Source: the human T2T-CHM13v2.0 reference genome, Homo sapiens
Strand: one strand, 5' to 3'
Assembly: GCF_009914755.1 (NCBI RefSeq)
Contig: NC_060947.1
Length of the DNA: 64,000 bases
Part shown: one piece after another, positions 1 to 64,000 of the stretch
How positions within the stretch are numbered: the first letter of the stretch is position 1
How the letters are laid out: every line of letters begins with the position of its first letter
Notes under the pieces: generated by a model
What the model was told of the DNA's origin: nothing
What the model saw: only the letters and a program-made list of their open reading frames with translations
Databases searched by the model: none
Program-made: the position numbers and the translations under genes

Positions 1-704
1 CATTTTCATCCATTTTGTTACCATCCAAAATCTAGCCCGTGCTTACAATTGGTCAAATTGCACTTGAGATAACCTAGTTGGAATGCCTTTTTTAATGGAG
101 TCAGCTCTGGCTCTCCCTGCCCGGCAGAAAAGCACCTGGCCAGGGGCTTCTGGGCCACCCTTCCTGGGAAATTCAGCCTTATCGCTCAGGAAACCCTTGC
201 AGATGATGGGTGTCCATCACCTAGATCTTGGGCTGCGTTCAACAGCAGTGGGACAAAAGCAGACGACACCTTCCATTCCTGCCTGAGGTAGAGATTCCTC
301 TCTGTTCATCCCCCATTCGAAAGAAACTGCTCAGAGTTGCTTTCCATTCCAGGCTTTTCTCCCACACTCTGAGAATCTGGCTCTGGGCCCACCCAACTTC
401 ATTAGAGTCAGCTCCTTCAGAAGGAACTGAAGTTTCCCAAAGCCCAAAATGCCCCAGCTCAGGGCACTGACACTCCACTACTCTCACCCGGAGCGCCACA
501 CCCTCACCCCTCTCTTACATTTCCTCTACATCTTACAGGACTTCTCACCACCTTAATTATATGACTGCAGGTCCTAGGCTCTACAGCCCTATGGGTAGGC
601 GTGAGTCTGGCTTACCTTAGCATCCCCACTACTAACCCAGGGCCTCCCACAGAGCAGATGCTGAGTGAACGGAAAAGAAACGAGCCAGTGAAGAGGAAGA
701 ATTA

Positions 705-720
705 TTTATTCAGATTTAAT
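705..720 (-). terminator. MAGEA3: MAGEA3 polyadenylation signals (ATTAAA, AATAAA)
   Basis: + strand tttatt at 705-710 and tttaat at 715-720, about 550 nt after the stop codon. Confidence 0.85.
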
Positions 721-1258
721 TTCGCTTGCATTCTCAAAGAAGTCAAGGAAATCCTGGTTTGCATATTTGTTTAATTTTACAGAATAGATTGAGGTACAAG
801 GCAAGAATCAACTATCTTTTGATTTCTTGAGTTATCTCATGTATGTTATTGCTAATTCGCTCACAATTTTAAGCAAATACTTTTACCACTGCTATTATTA
901 TGTCACAATTCACAAAATGGAATGGATTTCCCAATTTGAGTAAAAAACAAGACTCTTACTCCTAAACTATATAAACAGCACTATGTGTGACTACTGTCAT
1001 TCATAAACCTGGATGCTGACGCTCATTCAACCATCCGTTAAAAGGAACATTTGAACAACTCCAACAGGAAACAAAGAATAATCTCAAAGTCATCCAACAG
1101 AACAGAAACCCACTACTAAGAATGCTGACTGCTCGCTTCAAAGAGTGAAGAATGGGCCTCACGTCACAGGAGGCAGTGGAAACTAAGGGATGCGGCCCCG
1201 GAAGGTGCACTGGCCCAGACCCCCTCCCACTGGCCCTGGCTGCAACTCGTGCTCAGAC

Positions 1259-2203
1259 TCACTCTTCCCCCTCTCTCAAAACCCACTCATGCAGGGGTGG
1301 GTAGGAAATGTGAGGTCCTCCACTGATCTTTACCATATGGTGCAGGACTTTCACATAGCTGGTTTCAACGAGGGCCCTTGGACCCCACAGGAATTCATAA
1401 CATGCAGGATCACTGCCGGGGACCTGCCGGTACTCCAGGTAGTTTTCCTGCACGAAATGTTGGGTGAGCAGCTTCTTGGGATCCCCCAAGATACTGTCTT
1501 CCCTCCCCTCAAACACCTCTAACACACTCAGCTCCTCCCAGATTTTCTCCTCAGGGGCACAGTCGCCCTCTCTTGCGATTATGGCCAGGACGATTATCAG
1601 GAGGCCTGCCTTGGGCATGATCTGATTGTCACCCAGCAGGCCATCGTAGGAGAGGCCCAGGCAGGTGGCAAAGATGTACAAGTGGCCGATGGGGTCCACT
1701 TCCATCAGCTCGATGCCAAAGACCAGCTGCAAGGAACTGGAAGCTTTGCTGAAGATCACAGGAAAGAAATACTGCCAATTTCCGACGACACTCCCCAGCA
1801 TTTCTGCCTTTGTGACCGGCTCCCTGGCTCGATACTTGAGGAGCAGAAAATGAACCAACTCGGCCACCTTCCTACTGAGTGCTGCTTGGAACTCGGACTC
1901 CAGGTCAGGGAAGGTGCTTGGCCCCTCCTCTTCTTGGTTGCTGGAGTCCTCATAGGATTGGCTCCAGAGAGGGTAGTTCATGGTAGTGGGGAGGCTGGAG
2001 GCTCCCTGAGGACTCTGGGGAGGATCTGGTGACTCGGCAGCAGGCACCTCCCCCAGGGTGACTTCAACTAGAGTAGAAGAGGAGGAGGCAGCCTCCTGCT
2101 CCTCAGTAGCAGGAGCCTGCGCACCCACCAGGCCCAGGGCCTCTCCTCGGGCCTCAAGGCCTTCTTCAGGCTTGCAGTGCTGACTCCTCTGCTCAAGAGG
2201 CAT
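1259..2203 (-). CDS. MAGEA3: Melanoma-associated antigen 3 (314 aa, CDS entirely within exon 3)
   Basis: ATG at 2203-2201 begins [20 protein letters not shown] and the frame ends LREGEE*. It has the MAGEA3 peptides [38 protein letters not shown] and FLWGPRALV; from recall MAGEA6 has KVAKLVHFL and EVDPIGHVY. The extra 28 N-terminal residues in the ORF track cross the exon 3 acceptor at 2269-2270. Confidence 0.97.
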
Positions 2204-2348
2204 GATGACTCTGGTCAGGGCAACAGGCGGGAGTGTGGGCAGGAGCTGGGCAATGGAGACCCACTGGCCTGGGGAGAGAGGGAGCATGTGAGAGACCTCA
2301 GCTGAGTACTGAATGGAACCTTGGAGGCTCTAACAAAGGCTTACTTAC

Positions 2349-2414
2349 AGATCTTCTCCTTCAGTGCTCCTCCGGGGGCCTCTGGTCCTCCAGGTCAGCC
2401 TGTCCCCTCAGAAC
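2349..2414 (-). other. MAGEA3: MAGEA3 non-coding exon 2 (66 bp)
   Basis: cttcag|GTTCTGAGGGGACAGG...GAGAAGATCT|gtaagt; canonical acceptor and donor; matches the recalled MAGEA3 5'UTR. Confidence 0.9.
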
Positions 2415-4049
2415 CTGAAGGAGGAAGTGAGAGGGCACCTCAGGGTACATCCGGCCAGCGCATGCTGAGGCTGCAGGACTGAAAGTATTGAGGGTGAGGC
2501 CAGGCGCTCTGGAGTCCATGTGTTCTGGGGCAGGTGGGGCCCTTGGTTTGAATCCAAGGCAAACCTTCACCGTTGGCACTATCTGAGCCCCCTCTACTCT
2601 GTGACCTGAGGACACTGCCTCAGACCAAGTCCTCACTGCCTTGTTCCTGGAGCTCCTGATTCCTGGGAGAGGAATCCACGGGCCCCCAATGTGCAGACAG
2701 CAAACGCAGCCACGGATTCCCAGAACTGTCAGGAGGGTTGGCCAGACTCTGTGAGGTCCCCACTCTACTGGGGTGGAGGATCCCCTCTGTGCTCACTCAG
2801 GGCCCTCACCTTTCTCCTTATAGGGCCTAATCCCTCCCTTCTGCTGGCCTGAGAATCTCTCATGTCAAGAACTCACATACCTGATATGGTACAGAAAAAC
2901 ATGAGGGGACCCACATCTGGCCATACATTCCCAGGTCCTCCCGGAAAGGACAACGAGAGATGTCCAAATTTATTGAAGTCCATGTACCCTGGGTGAGGAG
3001 ACTGCTTGGTCCTCACCTCCACTCCTAGTAGGGTCTGAGAGCCTCCCTCTACTGCCCTGAGTGCAGCCCCCTCAGACCAAGGCTTCCCCTTCCCTGACAT
3101 CAGTGATCCTAGGATAATGGAGGGACCTCAGCTGACAGCCCTGCCCAGGCTCTCTGAGGTAACAGCAGGAGCAGGGCAGATTTTTATGGGGCCCCCAGTC
3201 CGCATTCTGTCCCAGGGGTACCCTCAATCCTCCCTCAGTCTCTTCACCTGGATGCTTGGCAGATCCTAGGACCACTGCATCTGTCCACCACATAGGGGCC
3301 CCTTGGGGGTACACCTTGGGCCCTGCAGATCCTGGGATTCCTCCCTCTGCTGACCTGAAGTCCCACTCTTCAGACCACAGCCCTCAACTCTCTGGTCACC
3401 CTGAAGGCGCAATGAGCACAGAGCACATTTGGCCACTGTGCCCAGCATCCCCCAGCCCAAGGTTGCCACTGATCTGGACTCCAAGGTCCCCTCAGTCCTC
3501 CCTCTTCTTCCTCCCCATGACTCCTCGCAGGGCTGGGCCCCAACCCCCTGCTGAAGTGGGTCTGCATCCCTAGGATTCCCGTAGCCGAATGAAAAGGTGC
3601 CTCGGTTTGAGACAGGGGTACAGTGGGCCCCCTGTCCTGGCATGCTGGGTCCCCTCAGGACTCCACTGTCTTCCAGGAGGGCCTGGGCCCTTTCGCTGCC
3701 TCCCAACGGCCATACTCGCGATACCGAACCCCTTCCCTCCCTTAGCCGTAGATGTGAACCTCAGGACTCACGTGCCTGGCCGCCATTCCCGGAGCTTCCG
3801 TGACTTGATACCAGGGGCAAAGCCCGGATTCTGCCAGGATAGGGGTGGGGGTGGGGATGGGAATGGGGAATGGGGGATGGGGGTGGGGTTGGTGTTGGGG
3901 GACGGGAATGGTGGTGAGGGTGGTGGTTAGGCTGCCCTCAGTTCCCTCTCGGGGTCCTGACCTTGATTCCTGCCACAGCGTGGGCCCTGACCTCTTCTAA
4001 CCAGCCCTGCCCTGGCCACATTAAGCTCTGTCCCCAGAGTTCCCCGTGG

Positions 4050-4950
4050 CTAAAGCGGCGGGGGTCGGCGGGGTGAGGTAGTGGCGACCCAGCCTGGAAG
4101 TCTTCCCCTGCGGGGTGGCCCAGGCCCGGCAGCAGAGGCAGCACTGGATTATTTGAGGCCCTCTGTCTGAGGTGAGGCCCGCCTCAGTCCTCCCTCAGCG
4201 TCTTACCTTGCCTCCTCACCGAGCCTGGGCCGGCTTCCCTCCGCCGACGTCAGGCCGTCGCTCGTTGCTCAGGGCGAGAATCTCGCGGTCTTCTGACCTC
4301 CAATGCGCAAGTCAGTGGCGTCACATCCTGGCAACGGTACTACCCTGGGTTCCGGGCAGGGGTGGAACTGGATTCTGCCTGGATGGGGATCGGATGGGGG
4401 TGGAGGTAAGCATGAAGATGGTGATGGGGCAAGGGGTAAGGATTGGGACGGGGGTCCTGAGGCTGTAGATCCTGGTGGGGTCGGGGGAGTTGGGGGTGGG
4501 TGGGCGGGGCCTTCGGTCATCCCTCAGGGTCCTGAAGTTGATGCCTGGCTGAGCCTGGACCGCCATCCTCTGCAGATTGCTTCTGCTCCCCTCAGACCAA
4601 GTCTCTGACTCTGAGTCCCCCTGAAGTGGCATTGGGGGAAGGGGTGTGGTCTGGGTGACATCACTGCCTGCGTTTACCAGGGCTGACAAGAGGGGCTGAG
4701 CTGGATTCTGTGGTCCCTCTATGGTGTGTGGGGTGGGGGGGCGGTGTGGACCCTCAGTCCTCACTCAGGAGGGTCGTCTTCGTCACCTCTGGCTGTTGGA
4801 TGAAGTGATGGGCAGGAGATGCTCTGTTTCTGTCACCTGTGAGCATTTGCACAGCTGCACCCCTTGTAGAGAATGCCTGCGGGTCCCAGGCCAGGTGCTC
4901 CCTGCAGGGCGGGGCGGCAGCTCCCGCGGTTGTAGTGACCTCCTATTTCA
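4050..4950. promoter_or_regulatory. MAGEA3 CpG-rich germline promoter, probably bidirectional
   Basis: Local CpG cluster, Ets-like cores (acatcctgg ~4323, ttccgg ~4349), GC boxes (gggcgggg ~4502) and G-tracts. MAGE-A promoters are known to be silenced by methylation and to depend on Ets sites. Confidence 0.7.
4207..4284 (-). other. MAGEA3: MAGEA3 non-coding exon 1
   Basis: GAGATTCTCGCCCTGAGCAACGAG...GAGGAGGCAAG|gtaaga; CpG-rich; matches the recalled mRNA 5' end. TSS approximate. Confidence 0.85.
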
Positions 4951-5382
4951 GTCTTTGTGTTCTGTTGAAAGAATTTTTTTTTTTTAAAAATGTAATTCCT
5001 CTGCCACTATGGTGGTTTCAGGTTGTTATTAGCAGAACTCTGGAGTCATACTGCCTTAACCAACCAAATTTTCCTGGTGTCCTGCTATTACCTAGGGCTC
5101 TTGGCATCGTGTTTTCAGAGGCTGCCTCAGATTGTGCAAAGAAGTGAAGTGGAAAATTTCAAACTTTTATTCTACCCATTCTGTCATCTACCGTGTAGGC
5201 CGGCTACAAACCTCCCCAACATCCCTGCTGCTAACCCCCTCCAACCAACACTGCAAGTGTCAAACACAAGTACCAGCTCAACACAGCCTTGAGTCTCACC
5301 CTGGGCTTTCCCTGTTTTGTTGCGTAGATTTTGTTGCTGATACTGGTTTTTTATTTACTGTTTCCATTCTGTAATTTTCCAG

Positions 5383-5441
5383 GTTTGATTTGGGAAGCAG
5401 AGCACAGCAGCCCAAATTTGTTGTAATGGCGGCGGCTACAG
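5383..5441 (+). pseudogene. CSAG-like first coding exon (MAAAT-A) of a divergent transcript from the MAGEA3 promoter
   Basis: ctgtaattttccag|GTTTGATTTGGG...GTAATGGCGGCGGCTACAG|gtaagg; ATG at 5426 in good Kozak context; resembles the recalled CSAG1 start MSATTA. Confidence 0.7.
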
Positions 5442-7194
5442 GTAAGGCACTAAATTGTAAATAATTTAAGCTGAGTTTACATTTTTACAGTGTTGTGCTC
5501 CCCATGAATGAATATGTTATACTCCTCTATGTATTTCAAGCTTTTTTTTACCTGAATATGTCAGTATACTTCGACAGTTGTCTCTATAAAGACCTTATAC
5601 ATTTTTATTAGACTTCTTTTCAGGCAATTCATGAATTTTGTTGCTATTGCAAATGGCATATTGTCTATTAATTGTTGTAGTTAGTTATTGCTTTCGTGAG
5701 GTGAAGATTTTGATTTTGCTGTAGTAATCTGTTGCACTCCTCGTTCTGAAGGCCGATGCACTTGAATATTCCACATACCTTTTCCTTTGAATTTTCAAGA
5801 TCGATAATGGTATTATCACTAAACATTACATATTCTTCCAGTATTCATACCACTTACTCATTTTGGTACTTATAGCTCTTTGTGTCTCAATCCTGATTTC
5901 AATCGTAGAGATAATAGCCTACATCTACTTCTCGTTCCTGACGTGAATGATAATTATTCGAACGTTTTGCATTTAAGTATGTTTGCTGTTGATTTTAGGA
6001 AGTGCAATTTCTCTTTGAATATAGGTTAAATACTTTTTTTTTTTTTACCATGAACTCATATTAAATTTCTTTAAAAAGCTTTTTCTGTACCCGTTGACAC
6101 AATCAAATTTTTTTCTCCTCCATTTTGTATGTAAGGAATTACAATGAAACCGTTTTTTTTTTTTCCCCTAATGTTAAACCGTATGTTATTTCCTTGGGCA
6201 GAGCCTGTTTATTTAATATGCTAGTAATTTACGTAGGATATTTGCTGCTATGTAAGGGAGCTTACTTAATGTGTGCTTTTTTTCCCATCAAGGGTGGGAT
6301 GTGGTCCTCATCTGGTTTTTGAATCCAGGAGGGCTAGTCTGGAAGAATGAATTGAACAATTGTAAATATTTTGTATGTTCTAGAAGAGATGAGATAAGAT
6401 GGTGGTTAGTTTTCCCTGATCATTTGGTAGAATTGGCCTCCAATACTGCCTAACCTGGAATGTTTGAAGGTGGCTTGAGCTTTGAATATTGTACAGTTTC
6501 AGTTTTTATAGTTTAATTAAAGTTTTCTTTTTCTTTTTGGATCAGTTTGGTTACTGGTTTATTTTATTTCTACAAAGTGGTCAGTTTCATTTAGGATTTC
6601 ACTTTTAATGGCATATTTATTATAAAAAAAGTTTTACTAGGGAAAGCCTTCACACGTACAGAATAATAGGAACTAATGTAATGAACCCAGGATACTAGAT
6701 ACCCAGCATGAACAACTTTAAATACACAGCAAATCTGGTTCCAGTTAGACACTTGCCTACCTGCACATCAGCTTCTGGAATAACGTGGAGCGAATCTAAG
6801 GCATTAGACCATTTCATCTCGAAATAACTCAATATGCATTTTTAAAAGATAAGGACGTTTTATTAAACAGAATCCCAATAGTTTTCATATCTGAAAAATT
6901 ATATAAATGATTATCAAATATTCAACTATTTTACATGCTTATCTGGCCGACTTATACTTTATAAAAAACATATTTCTTTGATGGAGTACCCAAATATGGT
7001 AACTTTCCCGCCACTTGCTTCACTGTAGTGGTTTCATACATGTATAATACAGCTAGGTTTGTGTGTGTGTGTAACATTCTACATTCTGTCCCATGATTCT
7101 CCAACTTCTTAAGTTACTTTTAGACTTTACATACATTAAGCTTCACTCTTTGTGCTGTAAAGATCTATGGGTTTTGACAAATGCCTCGTGCCGT

Positions 7195-7558
7195 TGTCTT
7201 AGTCCCTTTGGGCTTCCATAACAAAAATAGTGTAGACTGGGTGGCTTATAAACAACACAACTTTATTTCTCACATTCTAGAGGTTGGGAAGTCCAAGATC
7301 AAGGTGCTGGCAGATTTCATGTCTGATGGAGACCTGCTCCCTAGTTCATAGACAGTTGCCTTTTCCCTATGTCCTCACATGGAAGAAGGGGCAAGGGATC
7401 TCTGTGGGGTCTATTTTATAAAAACACTGATCCCATTCATGAGGACTCTGCTCTCATGAACTAGTCATTCTCCAAATACCCCACCTTCTACCTAATACCA
7501 TCACCTTGGTATTTCAGCAGATGAAGTTTGTGGGAACACAAATATTCAGATGAAAGCA
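7195..7558 (-). mobile_element. MLT1A-type MaLR solo LTR inside an old L1 (L1MC-like, ~7100-8830)
   Basis: tgtcttagtcc...gactgggtggcttataaacaac...gaagtccaagatcaaggtgctggcag; flanks are typical antisense L1M 3' sequence. Confidence 0.75.
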
Positions 7559-8834
7559 AGCACGGAACCACCATTACAGTATTACCATACTAGTTTCACT
7601 GCCCTGATAAATCCCCTGTGCTTGTCAGATAACCCCCTTGGCTGCCACTGATAGGTGTTTCATCTTTATAATTTTGCCTTTTCCTGAATGTCATATAAAT
7701 AGACTCGCATACTATGTAGCCTTTTTAGACTGGTTTCTTTCACCTAGCATAATGAACTGAAGAGTCATGTATAACTTTGTGTGGCTCAGAACTTATTCCT
7801 TTTCATTGAGGAGTAGTAGTATCATTGTCTGGTTGTACCATAGTGCGTGTGTATATATATATCCATCCACCAAATGAAATACATTTTGGATGCTTCTATT
7901 TTTGGTGATTATGAAATAATCTTTTGTATACAATCGTATACAAATTTTTATGTAGACGTAAGTTTTCACGTCAATTGGGTAAATTGATTATGACTGCTGA
8001 ATCTTATGCTGTGTTCAGTTTTTTAAGAAAACGCCAAATTGTCTTCCAAAGTGGCTGTACCATGTTGCATTTCCACCAGCAATGAATGAGAGTTTCTGTT
8101 GCTCCACATCTTCCCTGGCAATTGATCTTGGTTTTCTTTTCTTTTTTTTTTTTTTTTTGCTTTTTTATGGATTTTGGACATTCTAATAGGTGTGTAGTGG
8201 TATCTCATTTTAGTACACAGTTATCTAATGAGAACGGATTCTCAGTACTTTTTTATGCTTATTTGCCATGTGTATATCTTCTTTTGTGAGGAGTGTGTTC
8301 AGATCTTTGCCTATTTTCATGTTTTTTCTGTCGTTGAACTTTAAGAATTCGTGTATGTTGTAGAGATATGTTCTTTATCACATATGTGTACCACCGATGT
8401 TTTCTGCTAGTCTGTGGCTTCTGTTTTCATTCTCTTAACATTGTCCTTTGAAGAGCACATGATGTTTATTTTAATAAAATCTACTTGGTAAATTTTTCTT
8501 TCATTGATCATGCTTTTGGTGTTGAATTTAAAAACTCACCACTGAACTCAAAGTTATGTGAATTTTCTCTTATGTTTTCTTATAGAGGGTTGTATAGTTT
8601 TTGCATTTTGCATTAGGTCTGTGATTTATATCGAGTTAATTTTTCTGGAATATGTAAGGATGTTTCTAGGTTATTATAATTTGCCTGTAGATGTCTAATT
8701 GTTCAGGCACCTTTTGCTGGAAAAACTGTACTTTCACCATTATTGCCTTTGTTGTGAATCACCTGACTATAAGTGTGCAGGTCTATTTCTGAGCTCTATT
8801 CTGTTTTATTAATCTATGTGTGCATTCTTTGCTA

Positions 8835-9253
8835 ATGCTTATGTCCTCCACCAAATTCATACTTTGAAGCCCTCAGCCCCGGGGTGTCTGCATTTGGAGA
8901 TGAGGCCTCTAAGGAAGTAATTAATATTAAAAGAGGTCATAAGGGTGGGGCCTTGATCCCATAGGATTAGTATGGTTATAAGCAGTTAGAAGAGACAGAA
9001 GAAATTACTTGTGTGCCTGCACTAGCTCTCTCTCTCTCTCTCTCTCTGCACATGCACAGAGGAAAGGCCAAGAACGGATATATTGAGAAAGGGCTATCTA
9101 CAAGCCAGGAATAAGGCCGTCACCAGAAACCAACCCTGCCAGTCCTTGATCTGGGACTTCCATACTTCAAAACTGTGAAAAAAAATAAATTTGTTTTGTT
9201 TCAGCTACTCAGTCCATGGCATTTTGTTAGGGCAGCCTGAGCTTACTAAGACA
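8835..9253 (+). mobile_element. MLT1A-type MaLR LTR
   Basis: aaattcata...tttggagatgaggcctctaaggaagtaatt...ggcagcctgagcttactaagaca. Confidence 0.75.
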
Positions 9254-9370
9254 TAACCTCAGGTAACACAATTTTTTTTTGTTTTCTCCTACAGAAAAAA
9301 AAAAAACCCATAATTTTGACATTTAAGTCTGTGGTTCATTTTGAGTTACATTTTTGTATGGTGTAAGATA

Positions 9371-9725
9371 TGTGCGATGGTTAGTATTATGTGTCAACTT
9401 GTCTAGGCTATAGTGCTCAGCCGTGTGGTCAAACAGTAGTCTAGATGTTGTTGTGAAGGTATTTTGTAGTTGTGATTGACATTTACCATCAGTTGACTTT
9501 AAGGGAAGCAGTTTAATCTCCATAATGTGGATGGGCCTCATCCAGTTAGTTGAAGGTGTTAAGAGAAAAGACTAAGGTTTCCTGGAAAAGGAATTCTACC
9601 GCAAGACTAACATAAAAATGTTGTGTGAGTTTCTAGCCTGCTGGCCTGCCTCACAGATTTGGGATATACAAGACCTCATAATCACATGAGATAATTCCTT
9701 ATGAAACCTTTATCTTTCTTTCTCT
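9371..9725 (+). mobile_element. MLT2 (ERVL) LTR carrying the CSAG2/3-like N-terminal reading frame
   Basis: gatggttagtattatgtgtcaacttgtctaggctatagtg is an MLT2 5' end. 9525-9650 translates MWMGLIQLVEGVKRKD*GFLEKEFYRKTNIKMLCEFLACWPA. Confidence 0.85.
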
Positions 9726-10047
9726 CCCTCCCTTTTTACATAGATAGATATGTAGGTAGGTAGCTAGATAGATAGATAGACAGGAAGAAAGCAATTACGG
9801 ATTGAAATTCAGTTTTGCATATAGATATCCAGTTGTTCTAGACCCAGTTGAATACACTATCATTTCTCTCCTCGAATCTTCATTTGTATCTTTATCAATA
9901 TTTGACTTATATATATATGCATATACATGTGGATCCATTCCTGGACTTTACTCTCTTCTTTTTATGTGTTTCTAAATTTAGGACAATTCCACACTATACT
10001 GATTATTGTTAGTTAATAAACCTTCAAATGAAGTAGGGGAACCCCTC

Positions 10048-10537
10048 TGTATTTATTCCTTTTCACACAGCTGATAAAGCATACCAGAGACTGGGAATGT
10101 TACAAAAGAAAGATGTTTATTGGACTTGCAGTTCCACGTGGCTGGGTAGGCCTCACAATCATGGTGGAAGGCAAGGAGGAGCAAGTCACGTCTTACATGG
10201 ATGGCGGCAGACAAAGAGAGAGAGAGCTTGTACAGGGAAACTGCCGTTTTTAAAACCATCAGATCTCTTGAGACTTATTCACTATCACGAGAACAGTATG
10301 GGAAAGACCCAACCCCATGATTCAATTATCTCCCACTGGGTCCCTCCCACAACATGTGGGAATATTGGGAGCTACAAGATGAGATTTGTGTGGGGACACA
10401 GAGCCAAACAATATCATTCCACATGTGGCCCCTCCCAAATCTCATGTCTTCACCTTTCAAAACCAATCCTGCCTTCCCAACAGTCCCCCAAAGTCTTAAC
10501 TCATTTCAGCGTTAACGCAAAAGCCCACAGTCCAAAT
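10048..10537 (-). mobile_element. THE1 LTR (10048-10416) plus adjoining THE1-internal fragment
   Basis: gctgataaagcataccagagactggg...ggaggagcaagtcacgtcttacatggatggcggcag...gggacacagagccaaacaatatca, followed by ggcccctcccaaatctcatgtc. Confidence 0.85.
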
Positions 10538-10775
10538 CTTGAGAAGTTGTCAAAGGACACTCAGTTTTCTTCAGTTAATAATGTAAAAGGACTGCACTGA
10601 CGTGGTTAAATTCCCAGGACTCTCAGTTCTTTAGGAATGGACTAAATATCTGGTATCGTCACTTACAAAAGTGTCTTGAACTTGATATAGTTTATGTTCA
10701 GAAATTGGTTCATATTTTTTATTTTTATCTTTTAATTCAATTTTTTTTCATGAGCTTTTTGAAGGCCCCCGGATA
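10538..10775 (+). mobile_element. HSMAR2 mariner transposon 3' fragment
   Basis: ttttcttcagttaataatgtaaaa...ggttaaattcccaggac...cacttacaaaagtgtcttgaacttgat...tttttgaaggcccccggata resembles the HSMAR2 end and TIR. Confidence 0.7.
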
Positions 10776-12207
10776 TGCACCCTGTATAAAGGAGAAAAAT
10801 TCTCGGGACTACTAATTTTGACCGAAATTATTGTTGATTTAATTTATACAAACACAAAAGGTGATACAAACATTTTTATAGCACCTAATGAACATATTTG
10901 TGAAATAAATGCATTCAAAAACAAACTAAAACAGAAAAGAATAAAAATATACAATAAAATAGTACACAGCAGGTTGCTGATTGTGGTGACCTCTGAGGTG
11001 CGGGCTGAATTGTGGAGGAACTTTATACAGAGAAGAATTGTGAATTATCTGTATTTTAGATTTCTTTTGCAACAAGAATATAGGCACAATTATCTTTTAA
11101 ATTACAATATCTAAATAAGCCTAACAGCAAAAATAGTAGCTGTGTATTAGTCAGTTAAAGTAACTGAAGTAACTGCTAGCTGATGCAATAGGCAAACCCT
11201 GGAATTTGAGTGACATGACAAAACACAAGTTTATTTAATGTGCACATGAGTCCTGATGTGGTTTGACAGGGCCTCTCCACTCTCCCGTGACCCAGGTATC
11301 CAGGCAGCTTCCACCTCGGGATTCCACCACCTCAACATGAGGCTGCCATGTTTACTATTAGATGGAGGGAGAAAGCATGGAAATGGCACACTGGCTCTCA
11401 GATGTCTAGATGTGACAAACAATGCTTCTGCTCATGTTTCAGTGGTAAGGGGTTGTCACATGACCCTTCCTAACTACAAGTGGACTGTACTGTTCCCATG
11501 TATCCAGGAAAGAGAGGAAGATGAGATGTGGGTGAGCACTATAGTCTCTCCCATAAACTGTTGCATAGTAGGTGCTCAACAAAAAGGAACTATTATTATT
11601 TGCTATGACAACAGCCCTCTTCATTGCTGGGAGGAGTTTCGGAGAAAACCAGATTTTCTTTACGTTCTCCAACTTTTTTTAAGTGTGTACTGTATGACAG
11701 ATGCTTTCAAATACAGGATCACATGTAGTTTTCTAAGGATCCAGTATACCTCAGCACCTCGTGTGATATACTAACTTCTTCACTCACTAGTATAGTTAGA
11801 TATACTAACTATCTTCACTTACTAACACTTTTCTGCACTGTCATTTGCAATAATGTCTGAAACCTTAGTAGGCTGAGAATTTCTCATTCTTTTAATTCAT
11901 GGGTAAAACCTCAACCTGTGGGTCTCTGCTACCCTCCTGTTACCTGAACGTCTGTTCAGATGCCATTAGACACATTGAAAGCTATGTCTTTCCTGTGGGG
12001 CAGATCCACAGACCAGAAGTAGTGCCAAGAGAGTTCTTTTTTTCATTTCTGATTTTTTTTCCATTTCTAATCAGAGCTAGCATGCCTACCGAGGAACCAC
12101 TTTTCGTCTCCTAGGAGAACTTTAGGGTTTTAGGAATTCAGCTTCAGTAGATATTTGCCCCACAGTGATTTTGACAGTCCTTCCTCATCTGTCACTTATG
12201 AAGGAGA

Positions 12208-12593
12208 TGCTGTGAACTGAACTGTGCCCCCACCCCCACCAAAACTCATATGTTGAAACCCTAAGACCCAGTGTGATGTATCTGTAGATGAGGCCTTTGG
12301 ACGTAATTAGAGTTAGATGAGGTCATTAAGGTGGAACCTTCGTGATGGGATTACCGCTCTTATAAGAGACATCAGAGAGCTTGCTCGCATTCTCTCCTTC
12401 TGCCATGTGCAGACACACAGAGAAGGTAGCTGTCTACAAGCCAGGAAGAGACCCTCACCAGGCATCAAACCTGCTAGAACCTTGATCTCAAACTTCCCAG
12501 CCTCCAGAAATGCGAGAAACATCTACCTATTTGTTTAAGCCACCCAGTGGTACTTTGTTATGGTACTTTGTTATGGCAGCCTGAGCTAATACA
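12208..12593 (+). mobile_element. MLT1A0-like MaLR solo LTR
   Basis: tgctgtgaactgaactgtgcccc...gatgaggtcattaaggtgg...tatggcagcctgagctaataca. Confidence 0.8.
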
Positions 12594-13191
12594 AGAGGCT
12601 TTGGCTTTTGACCATCTATGTATGTGCTCTGTGGCCAGTTTCCAATGAGACAGCTTATTAAAGTCCTATTGTAAATATAGGATGGTTTCAAACACTTTCT
12701 AACTTCAGGGTTGTATCCCAGGAACTGATATATTATAAGTCAAAATCAGACGCTACTCACCAGCTGACTTGGAAAACATTTTAAGAATGTGTTGAAGACA
12801 TCCAACAGGATGATCAGATGTCTAAAGGTCTCTATTCAAAGTCAAATGTATTTTTGCTATTAGAGGGGCCCCAGTGTGAGGAACAGGGACAGTCAGGGGA
12901 CTTCTCCAGAAAGTAGAACTGTTCTATGTTAGGAGAAGGGCAGGTGACTCTTGGCTGTCCCACTGGAAGTAGGGCACAGCCTTTAAAGGATGCAACCATG
13001 AAGAGCTTAGCAGCAAGCTCGATTCCAGAATTGGACAGGCAGGCACATGGGGCAAGACCATTGTGGAAGGGTGCTATAATTCGGGAAAGTGCTGGGAATG
13101 CACAGAAATGCTGGCACCTGGACAGAGTTGGCTCTCAAGGAACCACAGACGATTCCTAAATTGTGTTGGTTCTCATTGTCACCTTCCTTCA

Positions 13192-14010
13192 TGTCTTAGT
13201 CATTTCATGCTGCTGTAACAAAATGCTATAGACTGGGGGTCTTACACAACAGATGCTTATTTTCTCCCAGTTCTGGAGGCTGGGAAGCCAAAAGTCAGAA
13301 TGCCAGTATGGTGGGTGTCTGGTGAGGGTCTTCTTTCTGGCTTATGGATGCCCACCTTCTCTGTGAGTCCTCACATGGCAGAGAGAGAAAGAGAAAAATG
13401 TGCAAGCTCTCTGGCATTTCTTCCTATAAGGACACTGATATGGTCTGGATCAGTGTCCCCACCAAATCTCACGCTGAATTGTAATCCACAGTGTTGGAGG
13501 TGGGGCCTGGTGGGAGGTGATTGGATCATGGGGGCAGATTTCTCATTAATAGTTTAGTACCATCACCTTGGTACTGTGCTCATGATAGTGAGTGATTTCT
13601 CACGACATACGGTCATATAATAGTGTGTGGCAATGCCCCCCCCGTCTCTCTTGCTCCTGCTTTCACCAAGTGAAGAGCCTGCTCCTTCTTTGCCTACTGC
13701 CATAAGTAAAAGCTCCCTAAGGCCTCTCCAGAAGCAGATGCTGCCACGCTTCCTGTACATCCTGCAAACCGTAAGCCAATTAAACCTATTTTTTTTTAAT
13801 AAATTACCCAGTCTCAGGTATTTCTTTATAGCAACGCAAGAATGAACGAATACAGACATTAATCCAATCATGAGGGCCTACGCTCTCAGGAGCTCATCTA
13901 ACCCTAATTACCTCCCAAAGGCCCCATCTCCAGACCATCACATTGGGACTTAGAGCTTCAACATATACATTTTTTTTTTTTTTGGAGGGGAGCACATTTC
14001 AGTCCATAGC
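13192..14010 (-). mobile_element. MLT1A-type LTR split by an MSTB-type LTR (13436-13854, + strand)
   Basis: The MST runs tgatatggtctgg...gaatgaacgaataca and is flanked by a 5-bp TSD GACAC/GACAT; the host LTR resumes on both sides. Confidence 0.8.
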
Positions 14011-14164
14011 ACTTCTTTAGGCATACTTTTTGTAGCTTGACCACAGGGTCCTTCTTTTGGTTGCCTGAGAGACGTGGATTCCTGAGAAGTAAATAGCAAG
14101 ACGAAGGTCTGCTTCAGGTTGGGACGCGAAGGAATGACATACACTCAGATGAATTCGGACCATG

Positions 14165-14640
14165 TGTATTAGTTTGCTTTGGCTATCATAACAAGGTACC
14201 ACAGACTGGGGGAGCTTAAGCGTCAGAAATGTATTTTCCCAGTCCCGGAGGCTACAAGTTCAGGCTCAAGGTGTGGGCAGGGTTGAGTTGTCCTGAGGCC
14301 TGTCTCCTTGACTTGTAGATGGCCATTCTCTTCCTGTGTCTTCACATGGTCTTTCCTCTGTGTGTGTCTGTGTCCTAATGTCCTCTTCTTATAAGGACAC
14401 CAGTCATATTGGATTGGGGCCCATCCTAATCTAGCAGGGATGCAATCCCAACCGTGTTGCTTATTAGCCATGTAATTATGGGGAAATCATCAAGCCGCAT
14501 GAGCATCAGGTTCTTCATCTGTGAAGCAGGTTTGATAAAGTCTGTCTTATAGGACTTTTGGAGTGTGTGCAATGTAAGTAAAGCACTTGGCTCAGGGCCT
14601 GGCATATATTAGATCGTTAATGTTTGGCAGTTATTTGTGT
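14165..14640. mobile_element. MLT1C-like LTR fragment followed by a MIR
   Basis: tgtattagtttgct...accacagactggg...ttataaggacaccagtcatattggatt; then ttcttcatctgtgaa...tgtaagtaaagcacttgg. Confidence 0.65.
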
Positions 14641-15814
14641 TACTATTTGGAACTCAGATCCTACCATAGTTGCCTCTGGGAATTTTGTTGTTGCTGTTGT
14701 TATTGTTATCTAGGAAACCTCAGAGTACGTAGCACAACAGTACAGAGAATAGAATACCAACTCAGCCCAAAGTGTTGCTTCATAGACAAAACACAGTAGA
14801 ATTTCCCTCCTAGAGGATCTATTGTTTAATTTGTGTGTGGAGGAGTCTTCTTCAGCTGGATTGCAGCTCAGTGTTCCTGGAACGTGAGTCCAGGACCAAC
14901 TCTTTTCCTCCCTCTCAGCTGCTTTTCCATCTCAACCACTATTTTCATTCATATAATCACCACGCAAAATCTAGCCCATGCTCAGGAATGGCCAAATTAC
15001 ACTTGAGATAACCTAATTAGAATGCCATTTGACTAGAGTCAGCTCTAGCTCTCCCACTAAGGCAGAAGAGTACCTTGCCAGTGGCTTCTGGGCCTCCCTT
15101 CCTGAGAGATTCACCCTTACCTCCCAGGAAACCCTTGCAGATGATGAGTATCCATCACCTAGCTCTTGGGCTGTATTCAACCGCACTGGGATAAGAGCAC
15201 AGGATGCCTTCCATTCCTGCCCCAGGTGGAAACTCGTCTATGTTCATCCACCAACCATAATGAACTGCTCAGAGCAGTTTTCCATTCCAGGCTTTTCTCT
15301 CCCTGAGAATCTGACCCTGGACCCACCAGCTTCATTAGAATCAGCTTCCTCCGAAGGAACTGCAGTTTCCCAAAGCCCAAAAGGCCCTGGCTCAGGGCAT
15401 TTACACTCCACCACTCTCACCGGGAGCACCACACATTCTGCCCTCTCTTACTTTTCCTCTAGGTCTTAGAGGAAATCTCACCAACTTAATTTTATGACTA
15501 TAGCTCCTAGACCCTACCACCCTTCGGGTAGGGGTGGGTCTGACTTATGCCAGTATCTCCAGTAACACAGTGCTTTCCAAAGAGCAGATGCTCAGTGAGT
15601 GTTTGAGAAAGAATGAGCCAGTGACCAGGACTTCCATTTAAGATATAATTTCTCCTACATCCTTGAATAAGCCAAGAAAATCCAGGTACACATATATGGC
15701 TTAATTTTATAGAACAGCACATGAATAAAAAGCTGAGAATTAACTGTCTTTTCCTTTTATTTCTATTTTTTAGAGTAAAGTGAGAGCAAGTTTATTAAGA
15801 AAGTAAAGAAATAA

Positions 15815-16173
<359 letters not shown>

Positions 16174-16239
16174 TGGTTGCCCATTTTTATGGTTATTTCT
16201 TGATTATATGCTAAACAAGGGGTGGACTATTCATGAGTT

Positions 16240-16269
16240 TTCCAGGAAAAAAGTGGGGAATTCTTGGAA
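16240..16269. promoter_or_regulatory. Tandem GAS (STAT) motifs in MER41 U3
   Basis: TTCCAGGAA (16240-16248) and TTCTTGGAA (16261-16269), both TTCN3GAA, at the position of the known MER41B STAT1 sites. Confidence 0.6.
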
Positions 16270-17384
16270 CTGAGGGCTCCTCCCCTTTTTCAGCCATATA
16301 GGGTAACTTCCAAACGTTGCCATGGCATCTGTAAACTGTCGTGGTGCCGGTGGGAGTGTCTTTTAGCATGCTAATGCATATAATGAGCAGTGAGGATGAC
16401 CAGAGGTCACTCTCATTGCCATCTTGGCTTTGGTGGGTTTTGGCTGGCTTCTTTACTGCAACCCGTTTTATCAGCAAGGTCTTTATGACCTGTATCTTGT
16501 GCCGACATACTGTCTCATCCTGTGACTAAGAATGCCTTACCTCCTGGGAATGTAGCCCAGTAGGTCTCAGCCCTATTTTACCCAGACCCTGTTCAAGATG
16601 GAGTTGCTCTGGTTCAAACACCTCTGACATTTCCCTCCTCCCTTTTATCTGAGAACCTTTATTCCTAAGGGTTGTAGAGGGATGAAGATCCATCTTCTGT
16701 AACTTCTTCAGGCTGAATAGGGGTGATGATATTACTGCCTAATTATGAGAGTCTTTTGAATTCAGGACAGAGAGGAGCTCAGTCAGAAAGCGTCAGTTTG
16801 GTGAGGGTCATACACAACTCTGAGTTCTGACAAAACATGTTATCTGGAAGATTAATAAGTGTTCAGTTTAAGAAAACATTGAGTAAGCTTATCCTGCACT
16901 CCTGCACCAAGAATACAACACCAGTGTATTCCACAACAGTAAAGCAAAATAAGTAAAATTATCCCAAGGTAAACTAAGTAAGAAGGCTTTCCTTGAACTG
17001 GGCAACTGTTAGAACCAGGCTGATACGGGGTCACTATCTGATTTCAATATGTGCCCAGAACTAGAATATTGATCCAGATTTTTACATTACCCATCCCTCT
17101 TGCTTCTTCTAAATAGCAGTCAGGGATCACTGATTGGTTCACAGGAATAAGAAAAGTGAGTCTAAATTGCAGAAAAAAACTTTAAAACAACGAATGAAAC
17201 TAGAATCTAATAACAGGTGCACCATAGTTTTTGCAACATCATATTTTTTTCTCTCTCCAGTCTCCCATTTTTACTAAAGACAAATCATGGTAAGACTGGT
17301 TTGTTTTATTATACTTGGCCTGATCATTTGTATAAAGTGCAGCAAGAATAATTATTTTTCACATACGCTCTTTATATTTTTATT

Positions 17385-18120
<736 letters not shown>

Positions 18121-19085
18121 TCAAATACCTCTGAGTTGGGTAAAATCCTCTCCTCTTGAGGTCCCAAGATAACTTGGGGCTCCTGGGCCTGTCAGATAAT
18201 GACATTCTTTACTTACCACAGGTCAGTAACCCTGCACAGGGACTGTGTAGACAAGTTATGAGGCTAGTTTTCCCAAGGGGTTTTTATTGGCTCTATAAGT
18301 CAAGTTTGATCCCTTAAAGGAAAGAACACCATTCCAGTCAAAGCCTTGGTAAAATAACCAGTTTCTCCAATTGTGTCTTGTTGCAAAAGAAAACAGATTC
18401 TTATTGCACTTATGCAAATAACTATATTGCTATAAGTTAAGAATATTCACAAGCAGTTTCCAAATTCTAGAGAAATTAGGTAGAGAGAAACAAATATGCT
18501 CTGAATTTTGTTCACAGAAGTATACTTTACTGAATTGTTAAAAGCTGTCAATAGCCCAGAAGAAAAGTTTTCCTGACTCCAAAGTCTGCCAGTCAGTGCT
18601 GCCGTCTATTTCCTTTGGGTCAGGGGGTTTCCTCAGTATTGTCCCTTCAGGGTTCACCGGAAAGATGTTACTGGAATGGGGTCCCAGTGCAGACTCCAAA
18701 AGAGGGTTCTTGGAGCTCGTGCAAGAAAGAATTCGAGGTGAATCCATAGAGTAAAGTGAGAGCAAGTTTATTAAGAAAGTAAATAAAAGAATAGCTACTC
18801 TACGGGCAGAGCAGCCTATCTTTTCCTTTTATTTCTCTGTTTCATGACCCCATCAATTTTTTTGCTAATGTATTTCATTCTCCAAGGAAACACCTATTCC
18901 AATGCCATGGCATCTTGTTCCAAACCGCAAAACCAGATGAAGGGCTTCCCAATATGTTTTACAAAATAGCAAACTCATCCAAATAGAACAGAACACAAAG
19001 ACATTATACACTGAGTTCCCTTCCACCCACCGTGCCTTTCACTAGTGAGAACGCTGACTGCTCTCTTTAGAGTGAAGAATGGGCC

Positions 19086-20010
19086 TCATGTCACACAGGG
19101 TGGGGAAGCTGCTGGATGTAGCCCTGGAACGTGCACTAGTCCACCCCACCCTCCACTGGCCCTGGCTGCATCGCCTGCTGAAACTCTCTCTTCCTCATAG
19201 CATGCAGGATCACTTCTGGGCACCTGCCAGTACTCCAGGTAATTTTCCTGCACCCAATCCCGGGTGAGCAGCTTCCTGGGCTCCCCATAGATGAAGTGCT
19301 CCCTCCCAGCATACACCTCTATCACATTCAGGGCTTCCCACATAACCTCCTCTGGGGCGCAGTTGCCCTCCGTGAAGATCACACACAGGACAATTATTAG
19401 GAGGCCCGTCTTGGGCTTGCTCGGGTCATCAACCAGCATGCCATCATAGGAGAGGCCCAGAGAGGTGACAAGGACATAGGAATGGCCGGTGGGGACCACT
19501 TCCTTCACGTCGATGCCAAAGATCAGCTGCATGTACTCGGAGGATTCCTTGAAAATGAAAGCGAAGTAGTCTTCGTGATTTTTGATGACACTATCCACCA
19601 TTTCTGCCTTTGTGACTGACTCCTTAATTCGAAACTTGTGGAGCAGGACACTAACTAAATCAGACACCTTGTCAGAGTGCCTCTCGGAGGAAGGACTCCA
19701 TGACACTTGGGATGGGCAAGGTGATTGGCTCCTCCTTTTCTTGGCTGCTGGAGCCCTCATCGGATTGGTTCCATAGAGTGTTATCGATGGTAGTGGGGGA
19801 GGAGGAGGCTCCCTGCATACTCTGGGGAGGACTCAGTGCCTCAGCAGCACACAACTCCTCCAGGGTGCCCATGATCAGACTAGAGGAGGAAGAGGCAGCC
19901 TCCTCCTCCTCAGGCACAGGACCCTGCCCACCCACCAGGCCAGGGACCTCTCCTTGGGCCTCAAGGCCTTCCTCAGGCATGTAGTGCTGACTCCTCTGTC
20001 CAAGAGGCAT
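19086..20010 (-). pseudogene. MAGE-A family pseudogene coding exon (frameshift plus C-terminal deletion)
   Basis: ATG at 20010 gives MPLGQRSQHYMPEEGLEAQGE...REAL* (112 aa). The MAGE homology domain continues in another frame from ~19673 (DKVSDLV...VTKAEM...GLSYDG...[19 protein letters not shown]...PACYE). The FLWGPRA segment is missing. Confidence 0.93.
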
Positions 20011-20153
20011 GATGACTCTGGTCAAGGCAGCAAGCGGGAGTGTGGGCAGGAGCTGGGTAATGGGGATGCACAGGCCTGGGGAGAGAGGGAGCGTGTGAGA
20101 GGCCTCAGCTAAGAACCAGACTTTGGAGGAGGCTCTAACAAAGGCCTACTTAC

Positions 20154-20227
20154 GGATCTTCTCCTTCAGTGCTCCTCTGGGGCCTCCTGGGGCTCCTGTC
20201 CTCCTGGTCAGCCTGTCCCCTGAGAAT
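20154..20227 (-). other. Pseudogene non-coding exon 2 homologue, splice sites intact
   Basis: cttcag|ATTCTCAGGGGACAGG...GAGAAGATCC|gtaagt; the downstream exon 3 acceptor ctctccccag|GCC at 20075 is also intact. Confidence 0.75.
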
Positions 20228-22970
20228 CTGAAGAAAGAAGTGACACAGCTTCTCAGGTTACAGCCAGCCAGCAGAGGCCAAGGCCCCAAGGCTGAGGGTA
20301 GGGCAGGTGGGGCTGGGCGCTCTGGGGTCCCATCCATTATGGGTGGGTGGGACCCTTGGTATACATTCAGGGTGAACACCTCACCTTGACTGCTGGCACT
20401 GCCTGGGTCTCCTCTGCTCTGTGGCTTGAGGACACTGACTCAGACTAAAGCCTCACCTCCAAGTTCCTGGAGCTCCTGGAAGAGGGATCAAGGGGCCCTC
20501 AGGGTGCAGGCTGCAAGCACAGCCTCAGTCCCCCGAGTGCTGTCAGGAGGGTGGGCTGGACTCTGTCAGTTCCCTCACTCTTTTGCATAGATGGCCCCTT
20601 CTATGCTCACTCAGGACCTTCACGTTTCTCCTAGCAGGGCCTGAATCCTGCCCCTTTGCTGGCCTGAGAAACTCTCAGATCAAGAGCTCATATCCCTGAT
20701 ATGGAACAGAAGGACATGAGGGGACCCACATCTGGCCACACCTGCTCAGGGCTTCCAGGCAAGGACAGTAAGAGGTGGCCATATTCAGCTGGGTCCATGT
20801 GTCCTGAGATGAGGAACCTGCTTGGTCCACATCTTGATGCCTGCAGATCCTGGGACTCTCCCTGTTTACCTGAGGCCACCACCTTAAATCAAATCCCTAT
20901 CTCCAAGAGACACCAGTAAAGGAAGTGAGGGGATTCCATCCACCCACTGTTCCCTGCAGTTTCCCATGCCTGACAGAAAAGGCAGGGCAGGGCTGGGTCA
21001 TGTGCATTCGCCGTGTGGGGTCCACTTAGTCCTCACCTTGACTCCTGGCTGAGCCTGGGACCCTCCCTCTGACCTAAATGCAGCCCCTCCAACCAAGGCC
21101 TCCCCCTCCCTGAGACCACTGATCCTGGTATAAGAGAGGGGGCCTCAACTGACAGCTCTGGCCATGCTCTCTGCGGAAACAGCAGGGGCAAGGCAGATTT
21201 CTGTGGGGCCTCCATCTGCCTTCTGGTCCAGCGGTACCCTTAATCCTCCCTCAGGTTCCTCACCTGGGGTCTTAGCAGATCCTGGGTCCGCTCTGTCTGT
21301 TAATCAGATGGGGGTCCCTGTGTTGGCCTGAGTAACCCACTGAGAACTAGGTCCTCACCTCCCTGAGATCCCAAAGCCGACATGAGGAGGACTCACATCC
21401 CGTCACCCCTCCATGGGGTGTCCAGGGCTGACACCAGGGGCTGCCCCCTTCTGTTCTGGGGTGGAAGTTCCAAAGTTCTCCTGTGGGTTATTCATCTTTA
21501 CTCCTGCCGGGACCTGCCGTTCCTCAACCCTCAGCCCCCTGAGATGAGCAGACATCTCCCCTTTACACCAAGACCACATCTCCCTGAGGGTTCTCCAACT
21601 TCCTGCCCGTGGCACAAGTGAGATTGCCACTTAGGGCCACCCTGGATCAGGTCCCCCCAGAGCTAAGAACAAGGACAGCAGACTCTGCGGGGTCTCTTCT
21701 TTCTGGGCTGGGGGTACCTCCAGTCCTCATGAAAGGTGCACACCGTGGGTCCTGCAGATGCTGGGACTCCTCCCTCTGCTGACCAGGTGTGGCTCCCTCT
21801 ACTGGCCTGTCAGTGTCACTGGGACCAAGGTCCTCACCTCCCTGAGACCTCCCACCTCCAACCACATGGCAGAAATGAGAGCATGCCACATGCCATCCCT
21901 GCCTGTGGCCTCCCAGGGCTGAGAACAGGGGAAGCTGGGCGGCTCTGCAAGTTCCCTTCTTCTTTATGATGTGGAGGTAACTTCTTACCTTCAGTCCTTA
22001 CCAAACTTCCTCCCCTTCACTCCTGGAAGACCCTGGACTCTATCCGGTGCTGACCAGGTGTGGCTACCTCTGCTGAGCGGAGGACGCCCCTCAGACCAAG
22101 GCCCCCACCTCACTGAGACCCGGGAGGTAGAGGTGAGGGGGCACCACACGGTCACCCCTGCGTGGGATTCCCAAAGCTGACAGAAGGTGCAAGTTTCAGG
22201 GGGCCCTCCGCTGTCTGGGTGTCTTCCAGGTGTTCAGATTGAGTCCCGACAGGGCCCGGCTCTTTCCCTCCTGCTGAACTGTATGCCAAGGCCACCATGT
22301 CCCTGATACCCTCAGGGAGAAAGTGGTGGGACAGCATCCCTTCCCCACAGTCCTGCCCAGGCCTCCCAGGACTGACAGTAGGGGCAGGTTTCCTAAGTCT
22401 GGGAAGAAAGGTCTTCTGAGTCATCCTTCAGAGCTCTGGGACTCCTCTCTCTGCTGACCTGAGGCCCCACTCCCCAGACCACAGTCCTCTCCTCCCTGAC
22501 ACCCCAAAGGCACAGCGAGTCCAGGCCACATGTGGCCACTGTGCCTGGGACCTCCCAGGGTCGAGGTCCCCACTGATCTGGACTCCAAGTTCCCGTCAGT
22601 CCTCCCTCTTCTTCCTGCCCTTGACTCCCGGCAGGCTTGGGCCCCACCCCAGCCTGCTGACCTGAGTCTTCATCCCTCAGATTCCCAAGGCCAAATGAGG
22701 AGGCACCTCAGTCTCAAACAGGGGGTGGGTGGGCCCCCTGTCCTGGGGTCCTGGGTGCCCTCGGGCCTCTCTCAGGCCTCCCTTGTCTCCCAGCAGGGCC
22801 TGGGCCCTCCCTCTGCTCCCCGCAATCCGTGCTCATGATATGAAGCCCCTTCCCTCCGTCAGCCCTGGATGCCCATGCCAGGATCCACATGCCTGGCCAC
22901 CATGCCTGGAAATTCCCAGGGCTGACAGCAAGGACAGAGCCCCGCTCTGTGGAGCCCTCAACCCTCTCTG

Positions 22971-24015
22971 AGGGTCCTGAACGTGATGGCTGGCAGAGCC
23001 TGGCTGCTGCCCTCTCCTAGGCAGCCCTGCCCTGATCACACCAACCTCTGACTCCAGAGTCCCCTGAGGCTTAAGTGGCAGAGAGTTGGGGGCGGCCCAG
23101 CCTGAGAAGTCCGCCCCCGGGTGGTCCTGGGTTGGCAGCAGGGGTGGTGCTGGATTTTTTAGGGTCCTCTATCTTGGGTTGCAACGGGGTGTCCCTAGTC
23201 CTCCCTCAACGCCTCACCTTTCCTTCACACACAGCCCGGGCCCGCTTTCCTCCGCCGATCTTAAGCCACCCCTCAAAACCAGGCCCTCGCTTCCCTCTGA
23301 TCCCTGAGGCGCAAATCAGTGGCATCACATCCGGGCACCCGGGGCTTCCCTGCGTTGACAGCAGGGGCAAAACCTGATTCTGTCGGGGTGGGGGTGGGGA
23401 TGGGAATGGGAATGGAGGAGGGGTGGGGGCGAGGATGGGGGTGAAGATGGGGATGGGGATGGGGATCCTGAGGCTGTAGGTCGTGGCGGTGACGGTGGGC
23501 TTGGGGGTGAGGGAGGCCCTCAGTCGTTCCTCAGGGTCCTCACCTTGAAACCTGGCAGAACCTGGGCCCTGCCCTCTCCTAACCACCCCTGCCTTGGTCA
23601 CACCAAGCTCTGACTCCAGAGTCCCCTGTGGCATAAGCGGCGGGGGTTGGCAGGGCGCCGGGGGGTGGCCCAGACTGAGAAGTACTCCCCTAGGTGGTCC
23701 AGGGCTGGCAGCAGGGGTGACGCTGAATTATTTGGGGTCCTCTATCTGGGGTGGAGGCGTCCTCAGTCCTCCCTCAGCCTCTCACCTTGTCTTCTCACAG
23801 AGCCTGGGTCCACTTCCCTCTGCCAATCTCAAGCCGCCCCTCAGACCGAGACCCTCGCTTCTCTGACCCCCTAGCCGTCACATCCGGCCACCAAGCCTGG
23901 GGCTTCCTTGGGTTGACTGCTGGTGTCATAGCGGATTCTGCTATGAGTGGGGGTGGAAATGGGGGTGGGGGTGGGGGGTCGAGGTCGAGGGGGTGGGCAC
24001 TCTCAGTCATCCTCA
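22971..24015 (-). promoter_or_regulatory. Two tandem MAGE promoter/exon-1 modules (22971-23532 and 23533-24015)
   Basis: Each is homologous to MAGEA3 ~3950-4520 and has an Ets core CCGGATGT (23327-23334; 23880-23887), a donor AAG|gtgag (23218; 23786) and a G-tract. Confidence 0.75.
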
Positions 24016-25262
24016 AGGTCCTGACCTTGATGCCTGGCAGAGCCTGGATCCCATCCTGTGTGGATGGTGTCTGCTCCCCTCAGACCAAAGCACTGACTCC
24101 GAGTCCCCTGAGGTGGCAGTGGAGGGAGGGATATGGTCGGGGCGACAACATTGTCAGGGTCTTCCAGGGCTGACAGGAGGGGCTGAACTGGATTCTGTGG
24201 TCCCTCTATGTGGGGTGAGTGGACCCTCAATCCTTACTCAGGAGGGTTCTCCTCTTGGCTCCTGGCTCTTTGATGAAGTGATGGGTGGGGGATGCTCTGT
24301 TTCTGTCACCTCTGAGTATTCGCCCAGCTGTACCCCTTGCAGAGAATGGCTGCGGGTCCCAGGCCAGGTGCTCCCTGGGGAGCTGCAGTGCCTGCGATTG
24401 TAGTGGCCTCTGGGAGAAGACACACACCTTCCCACGGGGGCTCCTCCCCAGCCAGAAGTCGACTTGTCAAACCTTTTGTCCTAAAGCATTTATTTTTACA
24501 CTGAAGAGGCTGAGCAGCAGCAAGAGAATTGAGGAGTCCTGCATTTGGAATTTTTGTGACATTTAATTGTACTGTTTAGTGACGTGCATATTTTAATCCG
24601 CATTCACACAGTAAGAAATAAATTTTACATTTCTGCTAATTGTATGTGTACATTATATGTCATATATGTAGACTATGCTTATGTTTAGATACATAAACAT
24701 GTATGTATATAAGTTTGTTATATATGAATAATTTTATGTATTCACACTATATATCTTTACAGATATATATGTACATATATTACATATACTTATTTCATTA
24801 AACAATATCTACTCATACTATGTATGATTCACTCATGCTATTCCATTTCTAGTTCATTCTTTATATTCTATTTAAATTACATTTTTGGAAGGCCAGGCCT
24901 CACCTACTAAGTTGGTGTCAAGTGGGTATTAACAGAACTCTGGAGCCATCATGTCTCAATCACACCAAGATTCCTGGTGTCCTGATATTACCCCAGGGCT
25001 ACTGGCATCACATTGTGAGATGCTGCCTCATATTAGGCAATAATATGGGGTGGGAGTTTAAAATAATTTTTCCTTCTACCCATTCTGTAGTGTGCTGTCA
25101 GCGCAGGCTACAGACCTCCCCAACTTCTCTGCCACTACCCCATGCCCCAAACACAAGTAGCAGTTCAATGCAGTCTTAGTCTCCCCAGGGATTTCTCTGT
25201 TTTGTGGTTTAGATTTTATTGCTAATCCTTTTTTTTTCTTTTTCCATTCTATACTTTTCCAG

Positions 25263-25322
25263 AATTGATTTTGGGAACAGAACACAGCAGCCTGAACTTG
25301 ATTGTTATTTTGGCAGCTACAG
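25263..25322 (+). other. Paralogue of the divergent (CSAG-like) exon, without ATG
   Basis: atacttttccag|AATTGATTTTGGG...GGCAGCTACAG|gtaagg; splice sites conserved with 5383-5441. Confidence 0.6.
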
Positions 25323-26074
25323 GTAAGGCACTAGCTCTGTATATAATTTAAGCAGAATTGACATCCTTGCAGTATTCTGTTTTCCATCAATGAATTTATG
25401 ACACTCCTCCATTTATTTGGAAAATTTTTTCCAGAATCTATCAGTAAACTTATACAGTTGCCTCCGTGAAGATCTTATATATTTTTGTGAGGCTTCTGTT
25501 TAATTTTGGATTTTATTGCTTTTTTGAATGCTATATTTTCTGTTTCATATGTTCTAAGTTGCTTTTGTGTGGCAAGCCTCTTGATTTTGCTGTAGTGAAC
25601 TACTATTTGCTGGTTTCTGAAGCCTCTTATTTATTTGAATATTCCATGTGTCTTTTCCTTTGAATTTTCTTGATAGATAATCATATTCTCAACAAATATT
25701 ATCTTTCTTTTCAATCTTCATACCTCTTTTTCATTTTGATATCCATAGCTCTGACTCTTTTGCATTTTTGCTACCCACTGCAGCTATGGACAGTAGCCAT
25801 GACAGCATATGTCAACGACTTGTGTCTGACATGAATGTGAATGCTTCTTCTAAAAGTTCATATTTAAATATGGTTGCTGCCAATTTTAGGAAAGGGAAGT
25901 TCCTTTTCATCTTAGTTTGCTGAAAGTTGTCAATTTGAAATCACATAGTATTTCTTTCAGAGGCTTTTTCTGTACTCATCGAAATGACCAAATGTTTTTT
26001 CTACTCTATCTTGTATGTACAGAATTACAATTGAATTGTTTCTAATGTGAAATAATTCTTTTGGCTTGAAGGCA

Positions 26075-26860
26075 GAACAAGAAGGCCAAACAGAAGCCTC
26101 CACCAATTGTCCTCCCTGCAGGAAGATCAAATTGAACAACTATCCACACAAAGAAGCACTTTAATGAGAATGAAAAATCAGGTGAATGATCATAGTACCT
26201 GGTTCTAACTTCATACCACTGAAAGGGGCACTGAAGATGGTAGGAGAGACAGTCTTGAATTGCTAACACCATCCCTGCCCCATCTCCCAGTAGTTGCTGT
26301 GTGGCACGGAAAGAGAATCTGTGTGTTTAAGGGAGAGAGAGGGCAGTGATTGTGGGACTTTGCGTTGGAACTCACTACTGCCCTGTTACAGCAGAAAGCA
26401 ACACCAGGCATAACTCAGCCGGTACCCACAGAGGGAGCATTTAGACCAGCCCTAACCAGTGGTCAGAACCTGAGTTCCACAAGCCTCACCACTGTGGACT
26501 AAAGTGGTCCGTGGTGCTAAATGAAAGGCAGTCTAGGCCACAAGGATTACAATTCTTGGGCAAGTCCTGGTGCTGGGCTAAGCTCAGAGCCAGTGGACTT
26601 AGGGGGCATGCACCCTAGTGAGATACCAACTGGGGTGGCCAAGCGGGTGCTCGTACCACCCCTCCCTCAACTGCAGGTAGTACAGCTTGCAGCTTGCCTG
26701 TAGTCTCAGCTACTCGGGATGCTGAGGCAGGAGAATGGCGTCAACCTGGGAGGCGGAGCTTGCAGTGAGCCGAGATCGTGCGACTGCACTCCAGCCTGAG
26801 CAACAGAGCGAGACTCCATCTCAAAAAAATAAAATAAAAAATAAAAATAAATAAATAAAG
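26075..26860 (+). mobile_element. Old L1 5' region (L1M1/L1PB-like) fused to an Alu right arm (26695-26860)
   Basis: caaattgaacaactatccacacaaagaagcac...gcctcaccactgtggactaaagtg...gggctaagctcagagccagtggactt; then gcctgtagtctcagctactcggg...A-tail. Confidence 0.7.
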
Positions 26861-27049
26861 TAGTTGATCCATGGGTAGATATATACATACATACAAATAC
26901 GTATATGTGTGTGTATGTATATATATGCACAGTAGAACCAGAACTGTTAACCCCCATCCTTGTGGGAAACAGACTTATCAACTAGACTGCAGTGCTTTTC
27001 ACTATAGTGCTTCTTTCACTTAACGCTAAGCTCATGTGTTTCTGTTGCT

Positions 27050-30000
27050 TGATAGCTCATTTCTTTTTTTCACGAATAATGTTCTATTATTGTTGGACCA
27101 CAGTTTGTTTATCCGTTCACCTACTGAAGAACATCCTGGTTGTTTCCAGTTTTTAGTAATTATGAAATAAGTTGCCATACACCCTTGTATGCAAGTTTTT
27201 TGTGTGGAAGCAAGTTTGCAAACTAGTTGGATGCATACCTAGGAATAGCAAGACTTGTGTTCAGCTTTGTTGAAAACAAACAAACAAACAAAAAACTGAC
27301 AAACCATCTTTGAAAGTGGCTGTACCAGTTTGCATTCCCAGAAGCAATGAGTAAGAGTGTCTGTTGCTCCTTAGTGTTGCCAGCAAGTGGTATTGTTAGA
27401 CATTCTAATAGCTGTGTATCTCATTGTTATTTAATTCACAATTCACTAACGAAGAATGATGTTGATGGTCTTGTCTTATGCTTATTTCCCATCTGTATAT
27501 CTTCTTTGGCGATGTGTCTGTTCAGAGTTTCTGCCCATTGATTGAGTTTTTATAAATTTGTTTTCTTATTGTTCAGTTGTAAGCCTCCTTTGTAGATTTT
27601 GGATACAGATCTTCTATCCGATATATGTTTTGCAAACACTTGGTCATAGTCTGTGGCTTCTCTTTTCTTTTTCCTAACAATGTCTTTCAAAGAGCTTTCG
27701 AGGTTTCTTTTTTATTTTTAGAAAGTCTAACTTATCAATTTTGCCTTTCATAGACCACCCTTTTGATGTTGTATCTAAAAAATTTATCACCAAAACCCAG
27801 GTCATGTAGATCTTCCCCTATTTTCTTCAAGAAGTTTTATAATATTGCATTTTAAATTTGAGTCTATAATATACTTTGAGGTTATTTTTTGTGAAAGATA
27901 TAAAGTTTTATCTAGGTTCATTTCTTTGCATATTGAGATCCATTTGTTCAGGTGCCCTTTGTTGAAAAGACTATCATTTCTCTATAGGATTATCTTTGCA
28001 TCTTTGTCAAAAAATCAGTAAACTATATTTTTATGGATCTATTTCTATTTTGTTCCATTGATGTGTGTCCATTCTTTTGGCAATATCATACTTTGTAGAT
28101 TGCTGTACCTTTACAGAACAAGTGGTGTACCGAAGCTGACATCAACCATGAGAAATCATATTTCTAATAGGTTCCTTTTACATGATGTGAAGAGAATGGC
28201 ATTTTACCTCTGAGATCTTCCCCCTGGAAGTTCATACTCTCATTCTAATCATGACAGACGTATAAGACAAATCCCAGTAGAAGGGCTTTATGCACAATAG
28301 CTGACCAATGCTACTCGAAACTGTGAAGATCAAAGTCATCAAACGTAGGGAAAGTCTAAGACCTGCCACAGCTAAGAGGAGCCTATGGAGACATGACGAG
28401 TAAATGTGAAACGATGGTCCTACATGAAACTCTGGAACAGAAAAAAAAATGCATTAGGTAAAAACAAAGGAAATCTGAATAAAGTATGTGCTCTGGTTAA
28501 TAGCAATGTGTTAATATAGGTTCAATAGTTGTAACAAATGTACCATACTAATGGAAAATGTTAATAATAGAGGAAACGGTGTAGAGCATAAGGCACTCAA
28601 TACTAGGTTTTCTATTTTTCTCTAAGTCTAAAGCTACAGGTTGATTAACAATGAAAAACTGTTAGCAAACTACTTAAAGAGTATTTACCAAAAAACTACA
28701 GCAAACATCAAAAAGTTGAAAGTTACTTTTACTTTGAAATTGTAAAAGACAATGATTCTTGCTATCACCATTTCTATTCAATACTGTAATAGAGGTACTA
28801 GCCAGTGCAGTAATGCTAAGCAGATGAAATCAAAGGGCTAGAGATAAAAAATAAACAAAATTTGCCTAATTAACAGATGGTTTTTAGATTGTGTATAAAG
28901 AAAATTCAAAATAAGAGTAAATTATTCATTTAATAAAATATATATAAAAGTTGCAGGACAAATATCAATTTACAAAAAAATTAAGTTTCTGCAGTAACAG
29001 TATGAAAATGAGAATAAACAAAATATACCTTGTAAAATGAATCTAACCAAAGAAAGCCTAAGAACTTCATGGAAATTAAATTAATGAACTAATTAAGGCT
29101 TTAAATATAAAATAAATGGATGTGAGTATTCAATATTGTAGACATGTTAATTATTTCCAGAAGTAATGTACAGATGATTGCAATCCCAATTTAAAAATTA
29201 AAGTCTTTATGTGTGAATGTGTGTGCTTACATACATGTGTGTGTAAAATATTGCAAGATGACTCTGAAATTTAAATTGACATGTGATATAGTTTCTATAT
29301 GTGTCCCCACCCAAATCTCATTTTGAATTGTAATCTCCATTGTTGGAGGTGGGGCCTGGTGGGAAGTGATTGGATCATGGGGCTGGATTTCTCATGAATG
29401 GTTTAGCGCCACCCCCTTGGTGCTGTTATCGTGATAGTGAGTGAGTTCTCGTGAGATCTGGTTGTTTAAAAGTGTGTGGCATCTCCCCTGCCTCTCTCTT
29501 ATTCCTGCTCTGGCCATGTGACGTACCTGCTTCCGCTTCACCTTCTGCCATGATTGTTTCATGAGGCCTCCCCAGAAGCTGAGCAGATGCCAGCATCATG
29601 TTTCCTGTACAGCCTGCAGAACCGTGAGCCAATTAAGCTTCTTTTCTTTATAAATTATCCAGTCTCAAATATTTCTTTATAGCAATGTGAGAACAGATTA
29701 ACACAACATGCAATAGGCTAAGCATGGCCAAGACATTCTTGAGATAAAAGAAGATAAAAGGAGTTCCTCCACCAGATAGTAAGAATGACTAGAAAGCTCT
29801 AGTGATAAAGAATTTGTAGTATGGGTACAAGGTGTAACAAATAGAACAATGGAGCTGAATAGAGATTCCTGAAACACACCCACTTAATACATGGACTTTT
29901 GATTTATATATTTAAAAAGAGCAGGAGAGATAGGGCAATAATAAAACTATAACTTTTAATAAATGACAGTGAAACAACTAAATATCCATGTAGAAAACAA

Positions 30001-30060
30001 AATGTAACAAGAACCCTCCTTGGAATTACACACAAAAATTAATTCCAGGAGGATTAAAGA
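27050..30060. mobile_element. Mosaic of old L1M fragments with an MSTB-type LTR (29284-29705, +)
   Basis: L1 3'-type text in both orientations; MST tgatatagtt...gaacagattaacaca with perfect 5-bp TSD ACATG. Confidence 0.7.
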
Positions 30061-31699
30061 ACTACTTTTTAAAGGTTTCCTGTAACTTTTTTCAAATATA
30101 CATAAAATACATGGAATGGTAAAAATGAGCCTTCATATGTTTCTATCATCTAGAGAGCAAGCAGTATGGGTCAAGGAGAGCATCGATAATGCTGGAGGGG
30201 AAAGGACTGAAAGAGGCTAGGGACATTGGTCAGTACCAGAAGGGTTGGAGATGATACAAGTCAAGGAGGAAGGGGGAAATGGCAGCTCCTTCTGCCCCTT
30301 GTCTCCAACACAGATGACCTTCCCACCCTCAGGGGTCTTCGTTTTCAAAGAGCTAGACCTGGTGGCTAGACAGGAGGAGGCTTAGGAGAAGGCTGCCTGG
30401 ACCAGTGATTTGTTCATTCCATCTCTCACCACAGCCCCTGCTGATCTCTAGAGCCCTGGAGCTCAGAGAAGTGTGACCTGACAGTATGATTCCTGAGACT
30501 TCTGACAAGGCTTGTTGGGCTAACACCCTGACCAGGCCCAGGAGGTCTCTATCAACTTAGAGGCAGTGCCAGGTTGTCCACATGTGATGGGAGTAAAGTG
30601 CTACCTCCTCCTCATCTGGGTGAGAGCCATTGGTGGGAAGAGGGGTTTTGGGGCCTTGGCTTCTCTCCTTTTTTGCTCATTGCAAGGTGTCCTCCAGATC
30701 CTGTTCCTTGACAGAAAACCCTCGCTGTAGACCCCCACTAGTGGGACTTGGAGTACTTAATGGAGCAAGGAAGGGGGTCTCCCTCCTTCCTGAGATCAGA
30801 GGTACTCTAAGTGTGGAGAAGACAGGTATCATGGGATGAGCCTGAACTAATTACATAGTGGCCAGAGGGCCTCCAGGAATGAAGGGCTTTCCCCATCAGC
30901 ACATGAACTACCACCGGTATGGGCAGGATTTTCCTAACAGTGTTTTTTAGAGAGTAGTTATTAATTTTAATAATGTCTAAGTTATCCATTTTTTCTTTCA
31001 TGAGTCATGCTTTTGGTGTTGTGTCTAAGAAGTCACAGCTAAACCCAAGTTCACCTTGATTTTCTTCCATGGATGGGGAGCCACCAGTGATGCTGGTTGG
31101 AGGGCCTTTCCTCCAGCATGTGAACTACCACTAGTCTGGGGAGTTGGGTCATGGAAGAATCTTAATGAAGACTCTCCACCATCAAAATGGGATTTGGAGC
31201 TTCTGGTTGGAAATGCTTCAGGCTGACAAACAGCCTCTGAATGAGAATAGGGTCACCCAAAATGAGCCCCAGGGTGATGGACTAAGAGGGCCTTATAGGA
31301 GGAAGGGCGCCATCTTGATCATCTCATCTACCCATGATTAACACCCACCCAGATCAATGCCTGCCCCACCTCTGCTCCATGTACTTTCTTTTAGCTGCCC
31401 TCGCTCTTGACAGGGCCCTCAGCAGTATTCGGGAACCCTGAGATTCTAAAAGAGGTTGATTTGTGTTTTTGTGAACGAGTTCACTGAAGGTATGAGTCAT
31501 CTCCAGATTTACTGTGCCCAGGCCCAACTCAACTGTTGCGGAGTTTGCTTTCTTCCTCAGCTTTGGCTTCAGCGTCTCAGGTGCCGTTAGCCTATCTTGT
31601 AGCCAGAATGGGGTATATAACCTCAGAGGTGAAGGTGGAAAATCTTGGGCATTTCTTTTACAATGATTTATCTTTGCCTCCCAGTGTCAGATCCACAAG

Positions 31700-34660
<2,961 letters not shown>

Positions 34661-34785
34661 AATAAAAGCCAATCTTGATTTTTACCACCATACTCCAGTA
34701 TGTCTATATAATTTCTGTGATAAAATGCTCTTCCCCCAATCTTTTATCCTTATTTTTTCAAAAGTTATTTTTCTCTTCAGGGAAT

Positions 34786-35527
34786 TGTCAACCTAATTAT
34801 ATGGAGAGAGGCTCTTTAAAAGAAAATTTGGGAATAGAGCATTGCAGTGGGATTACACGTGCCACAGTAAATGATGTGTATTCAGAGAGGTAAAGGAAGA
34901 CAAAGGTTTTAAAAGGAAAAAATGAGGAGACTTACATAATTCCTTTGAAATAATTATCCTTAGGCCAGTCGTGACAGTTCACACCTGTAATCCTAGTACT
35001 TTGGGAGGCCGAGGAGGGCAGATGGCCTGAGCTCAGGAGTTCGAGAACAGCCTGGCCAACATGGCAAAATCCCATCTCTACAAAAAATACAAAATATTAG
35101 CCAGATGTGGTGGTGCAGGCCTGTGGTCCCAGCTACTTGGAGGCTGAGGCGGGAGGATGGCTTGAGCCCAGGAGGCAGATGTTGTAGTGAGCTGAGATCG
35201 TGCCACTGCACTTCAACCTGGGTGACAGAATGAGAATCTGTCTCAAAAAAAAAAAAGAAGAAGGAAATAATTATCATTGACTACAAAGGTCAATAACAAG
35301 GGTGATGCCAGGCCAAGGTTGGACAAGCAGTTGCTAGGCGGATGCCCTCACAGAAGTATTTTTTGCACAAGGTGGTAATGGCCTTTGTACAAGGCTGTAG
35401 GTTTTGCAGACTCTTTTGTTATCAGGCATTCTTACATGATAACCCTTCCTTCATAACCTTTTGCAGCTGTATTTGTCAGTGGTTTTTTAACATTAGTGAC
35501 TCCATTTTGATTCTGACAACTTTCACA
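34786..35527 (-). mobile_element. ERV1 MER4-group solo LTR (subfamily uncertain) interrupted by an AluJ (~34963-35260)
   Basis: Minus strand starts TGTGAAAGTTGTCAGAATCAAAATGGAGTCAC and ends ...GGTTGACA; Alu TSD gaaataattatc. Confidence 0.65.
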
Positions 35528-35684
35528 GAATATAATTTCTAAAAATAGTTTTATTGAGATATACTTGATATATATACTCTGGCCCCAAACCCAGAATACC
35601 CACCTCCCTCCCTTCCCACACCACTGCCTCTTCCTTCCTCCCTCCCTCCCCACCATCTGAGAATATACAGACCCACACATCATT

Positions 35685-36258
35685 TTACAACAGGTTCATT
35701 TTATTTTCATCACCCTGTGGGGCGCAAAATGTACTCTAGACCTTGTTGGCTATTTCTCCGGCGGGGGGTGTGGGGGGCGGGTCAGACCTTTGGGGACTTC
35801 TCAGATAGATTTGAGGTCTCTTGCCTTGCCCTGAAATTACAGGCTGCGCAGGGAAATGCTGGAGATGGTGGAGGTAGGTCTTCTGGCTTACTTGGTCCTG
35901 CTGTGGCTGATTTTTATTGAGTTCCTTATTCAGCTGGTTACAGTGGCTAGATAGTGTTGGCCCACTTCCTTCCTCAGGTTTGCTTGAAGCGGGGGTCTTT
36001 TAGGGAGAAGCTTTTTTCCTGGAACTCCCTCACAGGGTTCTTTTTCCCTTTCAGGTTGTCTTGGGAACCTGGAAGGACAGCAGGGAGATCACAGAAGGGA
36101 ATTGGTTTTGGGGGAGAGGATGGAAGAGGGGTGGGAACAGAAGCTTCATGAGAAGGGGTGCAGGCTGGGGTGGGGGTTAGAGCCAGGACAGGACAGGGTA
36201 GGAGTCGGAGCTTGAGTGGGCCACTCACCTTGATAGGGCTTCTGGGCCTGGGTTGAGA
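35685..36258 (-). pseudogene. 5'-truncated CSAG (chondrosarcoma-associated gene/TRAG-3) paralogue: end of penultimate exon, 160-bp intron, last exon
   Basis: CTCAACCCAGGCCCAGAAGCCCTATCAAG|gtgagt (36229) ... ctgtccttccag|GTTCCCAAGA (36068) splices to LNPGPEALSRFPRQPEREKEPCEGVPGKK, versus recalled CSAG2/3 LNPGPEALSKFPRQPGREKGPIKEVPGTKGSP. AATAAA at 35913-35918 and 35700-35705. Confidence 0.8.
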
Positions 36259-36271
36259 TGTTGGCAAGGAT

Positions 36272-36589
36272 GTGAATGTAAAATGGTACAGTCACTCTGA
36301 AAAGGAGTTTAACAGTTTCTAATAAAACTAAATACGCAATTTGCATATGAACATAAAATTAGGCTATTGGCCATTAATTACGGATAAATAAAAACTGTCC
36401 ACAATTAGCCAGACATGCAAGATAAGGGTTGCATCAAGGTTGAACACTGAAGACAAATCTCCTTAAGTTTTTATTTGTTGTAATAAATGGCCAATAGCCT
36501 AATTTTATGTTCATATGCTAATTGCATATTTAGTTTTATTAGAAACTGTTAAACTCCTTTTCAGAGTGACTGTACCATTTTACATTCAC
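36272..36589. repeat. Inverted repeat/hairpin, arms 36272-36396 and 36466-36589, 69-bp loop
   Basis: Core 36272-36375 equals the reverse complement of 36486-36589 with 2 mismatches in 104 bp. Confidence 0.95.
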
Positions 36590-39720
<3,131 letters not shown>

Positions 39721-40139
39721 TAAAACTCAAGTGACACTAAACAATATTGTTAATAAATGTATTGCAAGGTAGTACAACAAAAGGAAAAAATAAGATGATT
39801 ATTACAAAATTCTCCCTTTACCGTGGAGAAACTTGACCACAATTTACATAGGTGAGCTTCTGCATTGCTGATAATGTTCTATATCTAGACTTGTGTAGTG
39901 AATATATGAGTGCTGATTTCATAATCACTGCTAAACTGTATGTATTTGCAGGTTTTTTGTATATTTCACACTTAGAAAAATATTTAAATGAATATATTTA
40001 ACTAAGGATTAGTACACAAAAAATATGTAAGAAACTCATATAACTAACAAGAAGATGACAAATAACCTGCTAGAAAAAAAATGGGAAAAATAAATAAACA
40101 GGAGTTTAACAGAAAAAGAAGCACAAATGTATCATAGAC

Positions 40140-40437
40140 ATTTTTATTTTATTTATCTTTTGTATAGGGATGGGGTCTCGCTGTGTTGCCCAGATGGGGC
40201 CTCAAATTCCTGGCCTCAAGCAGTCCTCCTGTCTCAGCCTCCCAAAGTGCTGGGACTACAGGCATAAACTACCACACCCAGCCAGTAAGTAATAGGCACT
40301 TTTAAACAGCTATATTGAGATATAATTTACATCTCATATACGCCATCCATTTAAACTGTATGACTCAATGGTTTTAGTCATGCATTTAATTACCTTTTCT
40401 TTTTAGTTGTCCATCACTGCTCATTCTTACTCTCTTC

Positions 40438-40496
<59 letters not shown>

Positions 40497-40800
40497 CAGA
40501 ATGTAGAATCCTTGAGGGCAGGGACTTTATCTTCTTCACTTGCTGTGTCCTAATATCTAGAATGGTGCCTCAGAATTGTAGGTCCTTAATAAATGTTTGT
40601 TAGTTGACTGGAATGAAGGCAGTGGAGATGGAGAAAACTGAATCGACGTGAGGAATAGGTAGGACCCGGCAATGGATAGGATGTGGGGACTGATGGAGAG
40701 GGATGTGTCATGATGACTTCCAGATTTCCGGTTTGGGCCATTCAGCAGTTGTTGATGTCAATAACAGAGCCATAGAACACTGGAGGCAGAACAGATTGGG
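40140..40800. repeat. Alu monomer (~40140-40282), (CT)n(CA)n microsatellite (~40430-40494), L2 fragments
   Basis: Runs seen directly; agaatgtagaatccttgagggcagggac...ttaataaatgtttgt is an L2 3' end. Confidence 0.75.
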
Positions 40801-41448
40801 AGATACAAATGACTGGAAGTAGAATGACATCTTGTAGTGAAAAGAACATGTATATAGAAAGTAGAAAAACTGAGTCATAGTCCTGAATTTCCTGTGTAAC
40901 TCTGATCAGGCAACTGCCCACTTCTGGACCTGTTTTTCTTTTGTGAGTTGATTGGTTTGGACTGAAAAAACATTCTGGGTTTTTGCATCCAGATCTTGGT
41001 AAATAATTTAGGACATGTAGAATCTGTCCACAGAGGTATGTTTCACTGAGTCCATACCCCTCAATTGGCTTATAGCTATTATCACAAATCTGTCTGTGGC
41101 ATCAAACCTTTGCCCAGAGATCTCTGAAATTTCTAGAGAGTGATGCACCTGGGCTGACAAACAAGTCGCTCATCTACACTTAGCCTGAAACACAAAGTAT
41201 CCTTTGTCGTTTCTGCTCCCACTGTTCATTTCTAGGTCCAGGGAAGTCAGCTGAGGGCAGTTCCTCACCACTGCCACTGCCAGCAGTTCCCTGCACAGCA
41301 ATGATGATGAGTTCACCAAAGACGTTTTACTGTGGAAGCTCCTAAAACTACTGGCCCAATCAGAAACCAGACCTTAAGATGCCAAAGGATTGCTCGGGGG
41401 CCTTATGTTATAGCATGATGAGATAGTGACTATAAAATGAACGTGCTA

Positions 41449-41838
<390 letters not shown>

Positions 41839-42514
41839 CTAGGGACTCCCCACTTTCCTTGGAATAAAGTCCAGACCCCTTTCCATGGCCCATGGGGTCC
41901 TGCATGGTGGGGACATTGGCCTCCTGTCCAGCCTGGGCTCCTGCCACTCTCCCTGCTTAGCTAAAATCTGAAGCCCAAGGTTCCTTCACCCCCTCAAGCA
42001 AAACTCCTTTTTGCTGTGCTGGGGTCCCTGTGGATACTGCCTTTCTGCCCTTGAGCTTCTGTGGCCTGTGAGGCTCACCCTGTCCAGAGGCTCAAGCTTA
42101 CCAAGCTCCCATGCCCTGTGATGATTCTATTGCGAGATTGTGGGGCAATTCCCTATCTGGCTTTGCTTCCCCACGTGGTTGGCTAAGAAGCCACTATGTC
42201 TGCGTGGGTCTCAGGCCAGCCTGTAGGACATGAGGAGCTGGAAAGCAGAAGGCTGGCAGGGCTGAGAGCTGAGAGCTGTTGGCAGATCCCCCAGGGCCTG
42301 CAGTGCAGCGTCTTGTAGCAGGCATCTTTCTCCAATAGCCCAGAAGGCAGTGTGGGAGTAGGGGTCATTTGTCCCAAATACTAGCTCACTGGTCCTCAGG
42401 TTGCAGAACCAAGCAGGGAGGCTATTGGTTCCCTGCTAGGCCACTGCTAGGATTCATGGGCAGCTTCTTTCCTGACAAGGCATTTTCAAGGCTGCTGCTC
42501 CTTTCCTCACCTCT

Positions 42515-43821
42515 TTTTACTTTTAATTGTGGTAAAATACACATCATATAAAATGTACCATCTTCATGATTTTTAAGTGTACAGTTCAGTGGTACATTAA
42601 GCACATTCACAGTGTTGTGCAACCATCACCACCATCCATCCACAGACTTGTCAAACTAAACCTCTGTCCCCATTAAACACTAACTCCCCATTCTCCCTCC
42701 CCCTACCCCCGGCACTGACCATTCTACTGTCTGTCACTATGGATTTGACCATTCTAGGGACCTTGTATCAGTGGAATCCTACACTAATTGTCCTTTTGTG
42801 AGTGGCTTACTTCACTGAGCGTAATGCTCTCTAGGGTCATCCATGCGTAGCATGTGTCAGAATGTCGTTCCTTTTTAAGACTGAATAATAGTCCATTGTA
42901 TGGATGGACCACATTTGGCTTATCTATTCATCCATTGATGGAAATTTGTCTTGATCCACCAGCTGGATATTATGAATAATGCTGCTGTGAACATGAGTAC
43001 ACAAATATCTCTTCGATCTGCTTTCAGTTCTTTTGGATACATACCCAGAAACGAGATTGCTAGATCATATGGTAATTCTGTGTTGAATATTTCAAGGAAC
43101 ATCCATTCTATCTTCCACCATTTTACATTCCCACATATGGTGTATAAGGGTGCACAAGGGTTCCAATTTCTCCACATCCTCACCAACATTTGTTTTCTGT
43201 TTTTGTGATACTAGCCATCCCACTGAGTGTGAGGTGGTATCTCACAATAGTTTTGATTTGCATTTCCCTAACTGGTGATGTTGAACATCTTTTCATATAC
43301 TTATTGGTCATTTGTATATCTTCTTTGAAGTATCATCTATTCAAGCCTTTTGCCCATTTTTAAATCTCGCTTGTTTCTTGTTGTTGTTTGGTTGTAAAAG
43401 TTCTTTATATATTCTTGATAGTAACCCCTTATCAGATGTGTGAATTGCAAATATTTTCTCCCATTCCATTGATTGCCTTTTAATATTGTTGATTGTTCCT
43501 TTGATGTGCAGAAGTTTTTAATTTTGATGTAGGCCAGCGTGGTGGGTCATGCCTATAATCCCAGCACTTTGGGAGGCCAAGCAAGGGAATCACTTCAGCC
43601 CAGGAGTTCAAGACCAGCCTGGACAACGTAGGGAGACCCTGTTTTTATTTTTAAAAGAATTTTTAAAAAGTTTTAGCCAGGAGTGTTGGCGCGTGCCAGT
43701 AGTCCCAACTACCCAGGAGGCTGAGGCAAGAGTACCACTTGAGCCTAGGAGTTCGAGGCTGCAGTAAGCCATGATTGCACCACTGCACTCCAGCCTACAC
43801 AACAGAGTGAGATCCCGTTTC

Positions 43822-43856
<35 letters not shown>

Positions 43857-44100
43857 AGTAGTCTCATTTGTCTATTTGTTCTTTTGTTGCCTGTATTTTT
43901 GTCATTGTATCCAAGAAAGCATTGCCACATCCAATGTCATGAAGCTTCTCCCCTCTGTTTTCTTCAGTTTACAGTTTTGGCACTTGTGTTTAGGTCTTTC
44001 ATCCATTTGAGTTAATTTTAGTATATGATGTAAAGTGAGGGTCCAATTTCATTATTTTGCATGTGGATAACAAGTTGTCCCAACATCATTTGTTGAGATT
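42515..44100 (-). mobile_element. L1MB-type 3' fragment with an AluJ (~43531-43855, +)
   Basis: ttttaattgtggtaaaatacacat...gtacagttcagtggtacattaagcacattcac; reverse [14 protein letters not shown] is typical of L1 ORF2 C-terminal relics. Confidence 0.85.
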
Positions 44101-45580
44101 CTCCTCAGCTCTTAAAGGAAGAGAGGACAAGGAGCATGGTGACTGAGGGTGACAAGACCTCCCTTTCTCTTGCTGAGCCACTCACTTGATCAAGGACCCT
44201 GAGCATGAATTTATTTATTCATTCACGCATTGGGCAATATCCAAACCCAGAGTTCACAACCTCCATAAAATTTAGGGAGTCCATGCAATTAGATCGTGAA
44301 AGAATACTTTTTTTTTAAATTTTTACTAACCTCTAGTTGAAATTACCATCATGGATAACGAATGCAGGCAATCAACCACAGGAAGATTAGCAGTACTTAT
44401 AACAGTCACCGAGTGAAATCCCTGATATTTTCATATTACATTAACTGTGGCAGCAGCTCTTCAAATATGCTTTATACTTGTCACTACTTCCAAATTACAA
44501 CAGTTATTAGACCTTTCCTCAATTCTATTATTTAACACATTAATGAAGATGCACATACATTTTATGGCATCACAATTGTGGCTTAGAAAAATATTTTGAT
44601 AACTGTCTTTCAATAAAATAGCTTTCTTTGTATTCCTATCAATTTTATTTCATGCCTTCAAAAACATTATTCTGAGAAGGAACACACAGATTTCCCCAGA
44701 CAACCAAGGAGAAGGTTCCCTGTGCTGGGCACTGAGGACACAGCAGCCCATGATAAAGACCTTGGTCACTGGCTTTGGAAAGATCCCAGCCACTGAGAGT
44801 GGGAGGGCACACAGATATATAGATACAACACAGTCTGGGGATTTCTGTCCCACAGGCAGCAGGTACTGTGGGACCCCAACGGACTATACAGTTCCAAATT
44901 GACTAGCCACTTCTTGGAGGTTTTTGTGTGAGGAAGGACTGTCTACTCATCAGCCTGGAGGAGTGGTCCTGTCCCTGGTGACCTGTTTACCCCTCTTTGT
45001 GCAGGTAATGAGATTCAGAGAAACCAGCTCTGCCCCCCCTGGCAGCAGCAGATCACCTCCCTTCCCCCGTCTTCTGCTGGCACCAGATATATTCAGCTGT
45101 GGGAGCAGAGATGCTTGGTGTGTTCTCGGTAGCTATGGAAATCCCAGGGTTTCCCTAGCAACAGCTCCAGATGGGTCTTGTTGCTAGGGAACGCTGGGAT
45201 TTCCCAGGCTGCCAGATGAGCAAGACAGCTCTAGCCCCAGGGCAGAGGTGCTGGCAGAGATGTGGGTCTGACCCCTAGGGGATGGATGGTCCCCTTTGAC
45301 TCTGATCCTTTGGGGCACCCAGCCCCATAGCCAAGCGAAAGGATGCTGTGCATTGAATGAGGAGATCTTGAGAGGGGGATGAAGAGGGAGTGCTCTGGGT
45401 AAGCAAACTGATTAGAAAAGTCCAAATGAGCCCAACGGATGCCAGGAAGAGGAAGACAGTAGACTTTGGGAAGCTTGCAACCTTCAAGTCCAGCACTTGG
45501 CTGTTTCTAAAGCACTTTTCCCAAGATTATCGCACAGTATACACCTGCTCGGTTTCAAGAGAAGGTCCAAGATTAGAACG

Positions 45581-45759
45581 AAGGCCAGTCTCAGGAGTGT
45601 GCAGCCTAAGCAGTCACACAGCGTCCCACACTTAGAAGGGCTCTGCACGCTTGAATTAATGCTCTACTGCCACTGACTTGAAATGCTTAATAATTTTTAA
45701 ACAAGGGGCCCTGAATTTTTATTTTGCACTAGGCCCCACAAGTTTTATAGCCAGTCCTA
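45581..45759 (+). mobile_element. MER91-like hAT non-autonomous DNA element
   Basis: ttaatgctctactgcc...cttgaaatgcttaataatttttaaacaaggggccc...attttgcactaggcccc. Confidence 0.65.
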
Positions 45760-46112
45760 GCTAAAACCTTTATTTTATAAGAGAGAAAGCTGACCCGTAG
45801 GGAGCAGATGTACTTAGTCTAAGTTCACGTGACTGAAAGTGCACCTCAGGGGCTAATGCATTTGCACTTAGCTGCTTTCAGGCACCAGCAACTAGACTGA
45901 AACAGGCCTTCAGTGTGGGAAGGCATTCCTGGGGTTCCCGTGGCAGAAAGGTAGGGGTAGCTGGAATCACAGCTCCCTCACTTGTTCTAAGGATCCAACT
46001 CAGAACTGGAGAAATCCAGGCTTTAGGGAGCTCTCAGGCTCGTAGGGAAGCAGACAGCATTAAGAAAATACAATTGGAATAGGAGCTGAGGAGGTGACAG
46101 CAGGACAACACC

Positions 46113-46500
46113 TGTTAGGGGCTATCTGGTGTCCCCCAAAATTCATATATTGAATTCCTAAGCCCTAGTACCTCAGAATGTGACTGTTTAGACATGGGGC
46201 CTTTAAATAGGTAATTAAGATAGAATGAGGCCGTTAGGGTGGTCCCTGATCCAATATGACTGGTGTCCATGTTAAAAAAGGAGATTCAGACACAGACTTG
46301 TGCAGAGGGAGAACCATGTGCGGACGCAGGGAGAAGTGGGCCATCTACAAGCCAAGGACAGAGGCCTCAGAATGAACCAACCCTGCCCACACCTTGGTCT
46401 CCAACTTCCAGCCTCCAGATCTGGGAGACGATGCATTTTTATGGTTTAAGCCTCCCAGTCTGTGATGCTTTGTCATGGTAGCTGGAGCAGACTAGTATAA
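46113..46500 (+). mobile_element. MLT1B-type LTR
   Basis: gtcccccaaaattcatatattgaa...ccctagtacctcagaatgtgact...atccaatatgactggtgtcc. Confidence 0.8.
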
Positions 46501-49500
46501 CATCCTTCATTCCTCCCACTCCTGTGAAATAAAGCCTATGACTCTTTCACAGAGAAAGGGCCCAAGACTTTAAGGGGTTAACTATCTTGCTCAGGGTCAA
46601 ACCAGTAGGCAGCCATGCCAGGACTTGAACGCAGCTTGATCTGTCCCTAAGCCTGTGTTTTCCACTCCACCAGCCTAGGGGGAATTGCACCCCAATTCGC
46701 CCAATTCAGAAGGTCTGAATCCCTTTCCTAGGCATGCCCATCCCTCTGCTGCCCTGTGGGCTCAGGGACTTCCTGGCACAGATCTCCCAACCCCAGACTC
46801 AAAGCTTCCCTGTGGTTTGCATTCCTGCCCTAGACTAAGAGGACTGCCGTGGCTGGATCCTTTGACAGAAGGACTCTGGAGCCATATCAACATTTACCCT
46901 AACCCTAAGGACCAAACAAAAGAGTGAATATGACAAGCCTTTATAAGTGTCACACACCAGAGTTCCAGGTGCATGGGGTTCATGAACACCAGCACTAAGG
47001 GAACATTCTTCCTTTACTATTAAAGTAGCTACATCAGGAAATCACAGATTCTGTTGCCTTTATGTGGAGGAGCAATTCAGCTCTCTCTGTGACTCCCTCA
47101 TTTCAACCCAGAGGCAGCCAGGTATCTTCCTAAACAAAGAGCTATCTACCCAGGGACAACCATGTTACTCGCCTGAAAAGCAAAAGCAACTGCAGATAGT
47201 TAAGGAGATTTTTCTTCTTTCTTCTTTTGTTAAAACAATTTTAGGTTAATGGTGCTTTATTGGGGTATAACATACATACAATAAATTACCCAGATATTGT
47301 GTCCAACTTAGTGAAAAATTTAACAAATGTACACTCCCATGGAACCATCATTCTTGTTGATATGGCAGTTGTATTTTTAAATAGAAATCCCACCTTCTTT
47401 AGCCAGGCGTGGTGACATGTGACAGTAGTTTGAGCTACTCAGGAGGCTGAGGTGGGAGGATTGCTTGAGCCCAGGAGTTTGAGGCTGCAGTGAGCTAAGG
47501 TCACGCCACTGCACTCCAGGCTGGGTGACAGAGCAAGACTCCCATCTTTATTTACAAAAAGAGAAAGAAAATCCCATCTCTCTGCTGCGAGGCTTCCGTG
47601 CCATGATGAAGAGAACAAGGGCTGGGGAAGCACAGAGAAGAGTACAAATCCAGCATGGAGGAATCCTGAAAGCATCCCCTCGAGCGTGTGACAGACAGGT
47701 AAGCTAGATCTTGTAAAGAGTCTGCTGAGAGGAGACAGGGAATAAAGGGACATTGTAGACATAAGGATAAGCAAAGGCTTAGGGGTTTCCAACAGCTTAG
47801 GAGAAAGAGTTCAGAGTAAATACAGCAGAAGATGGCTCATGGGGTGCCATCTGGGGTCAGGAACAGATATGATTATATAAAAATGAAACCAAGCTTGCTG
47901 TCTGATTTAGAAGCTATTTCTGCTACCAGAACAGTCAGTGCCTGTCTAACGTTCATGTCAGGTTTTATTGCTTGTGGTCAAAGGCTGTCGCACAGTACAC
48001 GGAGCAAAGAGCAGAAACTGCATGATTTTTCAGAACAACGTCCAGAATAAATATGAATCTCTGCCTTAAATGGGACATTGCAGAGCAAGTTACATAAAGA
48101 ATTATCAGTCTAATAGATCACAGCACTAGTTGATCAAAATACTTAACATCAGCTTAGCACGGACGTTTAAAGCAGTCAGCATCAAAGAGATACTTAAAGT
48201 TGTAAAACCTAAATGCATGTTTCCCCTCATTGTCCCCACGTCATTTTCTCCCTCTTTAAACGCTTGTCTTACTCTATTGCATAGAATTCATCTTTTTAAG
48301 CTGTTTTAAATCCTTTCTGGAAAAATGAAAGTATACAATATACACAGATTACCACATACATAGGTGCATGCCTGTCTGTCTCAGAAACGGCCTATCATTT
48401 CACATCAATTTTTAATACCACCCCTACCATAAACCAGATTGCCATATGCACATAAGCCTGTTTCAAGACTATTTCTTCTGTTCCAATAGTCCATTTATTC
48501 GTTCCTGGTAGTATACCACACTCTTACTTACTGTATTTTCTTTCATCTAAACAATCAAACATTCTCAAGTCTTTCCCATTAAAAAAAGAAAATTCTCCCA
48601 CTGCCACCCCCACATGGCCACTAGCTACCATGCTAACTCTCTTTCCACCCTTTTACGGTCACATTTCTCAAAAAGTCTGCATGTGGCCCTCTGTTTCCTC
48701 AGCCACTTTTCAATCCTAAGCCACGGCAATCTTATTTCTACTCCCACCACACCACACAAACTGCTCTTGCTAAGGTCAATGAGCTTATGTTGCCCTTCCA
48801 TCCTCTTGGGTTTCCTGCAGTTGCTTTCCTTATTTTCCATCCCCCTTCTTGGCCTCTCCTCCTCTTCCCACTTCTTAAACACGGAAGCTCCTAGGATTTC
48901 GGGGCTGGGTTACATTCTCTTAACAGGCTCACCACAGTTTACCTAGAAGCACTCCCCCTCATCTATGGCTTCCAACATTACCTGCAACATGGACCATGCT
49001 GCATGTTCACCAAACACGGTTTCCTTTTCCTGCTTTACATGCAGTTAGACCACATTTCCTGGAATCCCTTTTGATTATGTGCCACTAGCTTCTGACCAAT
49101 GGGATGTGGGAAGAAGAGATGTTTAACACTTGCAGGTCTGGCCACTCAAACCTCACACGTGATCTTCCATGTTCTCTCTTTTCATTCATCTGCCAGCCCG
49201 GTGCCAAAAAAAAAAAAAATGCCAGTGGAGATCTCTGAGTGCCTAGGGGCCCCTGGAACTACTGGACAAGAGGAAGCTGGATGTCTAATACCCTGAATAA
49301 AACAGAGCCCGGCCTCCACCCCAACCCACCCCCACTGACTTTGAACATGAGTGAAAAATAATCCTTTATTGAGTCAGCTCACTGAAATACAGAAATTGTT
49401 TGATGAAGCAATTAACCTGGCCCAACTAATACACTATCTCTATGCTAATGACAACCAAATATTTGCATTATGGGCCTGTTCTTCTAATTATGCATCAAAT

Positions 49501-49899
49501 GATTGACAATGCAGCCCAAACTGATGGGACAGATAGTTTTTTTTTAATAGATTACTAGGAAGTCACAGATATTCATGCATACATTCATTCATTCAATAAA
49601 TGTTTATCGAGTGCCTACAGGCACCAGATACCGTGCTAGAAACTAAGGTTGCAATGATGAGCAAAGATAAAACCAGTCCATTCACTCACAAAGTTTACTG
49701 TGAGCCTGATGACAGCTGATTCTCATGTCTCATTATATTCCAGCTGCGAGAAACTTCTGTAGCATTTGCTGCTTCATGCAAGCCCGCTACCCATAAAACT
49801 GAGGCTTCCCCTCTCTAGATCCTGGAATCCACTGTTCTCTCCTCTATGAAAGGGTGCAACTGGATATAATAGTATAACACCCCTTTCTCTTAAGTATTT

Positions 49900-51290
49900 T
49901 GTCAGTTTTTTATTGTAGTAAAATATATATAACACAATCTTTTTCAATGTAACAATTTGTTGCTAATTCAGTGGCATTAAATATATTTACAATGTTGTGT
50001 AACTTTTACCACTATCTATACCCCAAAATTGTCACTATCAACAAAAACTCCATGCCCATTCAACAGTAACTCCTCTTTCCCCTTCACCTGAGCCTCCAGT
50101 GACCTCTATTCTACTTTCTGTCTCTAAAATTGGCCTATTCTAGGTACCTCATATAAGTGGAATCATATAATATTTGTCCTCTGTGTCTGGTTTTTATCAG
50201 GAAGCGTAGTTTTTAATAGTACATCCACGTTATAGCATGTATGAGAGTTTCATCCCTTTTCGTGGCTCAATAATATTCCATTGTATGGCTAGACCATATC
50301 TTGTTTATCCACTCATCTGTTGGGATGCACTTGGGTTTCTACTTTTGGCTATAATGAATAATGTTGCTATGAACATTGGTGTATAAATATCTTTTCAAGT
50401 CCCTGTTTTCAATTCTTTTGCATCTATATCTTGAAGTGTGATTGCTAGGTCATATCATAATTCTATGCTTAACCGTCTGAGGAACTGCCACACTGTTTCC
50501 CAAGGTGGCTGCACCATTTTACATTCCCATCAGCAATAAATCCAGGTTCCAGTTATTCCACATACTTGCCAACACTTGTTATTTTCCTTATTTTTTTATT
50601 ATAGCCGTCCTAGCGTGTCCTAGCATGTGTGAAGCTGTATCTAAGAACAGTTTTAAGTATAAATGTTATATATGAATACAATTTTGTTCTGACAAATTCA
50701 AACCCAGAATAGAATTTAAAAATCCACTTCACTGTAGCCACGTCCAACCTCCTTCCCCTCTCCAGAGAAAATCACTGTTAAAAATTTGGTATGCATCTTT
50801 CCTGATCTTGTTCTCTGCATTTGTGTTCTTTTTTTTTCATATATGGATTTTTTTTTATGGCAGAATTTTTATATATTTATAAATCAGTTGGGAAAAGGTA
50901 AACTATTCAATAAGTGATGCTGGAACAAATGAGTCTCCATATGGGTTCAGAAGGAAAATTTTGCCACCCACCAAAAAATTAAGATGAAATAGACACGAAA
51001 CATGGAAAACAAAACTATAAAACTTACAGAAGAAAACACAGGAAAATATCTTCATTATACGTGGGCAAACACAGATTTCTTTTTTTTTAAATTTTATTTT
51101 TCCATAAGTTATTGGGGTGCAGGTGGTATTTGGTTACATGAGTAAGTTCTTTAGTGGAGATTTGTGAGAACCTGGTGGACCCATCACCCAAGCAGTATAC
51201 GCTGCACCATATTTGTTGTCTTTTATCCCTTGACCCCCCTCCCACTCATCCCCCCAAGTCCCCAAAGTCCATTGTATCATTCTGCTTTTT
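49900..51290 (-). mobile_element. L1MB-type fragment (~49900-50640) and L1PB 3' end (~51080-51285)
   Basis: ttttattgtagtaaaatatatataac...; ccataagttattggggtgcaggtggtatttggttacatgagtaagttctttagtgg. Confidence 0.75.
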
Positions 51291-51783
51291 GTTTTGTGTT
51301 GTTTTGCATTTGTATTCTTATGTGTGCGTGAATGCAAGATTATGCGTAATGGAAACATAGCCATTCTGTCACTGTCAGTTTTCTTCCTTCTTTCCAACTG
51401 TTCCACTGTTGTTGTTGTTTTTTTCTGTTAGAGAAGTTCCACTTCGAAAATTTTGCCCTTTAGCTTGTACTGCTGGTTATAACGTGGTCTTTGATTTCCA
51501 GGAAGAGTATGCTGTGTTGGCTGAAGTCACTAGCAGAAGAACTTTGGTGTCTGCCTCATGTAGAATGCATTGCCTAGGTCGTCTCAGGCCTGATCTGAGC
51601 TGAACTTCTCCTATCACATATGCCAACAACTCTTTATGCTTCTCTCTTTCTCTGAAATTACCTTCTTTTGTCTGGAAAAAAAAGGAATGAGGAAGATTTT
51701 TCACCCCTTCAGAGAAAACAACTATCCAACAGGACGAACGTGGGAAACAGCCAGTGTTTGGTGAGAGATCGCCCTCTGCTGCC

Positions 51784-52425
51784 TGTGTTAATCAGGGTTC
51801 TCCAGAGCAGCAGCCAATAGGAAAGATAGATACATTTGTAAGGAGTAACATAATACATATAAATATACATATTTAAACATATATATTTAGATTATAAATA
51901 TAAATCTATGTCTATATTATATATAAATATATACAAGTTGGTTATAAGGAACTGACTAACACTGTTATGGAGGCTGGCAAGTTTCCAGATCTGCAGGGTG
52001 AGTTGGCAAGCTGGAGATCCAGGAGAGCTGATAATGTAGTTCCAGTCAGAGTTCGAAGGCCTGAGACCCAGGAGAGCTGATGACATAGTTCCAGTCCAAA
52101 GCCCAGCAGGCTCAAGACTCAAGAGAAGCCGATGCTGCAGTTTGAGTCCAAAGGCAGGAAAAAGCCAATGTCCCAGTTTGAAGGCCTTCAAGCAGGAGGG
52201 ATTCTCTCTTACTTGGGGGAGAGTTGGCCTTTTTTTTCTATTCAGGCCTTTAACTACCTGGATGAGGCCCACCCACATAATGGGTGGCAATCTTTACCCA
52301 GTCTCCTAACTCAAATGCTAATCTCATCCAGAAACACCCTCACAGACACACCGGGAATGACGTCTGACCAAATGTCTGGGCACTCCGTGGCCCAGTCCAG
52401 TTGACACATAAAATTAACCATCACA
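51784..52425 (-). mobile_element. MLT2 (ERVL) solo LTR
   Basis: tgtgttaatcagggttctccagag...gttgacacataaaattaaccatcaca. Confidence 0.85.
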
Positions 52426-53598
52426 CTAGCCATATGGGCCTTTTAGGGAGCCTGAACCCATAGCAGGAAGCTCTGGTGCCTTGAGCAATTGTCCGGATGG
52501 GCATTATAGGCAGTTAAAATTCTAAGCAAGAAAGATTAAGAAAAAAACAAAAGCGTGTAGGCCAAACTGGAGAGAAAGAGAGTGCAGTGGCAATGCTATT
52601 CGGGTTTCTTTCCTGCTCAGAACCCCGTGATGACTCCTCATCCCCCATAGAACATACCCTTACCTTATGGGGTTTGTGAGGCCTGACTCACTGCCTGCCT
52701 CCTGCTGCCACCACACATGCTTCTTCACTGTTCCTCACTTGTGCCAAGCCTGTTGCTGTTTCAGGGCCTTTGCACTTGCTGTTCCATCTGCCTGGGCACT
52801 CTTTCCCAGATCCTTACAGGGCTTCATGGCAAGGCCTTCCCTGACCACCCTCCCCAAAATAGCACCCCCTCCATCCATTTCCGCCTCCTTACCCCCCTTT
52901 ATTTGTTTGAGCTTGTTTCCTGTCTTCTTCACTAAAATGTAAATTCCACGAGGCCAGGGACTTTATTTTTTTTCTCTGCAAGGCCTGGATCGGAATAGGT
53001 GCTAAGTATTTGCTGAGTGAGTGGATAAATGAATAAATGAATAAATGCAAAAGATAGAAGGAGGGGACAGATCTAGTGATGGATAAAAAGCACATACGAA
53101 ATGGTGTGGATCCTAACGAATAATTAATCTGGGGAAAGCTAAAGCTGAAAATGAATTGAGGCTTTAAGAAAATGCTGAAGACAGATAAGTAAAATGCCTT
53201 TTAGTCAGTGTAAGGAAGTGTGAGAGCAATTTCTTGGAAGAAAATAAATCCTCTTTTGTTGGCATTTTTCCTTCCAGAAGATTGATCTTCAAGCTAAAGA
53301 AAAGTTGGAGGAGAGGGAGGAGAGAGAGCGGGAAATCCAGACAGCTGGTGAAGTTGCTAGATCCCAGAGGCTCCAAGGAGCGATTGATTGCAGGGGATGT
53401 CTAGATAGTGACAGAGAAAGCGTCATAGAGATCCCCAGGCCCCAGAGCAGCAAGGAAGCAGCAGCCTCATGCCCTCAGGCATGGCATAAAAATAATGCTA
53501 GAGCTGCCTCACTGAAAAAAATCCCGAAGGGCCAGGAAGCAGGCTGAACTCAGCCAATGTCTGTATGGACAGAGGATCTCTAAACCAGCCCCCACCCC

Positions 53599-53600
<2 letters not shown>

Positions 53601-53650
<50 letters not shown>
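53601..53650 (+). repeat. (CA)n microsatellite
   Basis: About 24 uninterrupted CA units. Confidence 0.95.
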
Positions 53651-53653
<3 letters not shown>

Positions 53654-54702
53654 CTATGGCACAATGCTATGGGTTTGCATATTTTTCTCCATGCCCCCCA
53701 GAATGATGTCCAAATCTAGAGCAGTGGGTGTGAATCTTGGCTCGTGAACTCTTTGAACAAATCTGATGAAAATTGCCACATGTGCATTATTTCAGGGAAT
53801 TTAAGGAAATTTCAGGAATTCTCCTCCAGGCGATTCATGGACACCTGAAATCCAAGTGCCCCAGGTTAGAAACTCCTGTTCTAAGGGTATATTCCTCAAT
53901 TGCAGCACTTGGATTAATGATGTAACTCCTTAACCCTAGAGTTGAAGATTGCAGCCAAATTCTTAGTGTATTCATTCAACAAATATGTATTGATTGACTG
54001 TCATGTAGCTTATTTAATCCTCACAACTGCCCTTGAAGTAGATTATATTAATACCACCCTCACTCTTGACAGATGAAACAAACGAGGTACTGGGGCTTTG
54101 GGTAACTTGCTACAGGTCACTCATTTTGCACTAGTCACTAGTAGGAGCAGAGCCAGTGGTGGAACCCCAGAAATTCAGCTTTAGAGACATTTTACTGCTA
54201 CCCCACGATGCCTCTTACGAGGTTGGCATCTGTCTTTCAGATAGCCCCGTTCACCCTGAAAACATGTCTCTTAGACTACATATAGTAGGTTAGACATGAA
54301 AATCCCACCACCAACGACATCCGGAGGCTCTGTCACCCTGCCTCTGCTTATTCATCGTTCCCATGGTTTGCTGACTCAGTTTTAATCATTGGTTTACCTT
54401 CTGGATCTATTTGTATGAGGGATTGCACAAATATTTCCCCACATCCAACATCTCGCAAGGAGATGGACTCACGTGCATGTTCAAGTTCAGTCTCCAAGTT
54501 GAGAAGAAAGCTTTCTGGTAGCAATGCTGCACACACCCAGGGGCTCATGGATCTCTCAGGAGAGGCCACATCCAGTGTCCATGAAGTCATGAGTTCTGCA
54601 GCATAGATTCCAAGTTCAGCTTTTGTTTCATCAACATTACTGTGTGCACTTCTGGTTGAGACACTTAGGGGAACAGAGAAAGTTCTTCAGTAAAAGAGAG
54701 GA

Positions 54703-55273
54703 TGTATGAGCTTCCTGTGGCTTCTGTAACAAAGTACCCATGGACTGAGGAGTTAAACAACACAACTACATGGTCTTGCAGTTCTGGAGGCTGGAAGTCA
54801 AAGATCAAGATGTCAGCAGGGTGAGCTCCTTCTGAGGGCTGTGAAGAAAGGATGTGTTCCAGGCCTCTCTCCTTGGCATGAAGATGACTGTCTTTGCCCT
54901 GTGTCCCTTCACATCATCTTCCCTCTACACGTGTCTGTGTCTCTGTCCAAATTTCTCCTTTTATAAGGAAATAAATACTGTAAATATATATATATTTTGC
55001 ACTATAATACTGGAAATATTTATATATTCCTAGTGTTTATTTATATATGTATATTCCCAGTATTCATATATGTATATATTTCCAGTATTTATTTATATAT
55101 TTATTTGATATAAGGAAATACTGGTTGTATTGGATTAAGGCCTACTGTTGTAAACTCACTCTAACTTGATTACCTCCACAAATACCCTACCCCCAAATAA
55201 GTTCACCTTCTGACGTCCTAGCAGTTAAGACACCAACATATGAATTTTAGAGGTCACAATTCAACTCATAACA
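54703..55273 (-). mobile_element. MLT1C-like LTR with an internal AT-rich expansion
   Basis: tgtatgagcttcctgtggcttctgtaacaaagtacc...cacaattcaactcataaca. Confidence 0.75.
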
Positions 55274-57779
55274 AGGGATAATGGTCAGGAAGAAAAAGAG
55301 CCACAGAATGCTAGACATTTTTAATGAGTTAATAAATCCTTGCTATAGGATCAACAAACTTAGTAAGTTAATAAACCTGATGATGGATGGATGGAGCATT
55401 GTACCAGGCACAAAGCCCGGCTATGATGACATCAAAGGCACCCTGCTCTCTTCTGTTGAGAAGTGTTCAAAGTAGTTAGGGAGTCTCAATGAGCCCATGT
55501 AGCAGGTAAGCAATCTTGATCGCTCACACTCAAAAATGCAAATGTATCATTTTGTTCACTTATAGCTAGACTTAATAGGGTATCCATTCAAATGACCTGT
55601 CATTCCATCAGTGCCCACACCTGGTGACTTTTTCCAAGGGGTCCACAGCCCCACCAGGATTCTCCCCACTGTGGCATTATCTCCATCACACCCCAAGGCT
55701 AGATGAGACCACAGCCCTCCAAGGCTAAATGAGACCACAGCCCTCTTGGGGCACTAGGAAGATCCAGCTTAAACCACTGCTGAATTCAAGGTAATTTAGT
55801 GGCACTGCCTCAGAACCTCTCTGTCCTGGCACCCCACCTAGTGGCAAGGGACATATCTGCAAGACTGCTGTCTTCCAGAATTCCAGCTGGGACGCAGTCC
55901 TCTATTTGAAAACAAGTTTTCTGGAAGGAGGGAGCTCTGAGGAGGAGTTTCACAAGGAGAAGAACACAGATTTGGGATAAGATGGGGGGACAATATTTCA
56001 GTAGGGACAATGACAGAGACATGAGTACATATATATATAGCAACTAACTTTATATGAAGGGAAACACACATAGACATGTATTAAGGACACGGTGTCCAAG
56101 TCAGAGGGAAAAAGAAAAACAGGCTAATTAATGAGCAGCCATCATCTGTGGCAAAGAGGCATCAGGCTCTACGCTAGCCTTTGTTTGCTGTCTTTGACCT
56201 CTCTGCACCTTTGTTTTCTAGATGAGCAAACTGAGGCTTGAGGGGGTTGAATCCTTTCCCCCAAAACCACAGCTGCTGGGTTGAAGAGTTGGGATTTTAA
56301 CCAGGGGCGGCTGAATCAAAAGGCTAGGTCTCTTCCCTGAGCAAAATAATGGCATGACAAAGACAGTACTGCAGATTGTCTTGGGAAAAGACAGGACAGG
56401 GAAATCAGCTAGGAGGACATTTCAGCAATCTGAATTTGAGTTGAGGTGGTGGCTTCAGAAATGAAAAAGAAAGGGGTGGATGAGTGTGAATACTGTAGGG
56501 AAAGTCTGGGTGACATATAAGGCAAAGACAAAAAAGAAAATGAAAATGACATCAATCCTCTAAACCACTGCATCAGAAAGATAAAGGCAAACGGTGGTGG
56601 TTAAGGAGAGGCTTGGAAGACCAGATGACTGGGAGGCTGCAGGGAAAAGCTAGAAATGAGGGTAACTTTAGCTCCAGATACAGCAAGTGCTGATGGCGAT
56701 GTTCTTTGAAATGGGTCCACAAACCCACATAAGAATTTGGAGGGCTACTGACAGAGATTTGGGTCAGCAAATGGGTCCGATATGTCCGAGCATGGCACAC
56801 AAGGATGATGTCTCAGCTTCACAGCTGCAGCTGATGCAGAGGCACTATTTTTGCTACAACTGAAGATGTGGCCATTCCAGCGGCTTCCAGCATGTAGGAC
56901 GATGAACTAAGCAGGTCATGAGACATGGAGTGGAGAAAGGAGCAACCTGCTGTAAGATACTTCTCACTAATGGTGATGGAGGAGCTAGCTCAAAAAGGGG
57001 TAGCTTCTGCACTGTGCAGGAACTTGACACCATCTGGACAGCAAGCCGGTCCAGTCCAACTGAAGGGTGACTAAGTGTATAGTGGGCTGCCTACTGGCCT
57101 AGAGTAGTGACTAAGTTGCAATTCTCGTTAAACTGTTGTTTTGAGTGTATTACTTCCTTCTAGCATATTGTCAAAATTCTAGTATTCAAAGGTGTGACAA
57201 AAACATAAAATAAAGTTGAGCAGCCCTGGAATACAGTTATCCTTGACAGCAGGAGTCCCTCAAGGGAAGAGCTGCTCTAAGATCAAGTTTTGAGGTTGGC
57301 CCAATGACAGTCAGACATCCTGGCACTTGAGGTTGCATTTGAAAGGTCAGCATTCTCAAAAGCCAGATTGAACTTTAAGGAAATTTCCCCCAGTGGATGG
57401 TAGGGAGCCACGTGGTCCCTGAGACACCTGGGTCTAACCTCACAGTCTAACTCCTAGGCTTCCTAAAGAGGTGGTTAAACAAGAAAAGTGGTAAAAAATG
57501 TGTTCTTTCTTCTCTTCCCGGTCATCATAGAACTTAAAAAAATCTCAGTCCCAGCAGCTGTTCCATGTCTTACAGAGACAGAAACTGAACCACCTCCTTT
57601 CTTAAATCATTTCGTTATATCAGGCTTGAGCATGTCTACCAACAAATTCTGCTGTTCACAGTAGTTCTAACACTTGGAAGCAAAGAAAAGACGAATCTGC
57701 TGGACAGGTTTTTCAAGGAAATTTAGCACAACCCTAAGTTATTAAGGAGGCCCACAAGACCAAACACAAACTGACTATT

Positions 57780-59745
57780 CTCCCTCTCCGTCCCCCTACC
57801 CTTCCTCCCCTCCGGCTCTCTGGTCCATCCTCAGGGAACTGGCCTGCATTCCCTAGCCCTCTCCACCATCCCGCCAGATCTCTCTAGTCCAACCCCATAT
57901 CAACTGACCTCTGCTCTCTCTCCATCCCCATCCCCTTATCCCCCCCATCCCCCTCTACCTCTCTGGTCCAGCCCCACATGAACTAACTCTGGGCTCAATC
58001 TCCTTCCCAGTACCCAGTCCATTGTGAGATGACCTCTCTTGCTCCCTATGTCTCTAAGCCTTTGCACCTGTTTGCTCCATCTTTGCATGAACTAATCTCT
58101 GCTCCCTCTACTTTTCCATCCCCCTCAACTCCTCTGGCATCCCTCTGGTCCAGCCCCACATGAAGGAACCCCTGCTCCCTCTTCCTCCCCTTTTTCTCCA
58201 ACTCTGATTGAACTTTTTAGTTCAACCTCACATGAAGCAATCTCTGACCTCTCTAGTTCAAAATTCCACCCCCACCCTCCTGCAGCTCTCCAGTCCAACC
58301 CCGCATGAACTGCTCTCTGCTCTCTCCTGTGCCCTGTCTCCCCCCATTGCACTACTGCCCTCTGCCGCAGCTGCACATGAATGAATCTTTGCCCTCTCTC
58401 CAGCCCAATCCCTACACGCAACCGACATTTCTTTGGTCCAGCCCCACATGAACTGCCCTCTGCTTTCTCTCCTGCCCCTTCCCCACCACCTCCCTACATT
58501 GGTCCGTCCCACGCTGCATGAACTGACCTCAGTCCCTTTACTTCTGATCTTCTCCCACTCCCCAGTGTCCTTCTGGTCCAGTCCCACATGAACTGACCTC
58601 TGTTACCTCTCCATTCCAAACCCACCCCACTCCTCCATCTCTCTGGTCCACCCGCAAGGGCTGACCCCTGCTACCTCTGTCTCCCTGCCTGTCCCCTGCA
58701 GCTCTGAAATGACCGGTATTTGAACCCACTCACCCTGCCTCTCCCTCCCTAACAACAAAATGGGAGGCAGGGCCCAGTCTTTTCACTCCTCTCCAATAGT
58801 ATATGTCTTTATGCAATCATATGCCACCTTCACACCCCTTAGAACTTACCCAGTCACTCTCCCTACATCTCTCTGGTCCAGCCCTCCATGACATGAACTC
58901 AGCTCCATCTCCTTTCCTTCCCCTTCCCCACCATACATCTCTGGTCCAGCCACACGTGAACTAAGCTCCGTTCCCTCTCCTTTCCCTTGCCCCACACTCC
59001 GGCTACCTCTGCAGATACAGCCACACATAAGCTGTCCTCAGTGGCTTTTCCTTTCCCTCTCTGACGCTCTGCATCTCTCCAGTGCAGCTGCACAGGAGCT
59101 GGCCTCGAATGCCTCTCCCATGCCATCCCATTCAGCCTTCTGCATCTCTTGGTACAGCCTACATGAACTGACATCTGCTCCCTCTAAGTGTGCATCGCCA
59201 CTTCATCCCCCTCCAGCTTCCTGGGCCAGCCCCACATGAACTGTCATTTCCCCTCACTCCCTCACAACTCTATTGTCCACATGAATAAGCCACTAACTCT
59301 ACAAACCCACCCACTGACACTCCCATGAAAACTCAGCTGCATCCTCACATGAACTGATCCCTGCTCCCTCTCACTCCCTTCCCCCTACCCCTGCTCCCCT
59401 GCACCTCTCCGGGACACCCCATGCACGGATCTTTTCTACTTCTCTGTCCCTATCCTCTGCAATTTCCCTTCATCTCTTGGTCCAGCCCCACGTGAACTGA
59501 CCTCAGTTACTTCTCCATCCACATCCTCCCCCGCCTTCAGGACTCTTTTCTGCCTCCACATGAACTGAGCCCAGCTCCCTCTCCTTCCCCATCTTCCTGA
59601 TCCCTTTACAGCTCTCTGGTCCAGCCCCACTGACTCATGCTCCCTCTCCGTCCCCATCTTCCTGATCCCTTTACAGCTCTCCGGTCCAGCCCCACTGACT
59701 CATGCTCCCTCTCTGTCCCCATCCTTCCACTGAATAACTGCACAC
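57780..59745. repeat. Degenerate ~60-70 bp tandem array (core ctctggtccagccccacatgaactgacctctgctccctct)
   Basis: The core recurs over twenty times with variable C/T-rich linkers; a near-exact 65-bp doublet at 59586-59650/59651-59715. Confidence 0.9.
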
Positions 59746-60020
59746 CTATGTTAGAATGGCTGCCAGGCAAAGACCTTATGTTTGCTTTTATCCTCAGGGA
59801 TAACCTATTACTTGCCACTCTCCGTCCTGTCTCAAGAGATTCCTGAGAGATTTCATTTATGGGAATATTAAGCAGGAGGAGATAAGAATGTCTCCAGGAT
59901 AGTCCATTAGCTTAATTTAGCCATTCAACAATGTATACATCTTTCAAAACATCATATTGTACACCATAAATATATACAATGTTGTCAATTTCAAAACTTC
60001 TTTTTAATTAACTTTTTTTT

Positions 60021-60387
60021 CCTTATCCCTGAAACTGTTTTTTTTTTTTTAAGTTAAGTTCCGGGATACATGTGCAGGACGTGCTGGTTGCATAGGTAAA
60101 CGTGTGCCACGGTGGTTTGCTGCACCTATCAACCCATCACCTAGGTGTTAAGCCCCACATGCATTAGCTATTTATCCTGATGTTCTCCCTCCCCCCACAC
60201 CCCCACCCCCACTGCCACCGACAGGCCCCTATGTATATTGTCCCCTTCCCTGTAACTACGTGTTCTCTCTGTTCAGCTCCCACTCACGAGTGAGAACAAG
60301 TGGTGTTTGGTTTCCTGTTCCTGGGTTAGTTTGCTGAGGATAATGGCTTCCAGCTCCATCCATGTCCCTGCAAAGGACATGATCTCG
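60021..60387 (-). mobile_element. 5'-truncated L1PA 3' end with 17-bp TSD
   Basis: ggatacatgtgcaggacgtg...ggtttgctgcacctatcaacccatcacctagg; TSD tttaattaacttttttt at 60003-60019 and 60388-60404. Confidence 0.85.
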
Positions 60388-61032
60388 TTTAATTAACTTT
60401 TTTTCAAAAGAGTGTTTCCAGGGTTACAGTTAACAGTAAAATTGGAGGCAGGGCCCAGTCTTTTCACTCCTTTCCAATATTATGTCTTTTATCCAATCAT
60501 ATGCCTCTTATTAGAAAATCACAATACAACAAAGGTCAAATCCTCCTAGGAAATGCTATCAACACACTTTGGGGACAGTAATGATAAAAGCTTCATGGAC
60601 CCACATTTAACAACAAAGCTTATGTGATAACTGTAGCAAAAGAATGGGAGTAAGACTGAACACTTCTGAATCCTCTTGTTCTTGAATACCTTCAAGCCAG
60701 GTCCTCTCTGTAAGTTTGTATTTCACCTCCAGTGATTCTGAGTAGGCACAACTCTTCTCCCCATCACACAGACATCAAACTCCAGGCACCTAGAGAAGTA
60801 GCTTGCCCCAAATTGCCCGATGAGGAAGTGGGTGTGTGTGAGAATCCAGGGTTTGGGCTAGTCTGGGCTCTTCCCCCAAGTTTTTCTTAAGGAGCAGTCC
60901 CTCGGCATGAGACTCATCTGGGGGATATGGTAAACTTCATATTCCTGGGCCCCCAAGTCCTACAGGATGTCAGGGTCCAGAGGCATGAGACCGAGGGCCA
61001 GGCTTCTGGCCTCTGTAACGTGCTCCCCGGGT

Positions 61033-61200
61033 AGGGTTACCAGTGGCAATACAGGATGCTTAGGTAAATTTGCATTTAAGATCAACAATGAATAAACAAA
61101 AAATACAAATGGGATATAGTCATACTAAAAAAAAGGCATCATTGATCTGAAATGCAAATTTACCTCAACTTTCTTTTTATTAGCTGAATCAGGCAACCCT
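61033..61200. mobile_element. MER53-like miniature inverted-repeat DNA element
   Basis: Terminal inverted repeats agggttaccag...aggcaaccct with internal dyad aaatttgcattt...aaatgcaaattt. Confidence 0.7.
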
Positions 61201-61499
61201 ATCCCCAGAGGACTAGCCTACCCCCAGAAGTTTGAAAATCTGTTTTCTCCCTCTCCATGTGAACAAACGAGCATTCCATCATTGTTCATTTTCTATTCTC
61301 CCTCACCCCTTCTGCCTCCCCACTCTCACCCTGGAGCAGAGACTTTAATGTCATCTACCAGGATTTCTCACACAGGGAATCCCGGGCAAGGCCAGGAAGA
61401 TGGTTGGATGGGGTCACTCAGCCCAACCCACCTCCAAGAGTCGATGAGATACCATAAGCAAATAAATTCACGAGAGGTTGGCTGAATCCATCCTAGTGT

Positions 61500-62324
61500 T
61501 GCGTTAGCCTGGCTCTCCCCATTTTATTCAAGCACAAATTACTAACAAGACTCTTTTCCAGTCTTAGCTTTGCCAAAACTATTTTTAGAGCATCATTTAG
61601 GCTTAGGTGATATAAAAATTCTGCTAGTTTTACAAACCAGCAGCCTTCCAAGGCAAAAAGCAATTCATGCCAGGAAAGTAGCAAAGGATTATTCATTTTC
61701 TGTCCATAGGCTGGTAAGGAGTTTTGTATCTAATAGGCTGCCTTCAACACAATAATTGAGAAGAGGAACTCATAAGCAAAGCTAAAGAACTCATCCTTAG
61801 AGAATACAAGTTCAAACTGAGAAAGGTTTTACTTTTAAGACAAAACAAATAGCATTAACACACATCCAAATGCCAGTGCAGGAGTTCACTGGGTTTATAA
61901 AAGAGAAAACTAAACTCAAGTGTCAAATAAAAACTGGAGCCGTCAAGAATGACTGCTTGTGGCAACACAGGTGTAACATGTGCTTGTCTAAAGTCGTTCT
62001 GTGTTTGTGGATATGTGGAAATGCATGACGAGGGAAACGATGCAAGGCAAAATGGCAGGTGCTCAAAGCTTTAAGATCCTTTTCTTCACGCTTGTGTGCT
62101 CTTGTTTTGCTTTTGAGAATTAGGGTAATTCGCAGGTCATTTTACAAAGAACTGTAATATCAAAGAACACTTCCAAACGGCTAAAATAGGCTCAAGGTCA
62201 CTATTAAAGTGATAAAGGGAGGTCCGTGGGGGAAAAGTTTGTGTTCTCAAAAGCCAGATTTCACACCATGGCAGGCACTAAATCTAGTTACATGTGCTTG
62301 CAGTAGAAAAAGAAGACACTGATC
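61500..62324 (-). other. CETN2: CETN2 3'UTR with candidate poly(A) signals
   Basis: TATAAA (61894-61899), AGTAAA (61828-61833) and AATAAA (61523-61528) on the minus strand; which is used cannot be told from sequence. Confidence 0.6.
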
Positions 62325-62414
62325 TTAATAGAGGCTGGTCTTTTTCATGATGCGCAGGAACTCTTGCTCACTGACCTCTCCATCTCCATCTCGATCAGCT
62401 TCATCAATCATTTC
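62325..62414 (-). CDS. CETN2: Centrin-2 last coding exon (EF-hand 4; EMIDEADRDGDGEVSEQEFLRIMKKTSLY*)
   Basis: Acceptor atatag|GAAATG at 62414; TAA at 62327-62325; matches the human centrin-2 C-terminus. Confidence 0.97.
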   Translation of the reverse strand, partial: EMIDEADRDGDGEVSEQEFLRIMKKTSLY

Positions 62415-62479
62415 CTATATGACAGTAAAGATTCAGGTTAATTTATAAACTAATGCCAAAAGGTGACTAAGTAATAGAC

Positions 62480-62606
62480 TTTTTTTTTTTTAGAGATGGG
62501 GTCTCTATGCTGCCCACACTGGTCTCAAATTCCTGGCCACAAGAGATCCTCCTGCCTCAGCCTCCCAAAGTACTGGGATTATATGCATGATCCACTGTGC
62601 CTGGCA
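62480..62606 (-). mobile_element. FLAM/Alu monomer in the CETN2 last intron
   Basis: agagatggggtctc...cctcccaaagtactgggatt...gcctggc; flanked by repeated aatagacttt. Confidence 0.8.
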
Positions 62607-63020
62607 AGCAATAGACTTTTAATCTATGTGAATAGATAATTTGTATCTATGTGAATAGATCATTGTAGTCCACCCAATGCCAGTATGCTACTCCTGATAA
62701 TAGCTTGGTTTCTGAAAAGTTATTTGAAAACCAACTCATACTTTGTCAAACATATCACCTGGGAGGGACCTTGAAGATTGCCTTGACTAGAGGGATTCCT
62801 GGAACCTAAAATAGTAAGCAAAATTGTGCATATGTGCATTTTTCTGGAAGCAGGGTTCATAGGTTTGTCTGACTATTAAAGGAGAATTAAGTTGTCTGCA
62901 GAGGGACAAAGTACACTGGCTTTTCTTCAAAGAGGTGCTCACACTAGGGAAAATGTAATGGAAAAGTCACAGAGGGCTCAAAGGTGGGAATTTTAAGTTC
63001 CAGTGTGATGCATTACAAAC

Positions 63021-63158
63021 CTGCAGCTCCTCATCAGTCAGGTTCTCACCCAACTCCTTGGCCACGCGTTTCAGATTTTTGAACGAAATCTTCCCAGTTT
63101 CATCATCATCAAAGAGCTTGAAAGCTTTCAGGATTTCTTCTTTAGTATCTTTCTCAGA
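63021..63158 (-). CDS. CETN2: Centrin-2 penultimate coding exon (EF-hand 3; SEKDTKEE...TDEELQ, 46 aa)
   Basis: cttgttaag|TCTGAG at 63158 and CTGCAG|gtttgt at 63021; phase 0/0. The introns exclude the intronless CETN1. Upstream exons lie beyond the window. Confidence 0.97.
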
Positions 63159-64000
63159 CTTAACAAGTAGAACATAAAACACATGAGTAGGGGGACACCA
63201 CGGTTGGTTACTACTGTCCTGTAGCCCTGCCACTGCCTGGTCAGGTCACCCTTTCCTTTTTAACAATGTAACTCGAGTCTAGACTTGCGGCAAGTGTCAG
63301 GAAGCCCATTTTGGCCTCAAAGAAACACCAGGCAAGCCAGGCACTCCATCCAAGGTGACGTTTGCTACCTATCGCTATATCTCTCCCTATCCCATATCTA
63401 TTTCCTAACTGATTTGGAATTCTGTGGGAAGAGGTATCTGCTTGGAAGTCTTGAGAAAGAAGCACAAGGGCTTGTTTTGGGAGCCCAAAGTAACATGATG
63501 GGAGGGCAGGCCTCCTGATGCAGTTGCTACCTGGACTGCTCTGTGGTCACATGACTGTTTTAACAGGAAGACGCCATGGACCTCTGCAGATGACTGGGGC
63601 TCCATACCATGATAATTGTCTTAGCTACTTACCATTTTCTGGGTCATCACAGTTAAAAAGTCACCAAAGTTCATTTTTCCTGTCCCTTCCTTATCAATTT
63701 CACTTATCATTTTCTTAATTTCTTCTTTCTTGGGTTCAAAGCCCAGGGCCCTCATTGCCACCTATAAAGAAAACAGGATCGTCTCAATAAGCACATCTAA
63801 AGTAGCAGGAGCAAAAATAACAGTGTTGAGAGCATTAAGCCAGCATCTGATGTGGTCATGTTAATATGATTGGGGAACACTATGACATTGATCTAATTGA
63901 TATTTGCAATCAATTTTATTGAATAATACTCAAAGTAAGTAAAGACAGGAAAACAGCACAGTACAACCTCCCCTGTTACTTACTGCAGGGAGAAGAGGGC

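What the first reader, a model, noticed from the sequence alone, without database searches (positions are those of the whole stretch)
5383..9689. 5' half of a CSAG gene, divergent from MAGEA3, still in its unrearranged state
Seen: a + strand 59-nt exon (5383-5441) with a Kozak ATG encodes MAAAT(A). Four kb on, inside an MLT2 LTR, a branch-point ACTAAC (9606-9611) and acceptor tttctag| (9637) continue it in phase as ACWPA. The spliced product would be a 22-aa peptide, MAAATACWPASQIWDIQDLIIT*. Recalled: CSAG1 begins MSATTACWPAFTVLGE. Here the LTR simply carries on after CWPA, whereas CSAG switches to unrelated sequence. Inference: this copy preserves the pre-fusion state, so CSAG arose as a chimera of a MAGE-A divergent transcript, an exonised MLT2 and a captured 3' segment. 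The unit may still be expressed as a lncRNA or micropeptide together with MAGEA3.
Basis: partly seen in the sequence, partly recalled or inferred. Interest (0 to 1): 0.85.

Follow-up and report, generated by a model that had tools for sequence, protein, structure and literature searches.

The report
Unfused sister of the CSAG genes
This stretch is the non-coding transcript that runs head-to-head with the MAGEA6 cancer-testis gene, and it is the sister copy of the front half of the CSAG genes, showing how they arose when a small deletion joined an old retroviral LTR to a neighbouring mini-gene.

Summary
Exon 5383-5441 (ATG 5426, donor GT 5442), ACTAAC 9606-9611, acceptor AG 9635-9636 and the 22-codon spliced ORF are all present. 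The gene is MAGEA6/MAGEA6-DT, not MAGEA3; the MAGEA3 arm is 99.65% identical.

Window 4000-9651 is collinear with CSAG1, CSAG2 and CSAG3 at 86-90% identity.

The CSAG 3' part was not captured from elsewhere. In three older MAGE-A units it lies 1.8 kb (6 kb in one) downstream of the same LTR, on the same strand. There it is a separate two-exon mini-gene with CCAAT and TATA boxes, related to a VCX-like locus. CSAG therefore arose by a ~1.8-kb interstitial deletion.

The window copy kept the whole LTR but lost the mini-gene through a different deletion. It is a sister lineage, not the full pre-fusion state.

The annotated transcript splices 5441 to 25263, not to 9637. Upstream ATGs precede the ORF. 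A functional micropeptide is unlikely and remains untested.

The parts
4294..4405 (+). MAGEA6-DT exon 1, 36-52 bp from the MAGEA6 first exon on the other strand (bidirectional promoter). It is paralogous to the 5' ends of CSAG1 and CSAG3.
   Evidence: Hub annotation. Window 4000-4942 aligns with the CSAG3, CSAG1 and CSAG2 loci at 86-87.5%. Donor GTAAGC at 4406. Holds three ATGs.
5383..5441 (+). Exon 2 of MAGEA6-DT (59 nt) with ATG at 5426. Paralogue of the exon that supplies the first five codons of CSAG1.
   Evidence: Splice sites are kept in all 8 aligned copies. The ATG is present only in this copy and CSAG1/2/3, and absent in the three older units and in the PSMAGEA-unit copy.
9373..9735 (+). 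Solo LTR of a dispersed repeat family (ERVL/MLT2-like by recall; name not tested).
   Evidence: dispersed copies on many chromosomes cover query 465-836 of window 8900-10100 at 72-81% identity; 5512 first-look candidates.
9525..9575 (+).
   Evidence: translation. alignment (CAA in CSAG3). A CSAG3 protein in the database starts at this ATG.
9606..9636 (+). Branch-point-like ACTAAC (9606-9611) and acceptor tttctag (AG 9635-9636). Differs at 1 of 20 upstream bases from the CSAG1 acceptor.
   Evidence: pyrimidines 10/18 in all three LTR acceptors; CTAAC at -30 in all three.
9637..9689 (+). Would-be exon start. It continues the exon-2 frame for 17 codons to TGA.
9651..9652 (.). Point where homology with CSAG1, CSAG2, CSAG3 and CSAG4 ends (left edge of the CSAG deletion).
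9652..10047 (+). LTR tail, (GATA)n and flank. Kept here and in the older units, deleted in all CSAG loci.
   Evidence: alignment to units u19 and u20 runs to 10045-10047.
10048..10951 (.). Scar of the separate deletion that removed the mini-gene from the MAGEA6 unit. Includes the masked repeat 10060-10456. Homology with the CSAG3 unit resumes at 10952-11008.
   Evidence: no mini-gene remnant in 9600-13200 with word size 7, E<=1e-3.
25263..25322 (+). Annotated exon 3 of MAGEA6-DT. It is the paralogue of exon 2 that belongs to the PSMAGEA unit, and it has no ATG.
   Evidence: hub annotation.
35599..36258 (-). 5'-truncated, inverted copy of the CSAG-type mini-gene (end of exon 1, intron, exon 2).
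   Evidence: 75-79% identity.

Best explanation
The span is the 5' part of MAGEA6-DT, a transcript that starts back-to-back with MAGEA6 at a shared promoter. It is the sister copy of the front half of the CSAG genes.

The ancestral MAGE-A duplication unit held, in order:
- a MAGE-A gene;
- on the other strand, divergent exon 1 and exon 2;
- about 4 kb of intron;
- a solo LTR;
- a 1.7-kb spacer;
- an independent two-exon mini-gene with CCAAT and TATA boxes, of the VCX/Y-SPANX-CSAG-Cypt kind.

Exon 2 gained an ATG in the common ancestor of the MAGEA2/3/6/12 units.

On the CSAG stem, one deletion of about 1.8 kb removed the LTR tail, the spacer and the CCAAT boxes. It joined the LTR, just after its cryptic acceptor, to the mini-gene core promoter. 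Reading through from exon 2 (CSAG1) or from an ATG inside the LTR (CSAG2/3) then made a new ORF. That ORF comes from LTR sequence, the former TATA region and 5'UTR, and the mini-gene.

Inferred: the deletion put the mini-gene under the MAGE-A bidirectional promoter, which would explain the co-expression of CSAG with MAGE.

The MAGEA3/6 unit kept the LTR whole but lost the mini-gene by another deletion. The same splice therefore ends after 22 codons. Here the locus most likely acts only as a promoter-coupled non-coding transcript.
For: Shown:
- Window 4000-9651 is collinear with CSAG3, CSAG1 and CSAG2 at 86-90% identity, with the end at 9651 in all four CSAG loci.
- The CSAG3 unit is collinear with u20 and u19 on both sides of the junction. 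It lacks 1768 bp of u20 and 1805 bp of u19.
- That spacer is homologous over its whole length between u19 and u20 (83%, 2078 bp) and in four collinear blocks in u21.
- Dispersed LTR copies run past the junction.
- The mini-gene lies downstream of the LTR on the same strand in u19, u20 and u21. It has a CCAAT/ATTGG and TATATATA layout that is also conserved at a chrX 8.03-Mb locus whose ORF starts MSPKPRAS.
- CSAG has no TATA at that place.
- An intronless copy on chr12 starts 27 nt after the TATA position and lacks exactly the intron.
- The exon-2 ATG is shared only by the window and CSAG1/2/3.
- In trees from two regions, CSAG1/2/3 are separated from the window plus u19-u21 with support 0.993 and 0.997. 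p-distances are 8-9% for window-CSAG and 14-20% to u19-u21.
- The CSAG1 and CSAG3 protein models match the conceptual ORFs. Old World monkey models carry the same junction.
- MAGE ORFs lie head-to-head with u19, u20 and u21.
- Window 9600-13200 holds no mini-gene remnant, and homology with the CSAG3 unit resumes at about 10952.

From print:
- Hansen et al. 2008 report a shared promoter for VCX/Y, SPANX, CSAG and Cypt (title and a summary seen in PMC8327908).
- Block B consists of units that each hold a MAGE-A and a CSAGE gene (PMC3112145, passages).
- MAGEA3-DT has log2FC 5.95 in a TCGA head-and-neck table (PMC12519442, passage).
Against: - Polarity rests on human paralogues only; no non-catarrhine genome was examined.
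- Gene conversion between units could distort the trees.
- I did not identify a poly(A) tail or target-site duplications for the chr12 copy.
- Promoter activity of the CCAAT/TATA region, and its loss in CSAG, is inferred from motifs and was not measured.
- The promoter-swap consequence is inference. Papers disagree on the timing of CSAG expression: post-meiotic in PMC8327908, pre-meiotic in PMC13616518.
- The annotated MAGEA6-DT model does not use the 9637 acceptor.
- Hansen et al. 2008 was not readable and may already describe part of this.
Confidence: 0.8

Rival explanations
1. One reading: CSAG captured an unrelated 3' segment from elsewhere, and the window copy is the intact pre-fusion state.
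For: Homology between the window and CSAG ends abruptly at 9651. The window holds no CSAG 3' sequence nearby on the + strand.
Against: The 3' segment lies downstream of the same LTR, on the same strand, in three older units. Both flanks are collinear with CSAG. The window unit has its own deletion of that segment.
Confidence: 0.05
2. The CSAG arrangement is ancestral. The LTR tail plus spacer was inserted in the other units, or 9651 is merely the edge of a segmental duplication.
For: Duplication edges are common in this palindrome region (PMC3112145).
Against: An LTR enters as one piece, and dispersed copies continue past the junction. The tail is present in the window, u19, u20 and u21. Sequence on both sides of the junction is collinear with the older units, so it is not a duplication edge. 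CSAG1/2/3 form the derived clade.
Confidence: 0.03
3. The 5441-9637 splice is used, and the 22-residue peptide (or 44 residues from an in-frame exon-1 ATG) is made and has a function or is presented as a tumour antigen.
For: The acceptor differs from the CSAG1 acceptor at 1 of 20 upstream bases and has the same branch motif. The ATG context is good. The twin locus MAGEA3-DT is up in tumours.
Against: - The annotated model splices to 25263, whose acceptor is stronger (15/18 pyrimidines against 10/18).
- Three upstream ATGs precede the ORF, including a 48-codon uORF that ends on the ATG.
- The ORF past CWPA is plain LTR sequence.
- The two genomic copies are identical in both stretches compared (window 9400-9800 and 5329-5500), which between them hold the whole ORF, so they give no signal of constraint.
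Confidence: 0.07

Closest known systems
CSAG1, CSAG2 and CSAG3 (chondrosarcoma-associated gene family, TRAG-3)
   Same: Head-to-head start with a MAGE-A gene, exon 1, exon 2 with ATG, the ~4-kb intron, and the LTR with its ACTAAC and acceptor. p-distance is 8-9%.
   Different: Here the LTR is whole and no mini-gene follows. The exon-2 frame stops after 22 codons, and the LTR-internal frame stops at codon 17. CSAG lacks the LTR tail and runs straight into the mini-gene.
MAGEA3-DT (twin on the other palindrome arm)
   Same: 99.65% identical over 8,503 bp (13 mismatches, 3 gaps). Exon 2 and the LTR are identical.
   Different: Lies next to MAGEA3. Reads cannot tell the two apart over the exons.
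VCX/Y-SPANX-CSAG-Cypt shared-promoter family (Hansen et al. 2008; paper itself not seen)
   Same: The CSAG 3' half and the mini-genes of u19, u20 and u21 share CCAAT boxes, a TATA box, a 5'UTR, the first codons and an intron with a VCX-like locus.
   Different: No such mini-gene lies in the finding's span. The window holds only an inverted, 5'-truncated copy at 35599-36258.
Divergent transcripts of other MAGE-A genes (units at 150.17, 150.39 and 151.49 Mb; MAGEA4-, MAGEA5/10- and MAGEA1-like by recalled gene order)
   Same: Same exon 2 with its splice sites, the same LTR, and the full pre-fusion layout.
   Different: No ATG in exon 2. 14-20% diverged.

Membership tests
CSAG gene family | Transcript starts head-to-head with a MAGE-A gene | tested here: met
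   Hub table: MAGEA6 ends at 4258 and MAGEA6-DT starts at 4294. Window 4000-4942 aligns to the CSAG1 and CSAG3 5' ends.
CSAG gene family | Exon 2 with ATG spliced to the LTR acceptor (CSAG1 type) | tested here: inconclusive
   Exon, ATG and acceptor are present and nearly identical to those of CSAG1. Use of the junction was not testable here, and the annotated model splices elsewhere.
CSAG gene family | LTR truncated after CWPA and joined to the mini-gene (FTVLGE... through the C-terminal exons) | tested here: not met
   The LTR continues past 9651. No mini-gene remnant in 9600-13200.
CSAG gene family | Open reading frame of about 78-127 codons | tested here: not met
   22 codons from the exon-2 ATG, and 16 codons from the LTR ATG.
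MAGE-A divergent lncRNA (MAGEA6-DT) | Annotated exon 2 at 5383-5441 with conserved splice sites | tested here: met
   Hub table.
VCX/Y-SPANX-CSAG-Cypt shared-promoter mini-genes | CCAAT and TATA promoter followed by a short basic ORF in two exons | tested here: not met
   Absent from 5383-13200. Present in u19, u20, u21 and, without the promoter, in CSAG.
ERVL/MLT2 LTR | Dispersed multi-copy element with defined ends | tested here: met
   copies on many chromosomes cover window 9373-9735.
ERVL/MLT2 LTR | Match to the MLT2 family model | not testable with these tools
No repeat library is available.

The most novel reading that the evidence does not exclude
MAGEA3-DT and MAGEA6-DT still use the LTR acceptor in demethylated tumour and germ cells. 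The LTR-terminated isoform would then be translated into a 22-residue peptide, or a 44-residue one from the in-frame exon-1 ATG. Its junction region resembles the CSAG1 N-terminus but ends in LTR-coded residues, which would make it a tumour-restricted non-canonical antigen co-expressed with MAGE-A3/A6.
Probability: 0.07. Interest if true: 0.6.

Novelty: new member of a known kind. Interest (0 to 1): 0.45.

Why it matters
MAGE-A3/A6 and CSAG/TRAG-3 are widely studied cancer-testis antigens. The human genome still holds all three stages of how the CSAG reading frame arose:
- the unfused layout, at three older MAGE-A units;
- a sister that kept the LTR but lost the mini-gene, in this window and its MAGEA3 twin;
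- the fused genes themselves.

This gives a clean, testable case of a coding sequence built from an LTR, a former TATA region and a 5'UTR by a single deletion. It may also explain why CSAG is switched on together with MAGE.

There are practical consequences too. MAGEA3-DT and MAGEA6-DT share their first exons' ancestry with CSAG, and the two are 99.65% identical to each other (their exon 2 and LTR stretches fully so), which matters for read assignment in expression studies.

I found no paper holding CSAG together with MLT2, ERVL, or LTR plus exon in this sense. Hansen et al. 2008 could not be read.

Tried and rejected
- My first guess was that FTVLGE is the LTR read in another frame after a 1-nt indel. 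I dropped it: the alignments show that CSAG sequence after 9651 matches the mini-gene promoter region of u19, u20 and u21, not the LTR tail.
- Hansen et al. 2008 is not held.
- Pfam: 0 families for the 104-aa CSAG3 exon ORF. A first call failed because one of the two references held a stop codon.
- Rfam: 0 matches in window 4000-11000.
- A sensitive search for mini-gene remnants in window 9600-13200 found none.
- A pattern for the mini-gene exon-2 acceptor in u19, u20 and u21 found nothing, so I do not say whether their full ORFs are open.
- Two off-by-one slips in my own slicing were corrected.
- The trees are unrooted two-region FastTree runs on 7 rows. CSAG4 and the PSMAGEA-unit copy were left out because they lack most of the aligned stretch.
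- Paper searches for MAGEA6-DT, MAGEA3-DT and -AS1 names gave one paper, a table row only.
Full report
**1. What is in the sequence**

- The window is T2T chrX:151032001-151096000 (hub note; confirmed).
- A 59-nt exon at 5383-5441 is preceded by ttttccag and followed by GTAAGG.
- Its ATG is at 5426-5428 in the context gtaATGG. It encodes five codons plus one base.
- ACTAAC is at 9606-9611. The acceptor tttctag ends at 9636, and the first exon base is 9637.
- The exon is exon 2 of the annotated lncRNA MAGEA6-DT. That transcript starts 36-52 bp from MAGEA6 on the other strand (hub table).
- The neighbour is MAGEA6, not MAGEA3. The MAGEA3 arm of the palindrome is 99.65% identical over 8,503 bp, with 13 mismatches and 3 gaps. 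It is identical over the two stretches tested (window 9400-9800 and 5329-5500).

**2. Relation to CSAG**

- A search of the window's own genome with 9400-9800 found four chrX matches at 90-93% identity. All cover query 1-252 only, so they end at window 9651 (41 matches listed).
- By the hub's coordinates, three of these lie in CSAG3, CSAG4 and CSAG1. The fourth is the CSAG3 twin on the other arm (CSAG2 by recall).
- Pairwise BLAST shows window 4000-9651 collinear with CSAG3, CSAG1 and CSAG2 at 86-90% identity. CSAG4 holds only 8090-9651. All end at 9651.
- The alignment shows the shared ...GCCTGCTGGCCTGCCT. After it, CSAG and the window are unrelated.
- In CSAG the residues after CWPA follow directly in genomic DNA.
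- Conceptual splicing of exon 2 to the LTR acceptor in the CSAG1 locus gives a 95-codon ORF. The part coded by the LTR-acceptor exon is 100% identical to a database protein named CSAG1 isoform X1 [Homo sapiens]. That protein's sequence equals the conceptual ORF.
- A protein named CSAG family member 3 starts at an ATG inside the LTR. The same ATG is at window 9525, but here it is followed by TAA at codon 17.
- CSAG1 has a 5-nt deletion in the LTR that closes that frame. This fits its use of the exon-2 ATG.

**3. Where the CSAG 3' part comes from**

- The 800 bases after the junction in CSAG3 have 24 matches in the genome.
- Three of them lie in more distant MAGE-A units. I call these u19 (150.17 Mb), u20 (150.39 Mb) and u21 (151.49 Mb).
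- These units also hold exon 2 and the LTR. In each, the segment lies downstream of the LTR on the same strand: about 1.7 kb away in u19 and u20, and 6.3 kb in u21.
- The CSAG3 unit is collinear with u20 and u19 on both sides of the junction. It lacks 1768 bp of u20 and 1805 bp of u19.
- That spacer is homologous along its whole length between u19 and u20 (83% over 2078 bp). It aligns in four collinear blocks in u21.
- Dispersed copies of the LTR continue past the junction to about window 9701-9735.
- The CSAG state is therefore derived, by one interstitial deletion. All four CSAG loci share the same edge.
- In trees from two regions, CSAG1/2/3 are split from the window plus u19-u21 with support 0.993 and 0.997 (7 rows, with CSAG4 and the PSMAGEA-unit copy left out).
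- MAGE ORFs lie head-to-head with u19, u20 and u21. The whole layout therefore belongs to the old MAGE-A unit.

**4. What the 3' part was**

- In u19, u20 and u21 the segment starts with ATTGG/CCAAT motifs and a TATATATA box (GTATGTATA in u19).
- About 27 nt further on begins the homology with an intronless copy on chr12. That copy lacks exactly the small intron.
- The ancestral unit was therefore transcribed on its own and spliced.
- Its ATG corresponds to the internal Met of the CSAG proteins, residue 36 of the 95-aa CSAG1 model.
- The same promoter, 5'UTR, first codons and intron align at 67.6% over 540 nt with a locus at chrX 8.03 Mb. The ORF of that locus starts MSPKPRAS. By recall this is a VCX gene.
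- This fits Hansen et al. 2008, who report a shared promoter for VCX/Y, SPANX, CSAG and Cypt. I saw only the title and a summary in PMC8327908. The paper itself is not held.
- In CSAG the CCAAT boxes are gone and the TATA position reads GGCTTGGA or GCTCGGGG.
- CSAG1 residues 1-5 therefore come from exon 2. Residues 6-10 come from the LTR. Residues 11-35 come from the former core promoter and 5'UTR. The rest comes from the mini-gene.
- In its first coding exon the mini-gene is read in a frame that differs from that of u19 and u20 after about ten codons.

**5. What the window copy is**

- The exon-2 ATG is shared by the window, CSAG1, CSAG2 and CSAG3. It is absent in u19, u20, u21 and in the PSMAGEA-unit copy at 25263-25322.
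- p-distances are 8-9% to CSAG and 14-20% to u19-u21. The MAGEA3/6 unit is therefore the sister of the CSAG units.
- It keeps the LTR tail and 395 further bases that are shared with u19 and u20.
- It then lacks the mini-gene. Homology with the CSAG3 unit resumes only at 10952-11008, which corresponds to 3.5 kb further on in CSAG3. No remnant is found in 9600-13200.
- It is therefore not the full pre-fusion state. That state survives in u19, u20 and u21.

**6. Age**

- Eight proteins matched the CSAG1 exon, all from catarrhines. They include models from Mandrillus, Macaca, Papio and Piliocolobus that carry the same junction.
- The deletion therefore predates the split of apes and Old World monkeys.
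- PMC3112145 reports no CSAGE homologue outside primates, and units of MAGE-A plus CSAGE in human and macaque (passages).
- No non-catarrhine genome could be examined here.

**7. How it likely works here**

- Shown: the annotated MAGEA6-DT model uses exon 2 but joins it to 25263, which is the exon-2 paralogue of the PSMAGEA unit (hub table).
- Shown: the LTR acceptor is weak, with 10/18 pyrimidines against 15/18 at 25263. It differs from the CSAG1 acceptor at only 1 of 20 bases.
- Shown: exon 1 holds three ATGs. One opens a 48-codon uORF that ends on the exon-2 ATG. One is in frame, giving 44 codons with the LTR exon and 92 with the annotated exons.
- From print: MAGEA3-DT appears with log2FC 5.95 in a TCGA head-and-neck table (PMC12519442, one table row).
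- Inferred: the locus is a by-product transcript of the MAGEA6 bidirectional promoter, switched on together with it. The 22-codon ORF is a leftover of shared ancestry rather than a gene product.
- Inferred: in CSAG, the deletion put the mini-gene under the MAGE-A promoter. Papers disagree on whether CSAG is expressed before or after meiosis.

**8. Novelty**

- MAGEA6-DT, the CSAG genes, the MAGE-A/CSAG unit and the link between CSAG and VCX/SPANX are all known.
- Full-text searches found no paper holding CSAG with MLT2 or ERVL. The search for CSAG with LTR and exon listed 14 papers. Twelve do not concern the human CSAG genes, judging by their titles. Of the other two, I read the CSAG and LTR passages of PMC3112145, and they do not connect the two. 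PMC3048570 (one CSAG mention) was not opened.
- The stepwise origin described here, and the reading of MAGEA3/6-DT as the unfused sister, may therefore be new. Hansen et al. 2008 and supplements were not seen.
- It is a clear instance of known processes: LTR exonisation and gene fusion by deletion.

**9. Other checks**

- Pfam gave no family for the CSAG3 exon ORF.
- Rfam gave nothing in window 4000-11000.

Noticed in passing
window 35599-36258, minus strand: Inverted, 5'-truncated copy of the CSAG-type mini-gene (end of exon 1, intron, exon 2), 75-79% identical to the other copies. It lies about 340 bp beyond the annotated end of MAGEA6-DT. How it came to be inverted is not explained.
   Followed up: partly
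L032 3370-3880 (chr12:273370-273880): Intronless copy of the mini-gene on an autosome, starting 27 nt after the TATA position. It is probably an old processed retrocopy. No poly(A) tail or target-site duplication was looked for.
   Followed up: partly
window 25263-25322: Annotated exon 3 of MAGEA6-DT is the paralogue of exon 2 from the neighbouring PSMAGEA unit. The predicted lncRNA therefore strings together the same exon from two duplication units.
   Followed up: partly
window 4294-4405: Exon 1 of MAGEA6-DT holds three ATGs. One opens a 48-codon uORF that stops on the exon-2 ATG (TAATG overlap). One is in frame and gives a 92-codon ORF in the annotated isoform.
   Followed up: partly
L017 7051-7850 against chrX 6.09, 7.40, 7.74 and 8.03 Mb and chrY 14.89 and 14.96 Mb: The CSAG3 intron and the start of its last exon match six X/Y loci at 78-79% identity. 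One of them (8.03 Mb) was examined and holds a VCX-like ORF with the same promoter layout.
   Followed up: partly
chrX 147.32, 147.94, 148.00, 149.77 and 149.78 Mb (L038 and L039 fetched): Further copies of the mini-gene with its intron (74-82% identity) that are not next to the LTR or exon 2 found here. Their neighbours were not examined.
   Followed up: no
chrX 147.85, 148.05 and 148.15 Mb: More distant copies of the exon-2 region (74-75% identity) lie 4-6 kb from MAGE ORFs on the opposite strand. The divergent exon therefore accompanies many MAGE-A genes.
   Followed up: no

What the first reader, a model, noticed from the sequence alone, without database searches (positions are those of the whole stretch)
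9525..9650. CSAG2/3 (TRAG-3) N-terminus is readable in an MLT2 LTR, closed by one stop codon
Seen: 9525-9650 translates MWMGLIQLVEGVKRKD*GFLEKEFYRKTNIKMLCEFLACWPA. The recalled CSAG2/3 start is MWMGLIQLVEGVKRKDQGFLEKEFYHKTNIKMRCEFLACWPA, so they differ by TAA versus Gln (9573-9575) and two substitutions. The ORF track misses it because of the stop. Inference: the first ~42 residues of that tumour antigen are LTR-derived, and a single C/T change separates the open and closed frames, a candidate enabling or disabling mutation in de novo gene birth.
Basis: partly seen in the sequence, partly recalled or inferred. Interest (0 to 1): 0.75.

Follow-up and report, generated by a model that had tools for sequence, protein, structure and literature searches.

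The report
Unfused twin of CSAG's retroviral start
This stretch is a non-coding duplicate of the retroviral end-piece that forms the start of the tumour antigen CSAG2/3, and comparing the copies suggests that the antigen likely arose when a deletion joined that piece to an older testis gene now read mostly in another frame, not through one stop-codon change.

Summary
Window 9525-9650 matches CSAG3 codons 1-42 at 120 of 126 bases, with TAA for Gln17. It lies in an LTR copy (9373-~9794) that is the same insertion as in CSAG1-4, spread by segmental duplication; the window copy is their sister (tree support 100/100).

LTR origin is real but already tabulated (MLT2C2 in CSAG2 exon 1, 2007 supplement). 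One C/T change does not separate open from closed. The window lacks codons 43-127 and stops again at codon 55. All three older X paralogues carry C, so its T is probably secondary (not proven).

CSAG differs from older paralogues by a ~1.8-kb deletion at window-equivalent 9651. This joins the LTR to the promoter remnant of a VCX-like two-exon gene, read off-frame after codon 76. The protein is 42 LTR codons, 25 promoter/UTR codons, 9 old-frame codons and about 47 shifted codons. The window shares a frame-opening 2-nt deletion with CSAG but not the fusion, so it preserves an intermediate state. Shared ancestry with VCX is in print; I did not find this stepwise origin in ten searches. Translation of residues 1-37 is unverified.

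The parts
9373..9794 (+). Solo LTR copy of the ERVL class (MLT2C2 by the published label of its CSAG2 paralogue); its last ~40 bases are missing and it ends in a GATA microsatellite
   Evidence: Homology to dispersed copies starts at 9373 with TG and runs to about 9724; 5-bp direct repeat perfect in paralogue L009, degenerate here; label
9525..9650 (+). Counterpart of CSAG2/3 codons 1-42; not an open frame
   Evidence: 120 of 126 bases identical to CSAG3
9573..9575 (+). TAA at codon 17; CAA in CSAG1-4, CAA/CAA/CGA in three older X paralogues, mostly TGA in dispersed copies
   Evidence: dispersed copies 15 TGA, 2 TAA, 2 CAA, 2 gapped of 21
9608..9609 (+). Site of a 2-nt deletion shared only by the window, its mirror copy and CSAG1-4; it moves a second stop triplet out of frame
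   Evidence: alignment: all 24 other copies have extra bases here; the stop triplet that follows is in 3 of 3 older X copies and 9 of 21 dispersed copies (counted by eye)
9630..9636 (+). Splice-acceptor-like site inside the LTR; the paralogous site is where the annotated CSAG1 protein enters the exon
   Evidence: Identical in window and CSAG1-4; CSAG1 protein P0013 joins the upstream-exon residues to residue 38 onward
9648..9655 (+). Position of the left breakpoint of the ~1.8-kb deletion found in CSAG1-4; the window is not deleted here and continues with the rest of the LTR
9687..9689 (+). Next in-frame stop (codon 55)
4294..4405 (+). MAGEA6-DT exon 1; paralogue of the sequence at the MAGEA-divergent start of the CSAG units
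   Evidence: exon limits from the annotation given with the finding
5383..5441 (+). MAGEA6-DT exon 2; paralogue of the CSAG upstream exon that ends in ATG plus four codons and a donor
2271..9651 (+). Duplicated unit (MAGEA gene 5' part, divergent start, intron, LTR) shared with the CSAG3 unit
   Evidence: 87-89% identity in three blocks

Best explanation
The window holds a non-coding duplicate of the LTR insertion that supplies CSAG2/3 codons 1-42, and CSAG likely arose in a sister duplicate when a ~1.8-kb deletion fused the LTR's 5' part to an older VCX-like gene that it reads mostly out of frame. Shown: one insertion lies in nine X-linked copies; the window and its mirror are sister to CSAG1-4; the four CSAG copies share the junction, lack the TATA-like box seen in the paralogues, and have a coding first exon one base shorter than most paralogues. 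Inferred order: (1) the LTR brought the ATG and the acceptor site; (2) the stop at codon 17 became a sense codon early, probably TGA to CGA to CAA; (3) a 2-nt deletion in the ancestor of window and CSAG removed a second in-frame stop; (4) after the split, the CSAG branch took the fusing deletion, and the frameshift after codon 76 is fixed in all four CSAG copies (its timing relative to the fusion is not resolved); (5) the window branch probably changed C to T neutrally. The window copy sits in intron 2 of MAGEA6-DT and is predicted to make no CSAG-like protein.
For: Nine X copies form one clade, 100/99. Window sister to the CSAG copies, 100/100 in two blocks. Paralogues at X:150.17 and 150.39 Mb align to the CSAG3 unit in two pieces 1.80 and 1.77 kb apart, breaking at window-equivalent 9651. 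Sequence after the junction aligns to a gene whose translation hits Pfam VCX_VCY at E 6e-63, with the same intron. Coding first exon is 113 nt in 4 of 4 CSAG copies; of the 8 other copies with a start found, 6 are multiples of three (114 four times, 117, 102). From codon 77 the frame CSAG uses scores no better than shuffles against 5 of 5 family proteins, while the neighbouring frame beats all 2000 shuffles for 4 of 5 and the tail behind the CSAG stop for 5 of 5. The older frame finds full-length relatives in a protein library (12 hits). All 15 of 23 database CSAG proteins that cover position 17 have Gln, among them a marmoset model that also runs on in the shifted frame.
Against: The three older paralogues could form a clade (not rejected: p-AU 0.23, 0.56); then T kept in the window and T regained tie at two steps each. 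Gene conversion in this palindrome can blur trees. One other paralogue (X:149.78 Mb) also has a phase-2 first exon through a different indel and one has phase 1, so frame loss is not unique to CSAG. A protein database cannot hold a stop, so the 15 of 15 Gln count is biased. The marmoset protein is a gappy prediction. No sign of constraint on the 42 codons: 6 of 126 differences against 143 of 1836 in the flank, p = 0.29. No primate DNA was available.
Confidence: 0.85

Rival explanations
1. The window keeps the original stop, and a T-to-C change on the CSAG branch was an enabling step, though not the only one.
For: 18 of 20 dispersed copies with a base there have T. The window keeps other old states, such as Leu33, also in the marmoset model. 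The rooting that gives a tie is not rejected.
Against: 3 of 3 older X paralogues have C, one as CGA. Two of three rootings need three changes for this history against two. Of 4 informative sites, 3 favour those rootings; branch lengths put the 151.50 Mb copy deepest.
Confidence: 0.3
2. The window locus is a dead CSAG gene, disabled by the TAA and later stripped of its 3' part.
For: It shares the upstream exons, the ATG, the 2-nt deletion and 92% LTR identity with CSAG.
Against: It continues through the breakpoint with the LTR's 3' part and 400 more bases that CSAG lacks and older paralogues keep, so it never had the junction, short of a conversion from an unfused copy.
Confidence: 0.04
3. The 42 LTR codons are mostly an annotation of an unspliced 5' end; the main CSAG2/3 product is spliced like CSAG1 from the MAGEA-divergent promoter into the LTR acceptor and contains only LTR residues 38-42. 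This is compatible with the best explanation for the DNA but shrinks the 'LTR-derived antigen' claim.
For: CSAG2 and CSAG3 keep the upstream ATG exon and donor, and the acceptor is intact. The annotated CSAG3 span starts at the MAGEA2 promoter. No constraint seen on codons 1-42. CSAG1 has lost this frame through a 5-nt deletion.
Against: The RefSeq CSAG2 first exon of 2007 began one base before the LTR and held it as UTR plus coding sequence. A review gives the cDNA ORF as 110 aa, the length of P0007, which has the full N-terminus. The siamang protein is identical in 42 of 42 LTR residues. A TRAG-3 peptide 37-45, spanning the junction, is used as a T-cell epitope, though it lies almost wholly in both forms.
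Confidence: 0.35
4. The match is only family resemblance between independent LTR insertions.
For: The ATG region is conserved in the family.
Against: Shared flanks over 7 kb, the same insertion point, 92% against 74-80% identity.
Confidence: 0.01

Closest known systems
CSAG2/CSAG3 (TRAG-3) and CSAG1, cancer/testis family CT24
   Same: Same LTR insertion, same upstream exons, same MAGEA-divergent layout.
   Different: The window copy has the stop, lacks the fusion and has no codons 43-127.
LTR exonisation catalogue of Piriyapongsa et al. 2007 (PMC2008291; seen: main-text passages and rows of supplements 1 and 2)
   Same: Supplement 2 lists NM_004909 (CSAG2 by PMC1890293) twice on X: exon 1 of 417 bases holding 281 bases of MLT2C2, same strand, in both UTR and coding part. 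This fits the limits found here.
   Different: A table row only; the main text has no mention of CSAG, TRAG or MLT2, and nothing on paralogues, stops or the junction.
VCX/VCY, SPANX, CSAG and mouse Cypt common ancestry (Hansen et al. 2008; not held, seen only as cited in PMC8327908 passages)
   Same: Shared promoter and amino-acid homology among the families.
   Different: Here CSAG is shown to be cut inside that promoter, joined to an LTR and read off-frame after nine codons. Whether Hansen et al. noted this I could not check.
De novo genes, frameshift-derived genes and chimeric genes in primates (general knowledge)
   Same: Stepwise loss of stops in a non-coding or alternative frame, with paralogues that keep earlier states.
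   Different: A mosaic of four sources, built on the exons, intron and 3' end of an older gene, so not strictly de novo.

Membership tests
ERVL-class (MLT2) solo LTR | Dispersed interspersed repeat with sharp shared 5' edge | tested here: met
   31 of 40 scored matches lie outside the nine related X copies; common 5' edge at 9373
ERVL-class (MLT2) solo LTR | 5' TG terminus | tested here: met
   TG in the window and in 10 of 14 copies shown
ERVL-class (MLT2) solo LTR | 3' terminus ending in CA | tested here: not met
   The terminal ~40 bases seen in several dispersed copies are missing in the window and the three older X paralogues: a truncated copy
ERVL-class (MLT2) solo LTR | 5-bp target-site duplication | tested here: inconclusive
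   Perfect in paralogue L009 and dispersed L014 and L016, degenerate in the window (read by eye)
ERVL-class (MLT2) solo LTR | Primer-binding site or internal region next to some copy | tested here: inconclusive
   A short recalled motif found nothing behind 21 dispersed copies; solo LTRs lack it
ERVL-class (MLT2) solo LTR | Best match to a named subfamily in a repeat library | not testable with these tools
   No repeat library held; published label MLT2C2 for the 92% identical CSAG2 copy
CSAG gene (window copy) | LTR-derived exon start and upstream exons | tested here: met
CSAG gene (window copy) | Junction to the VCX-like 3' part | tested here: not met
CSAG gene (window copy) | Open frame | tested here: not met
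   Stops at codons 17 and 55
Strict de novo gene (CSAG2/3) | Related non-coding sequence with shared stops | tested here: met
   For codons 1-42: stop at codon 17 in 17 of 19 ungapped dispersed copies
Strict de novo gene (CSAG2/3) | No descent from an older gene | tested here: not met
   Codons 43-127 lie on a VCX-like gene, nine codons in its frame
Strict de novo gene (CSAG2/3) | Translation of the new segment shown | not testable with these tools
   Only database annotation and reviews seen
VCX_VCY protein family (CSAG2/3 protein) | Score against Pfam PF15231 | tested here: not met
   0 families for four CSAG proteins; the older frame of a paralogue scores 25.5 bits, E 2.6e-5, under the cut-off of 27

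The most novel reading that the evidence does not exclude
CSAG2/3, a tumour antigen reported to activate SIRT1, is a translated simian protein of which about nine-tenths is new sequence: an LTR frame opened in steps, fused by one deletion to a VCX-like gene and overprinted on it. The MAGEA3/6 arms preserve the pre-fusion intermediate, and this origin has not been described.
Probability: 0.45. Interest if true: 0.62.

Novelty: new member of a known kind. Interest (0 to 1): 0.45.

Why it matters
The window stretch itself is an ordinary duplicated LTR. Its value is as a witness: with the other paralogues it orders most of the mutations that built a primate cancer/testis protein from a retroviral LTR, a promoter remnant and a shifted frame of an older gene. 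It would explain why CSAG proteins match no family although the genes share ancestry with VCX. It also raises a practical question for antigen work: whether residues 1-37 are made at all, since a spliced form would skip them.

Tried and rejected
Independent insertion, and a dead CSAG gene: rejected (see rivals). Rooting the X copies by a 3'-block tree and an LTR tree: unresolved. Constraint on the 42 codons: no signal; primate identities by segment are not clearly above what drift would give by a rough estimate. Pfam on CSAG proteins: nothing. Protein atlas for P0002: best scores 0.85, chance level. Word-index search with the older frame: nothing; the full HMMER search found 12. Bacterial promoter scan: not applicable, nothing. 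More dispersed copies were listed but not obtained as sequence, so tallies rest on 21 of the 31 dispersed matches, the best-scoring ones and thus biased toward the window. Paper searches: CSAG2+LTR 1 unrelated paper; CSAG2+transposable element+protein-coding+derived 0; MLT2+CSAG 0; CSAG, de novo gene, primate, retrovirus (3 of 4 terms) 206 papers, 15 listed, none on this gene by title or abstract; the epitope search showed no listed paper with the peptide at residues 4-12, so its status as an epitope is recalled only. Not held: Yang and Potts 2020, Hansen 2008, Meier 2005. No fold or complex was predicted: the proteins are short, compositionally biased and have shallow alignments.

Full report
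OBSERVATION. A search of the window's own genome with 9380-9720 gave the window, a 100% mirror copy, four copies at 91-93%, three X copies at 81-83% and 31 dispersed copies at 73-82% (40 scored of 2007 candidates). Three of the four close copies fall in CSAG3, CSAG4 and CSAG1 by the annotation given with the finding; the fourth is the mirror of CSAG3 and is taken as CSAG2. The CSAG3 copy has an ORF with the expected start, and 23 database proteins match it, several named CSAG2/3 or taxol resistant associated protein. Window and CSAG3 differ at 6 of 126 bases: codons 7 (silent), 17, 26 and 33.

ONE INSERTION, MANY DUPLICATES. The match is not limited to the repeat. Window 2271-9651 aligns to the CSAG3 unit at 87-89%, including the MAGEA-divergent start and both annotated upstream exons of MAGEA6-DT. 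The nine X copies share the 5' insertion point and form a clade (100/99). The window is sister to the CSAG copies in two separate blocks (100/100). The element begins with TG at 9373, lacks its last ~40 bases, and has a perfect 5-base target-site repeat in one paralogue. I could not run a repeat library. Piriyapongsa et al. 2007 (PMC2008291; I saw main-text passages and supplement rows) list NM_004909, exon 1 of 417 bases, with 281 bases of MLT2C2 in both UTR and coding part, twice on X about 50 kb apart. NM_004909 is CSAG2 (PMC1890293, table passage), and the lengths and spacing fit the limits found here. So the LTR origin is in print as a table row.

THE STOP. Among the 21 dispersed copies obtained, codon 17 is TGA 15 times, TAA 2, CAA 2, gapped 2; the ATG is present in 17. 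The family frame is therefore closed. But the three older X paralogues have CAA, CAA and CGA, and CSAG1-4 have CAA. If C arose once at the base of the X clade and the window reverted, two changes suffice. If the window kept T, three are needed, unless the three older copies form a clade, which ties. That clade is neither found nor rejected (p-AU 0.23 and 0.56); 3 of 4 informative sites and the branch lengths lean against it. I put a secondary T at about 70%. All 15 of 23 database proteins that cover the site have Gln, but that set cannot show a stop.

A SECOND OPENING STEP. The window, its mirror and CSAG1-4 alone lack two bases after 9608; all 24 other copies have extra bases there, and a stop triplet follows in that frame in 3 of 3 older X copies and 9 of 21 dispersed ones (counted by eye). 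The window shares this step with CSAG.

THE FUSION. Identity with CSAG ends at 9651. The paralogues at 150.17 and 150.39 Mb align to the CSAG3 unit in two pieces, 1.80 and 1.77 kb apart, breaking at that point. The window keeps the first 400 bases of the lost stretch. So CSAG is a deletion product, and the window never had its 3' part. With codon 17 read through, the window frame still ends at codon 55.

WHAT THE LTR WAS FUSED TO. The CSAG 3' part has diverged copies on X, an intron-less copy on chr12, and weaker hits at four X and two Y places. One of the last encodes a VCX_VCY protein (Pfam E 6e-63). The copies share CCAAT-like and TATA-like boxes, a start, an intron and a second exon. The CSAG junction falls between the two boxes and the TATA-like box is altered. 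CSAG Met68 is the old start. The coding first exon is 113 bases in 4 of 4 CSAG copies, against 114, 114, 114, 114, 117, 102, 112 and 116 in the 8 others where a start was found; 2 further copies had none. From codon 77 the frame used by CSAG scores like its shuffles against five family proteins, while the neighbouring frame beats 2000 of 2000 shuffles for four of them, and the sequence behind the CSAG stop for all five. An extra base near the end returns CSAG to the old frame just before its stop. The old frame has full-length relatives among 12 hits in the protein library (unnamed). CSAG2/3 is thus 42 LTR codons, 25 promoter and UTR codons, 9 old-frame codons, about 47 shifted codons and a few old-frame codons. 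Common ancestry of VCX, SPANX and CSAG is in print (Hansen 2008, seen only as cited in PMC8327908). A marmoset model has the LTR start, Gln17 and the shifted frame (P0016), which would place these steps before the simian split; it is a gappy prediction.

IS THE N-TERMINUS MADE? Not shown here. CSAG1 enters the exon at an acceptor inside the LTR, at residue 38, from an upstream exon that CSAG2/3 also keep with ATG and donor. A spliced CSAG2/3 would skip residues 1-37. For the long form: the 2007 RefSeq exon starts at the LTR edge, and a review gives a 110-aa cDNA frame (PMC11245874 passages). I saw no constraint on these codons (6 of 126 against 143 of 1836, p = 0.29). A 2026 study reports elevated dN/dS for the CSAG family (PMC13616518 passages). 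The SIRT1 role is seen only as cited in PMC7838559 passages. Other papers seen as passages or supplement rows: PMC3326559, PMC9300827, PMC10047177, PMC11317303, bioRxiv 10.1101/778522 (its supplements were not seen); none of what I saw discusses origin.

NOVELTY. Ten searches found no account of the deletion, the frameshift or the unfused sister copy, but three key papers were not held and most subscription papers are not searched. Both ingredients, LTR overlap and VCX kinship, are known, and so is the class of event.

VERDICT. Observation confirmed; single-mutation reading not supported; a well-ordered, probably undescribed mosaic origin for a known antigen. Interest 0.45.

Noticed in passing
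window 35603-36258, minus strand: Another copy of the VCX-like gene (end of exon 1, intron, exon 2; 79% to the CSAG 3' part), cut off at its 5' side by an element with 110-base inverted arms at 36272-36589. Not in the annotation given.
   Followed up: partly
window 1-19626: Mirror arm of the palindrome lies at about X:150.95-150.97 Mb with 99.4-99.8% identity over the 19.6 kb examined; it carries the same stop.
   Followed up: partly
L048 (X:150.17 Mb) and L049 (X:150.39 Mb): VCX-like copies whose older frame is still open for about 115 and 95 codons; the first has a broken splice donor, the second an intact one. The second could be an overlooked testis gene.
   Followed up: partly
L056:5370-5880 (chr12): Intron-less copy of the VCX-like gene, which shows the family's splice junction and past germ-line expression.
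   Followed up: partly
L006, L007, L009: The same 5-base loss just before codon 16 occurs in CSAG1 and in two older paralogues, likely twice independently at a short repeat.
   Followed up: no
window 24006-27968: The unit next to the MAGEA pseudogene is a more distant duplicate (67-83%) of the same divergent region, with no LTR match seen; it may predate the insertion.
   Followed up: no
window 57863-59704: Degenerate tandem repeat of about 70 bases, some 18 copies.
   Followed up: no
L003/L034 (CSAG4): Frame open for 88 codons, then a stop where CSAG3 has Arg; the change makes a canonical GT at the donor position of the 110-aa isoform, which is GC in CSAG2/3.
   Followed up: no

What the first reader, a model, noticed from the sequence alone, without database searches (positions are those of the whole stretch)
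35685..36258. Orphan 3' half of a CSAG gene on the opposite strand, 26 kb from the 5' half
Seen: two exon remnants with an intact gtgagt donor and cag acceptor splice to LNPGPEALSRFPRQPEREKEPCEGVPGKKLLPK, followed by AATAAA signals. The frame slips near CTCCCTAAAAG, where CSAG appears to stop. The upstream part is replaced by L1 sequence at ~36258, and I could not find the middle exon (FTVLGE...TPKR) by eye. Inference: this diverged copy is either the source locus of the segment fused to the MLT2 exon or an early decayed CSAG duplicate. With the finding above, the window holds both CSAG building blocks in opposite orientation, which an inversion could join.
Basis: partly seen in the sequence, partly recalled or inferred. 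Interest (0 to 1): 0.75.

Follow-up and report, generated by a model that had tools for sequence, protein, structure and literature searches.

The report
Old rearranged CSAG/VCX-type gene fragment
This is a genuine but dead and scrambled leftover of an old CSAG/VCX-type mini-gene beside the MAGEA palindrome, one of about fourteen such copies in the genome, and it is not the piece from which today's CSAG genes were built.

Summary
Window 35578-36258 (minus strand) carries the last 30 nt of a CSAG-type coding exon, a 160-nt GT-AG intron, a 46-codon last exon, a 3'UTR and a conserved AATAAA. The homology stops at 36258 against L1-like repeat.

The "source locus / inversion" reading is not supported.
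- The genome holds 13 such modules on Xq27-28, plus a spliced retrocopy on chr12.
- The orphan lies outside the CSAG1-4 clade (100/100 support) and is 80-85% identical to every copy.
- Units beside the loci I take to be MAGEA1, A4 and A5 already carry the 5' part and the module on one strand.
- CSAG1-4 differ from these by a ~1.8-kb deletion that made the CWPA|FTVLGE exon junction. They also share a downstream flank with the A4/A5 units that the orphan lacks.
- The orphan is not the lost end of the MAGEA6-DT copy: its path to CSAG3 is 0.25, against 0.085 for that copy's 5' part.

New here: the next 69 nt of the module sit at 36397-36465 on the plus strand, between L1-derived inverted arms. Inverting 35578-36396 restores colinearity, so the minus orientation is probably secondary.

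This is an ordinary unannotated pseudogene relic of low interest.

The parts
36229..36258 (-). Last 30 nt of the module's first coding exon (…LNPGPEALS + first two bases of the split AGG codon). It is cut off at 36258/36259; the junction is uncertain by about 5 nt.
   Evidence: sequence. (aligns with CSAG1-4 and 8 other copies). (9 of 11 loci align exactly to 36258, none beyond).
36069..36228 (-). 160-nt intron, GTGAGT donor and CAG acceptor.
   Evidence: The chr12 copy L025 lacks exactly this interval (…GPEALSRFPRQP is contiguous there), so these sites were once used for splicing.
35930..36068 (-). Last coding exon: 46 codons including the split codon, R-FPRQPEREKEPCEGVPGKKLLPKRPPLQANLRKEVGQHYLATVTS, with TGA at 35932-35930.
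   Evidence: The same 46-codon frame is open in the X149.766 and A4-partner copies. CSAG1-4 stop after 23 codons because of a +1 C.
35578..35929 (-). 3'UTR and sequence past the poly(A) site. AATAAA at 35705-35700 is conserved; a second AATAAA at 35918-35913 is found in this copy only. Module homology ends at 35578.
36259..36396 (+). L1-like fragment, an inverted duplicate of 36466-36640 with a 31-nt internal deletion. It abuts the truncated exon.
   Evidence: arms 36272-36381 / 36480-36589, 110 nt, 97% complementary. (dispersed copies match both arms in opposite senses). (sequences printed; about 6 mismatches and 1 indel over about 123 nt, counted by eye).
36397..36465 (+). The next ~69 nt of the module (its 'tail'), in the opposite orientation to the body. 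It exactly fills the loop between the inverted L1 arms.
   Evidence: the tails of 4 of 4 copies (A1 partner, X149.784, X147.323, X149.766) match 35621-35578 (minus) and then 36397-36462/7 (plus), 74-78% identity, E 1e-9 to 2e-6. The same row appears (L006).
36466..36772 (-). Old L1-like element (sense on the minus strand, no 3' end or poly(A) at the junction). It holds the right arm of the inverted repeat.
   Evidence: 3178 first-look candidates; scored dispersed hits 72-79% identical over 36464-36772. The L1 ORF2 identity is recalled from the translated motif, not tested against a repeat library.
35277..35527 (.). Left flank: a discrete ~250-bp dispersed repeat, unrelated to the module or the L1. 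35528-35577 is unassigned.
   Evidence: 792 first-look candidates; the scored hits start at query 3-9 and mostly end near 250-260, at 74-80% identity.
4945..10047 (+). Context, not cognate: the CSAG-like 5' part under MAGEA6-DT. It is 89-90% identical to CSAG1-3 and runs ~400 nt past the CSAG fusion point (9651) in the undeleted, ancestral state. It has no module of its own.

Best explanation
The fragment is a non-functional relic of an old copy of the CSAG/VCX/SPANX-type mini-gene module. That module consists of a promoter, an exon with the M-S-x-KPRAS start, a short intron, a last exon and a 3'UTR.

This module radiated into about ten lineages on Xq27-28 long before CSAG1-4 diversified. Several copies sit downstream of the transcript that runs divergently from a MAGEA gene.

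The copy in this window lies in single-copy DNA, 11 kb outside the MAGEA/CSAG palindrome arm. A later complex local rearrangement removed its promoter, start codon and most of exon 1. The same event, or a related one, duplicated about 140-170 nt of a neighbouring L1 in inverted orientation and flipped the 819-bp piece 35578-36396. As a result the body now reads on the minus strand while the next 69 nt of the same module still read on the plus strand.

It is neither the donor of the CSAG1-4 3' end nor the missing 3' end of the MAGEA6-DT CSAG paralogue.

Shown: homology, copy number, tree position, the split body/tail, and the flank differences. Inferred: the order of events, the original plus orientation, and the lack of function.
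For: - Homology and anatomy.
- Copies: 13 modules on chrX 147.3-151.5 Mb plus chr12.
- Tree: the CSAG1-4 clade has 100/100 support with the orphan outside it. The orphan's end branch is 0.094, like the other old copies (0.058-0.11). Identity is 80.3-82.3% to CSAG1-4 and 81.4-84.6% to the rest, against 91.9-100% within CSAG1-4.
- Ancestral colinear units: L020 and L022 match the CSAG3 locus across both the 5' part and the module at 78-82%, with ~1.8 kb extra between them. L021 has 6.4 kb extra. MAGE coding sequences lie beside them on the other strand.
- Flanks: CSAG1, CSAG3 and the A4 and A5 copies switch to a shared flank after ...GGTGGG (printed; CSAG2 and CSAG4 end at the same column). The orphan carries 21 more module bases like the A1/X149/X147 copies, and its tail is of that type.
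- Not cognate with MAGEA6-DT: in the 5' tree, MAGEA6-DT+CSAG1-3 has 100/100 support and the path to CSAG3 is 0.085 (A4 to CSAG3: 0.19). In the module tree, orphan to CSAG3 is 0.25 and A4 to CSAG3 is 0.24.
- Outside the palindrome: the mirror copy at 100% identity ends at window 24456, and no mirror of the orphan exists.
- Rearrangement.
- No close donor exists anywhere in the genome (best 85%). This favours an in-situ old copy that was rearranged later, since the arms are only about 5% diverged.
Against: - The module tree is a star: 6 of 10 inner branches are unsupported. An AU test does not reject orphan+CSAG1-4 as a clade (p 0.265). Exclusion of a sister relationship therefore rests on flanks and path lengths, not on topology.
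- Repeat families were never named by a repeat library; the L1 identity is recalled.
- No orthologous primate sequence and no expression data were available, so both 'non-functional' and the dating are inferences.
- The donor, acceptor, 46-codon frame and poly(A) signal are all intact. This is compatible with neutral decay at ~9% divergence, but it does not prove neutrality.
- The one-inversion description leaves a ~138-bp direct L1 duplication around the fragment unexplained.
Confidence: 0.8

Rival explanations
1. It is the original 3' module of the CSAG-like partner of PSMAGEA (5' part at window 24006-27974, plus strand). It lay downstream on the same strand until the 819-bp flip.
For: Undoing the small inversion puts the module on the plus strand, 7.6 kb downstream of that 5' part. 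The A1 unit has a comparable 6.4-kb spacing. The predicted MAGEA6-DT model runs through that paralogue's region and ends at 35256, 322 bp short of the module (hub annotation). No third MAGE or 5' part is detectable nearby.
Against: The PSMAGEA partner is 0.35-0.38 changes/site from all other 5' parts, against 0.19 for A4 to CSAG3. The orphan is no more distant from the other modules (0.19-0.25) than they are from one another. The closest relatives of the PSMAGEA unit, the loci I take to be MAGEA8/9/9B (74-78%), have no module within the ~10 kb downstream that I fetched.
Confidence: 0.2
2. It is a 750-bp piece of a module copied or inserted into a pre-existing L1 (a templated insertion with a long target duplication), and was never part of a full gene at this site.
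For: After undoing the inversion, the fragment is flanked by direct copies of the same ~138-nt L1 stretch, both starting at the same L1 position. No other module or unit sequence is found around it.
Against: No donor closer than 85% exists in this genome, while the L1 arms differ by only about 5%. A copy made at the time of the duplication should still have a close relative, unless the donor has been lost.
Confidence: 0.1
3. One reading: this locus is the source of the 3' segment that was fused, by way of an inversion, to the repeat-derived CSAG exon. An equivalent version is that it is the inverted 3' end of the MAGEA6-DT CSAG copy.
For: Both building blocks are in the window on opposite strands. 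The AU test cannot exclude orphan+CSAG1-4 as a clade (p 0.265). The orphan keeps the ancestral splice sites and frame.
Against: Colinear 5'-part-plus-module units exist at three older loci. The CSAG junction is explained by a 1.8-kb deletion. CSAG1-4 share their downstream flank with the A4/A5 units, not with the orphan. Divergence is 0.25 against the 0.085 expected for a cognate of MAGEA6-DT. The MAGEA6-DT copy breaks at a different module coordinate (L022 3369) from the orphan (about L022 1750), leaving 1.6 kb unaccounted for.
Confidence: 0.04

Closest known systems
CSAG1-4 (chondrosarcoma-associated gene family, Xq28 MAGEA/CSAG palindrome)
   Same: It is homologous over the exon tail, intron, last exon and 3'UTR (79% by BLAST, 80-82% in the alignment). 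The splice positions and the poly(A) signal are the same.
   Different: It lies outside the clade. It lacks the +1 C that sets the ...GTKGSP stop. It lacks the downstream flank shared by CSAG1-4. It has no 5' exons, no fusion junction and no start codon.
CSAG-like partners of the loci I take to be MAGEA1, MAGEA4 and MAGEA5 (L021, L022, L020; gene names inferred from recalled gene order, not from an annotation)
   Same: The divergence depth is the same (81-84% identity; paths 0.20-0.22). The A4 partner keeps the same 46-codon last exon. The orphan's tail is of the A1 type.
   Different: Those copies keep the upstream 1.2-1.9 kb of the module and a 5' part next to a MAGE gene. The orphan is truncated and locally inverted.
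VCX/VCY genes (Pfam PF15231). A common origin of VCX/Y, SPANX and CSAG was proposed by Hansen et al. 2008, Mol Reprod Dev 75:219; I saw that paper only as cited in PMC8327908 (passages).
   Same: The extended module aligns with VCX/VCY loci over 0.9-1.0 kb at 65-69% identity, including the MS(P/R)KPRAS exon and a 3' block. The VCX exon at L026 scores 53.6 bits for PF15231. The orphan's intron and start of last exon hit 4 Xp22 and 2 chrY loci at 74-77%.
   Different: The orphan has lost the part that carries the VCX-like promoter and start codon. Its peptide and the CSAG3 exon give no Pfam hit at E<=1.
Processed pseudogenes of the same family (chr12:273.5k, L025; chr17:41.698M, L030)
   Same: The same family, and likewise decayed.
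   Different: Those lack the intron (L030 reads through contiguously). The orphan keeps the intron and 100-190 nt beyond the poly(A) site, so it is a DNA-level copy.

Membership tests
CSAG1-4 clade (CSAG genes proper) | Nucleotide homology to the CSAG penultimate-exon tail, intron, last exon and 3'UTR | tested here: met
   79% over 574-675 nt, E 7e-143 to 1e-165.
CSAG1-4 clade (CSAG genes proper) | Placement inside the clade in a module tree | tested here: not met
   The CSAG1-4 clade has 100/100 support without the orphan. A sister position is not rejected (AU p 0.265).
CSAG1-4 clade (CSAG genes proper) | +1 C insertion that gives the ...PGTKGSP* end | tested here: not met
   The C is present in 4 of 4 CSAG copies and absent in the orphan and the 9 other copies. 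The orphan reads 46 codons.
CSAG1-4 clade (CSAG genes proper) | Shared downstream flank after ...GGTGGG (also found in the A4/A5 partners) | tested here: not met
   The orphan continues with module sequence of the A1/X149/X147 type.
CSAG1-4 clade (CSAG genes proper) | Fusion junction CWPA|FTVLGE (the 1.8-kb deletion) and MAGEA-divergent 5' exons | tested here: inconclusive
   That part of the orphan is missing (truncated at 36258). No such sequence lies elsewhere in the window apart from the non-cognate MAGEA6-DT copy.
CSAG/VCX/SPANX-type mini-gene module | Homology to the module shared by about 13 X-linked copies, with the intron at the conserved position and a conserved AATAAA | tested here: met
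   (nhmmer E 4.7e-210).
CSAG/VCX/SPANX-type mini-gene module | First coding exon with the M-S-x-KPRAS start and its upstream promoter region | tested here: not met
   Absent from the whole window (motif scan; profile). It has been lost by truncation.
Processed (retroposed) pseudogene | Intron removed, and the copy ends at the poly(A) site with an A tail | tested here: not met
   The 160-nt intron is kept. Homology runs about 110 nt (body) plus 69 nt (tail) beyond the poly(A) site.
Gene truncated by a simple L1 retrotransposition | L1 3' end with poly(A) and target-site duplication at the junction, with gene sequence resuming on the far side | tested here: not met
   The junction L1 piece is an internal fragment duplicated in inverted orientation. 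Only the 69-nt tail resumes, in the opposite orientation.

The most novel reading that the evidence does not exclude
Together with the three colinear MAGEA-linked units, the orphan indicates two things.

First, a VCX-like mini-gene with a 46-codon last exon once existed at ten or more Xq27-28 sites.

Second, the protein-coding CSAG1-4 genes arose by a single ~1.8-kb deletion, not by an inversion. That deletion removed the mini-gene's own promoter. It fused an exon made of a dispersed repeat, belonging to a MAGEA-divergent transcript, to what is 5'UTR in VCX. Part of the CSAG protein would then be translated former UTR. A later +1 insertion shortened the C-terminus.

On this reading the orphan preserves the ancestral C-terminal frame that CSAG1-4 lost.
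Probability: 0.55. Interest if true: 0.4.

Novelty: new member of a known kind. Interest (0 to 1): 0.25.

Why it matters
On its own it matters little. It is an unannotated pseudogene fragment, with no sign of function, in a region already known for MAGEA/CSAG duplications.

Its value is as a marker:
- It lies outside the palindrome and outside the CSAG1-4 clade, and it keeps the ancestral splice sites and last-exon frame.
- It therefore helps to polarise changes on the CSAG1-4 stem (the +1 insertion and the flank change). It also helps to show that the CSAG architecture came from a deletion within a pre-existing MAGEA-linked unit.
- The split body/tail with an L1 inverted duplication is a compact example of a complex repair event.
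- For annotation, the fragment and its sister copies could be flagged as CSAG/VCX-family pseudogenes.

Tried and rejected
- Hansen et al. 2008 is not held, so I could not see which CSAG-like copies they had already described.
- One paper search failed on term syntax and was re-sent.
- Literature: searches found no paper in the held library that describes this fragment. One search ('MAGE-A' + 'bidirectional promoter' + 'CSAG') found 0 papers.
- I first read the loop 36397-36465 as L1 sequence by eye. One search showed it is the module tail, so that reading was dropped.
- I suspected the left flank 35275-35577 was the continuation of the same L1. One search shows a different ~250-bp repeat, so that was rejected.
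- I looked for unit homology around the orphan in the DNA downstream of the loci I take to be the MAGEA8, 9B and 11 partners, and of one pseudogene partner (L031-L034). Only Alu-like and one other common repeat matched.
- tblastn with MAGEA6 found no third MAGE relic in the window. Only MAGEA6 and PSMAGEA were found.
- Pfam gave nothing for the orphan peptide or the CSAG3 exon at E<=1.
- Retrocopy origin was rejected because the intron is retained.

Full report
**1. What is in the sequence**

On the minus strand the window reads ...CTCAACCCAGGCCCAGAAGCCCTATCAAG|GTGAGT...(160-nt intron)...CCTTCCAG|GTTCCCAAGACAACCT.... The exon tail ends at 36229 and the last exon starts at 36068. It stays open for 46 codons to TGA at 35932-35930. 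AATAAA occurs at 35918-35913 and at 35705-35700.

**2. It is real homology, and the family is large**

A search of the window's own genome with 35685-36258 gave 29 matches from 24 candidates.
- 13 matches are long ones on chrX between 147.3 and 151.5 Mb, including the query itself. One more lies on chr12.
- Partial matches fall at four Xp22 loci, two chrY loci, chr17, X:138.5 Mb and a pair at X:145.07 Mb.

By the hub's gene table, the copies at 151026208, 150994068 and 151007002 are the 3' ends of CSAG3, CSAG1 and CSAG4. The copy at 150974839 is identical to CSAG3 over the module, and I take it to be CSAG2 (the palindrome mirror; this is an inference).

Identity to the orphan is 73-80% by BLAST and 80-85% in a MAFFT alignment. 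Against 11 paralogous loci, homology runs from 35578 or 35595-35603 up to 36258 in 9 of 11 and to 36206 in 2. It never goes beyond 36258.

**3. Position in the family**

In an ML tree of the 14 copies, CSAG1-4 form a clade with 100/100 support and the orphan is outside it. The remaining lineages form a star, with 6 of 10 inner branches unsupported. The orphan's end branch is 0.094; the other old copies have 0.058-0.11.

A result against a firm statement: an AU test does not reject a tree that holds orphan+CSAG1-4 together (p 0.265). The fragment is old.

**4. The CSAG architecture is ancestral and colinear**

I compared the CSAG3 locus (L013) with ~9-kb loci around every copy.
- L020 and L022 match CSAG3 over both the 5' part and the module at 78-82%, on one strand, with ~1.8 kb extra between the two parts.
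- L021 does the same with 6.4 kb extra.

A six-frame search with the MAGEA6 protein places MAGE coding sequences beside these units on the opposite strand, at 150381069, 150189897 and 151484194. From the recalled gene order on Xq28 I call these MAGEA5, MAGEA4 and MAGEA1; no annotation was available for them. A search with the 5' part confirms the pairing.

Six other copies (L017, L018, L019, L023, L024, L025) show no CSAG 5' part within the 7-8 kb fetched upstream. Orphan modules are therefore common.

**5. How CSAG1-4 differ from the older units**

- In L013, one open frame runs ...MRCEFLACWPA|FTVLGEAWRDQ...KMSRKPRASSP...TPKRRGSGRHPLNPGPEALSK. FTVLG starts at L013 6551. That is exactly where homology to the 5' part ends (L013 6548-6551) and homology to the module begins (6552).
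- In the A4/A5 units those two points are 1.8 kb apart. That interval is shared with the unit-only copies and with the A1 unit.
- VCX/VCY loci align across the module side of the junction without a break. The copy under MAGEA6-DT continues ~400 nt past the junction on the 5' side, window 9651 to 10047. The CSAG1-4 state is therefore a deletion.
- The 5' side of the junction is a dispersed repeat: window 9370-9649 matches autosomal loci at 78-79%.

**6. The orphan is not the donor**

Downstream of the module, CSAG1, CSAG3 and the A4 and A5 copies switch, after ...GGTGGG, to one shared flank. The alignment shows CSAG2 and CSAG4 ending at the same point. Homology between CSAG3 and the A4/A5 loci continues for another 0.95-1.1 kb past the module end (L013 to 8294 and to 8477).

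The orphan, the A1 copy, X149.784, X147.323 and X149.766 instead carry 21 further module bases. The CSAG1-4 module therefore travelled together with an A4/A5-type flank. CSAG1-4 also carry one extra C that the orphan and the 9 other copies lack. This C creates their early TAA. The 46-codon frame of the orphan is also open in X149.766 and in the A4 copy, so it looks ancestral.

**7. It is not the lost end of the neighbouring CSAG paralogues**

The window holds a CSAG-like 5' part at 4945-10047 (under MAGEA6-DT), 89-90% identical to CSAG1-3. A second, much more diverged one lies at 24006-27974, next to PSMAGEA. Neither has a module. A profile of the extended module finds only 36259-35578 in the whole window.

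| Tree | Comparison | Path (changes/site) |
|---|---|---|
| 5' part | MAGEA6-DT to CSAG3 | 0.085 |
| 5' part | A4 to CSAG3 | 0.19 |
| 5' part | PSMAGEA partner to all others | 0.35-0.38 |
| Module | orphan to CSAG3 | 0.25 |
| Module | A4 to CSAG3 | 0.24 |

In the 5'-part tree, MAGEA6-DT groups with CSAG1-3 at 100/100 support. The orphan has the depth of the A1/A4/A5 split. It is too deep for MAGEA6-DT and too shallow for the PSMAGEA partner. I keep the PSMAGEA assignment as a rival at 0.2, because position and restored orientation fit it.

**8. Setting**

The palindrome mirror copy, at 100% identity, ends at window 24456, and the orphan has no mirror. It therefore lies 11 kb outside the arm, in single-copy DNA. 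It is flanked on the left by a ~250-bp dispersed repeat (35277-35527) and an Alu-like masked stretch. On the right lies an old high-copy repeat that I recognise as L1 ORF2 3' sequence from recall.

**9. The junction is a rearrangement, not a clean L1 insertion**

- The repeat at 36259-36396 is an inverted duplicate of 36466-36640. The gapless core is 110 nt at 97%. By eye on the sequences printed, I count about 6 mismatches and one indel over ~123 nt, plus a 31-nt deletion in the left copy.
- The 69 nt between the arms are not L1. The stretches that follow the module body in 4 of 4 copies with a long tail match 35621-35578 on the minus strand and then 36397-36462/7 on the plus strand (74-78% identity, E 1e-9 to 2e-6; the same row is). 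At most 4-7 nt are lost at the break.
- Inverting 35578-36396 (819 bp) restores a colinear 750-bp module fragment on the plus strand. That is the strand of MAGEA6-DT and of the PSMAGEA partner. It leaves the fragment flanked by direct copies of the same L1 stretch.
- The arms differ by only about 5%, while no donor closer than 85% exists. I therefore infer an old resident copy that was truncated, partly inverted and patched with L1 sequence in a later complex event. The order of events and the mechanism (two-break inversion with fill-in, fold-back, or template switching) are inferences.

**10. Wider relations**

- The extended module aligns with VCX/VCY loci over 0.9-1.0 kb at 65-69% identity, including the exon MSPKPRASGPP.... 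That exon scores 53.6 bits for Pfam VCX_VCY.
- This agrees with Hansen et al. 2008, who proposed a common ancestor of VCX/Y, SPANX and CSAG. I saw that paper only as cited in PMC8327908 (passages); it is not held.
- The chr12 copy reads ...LGPEALSRFPRQP... without the intron. The chr17 copy is also contiguous. Both are spliced retrocopies, which shows that an old module of this type was once transcribed and spliced at exactly these sites.
- Papers on the palindrome (PMC5054716, passages) and on ampliconic genes (PMC13616518, passages) do not mention this fragment in the passages I saw. The RefSeq table from the hub has no feature there.

**11. Verdict**

The fragment is an unannotated, decayed and locally scrambled member of the CSAG/VCX-type module family. 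It is old and lies outside CSAG1-4. It is neither their source nor the missing end of the neighbouring paralogue. No function is indicated. The intact signals are what ~9% neutral divergence would often leave.

Limits: no repeat library, no primate orthologues, no expression data, an unresolved star tree, and gene names for the non-annotated MAGEA loci taken from recall.

Noticed in passing
L013 6551/6552 (CSAG3 locus); window 9651: The CSAG2/3 coding exon is a chimera. ...MRCEFLACWPA comes from the MAGEA-divergent 5' part (a dispersed repeat). FTVLGE...KMSRKPRAS... comes from the VCX-like module, where the matching stretch lies upstream of the VCX start codon. The join equals a ~1.8-kb deletion relative to the A4/A5 partner units. 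The copy under MAGEA6-DT keeps the undeleted state up to window 10047.
   Followed up: partly
L025 7371-7881 (chr12:273.4-273.9k); L030 1690-2231 (chr17:41.698M): Two intronless copies of the module (…LGPEALSRFPRQP… and …KMKRKPRASSP… read through contiguously). They are processed retrocopies of an old, non-CSAG1-4 family member.
   Followed up: partly
window 24456: The outer boundary of the right arm of the MAGEA/CSAG palindrome. The mirror copy at 100% identity ends here, inside the shared PSMAGEA/partner promoter region, so PSMAGEA is in the arm but its CSAG-like partner is not.
   Followed up: partly
window 21000-28224: The PSMAGEA unit, labelled 'MAGEA4 pseudogene', finds its best non-mirror matches (74-78%) at 147.85, 148.05, 148.07, 148.14 and 147.95 Mb. 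These are beside what I take to be MAGEA9B, 9, 8 and 11. No match near the MAGEA4 locus appears at E<=1e-50.
   Followed up: no
L026 1420-3059 (chrX:8.03 Mb); L027 (chrY:14.96 Mb): VCX/VCY loci share about 0.9-1.0 kb with the extended CSAG-type module (65-69%), plus a ~120-nt 3' block. L028 (X:145.07 Mb, an inverted pair) and L029 (X:138.5 Mb) are further, unnamed relatives.
   Followed up: partly
window 35930-36068; L008; L011: The same 46-codon last-exon frame, ending ...(H/Q)Y(L/P)A(T/I)(V/M)TS*, is open in three separate old lineages: the orphan, X149.766 and the A4 partner. CSAG1-4 stop after 23 codons.
   Followed up: partly
window 37698-38095: A ~400-bp element, 78-85% identical to stretches in L031, L018 and L021 (all near MAGEA-type units). 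I did not determine whether it is a common repeat or part of the old duplication unit.
   Followed up: no
chrX 149765924 and 149783842; chrX 147322540 (L008, L005, L006): Three module copies with no CSAG 5' part in the 7-8 kb fetched upstream and no MAGE coding match within ~300 kb. Two of them form a supported pair (99/98). Their genomic context is unknown.
   Followed up: no
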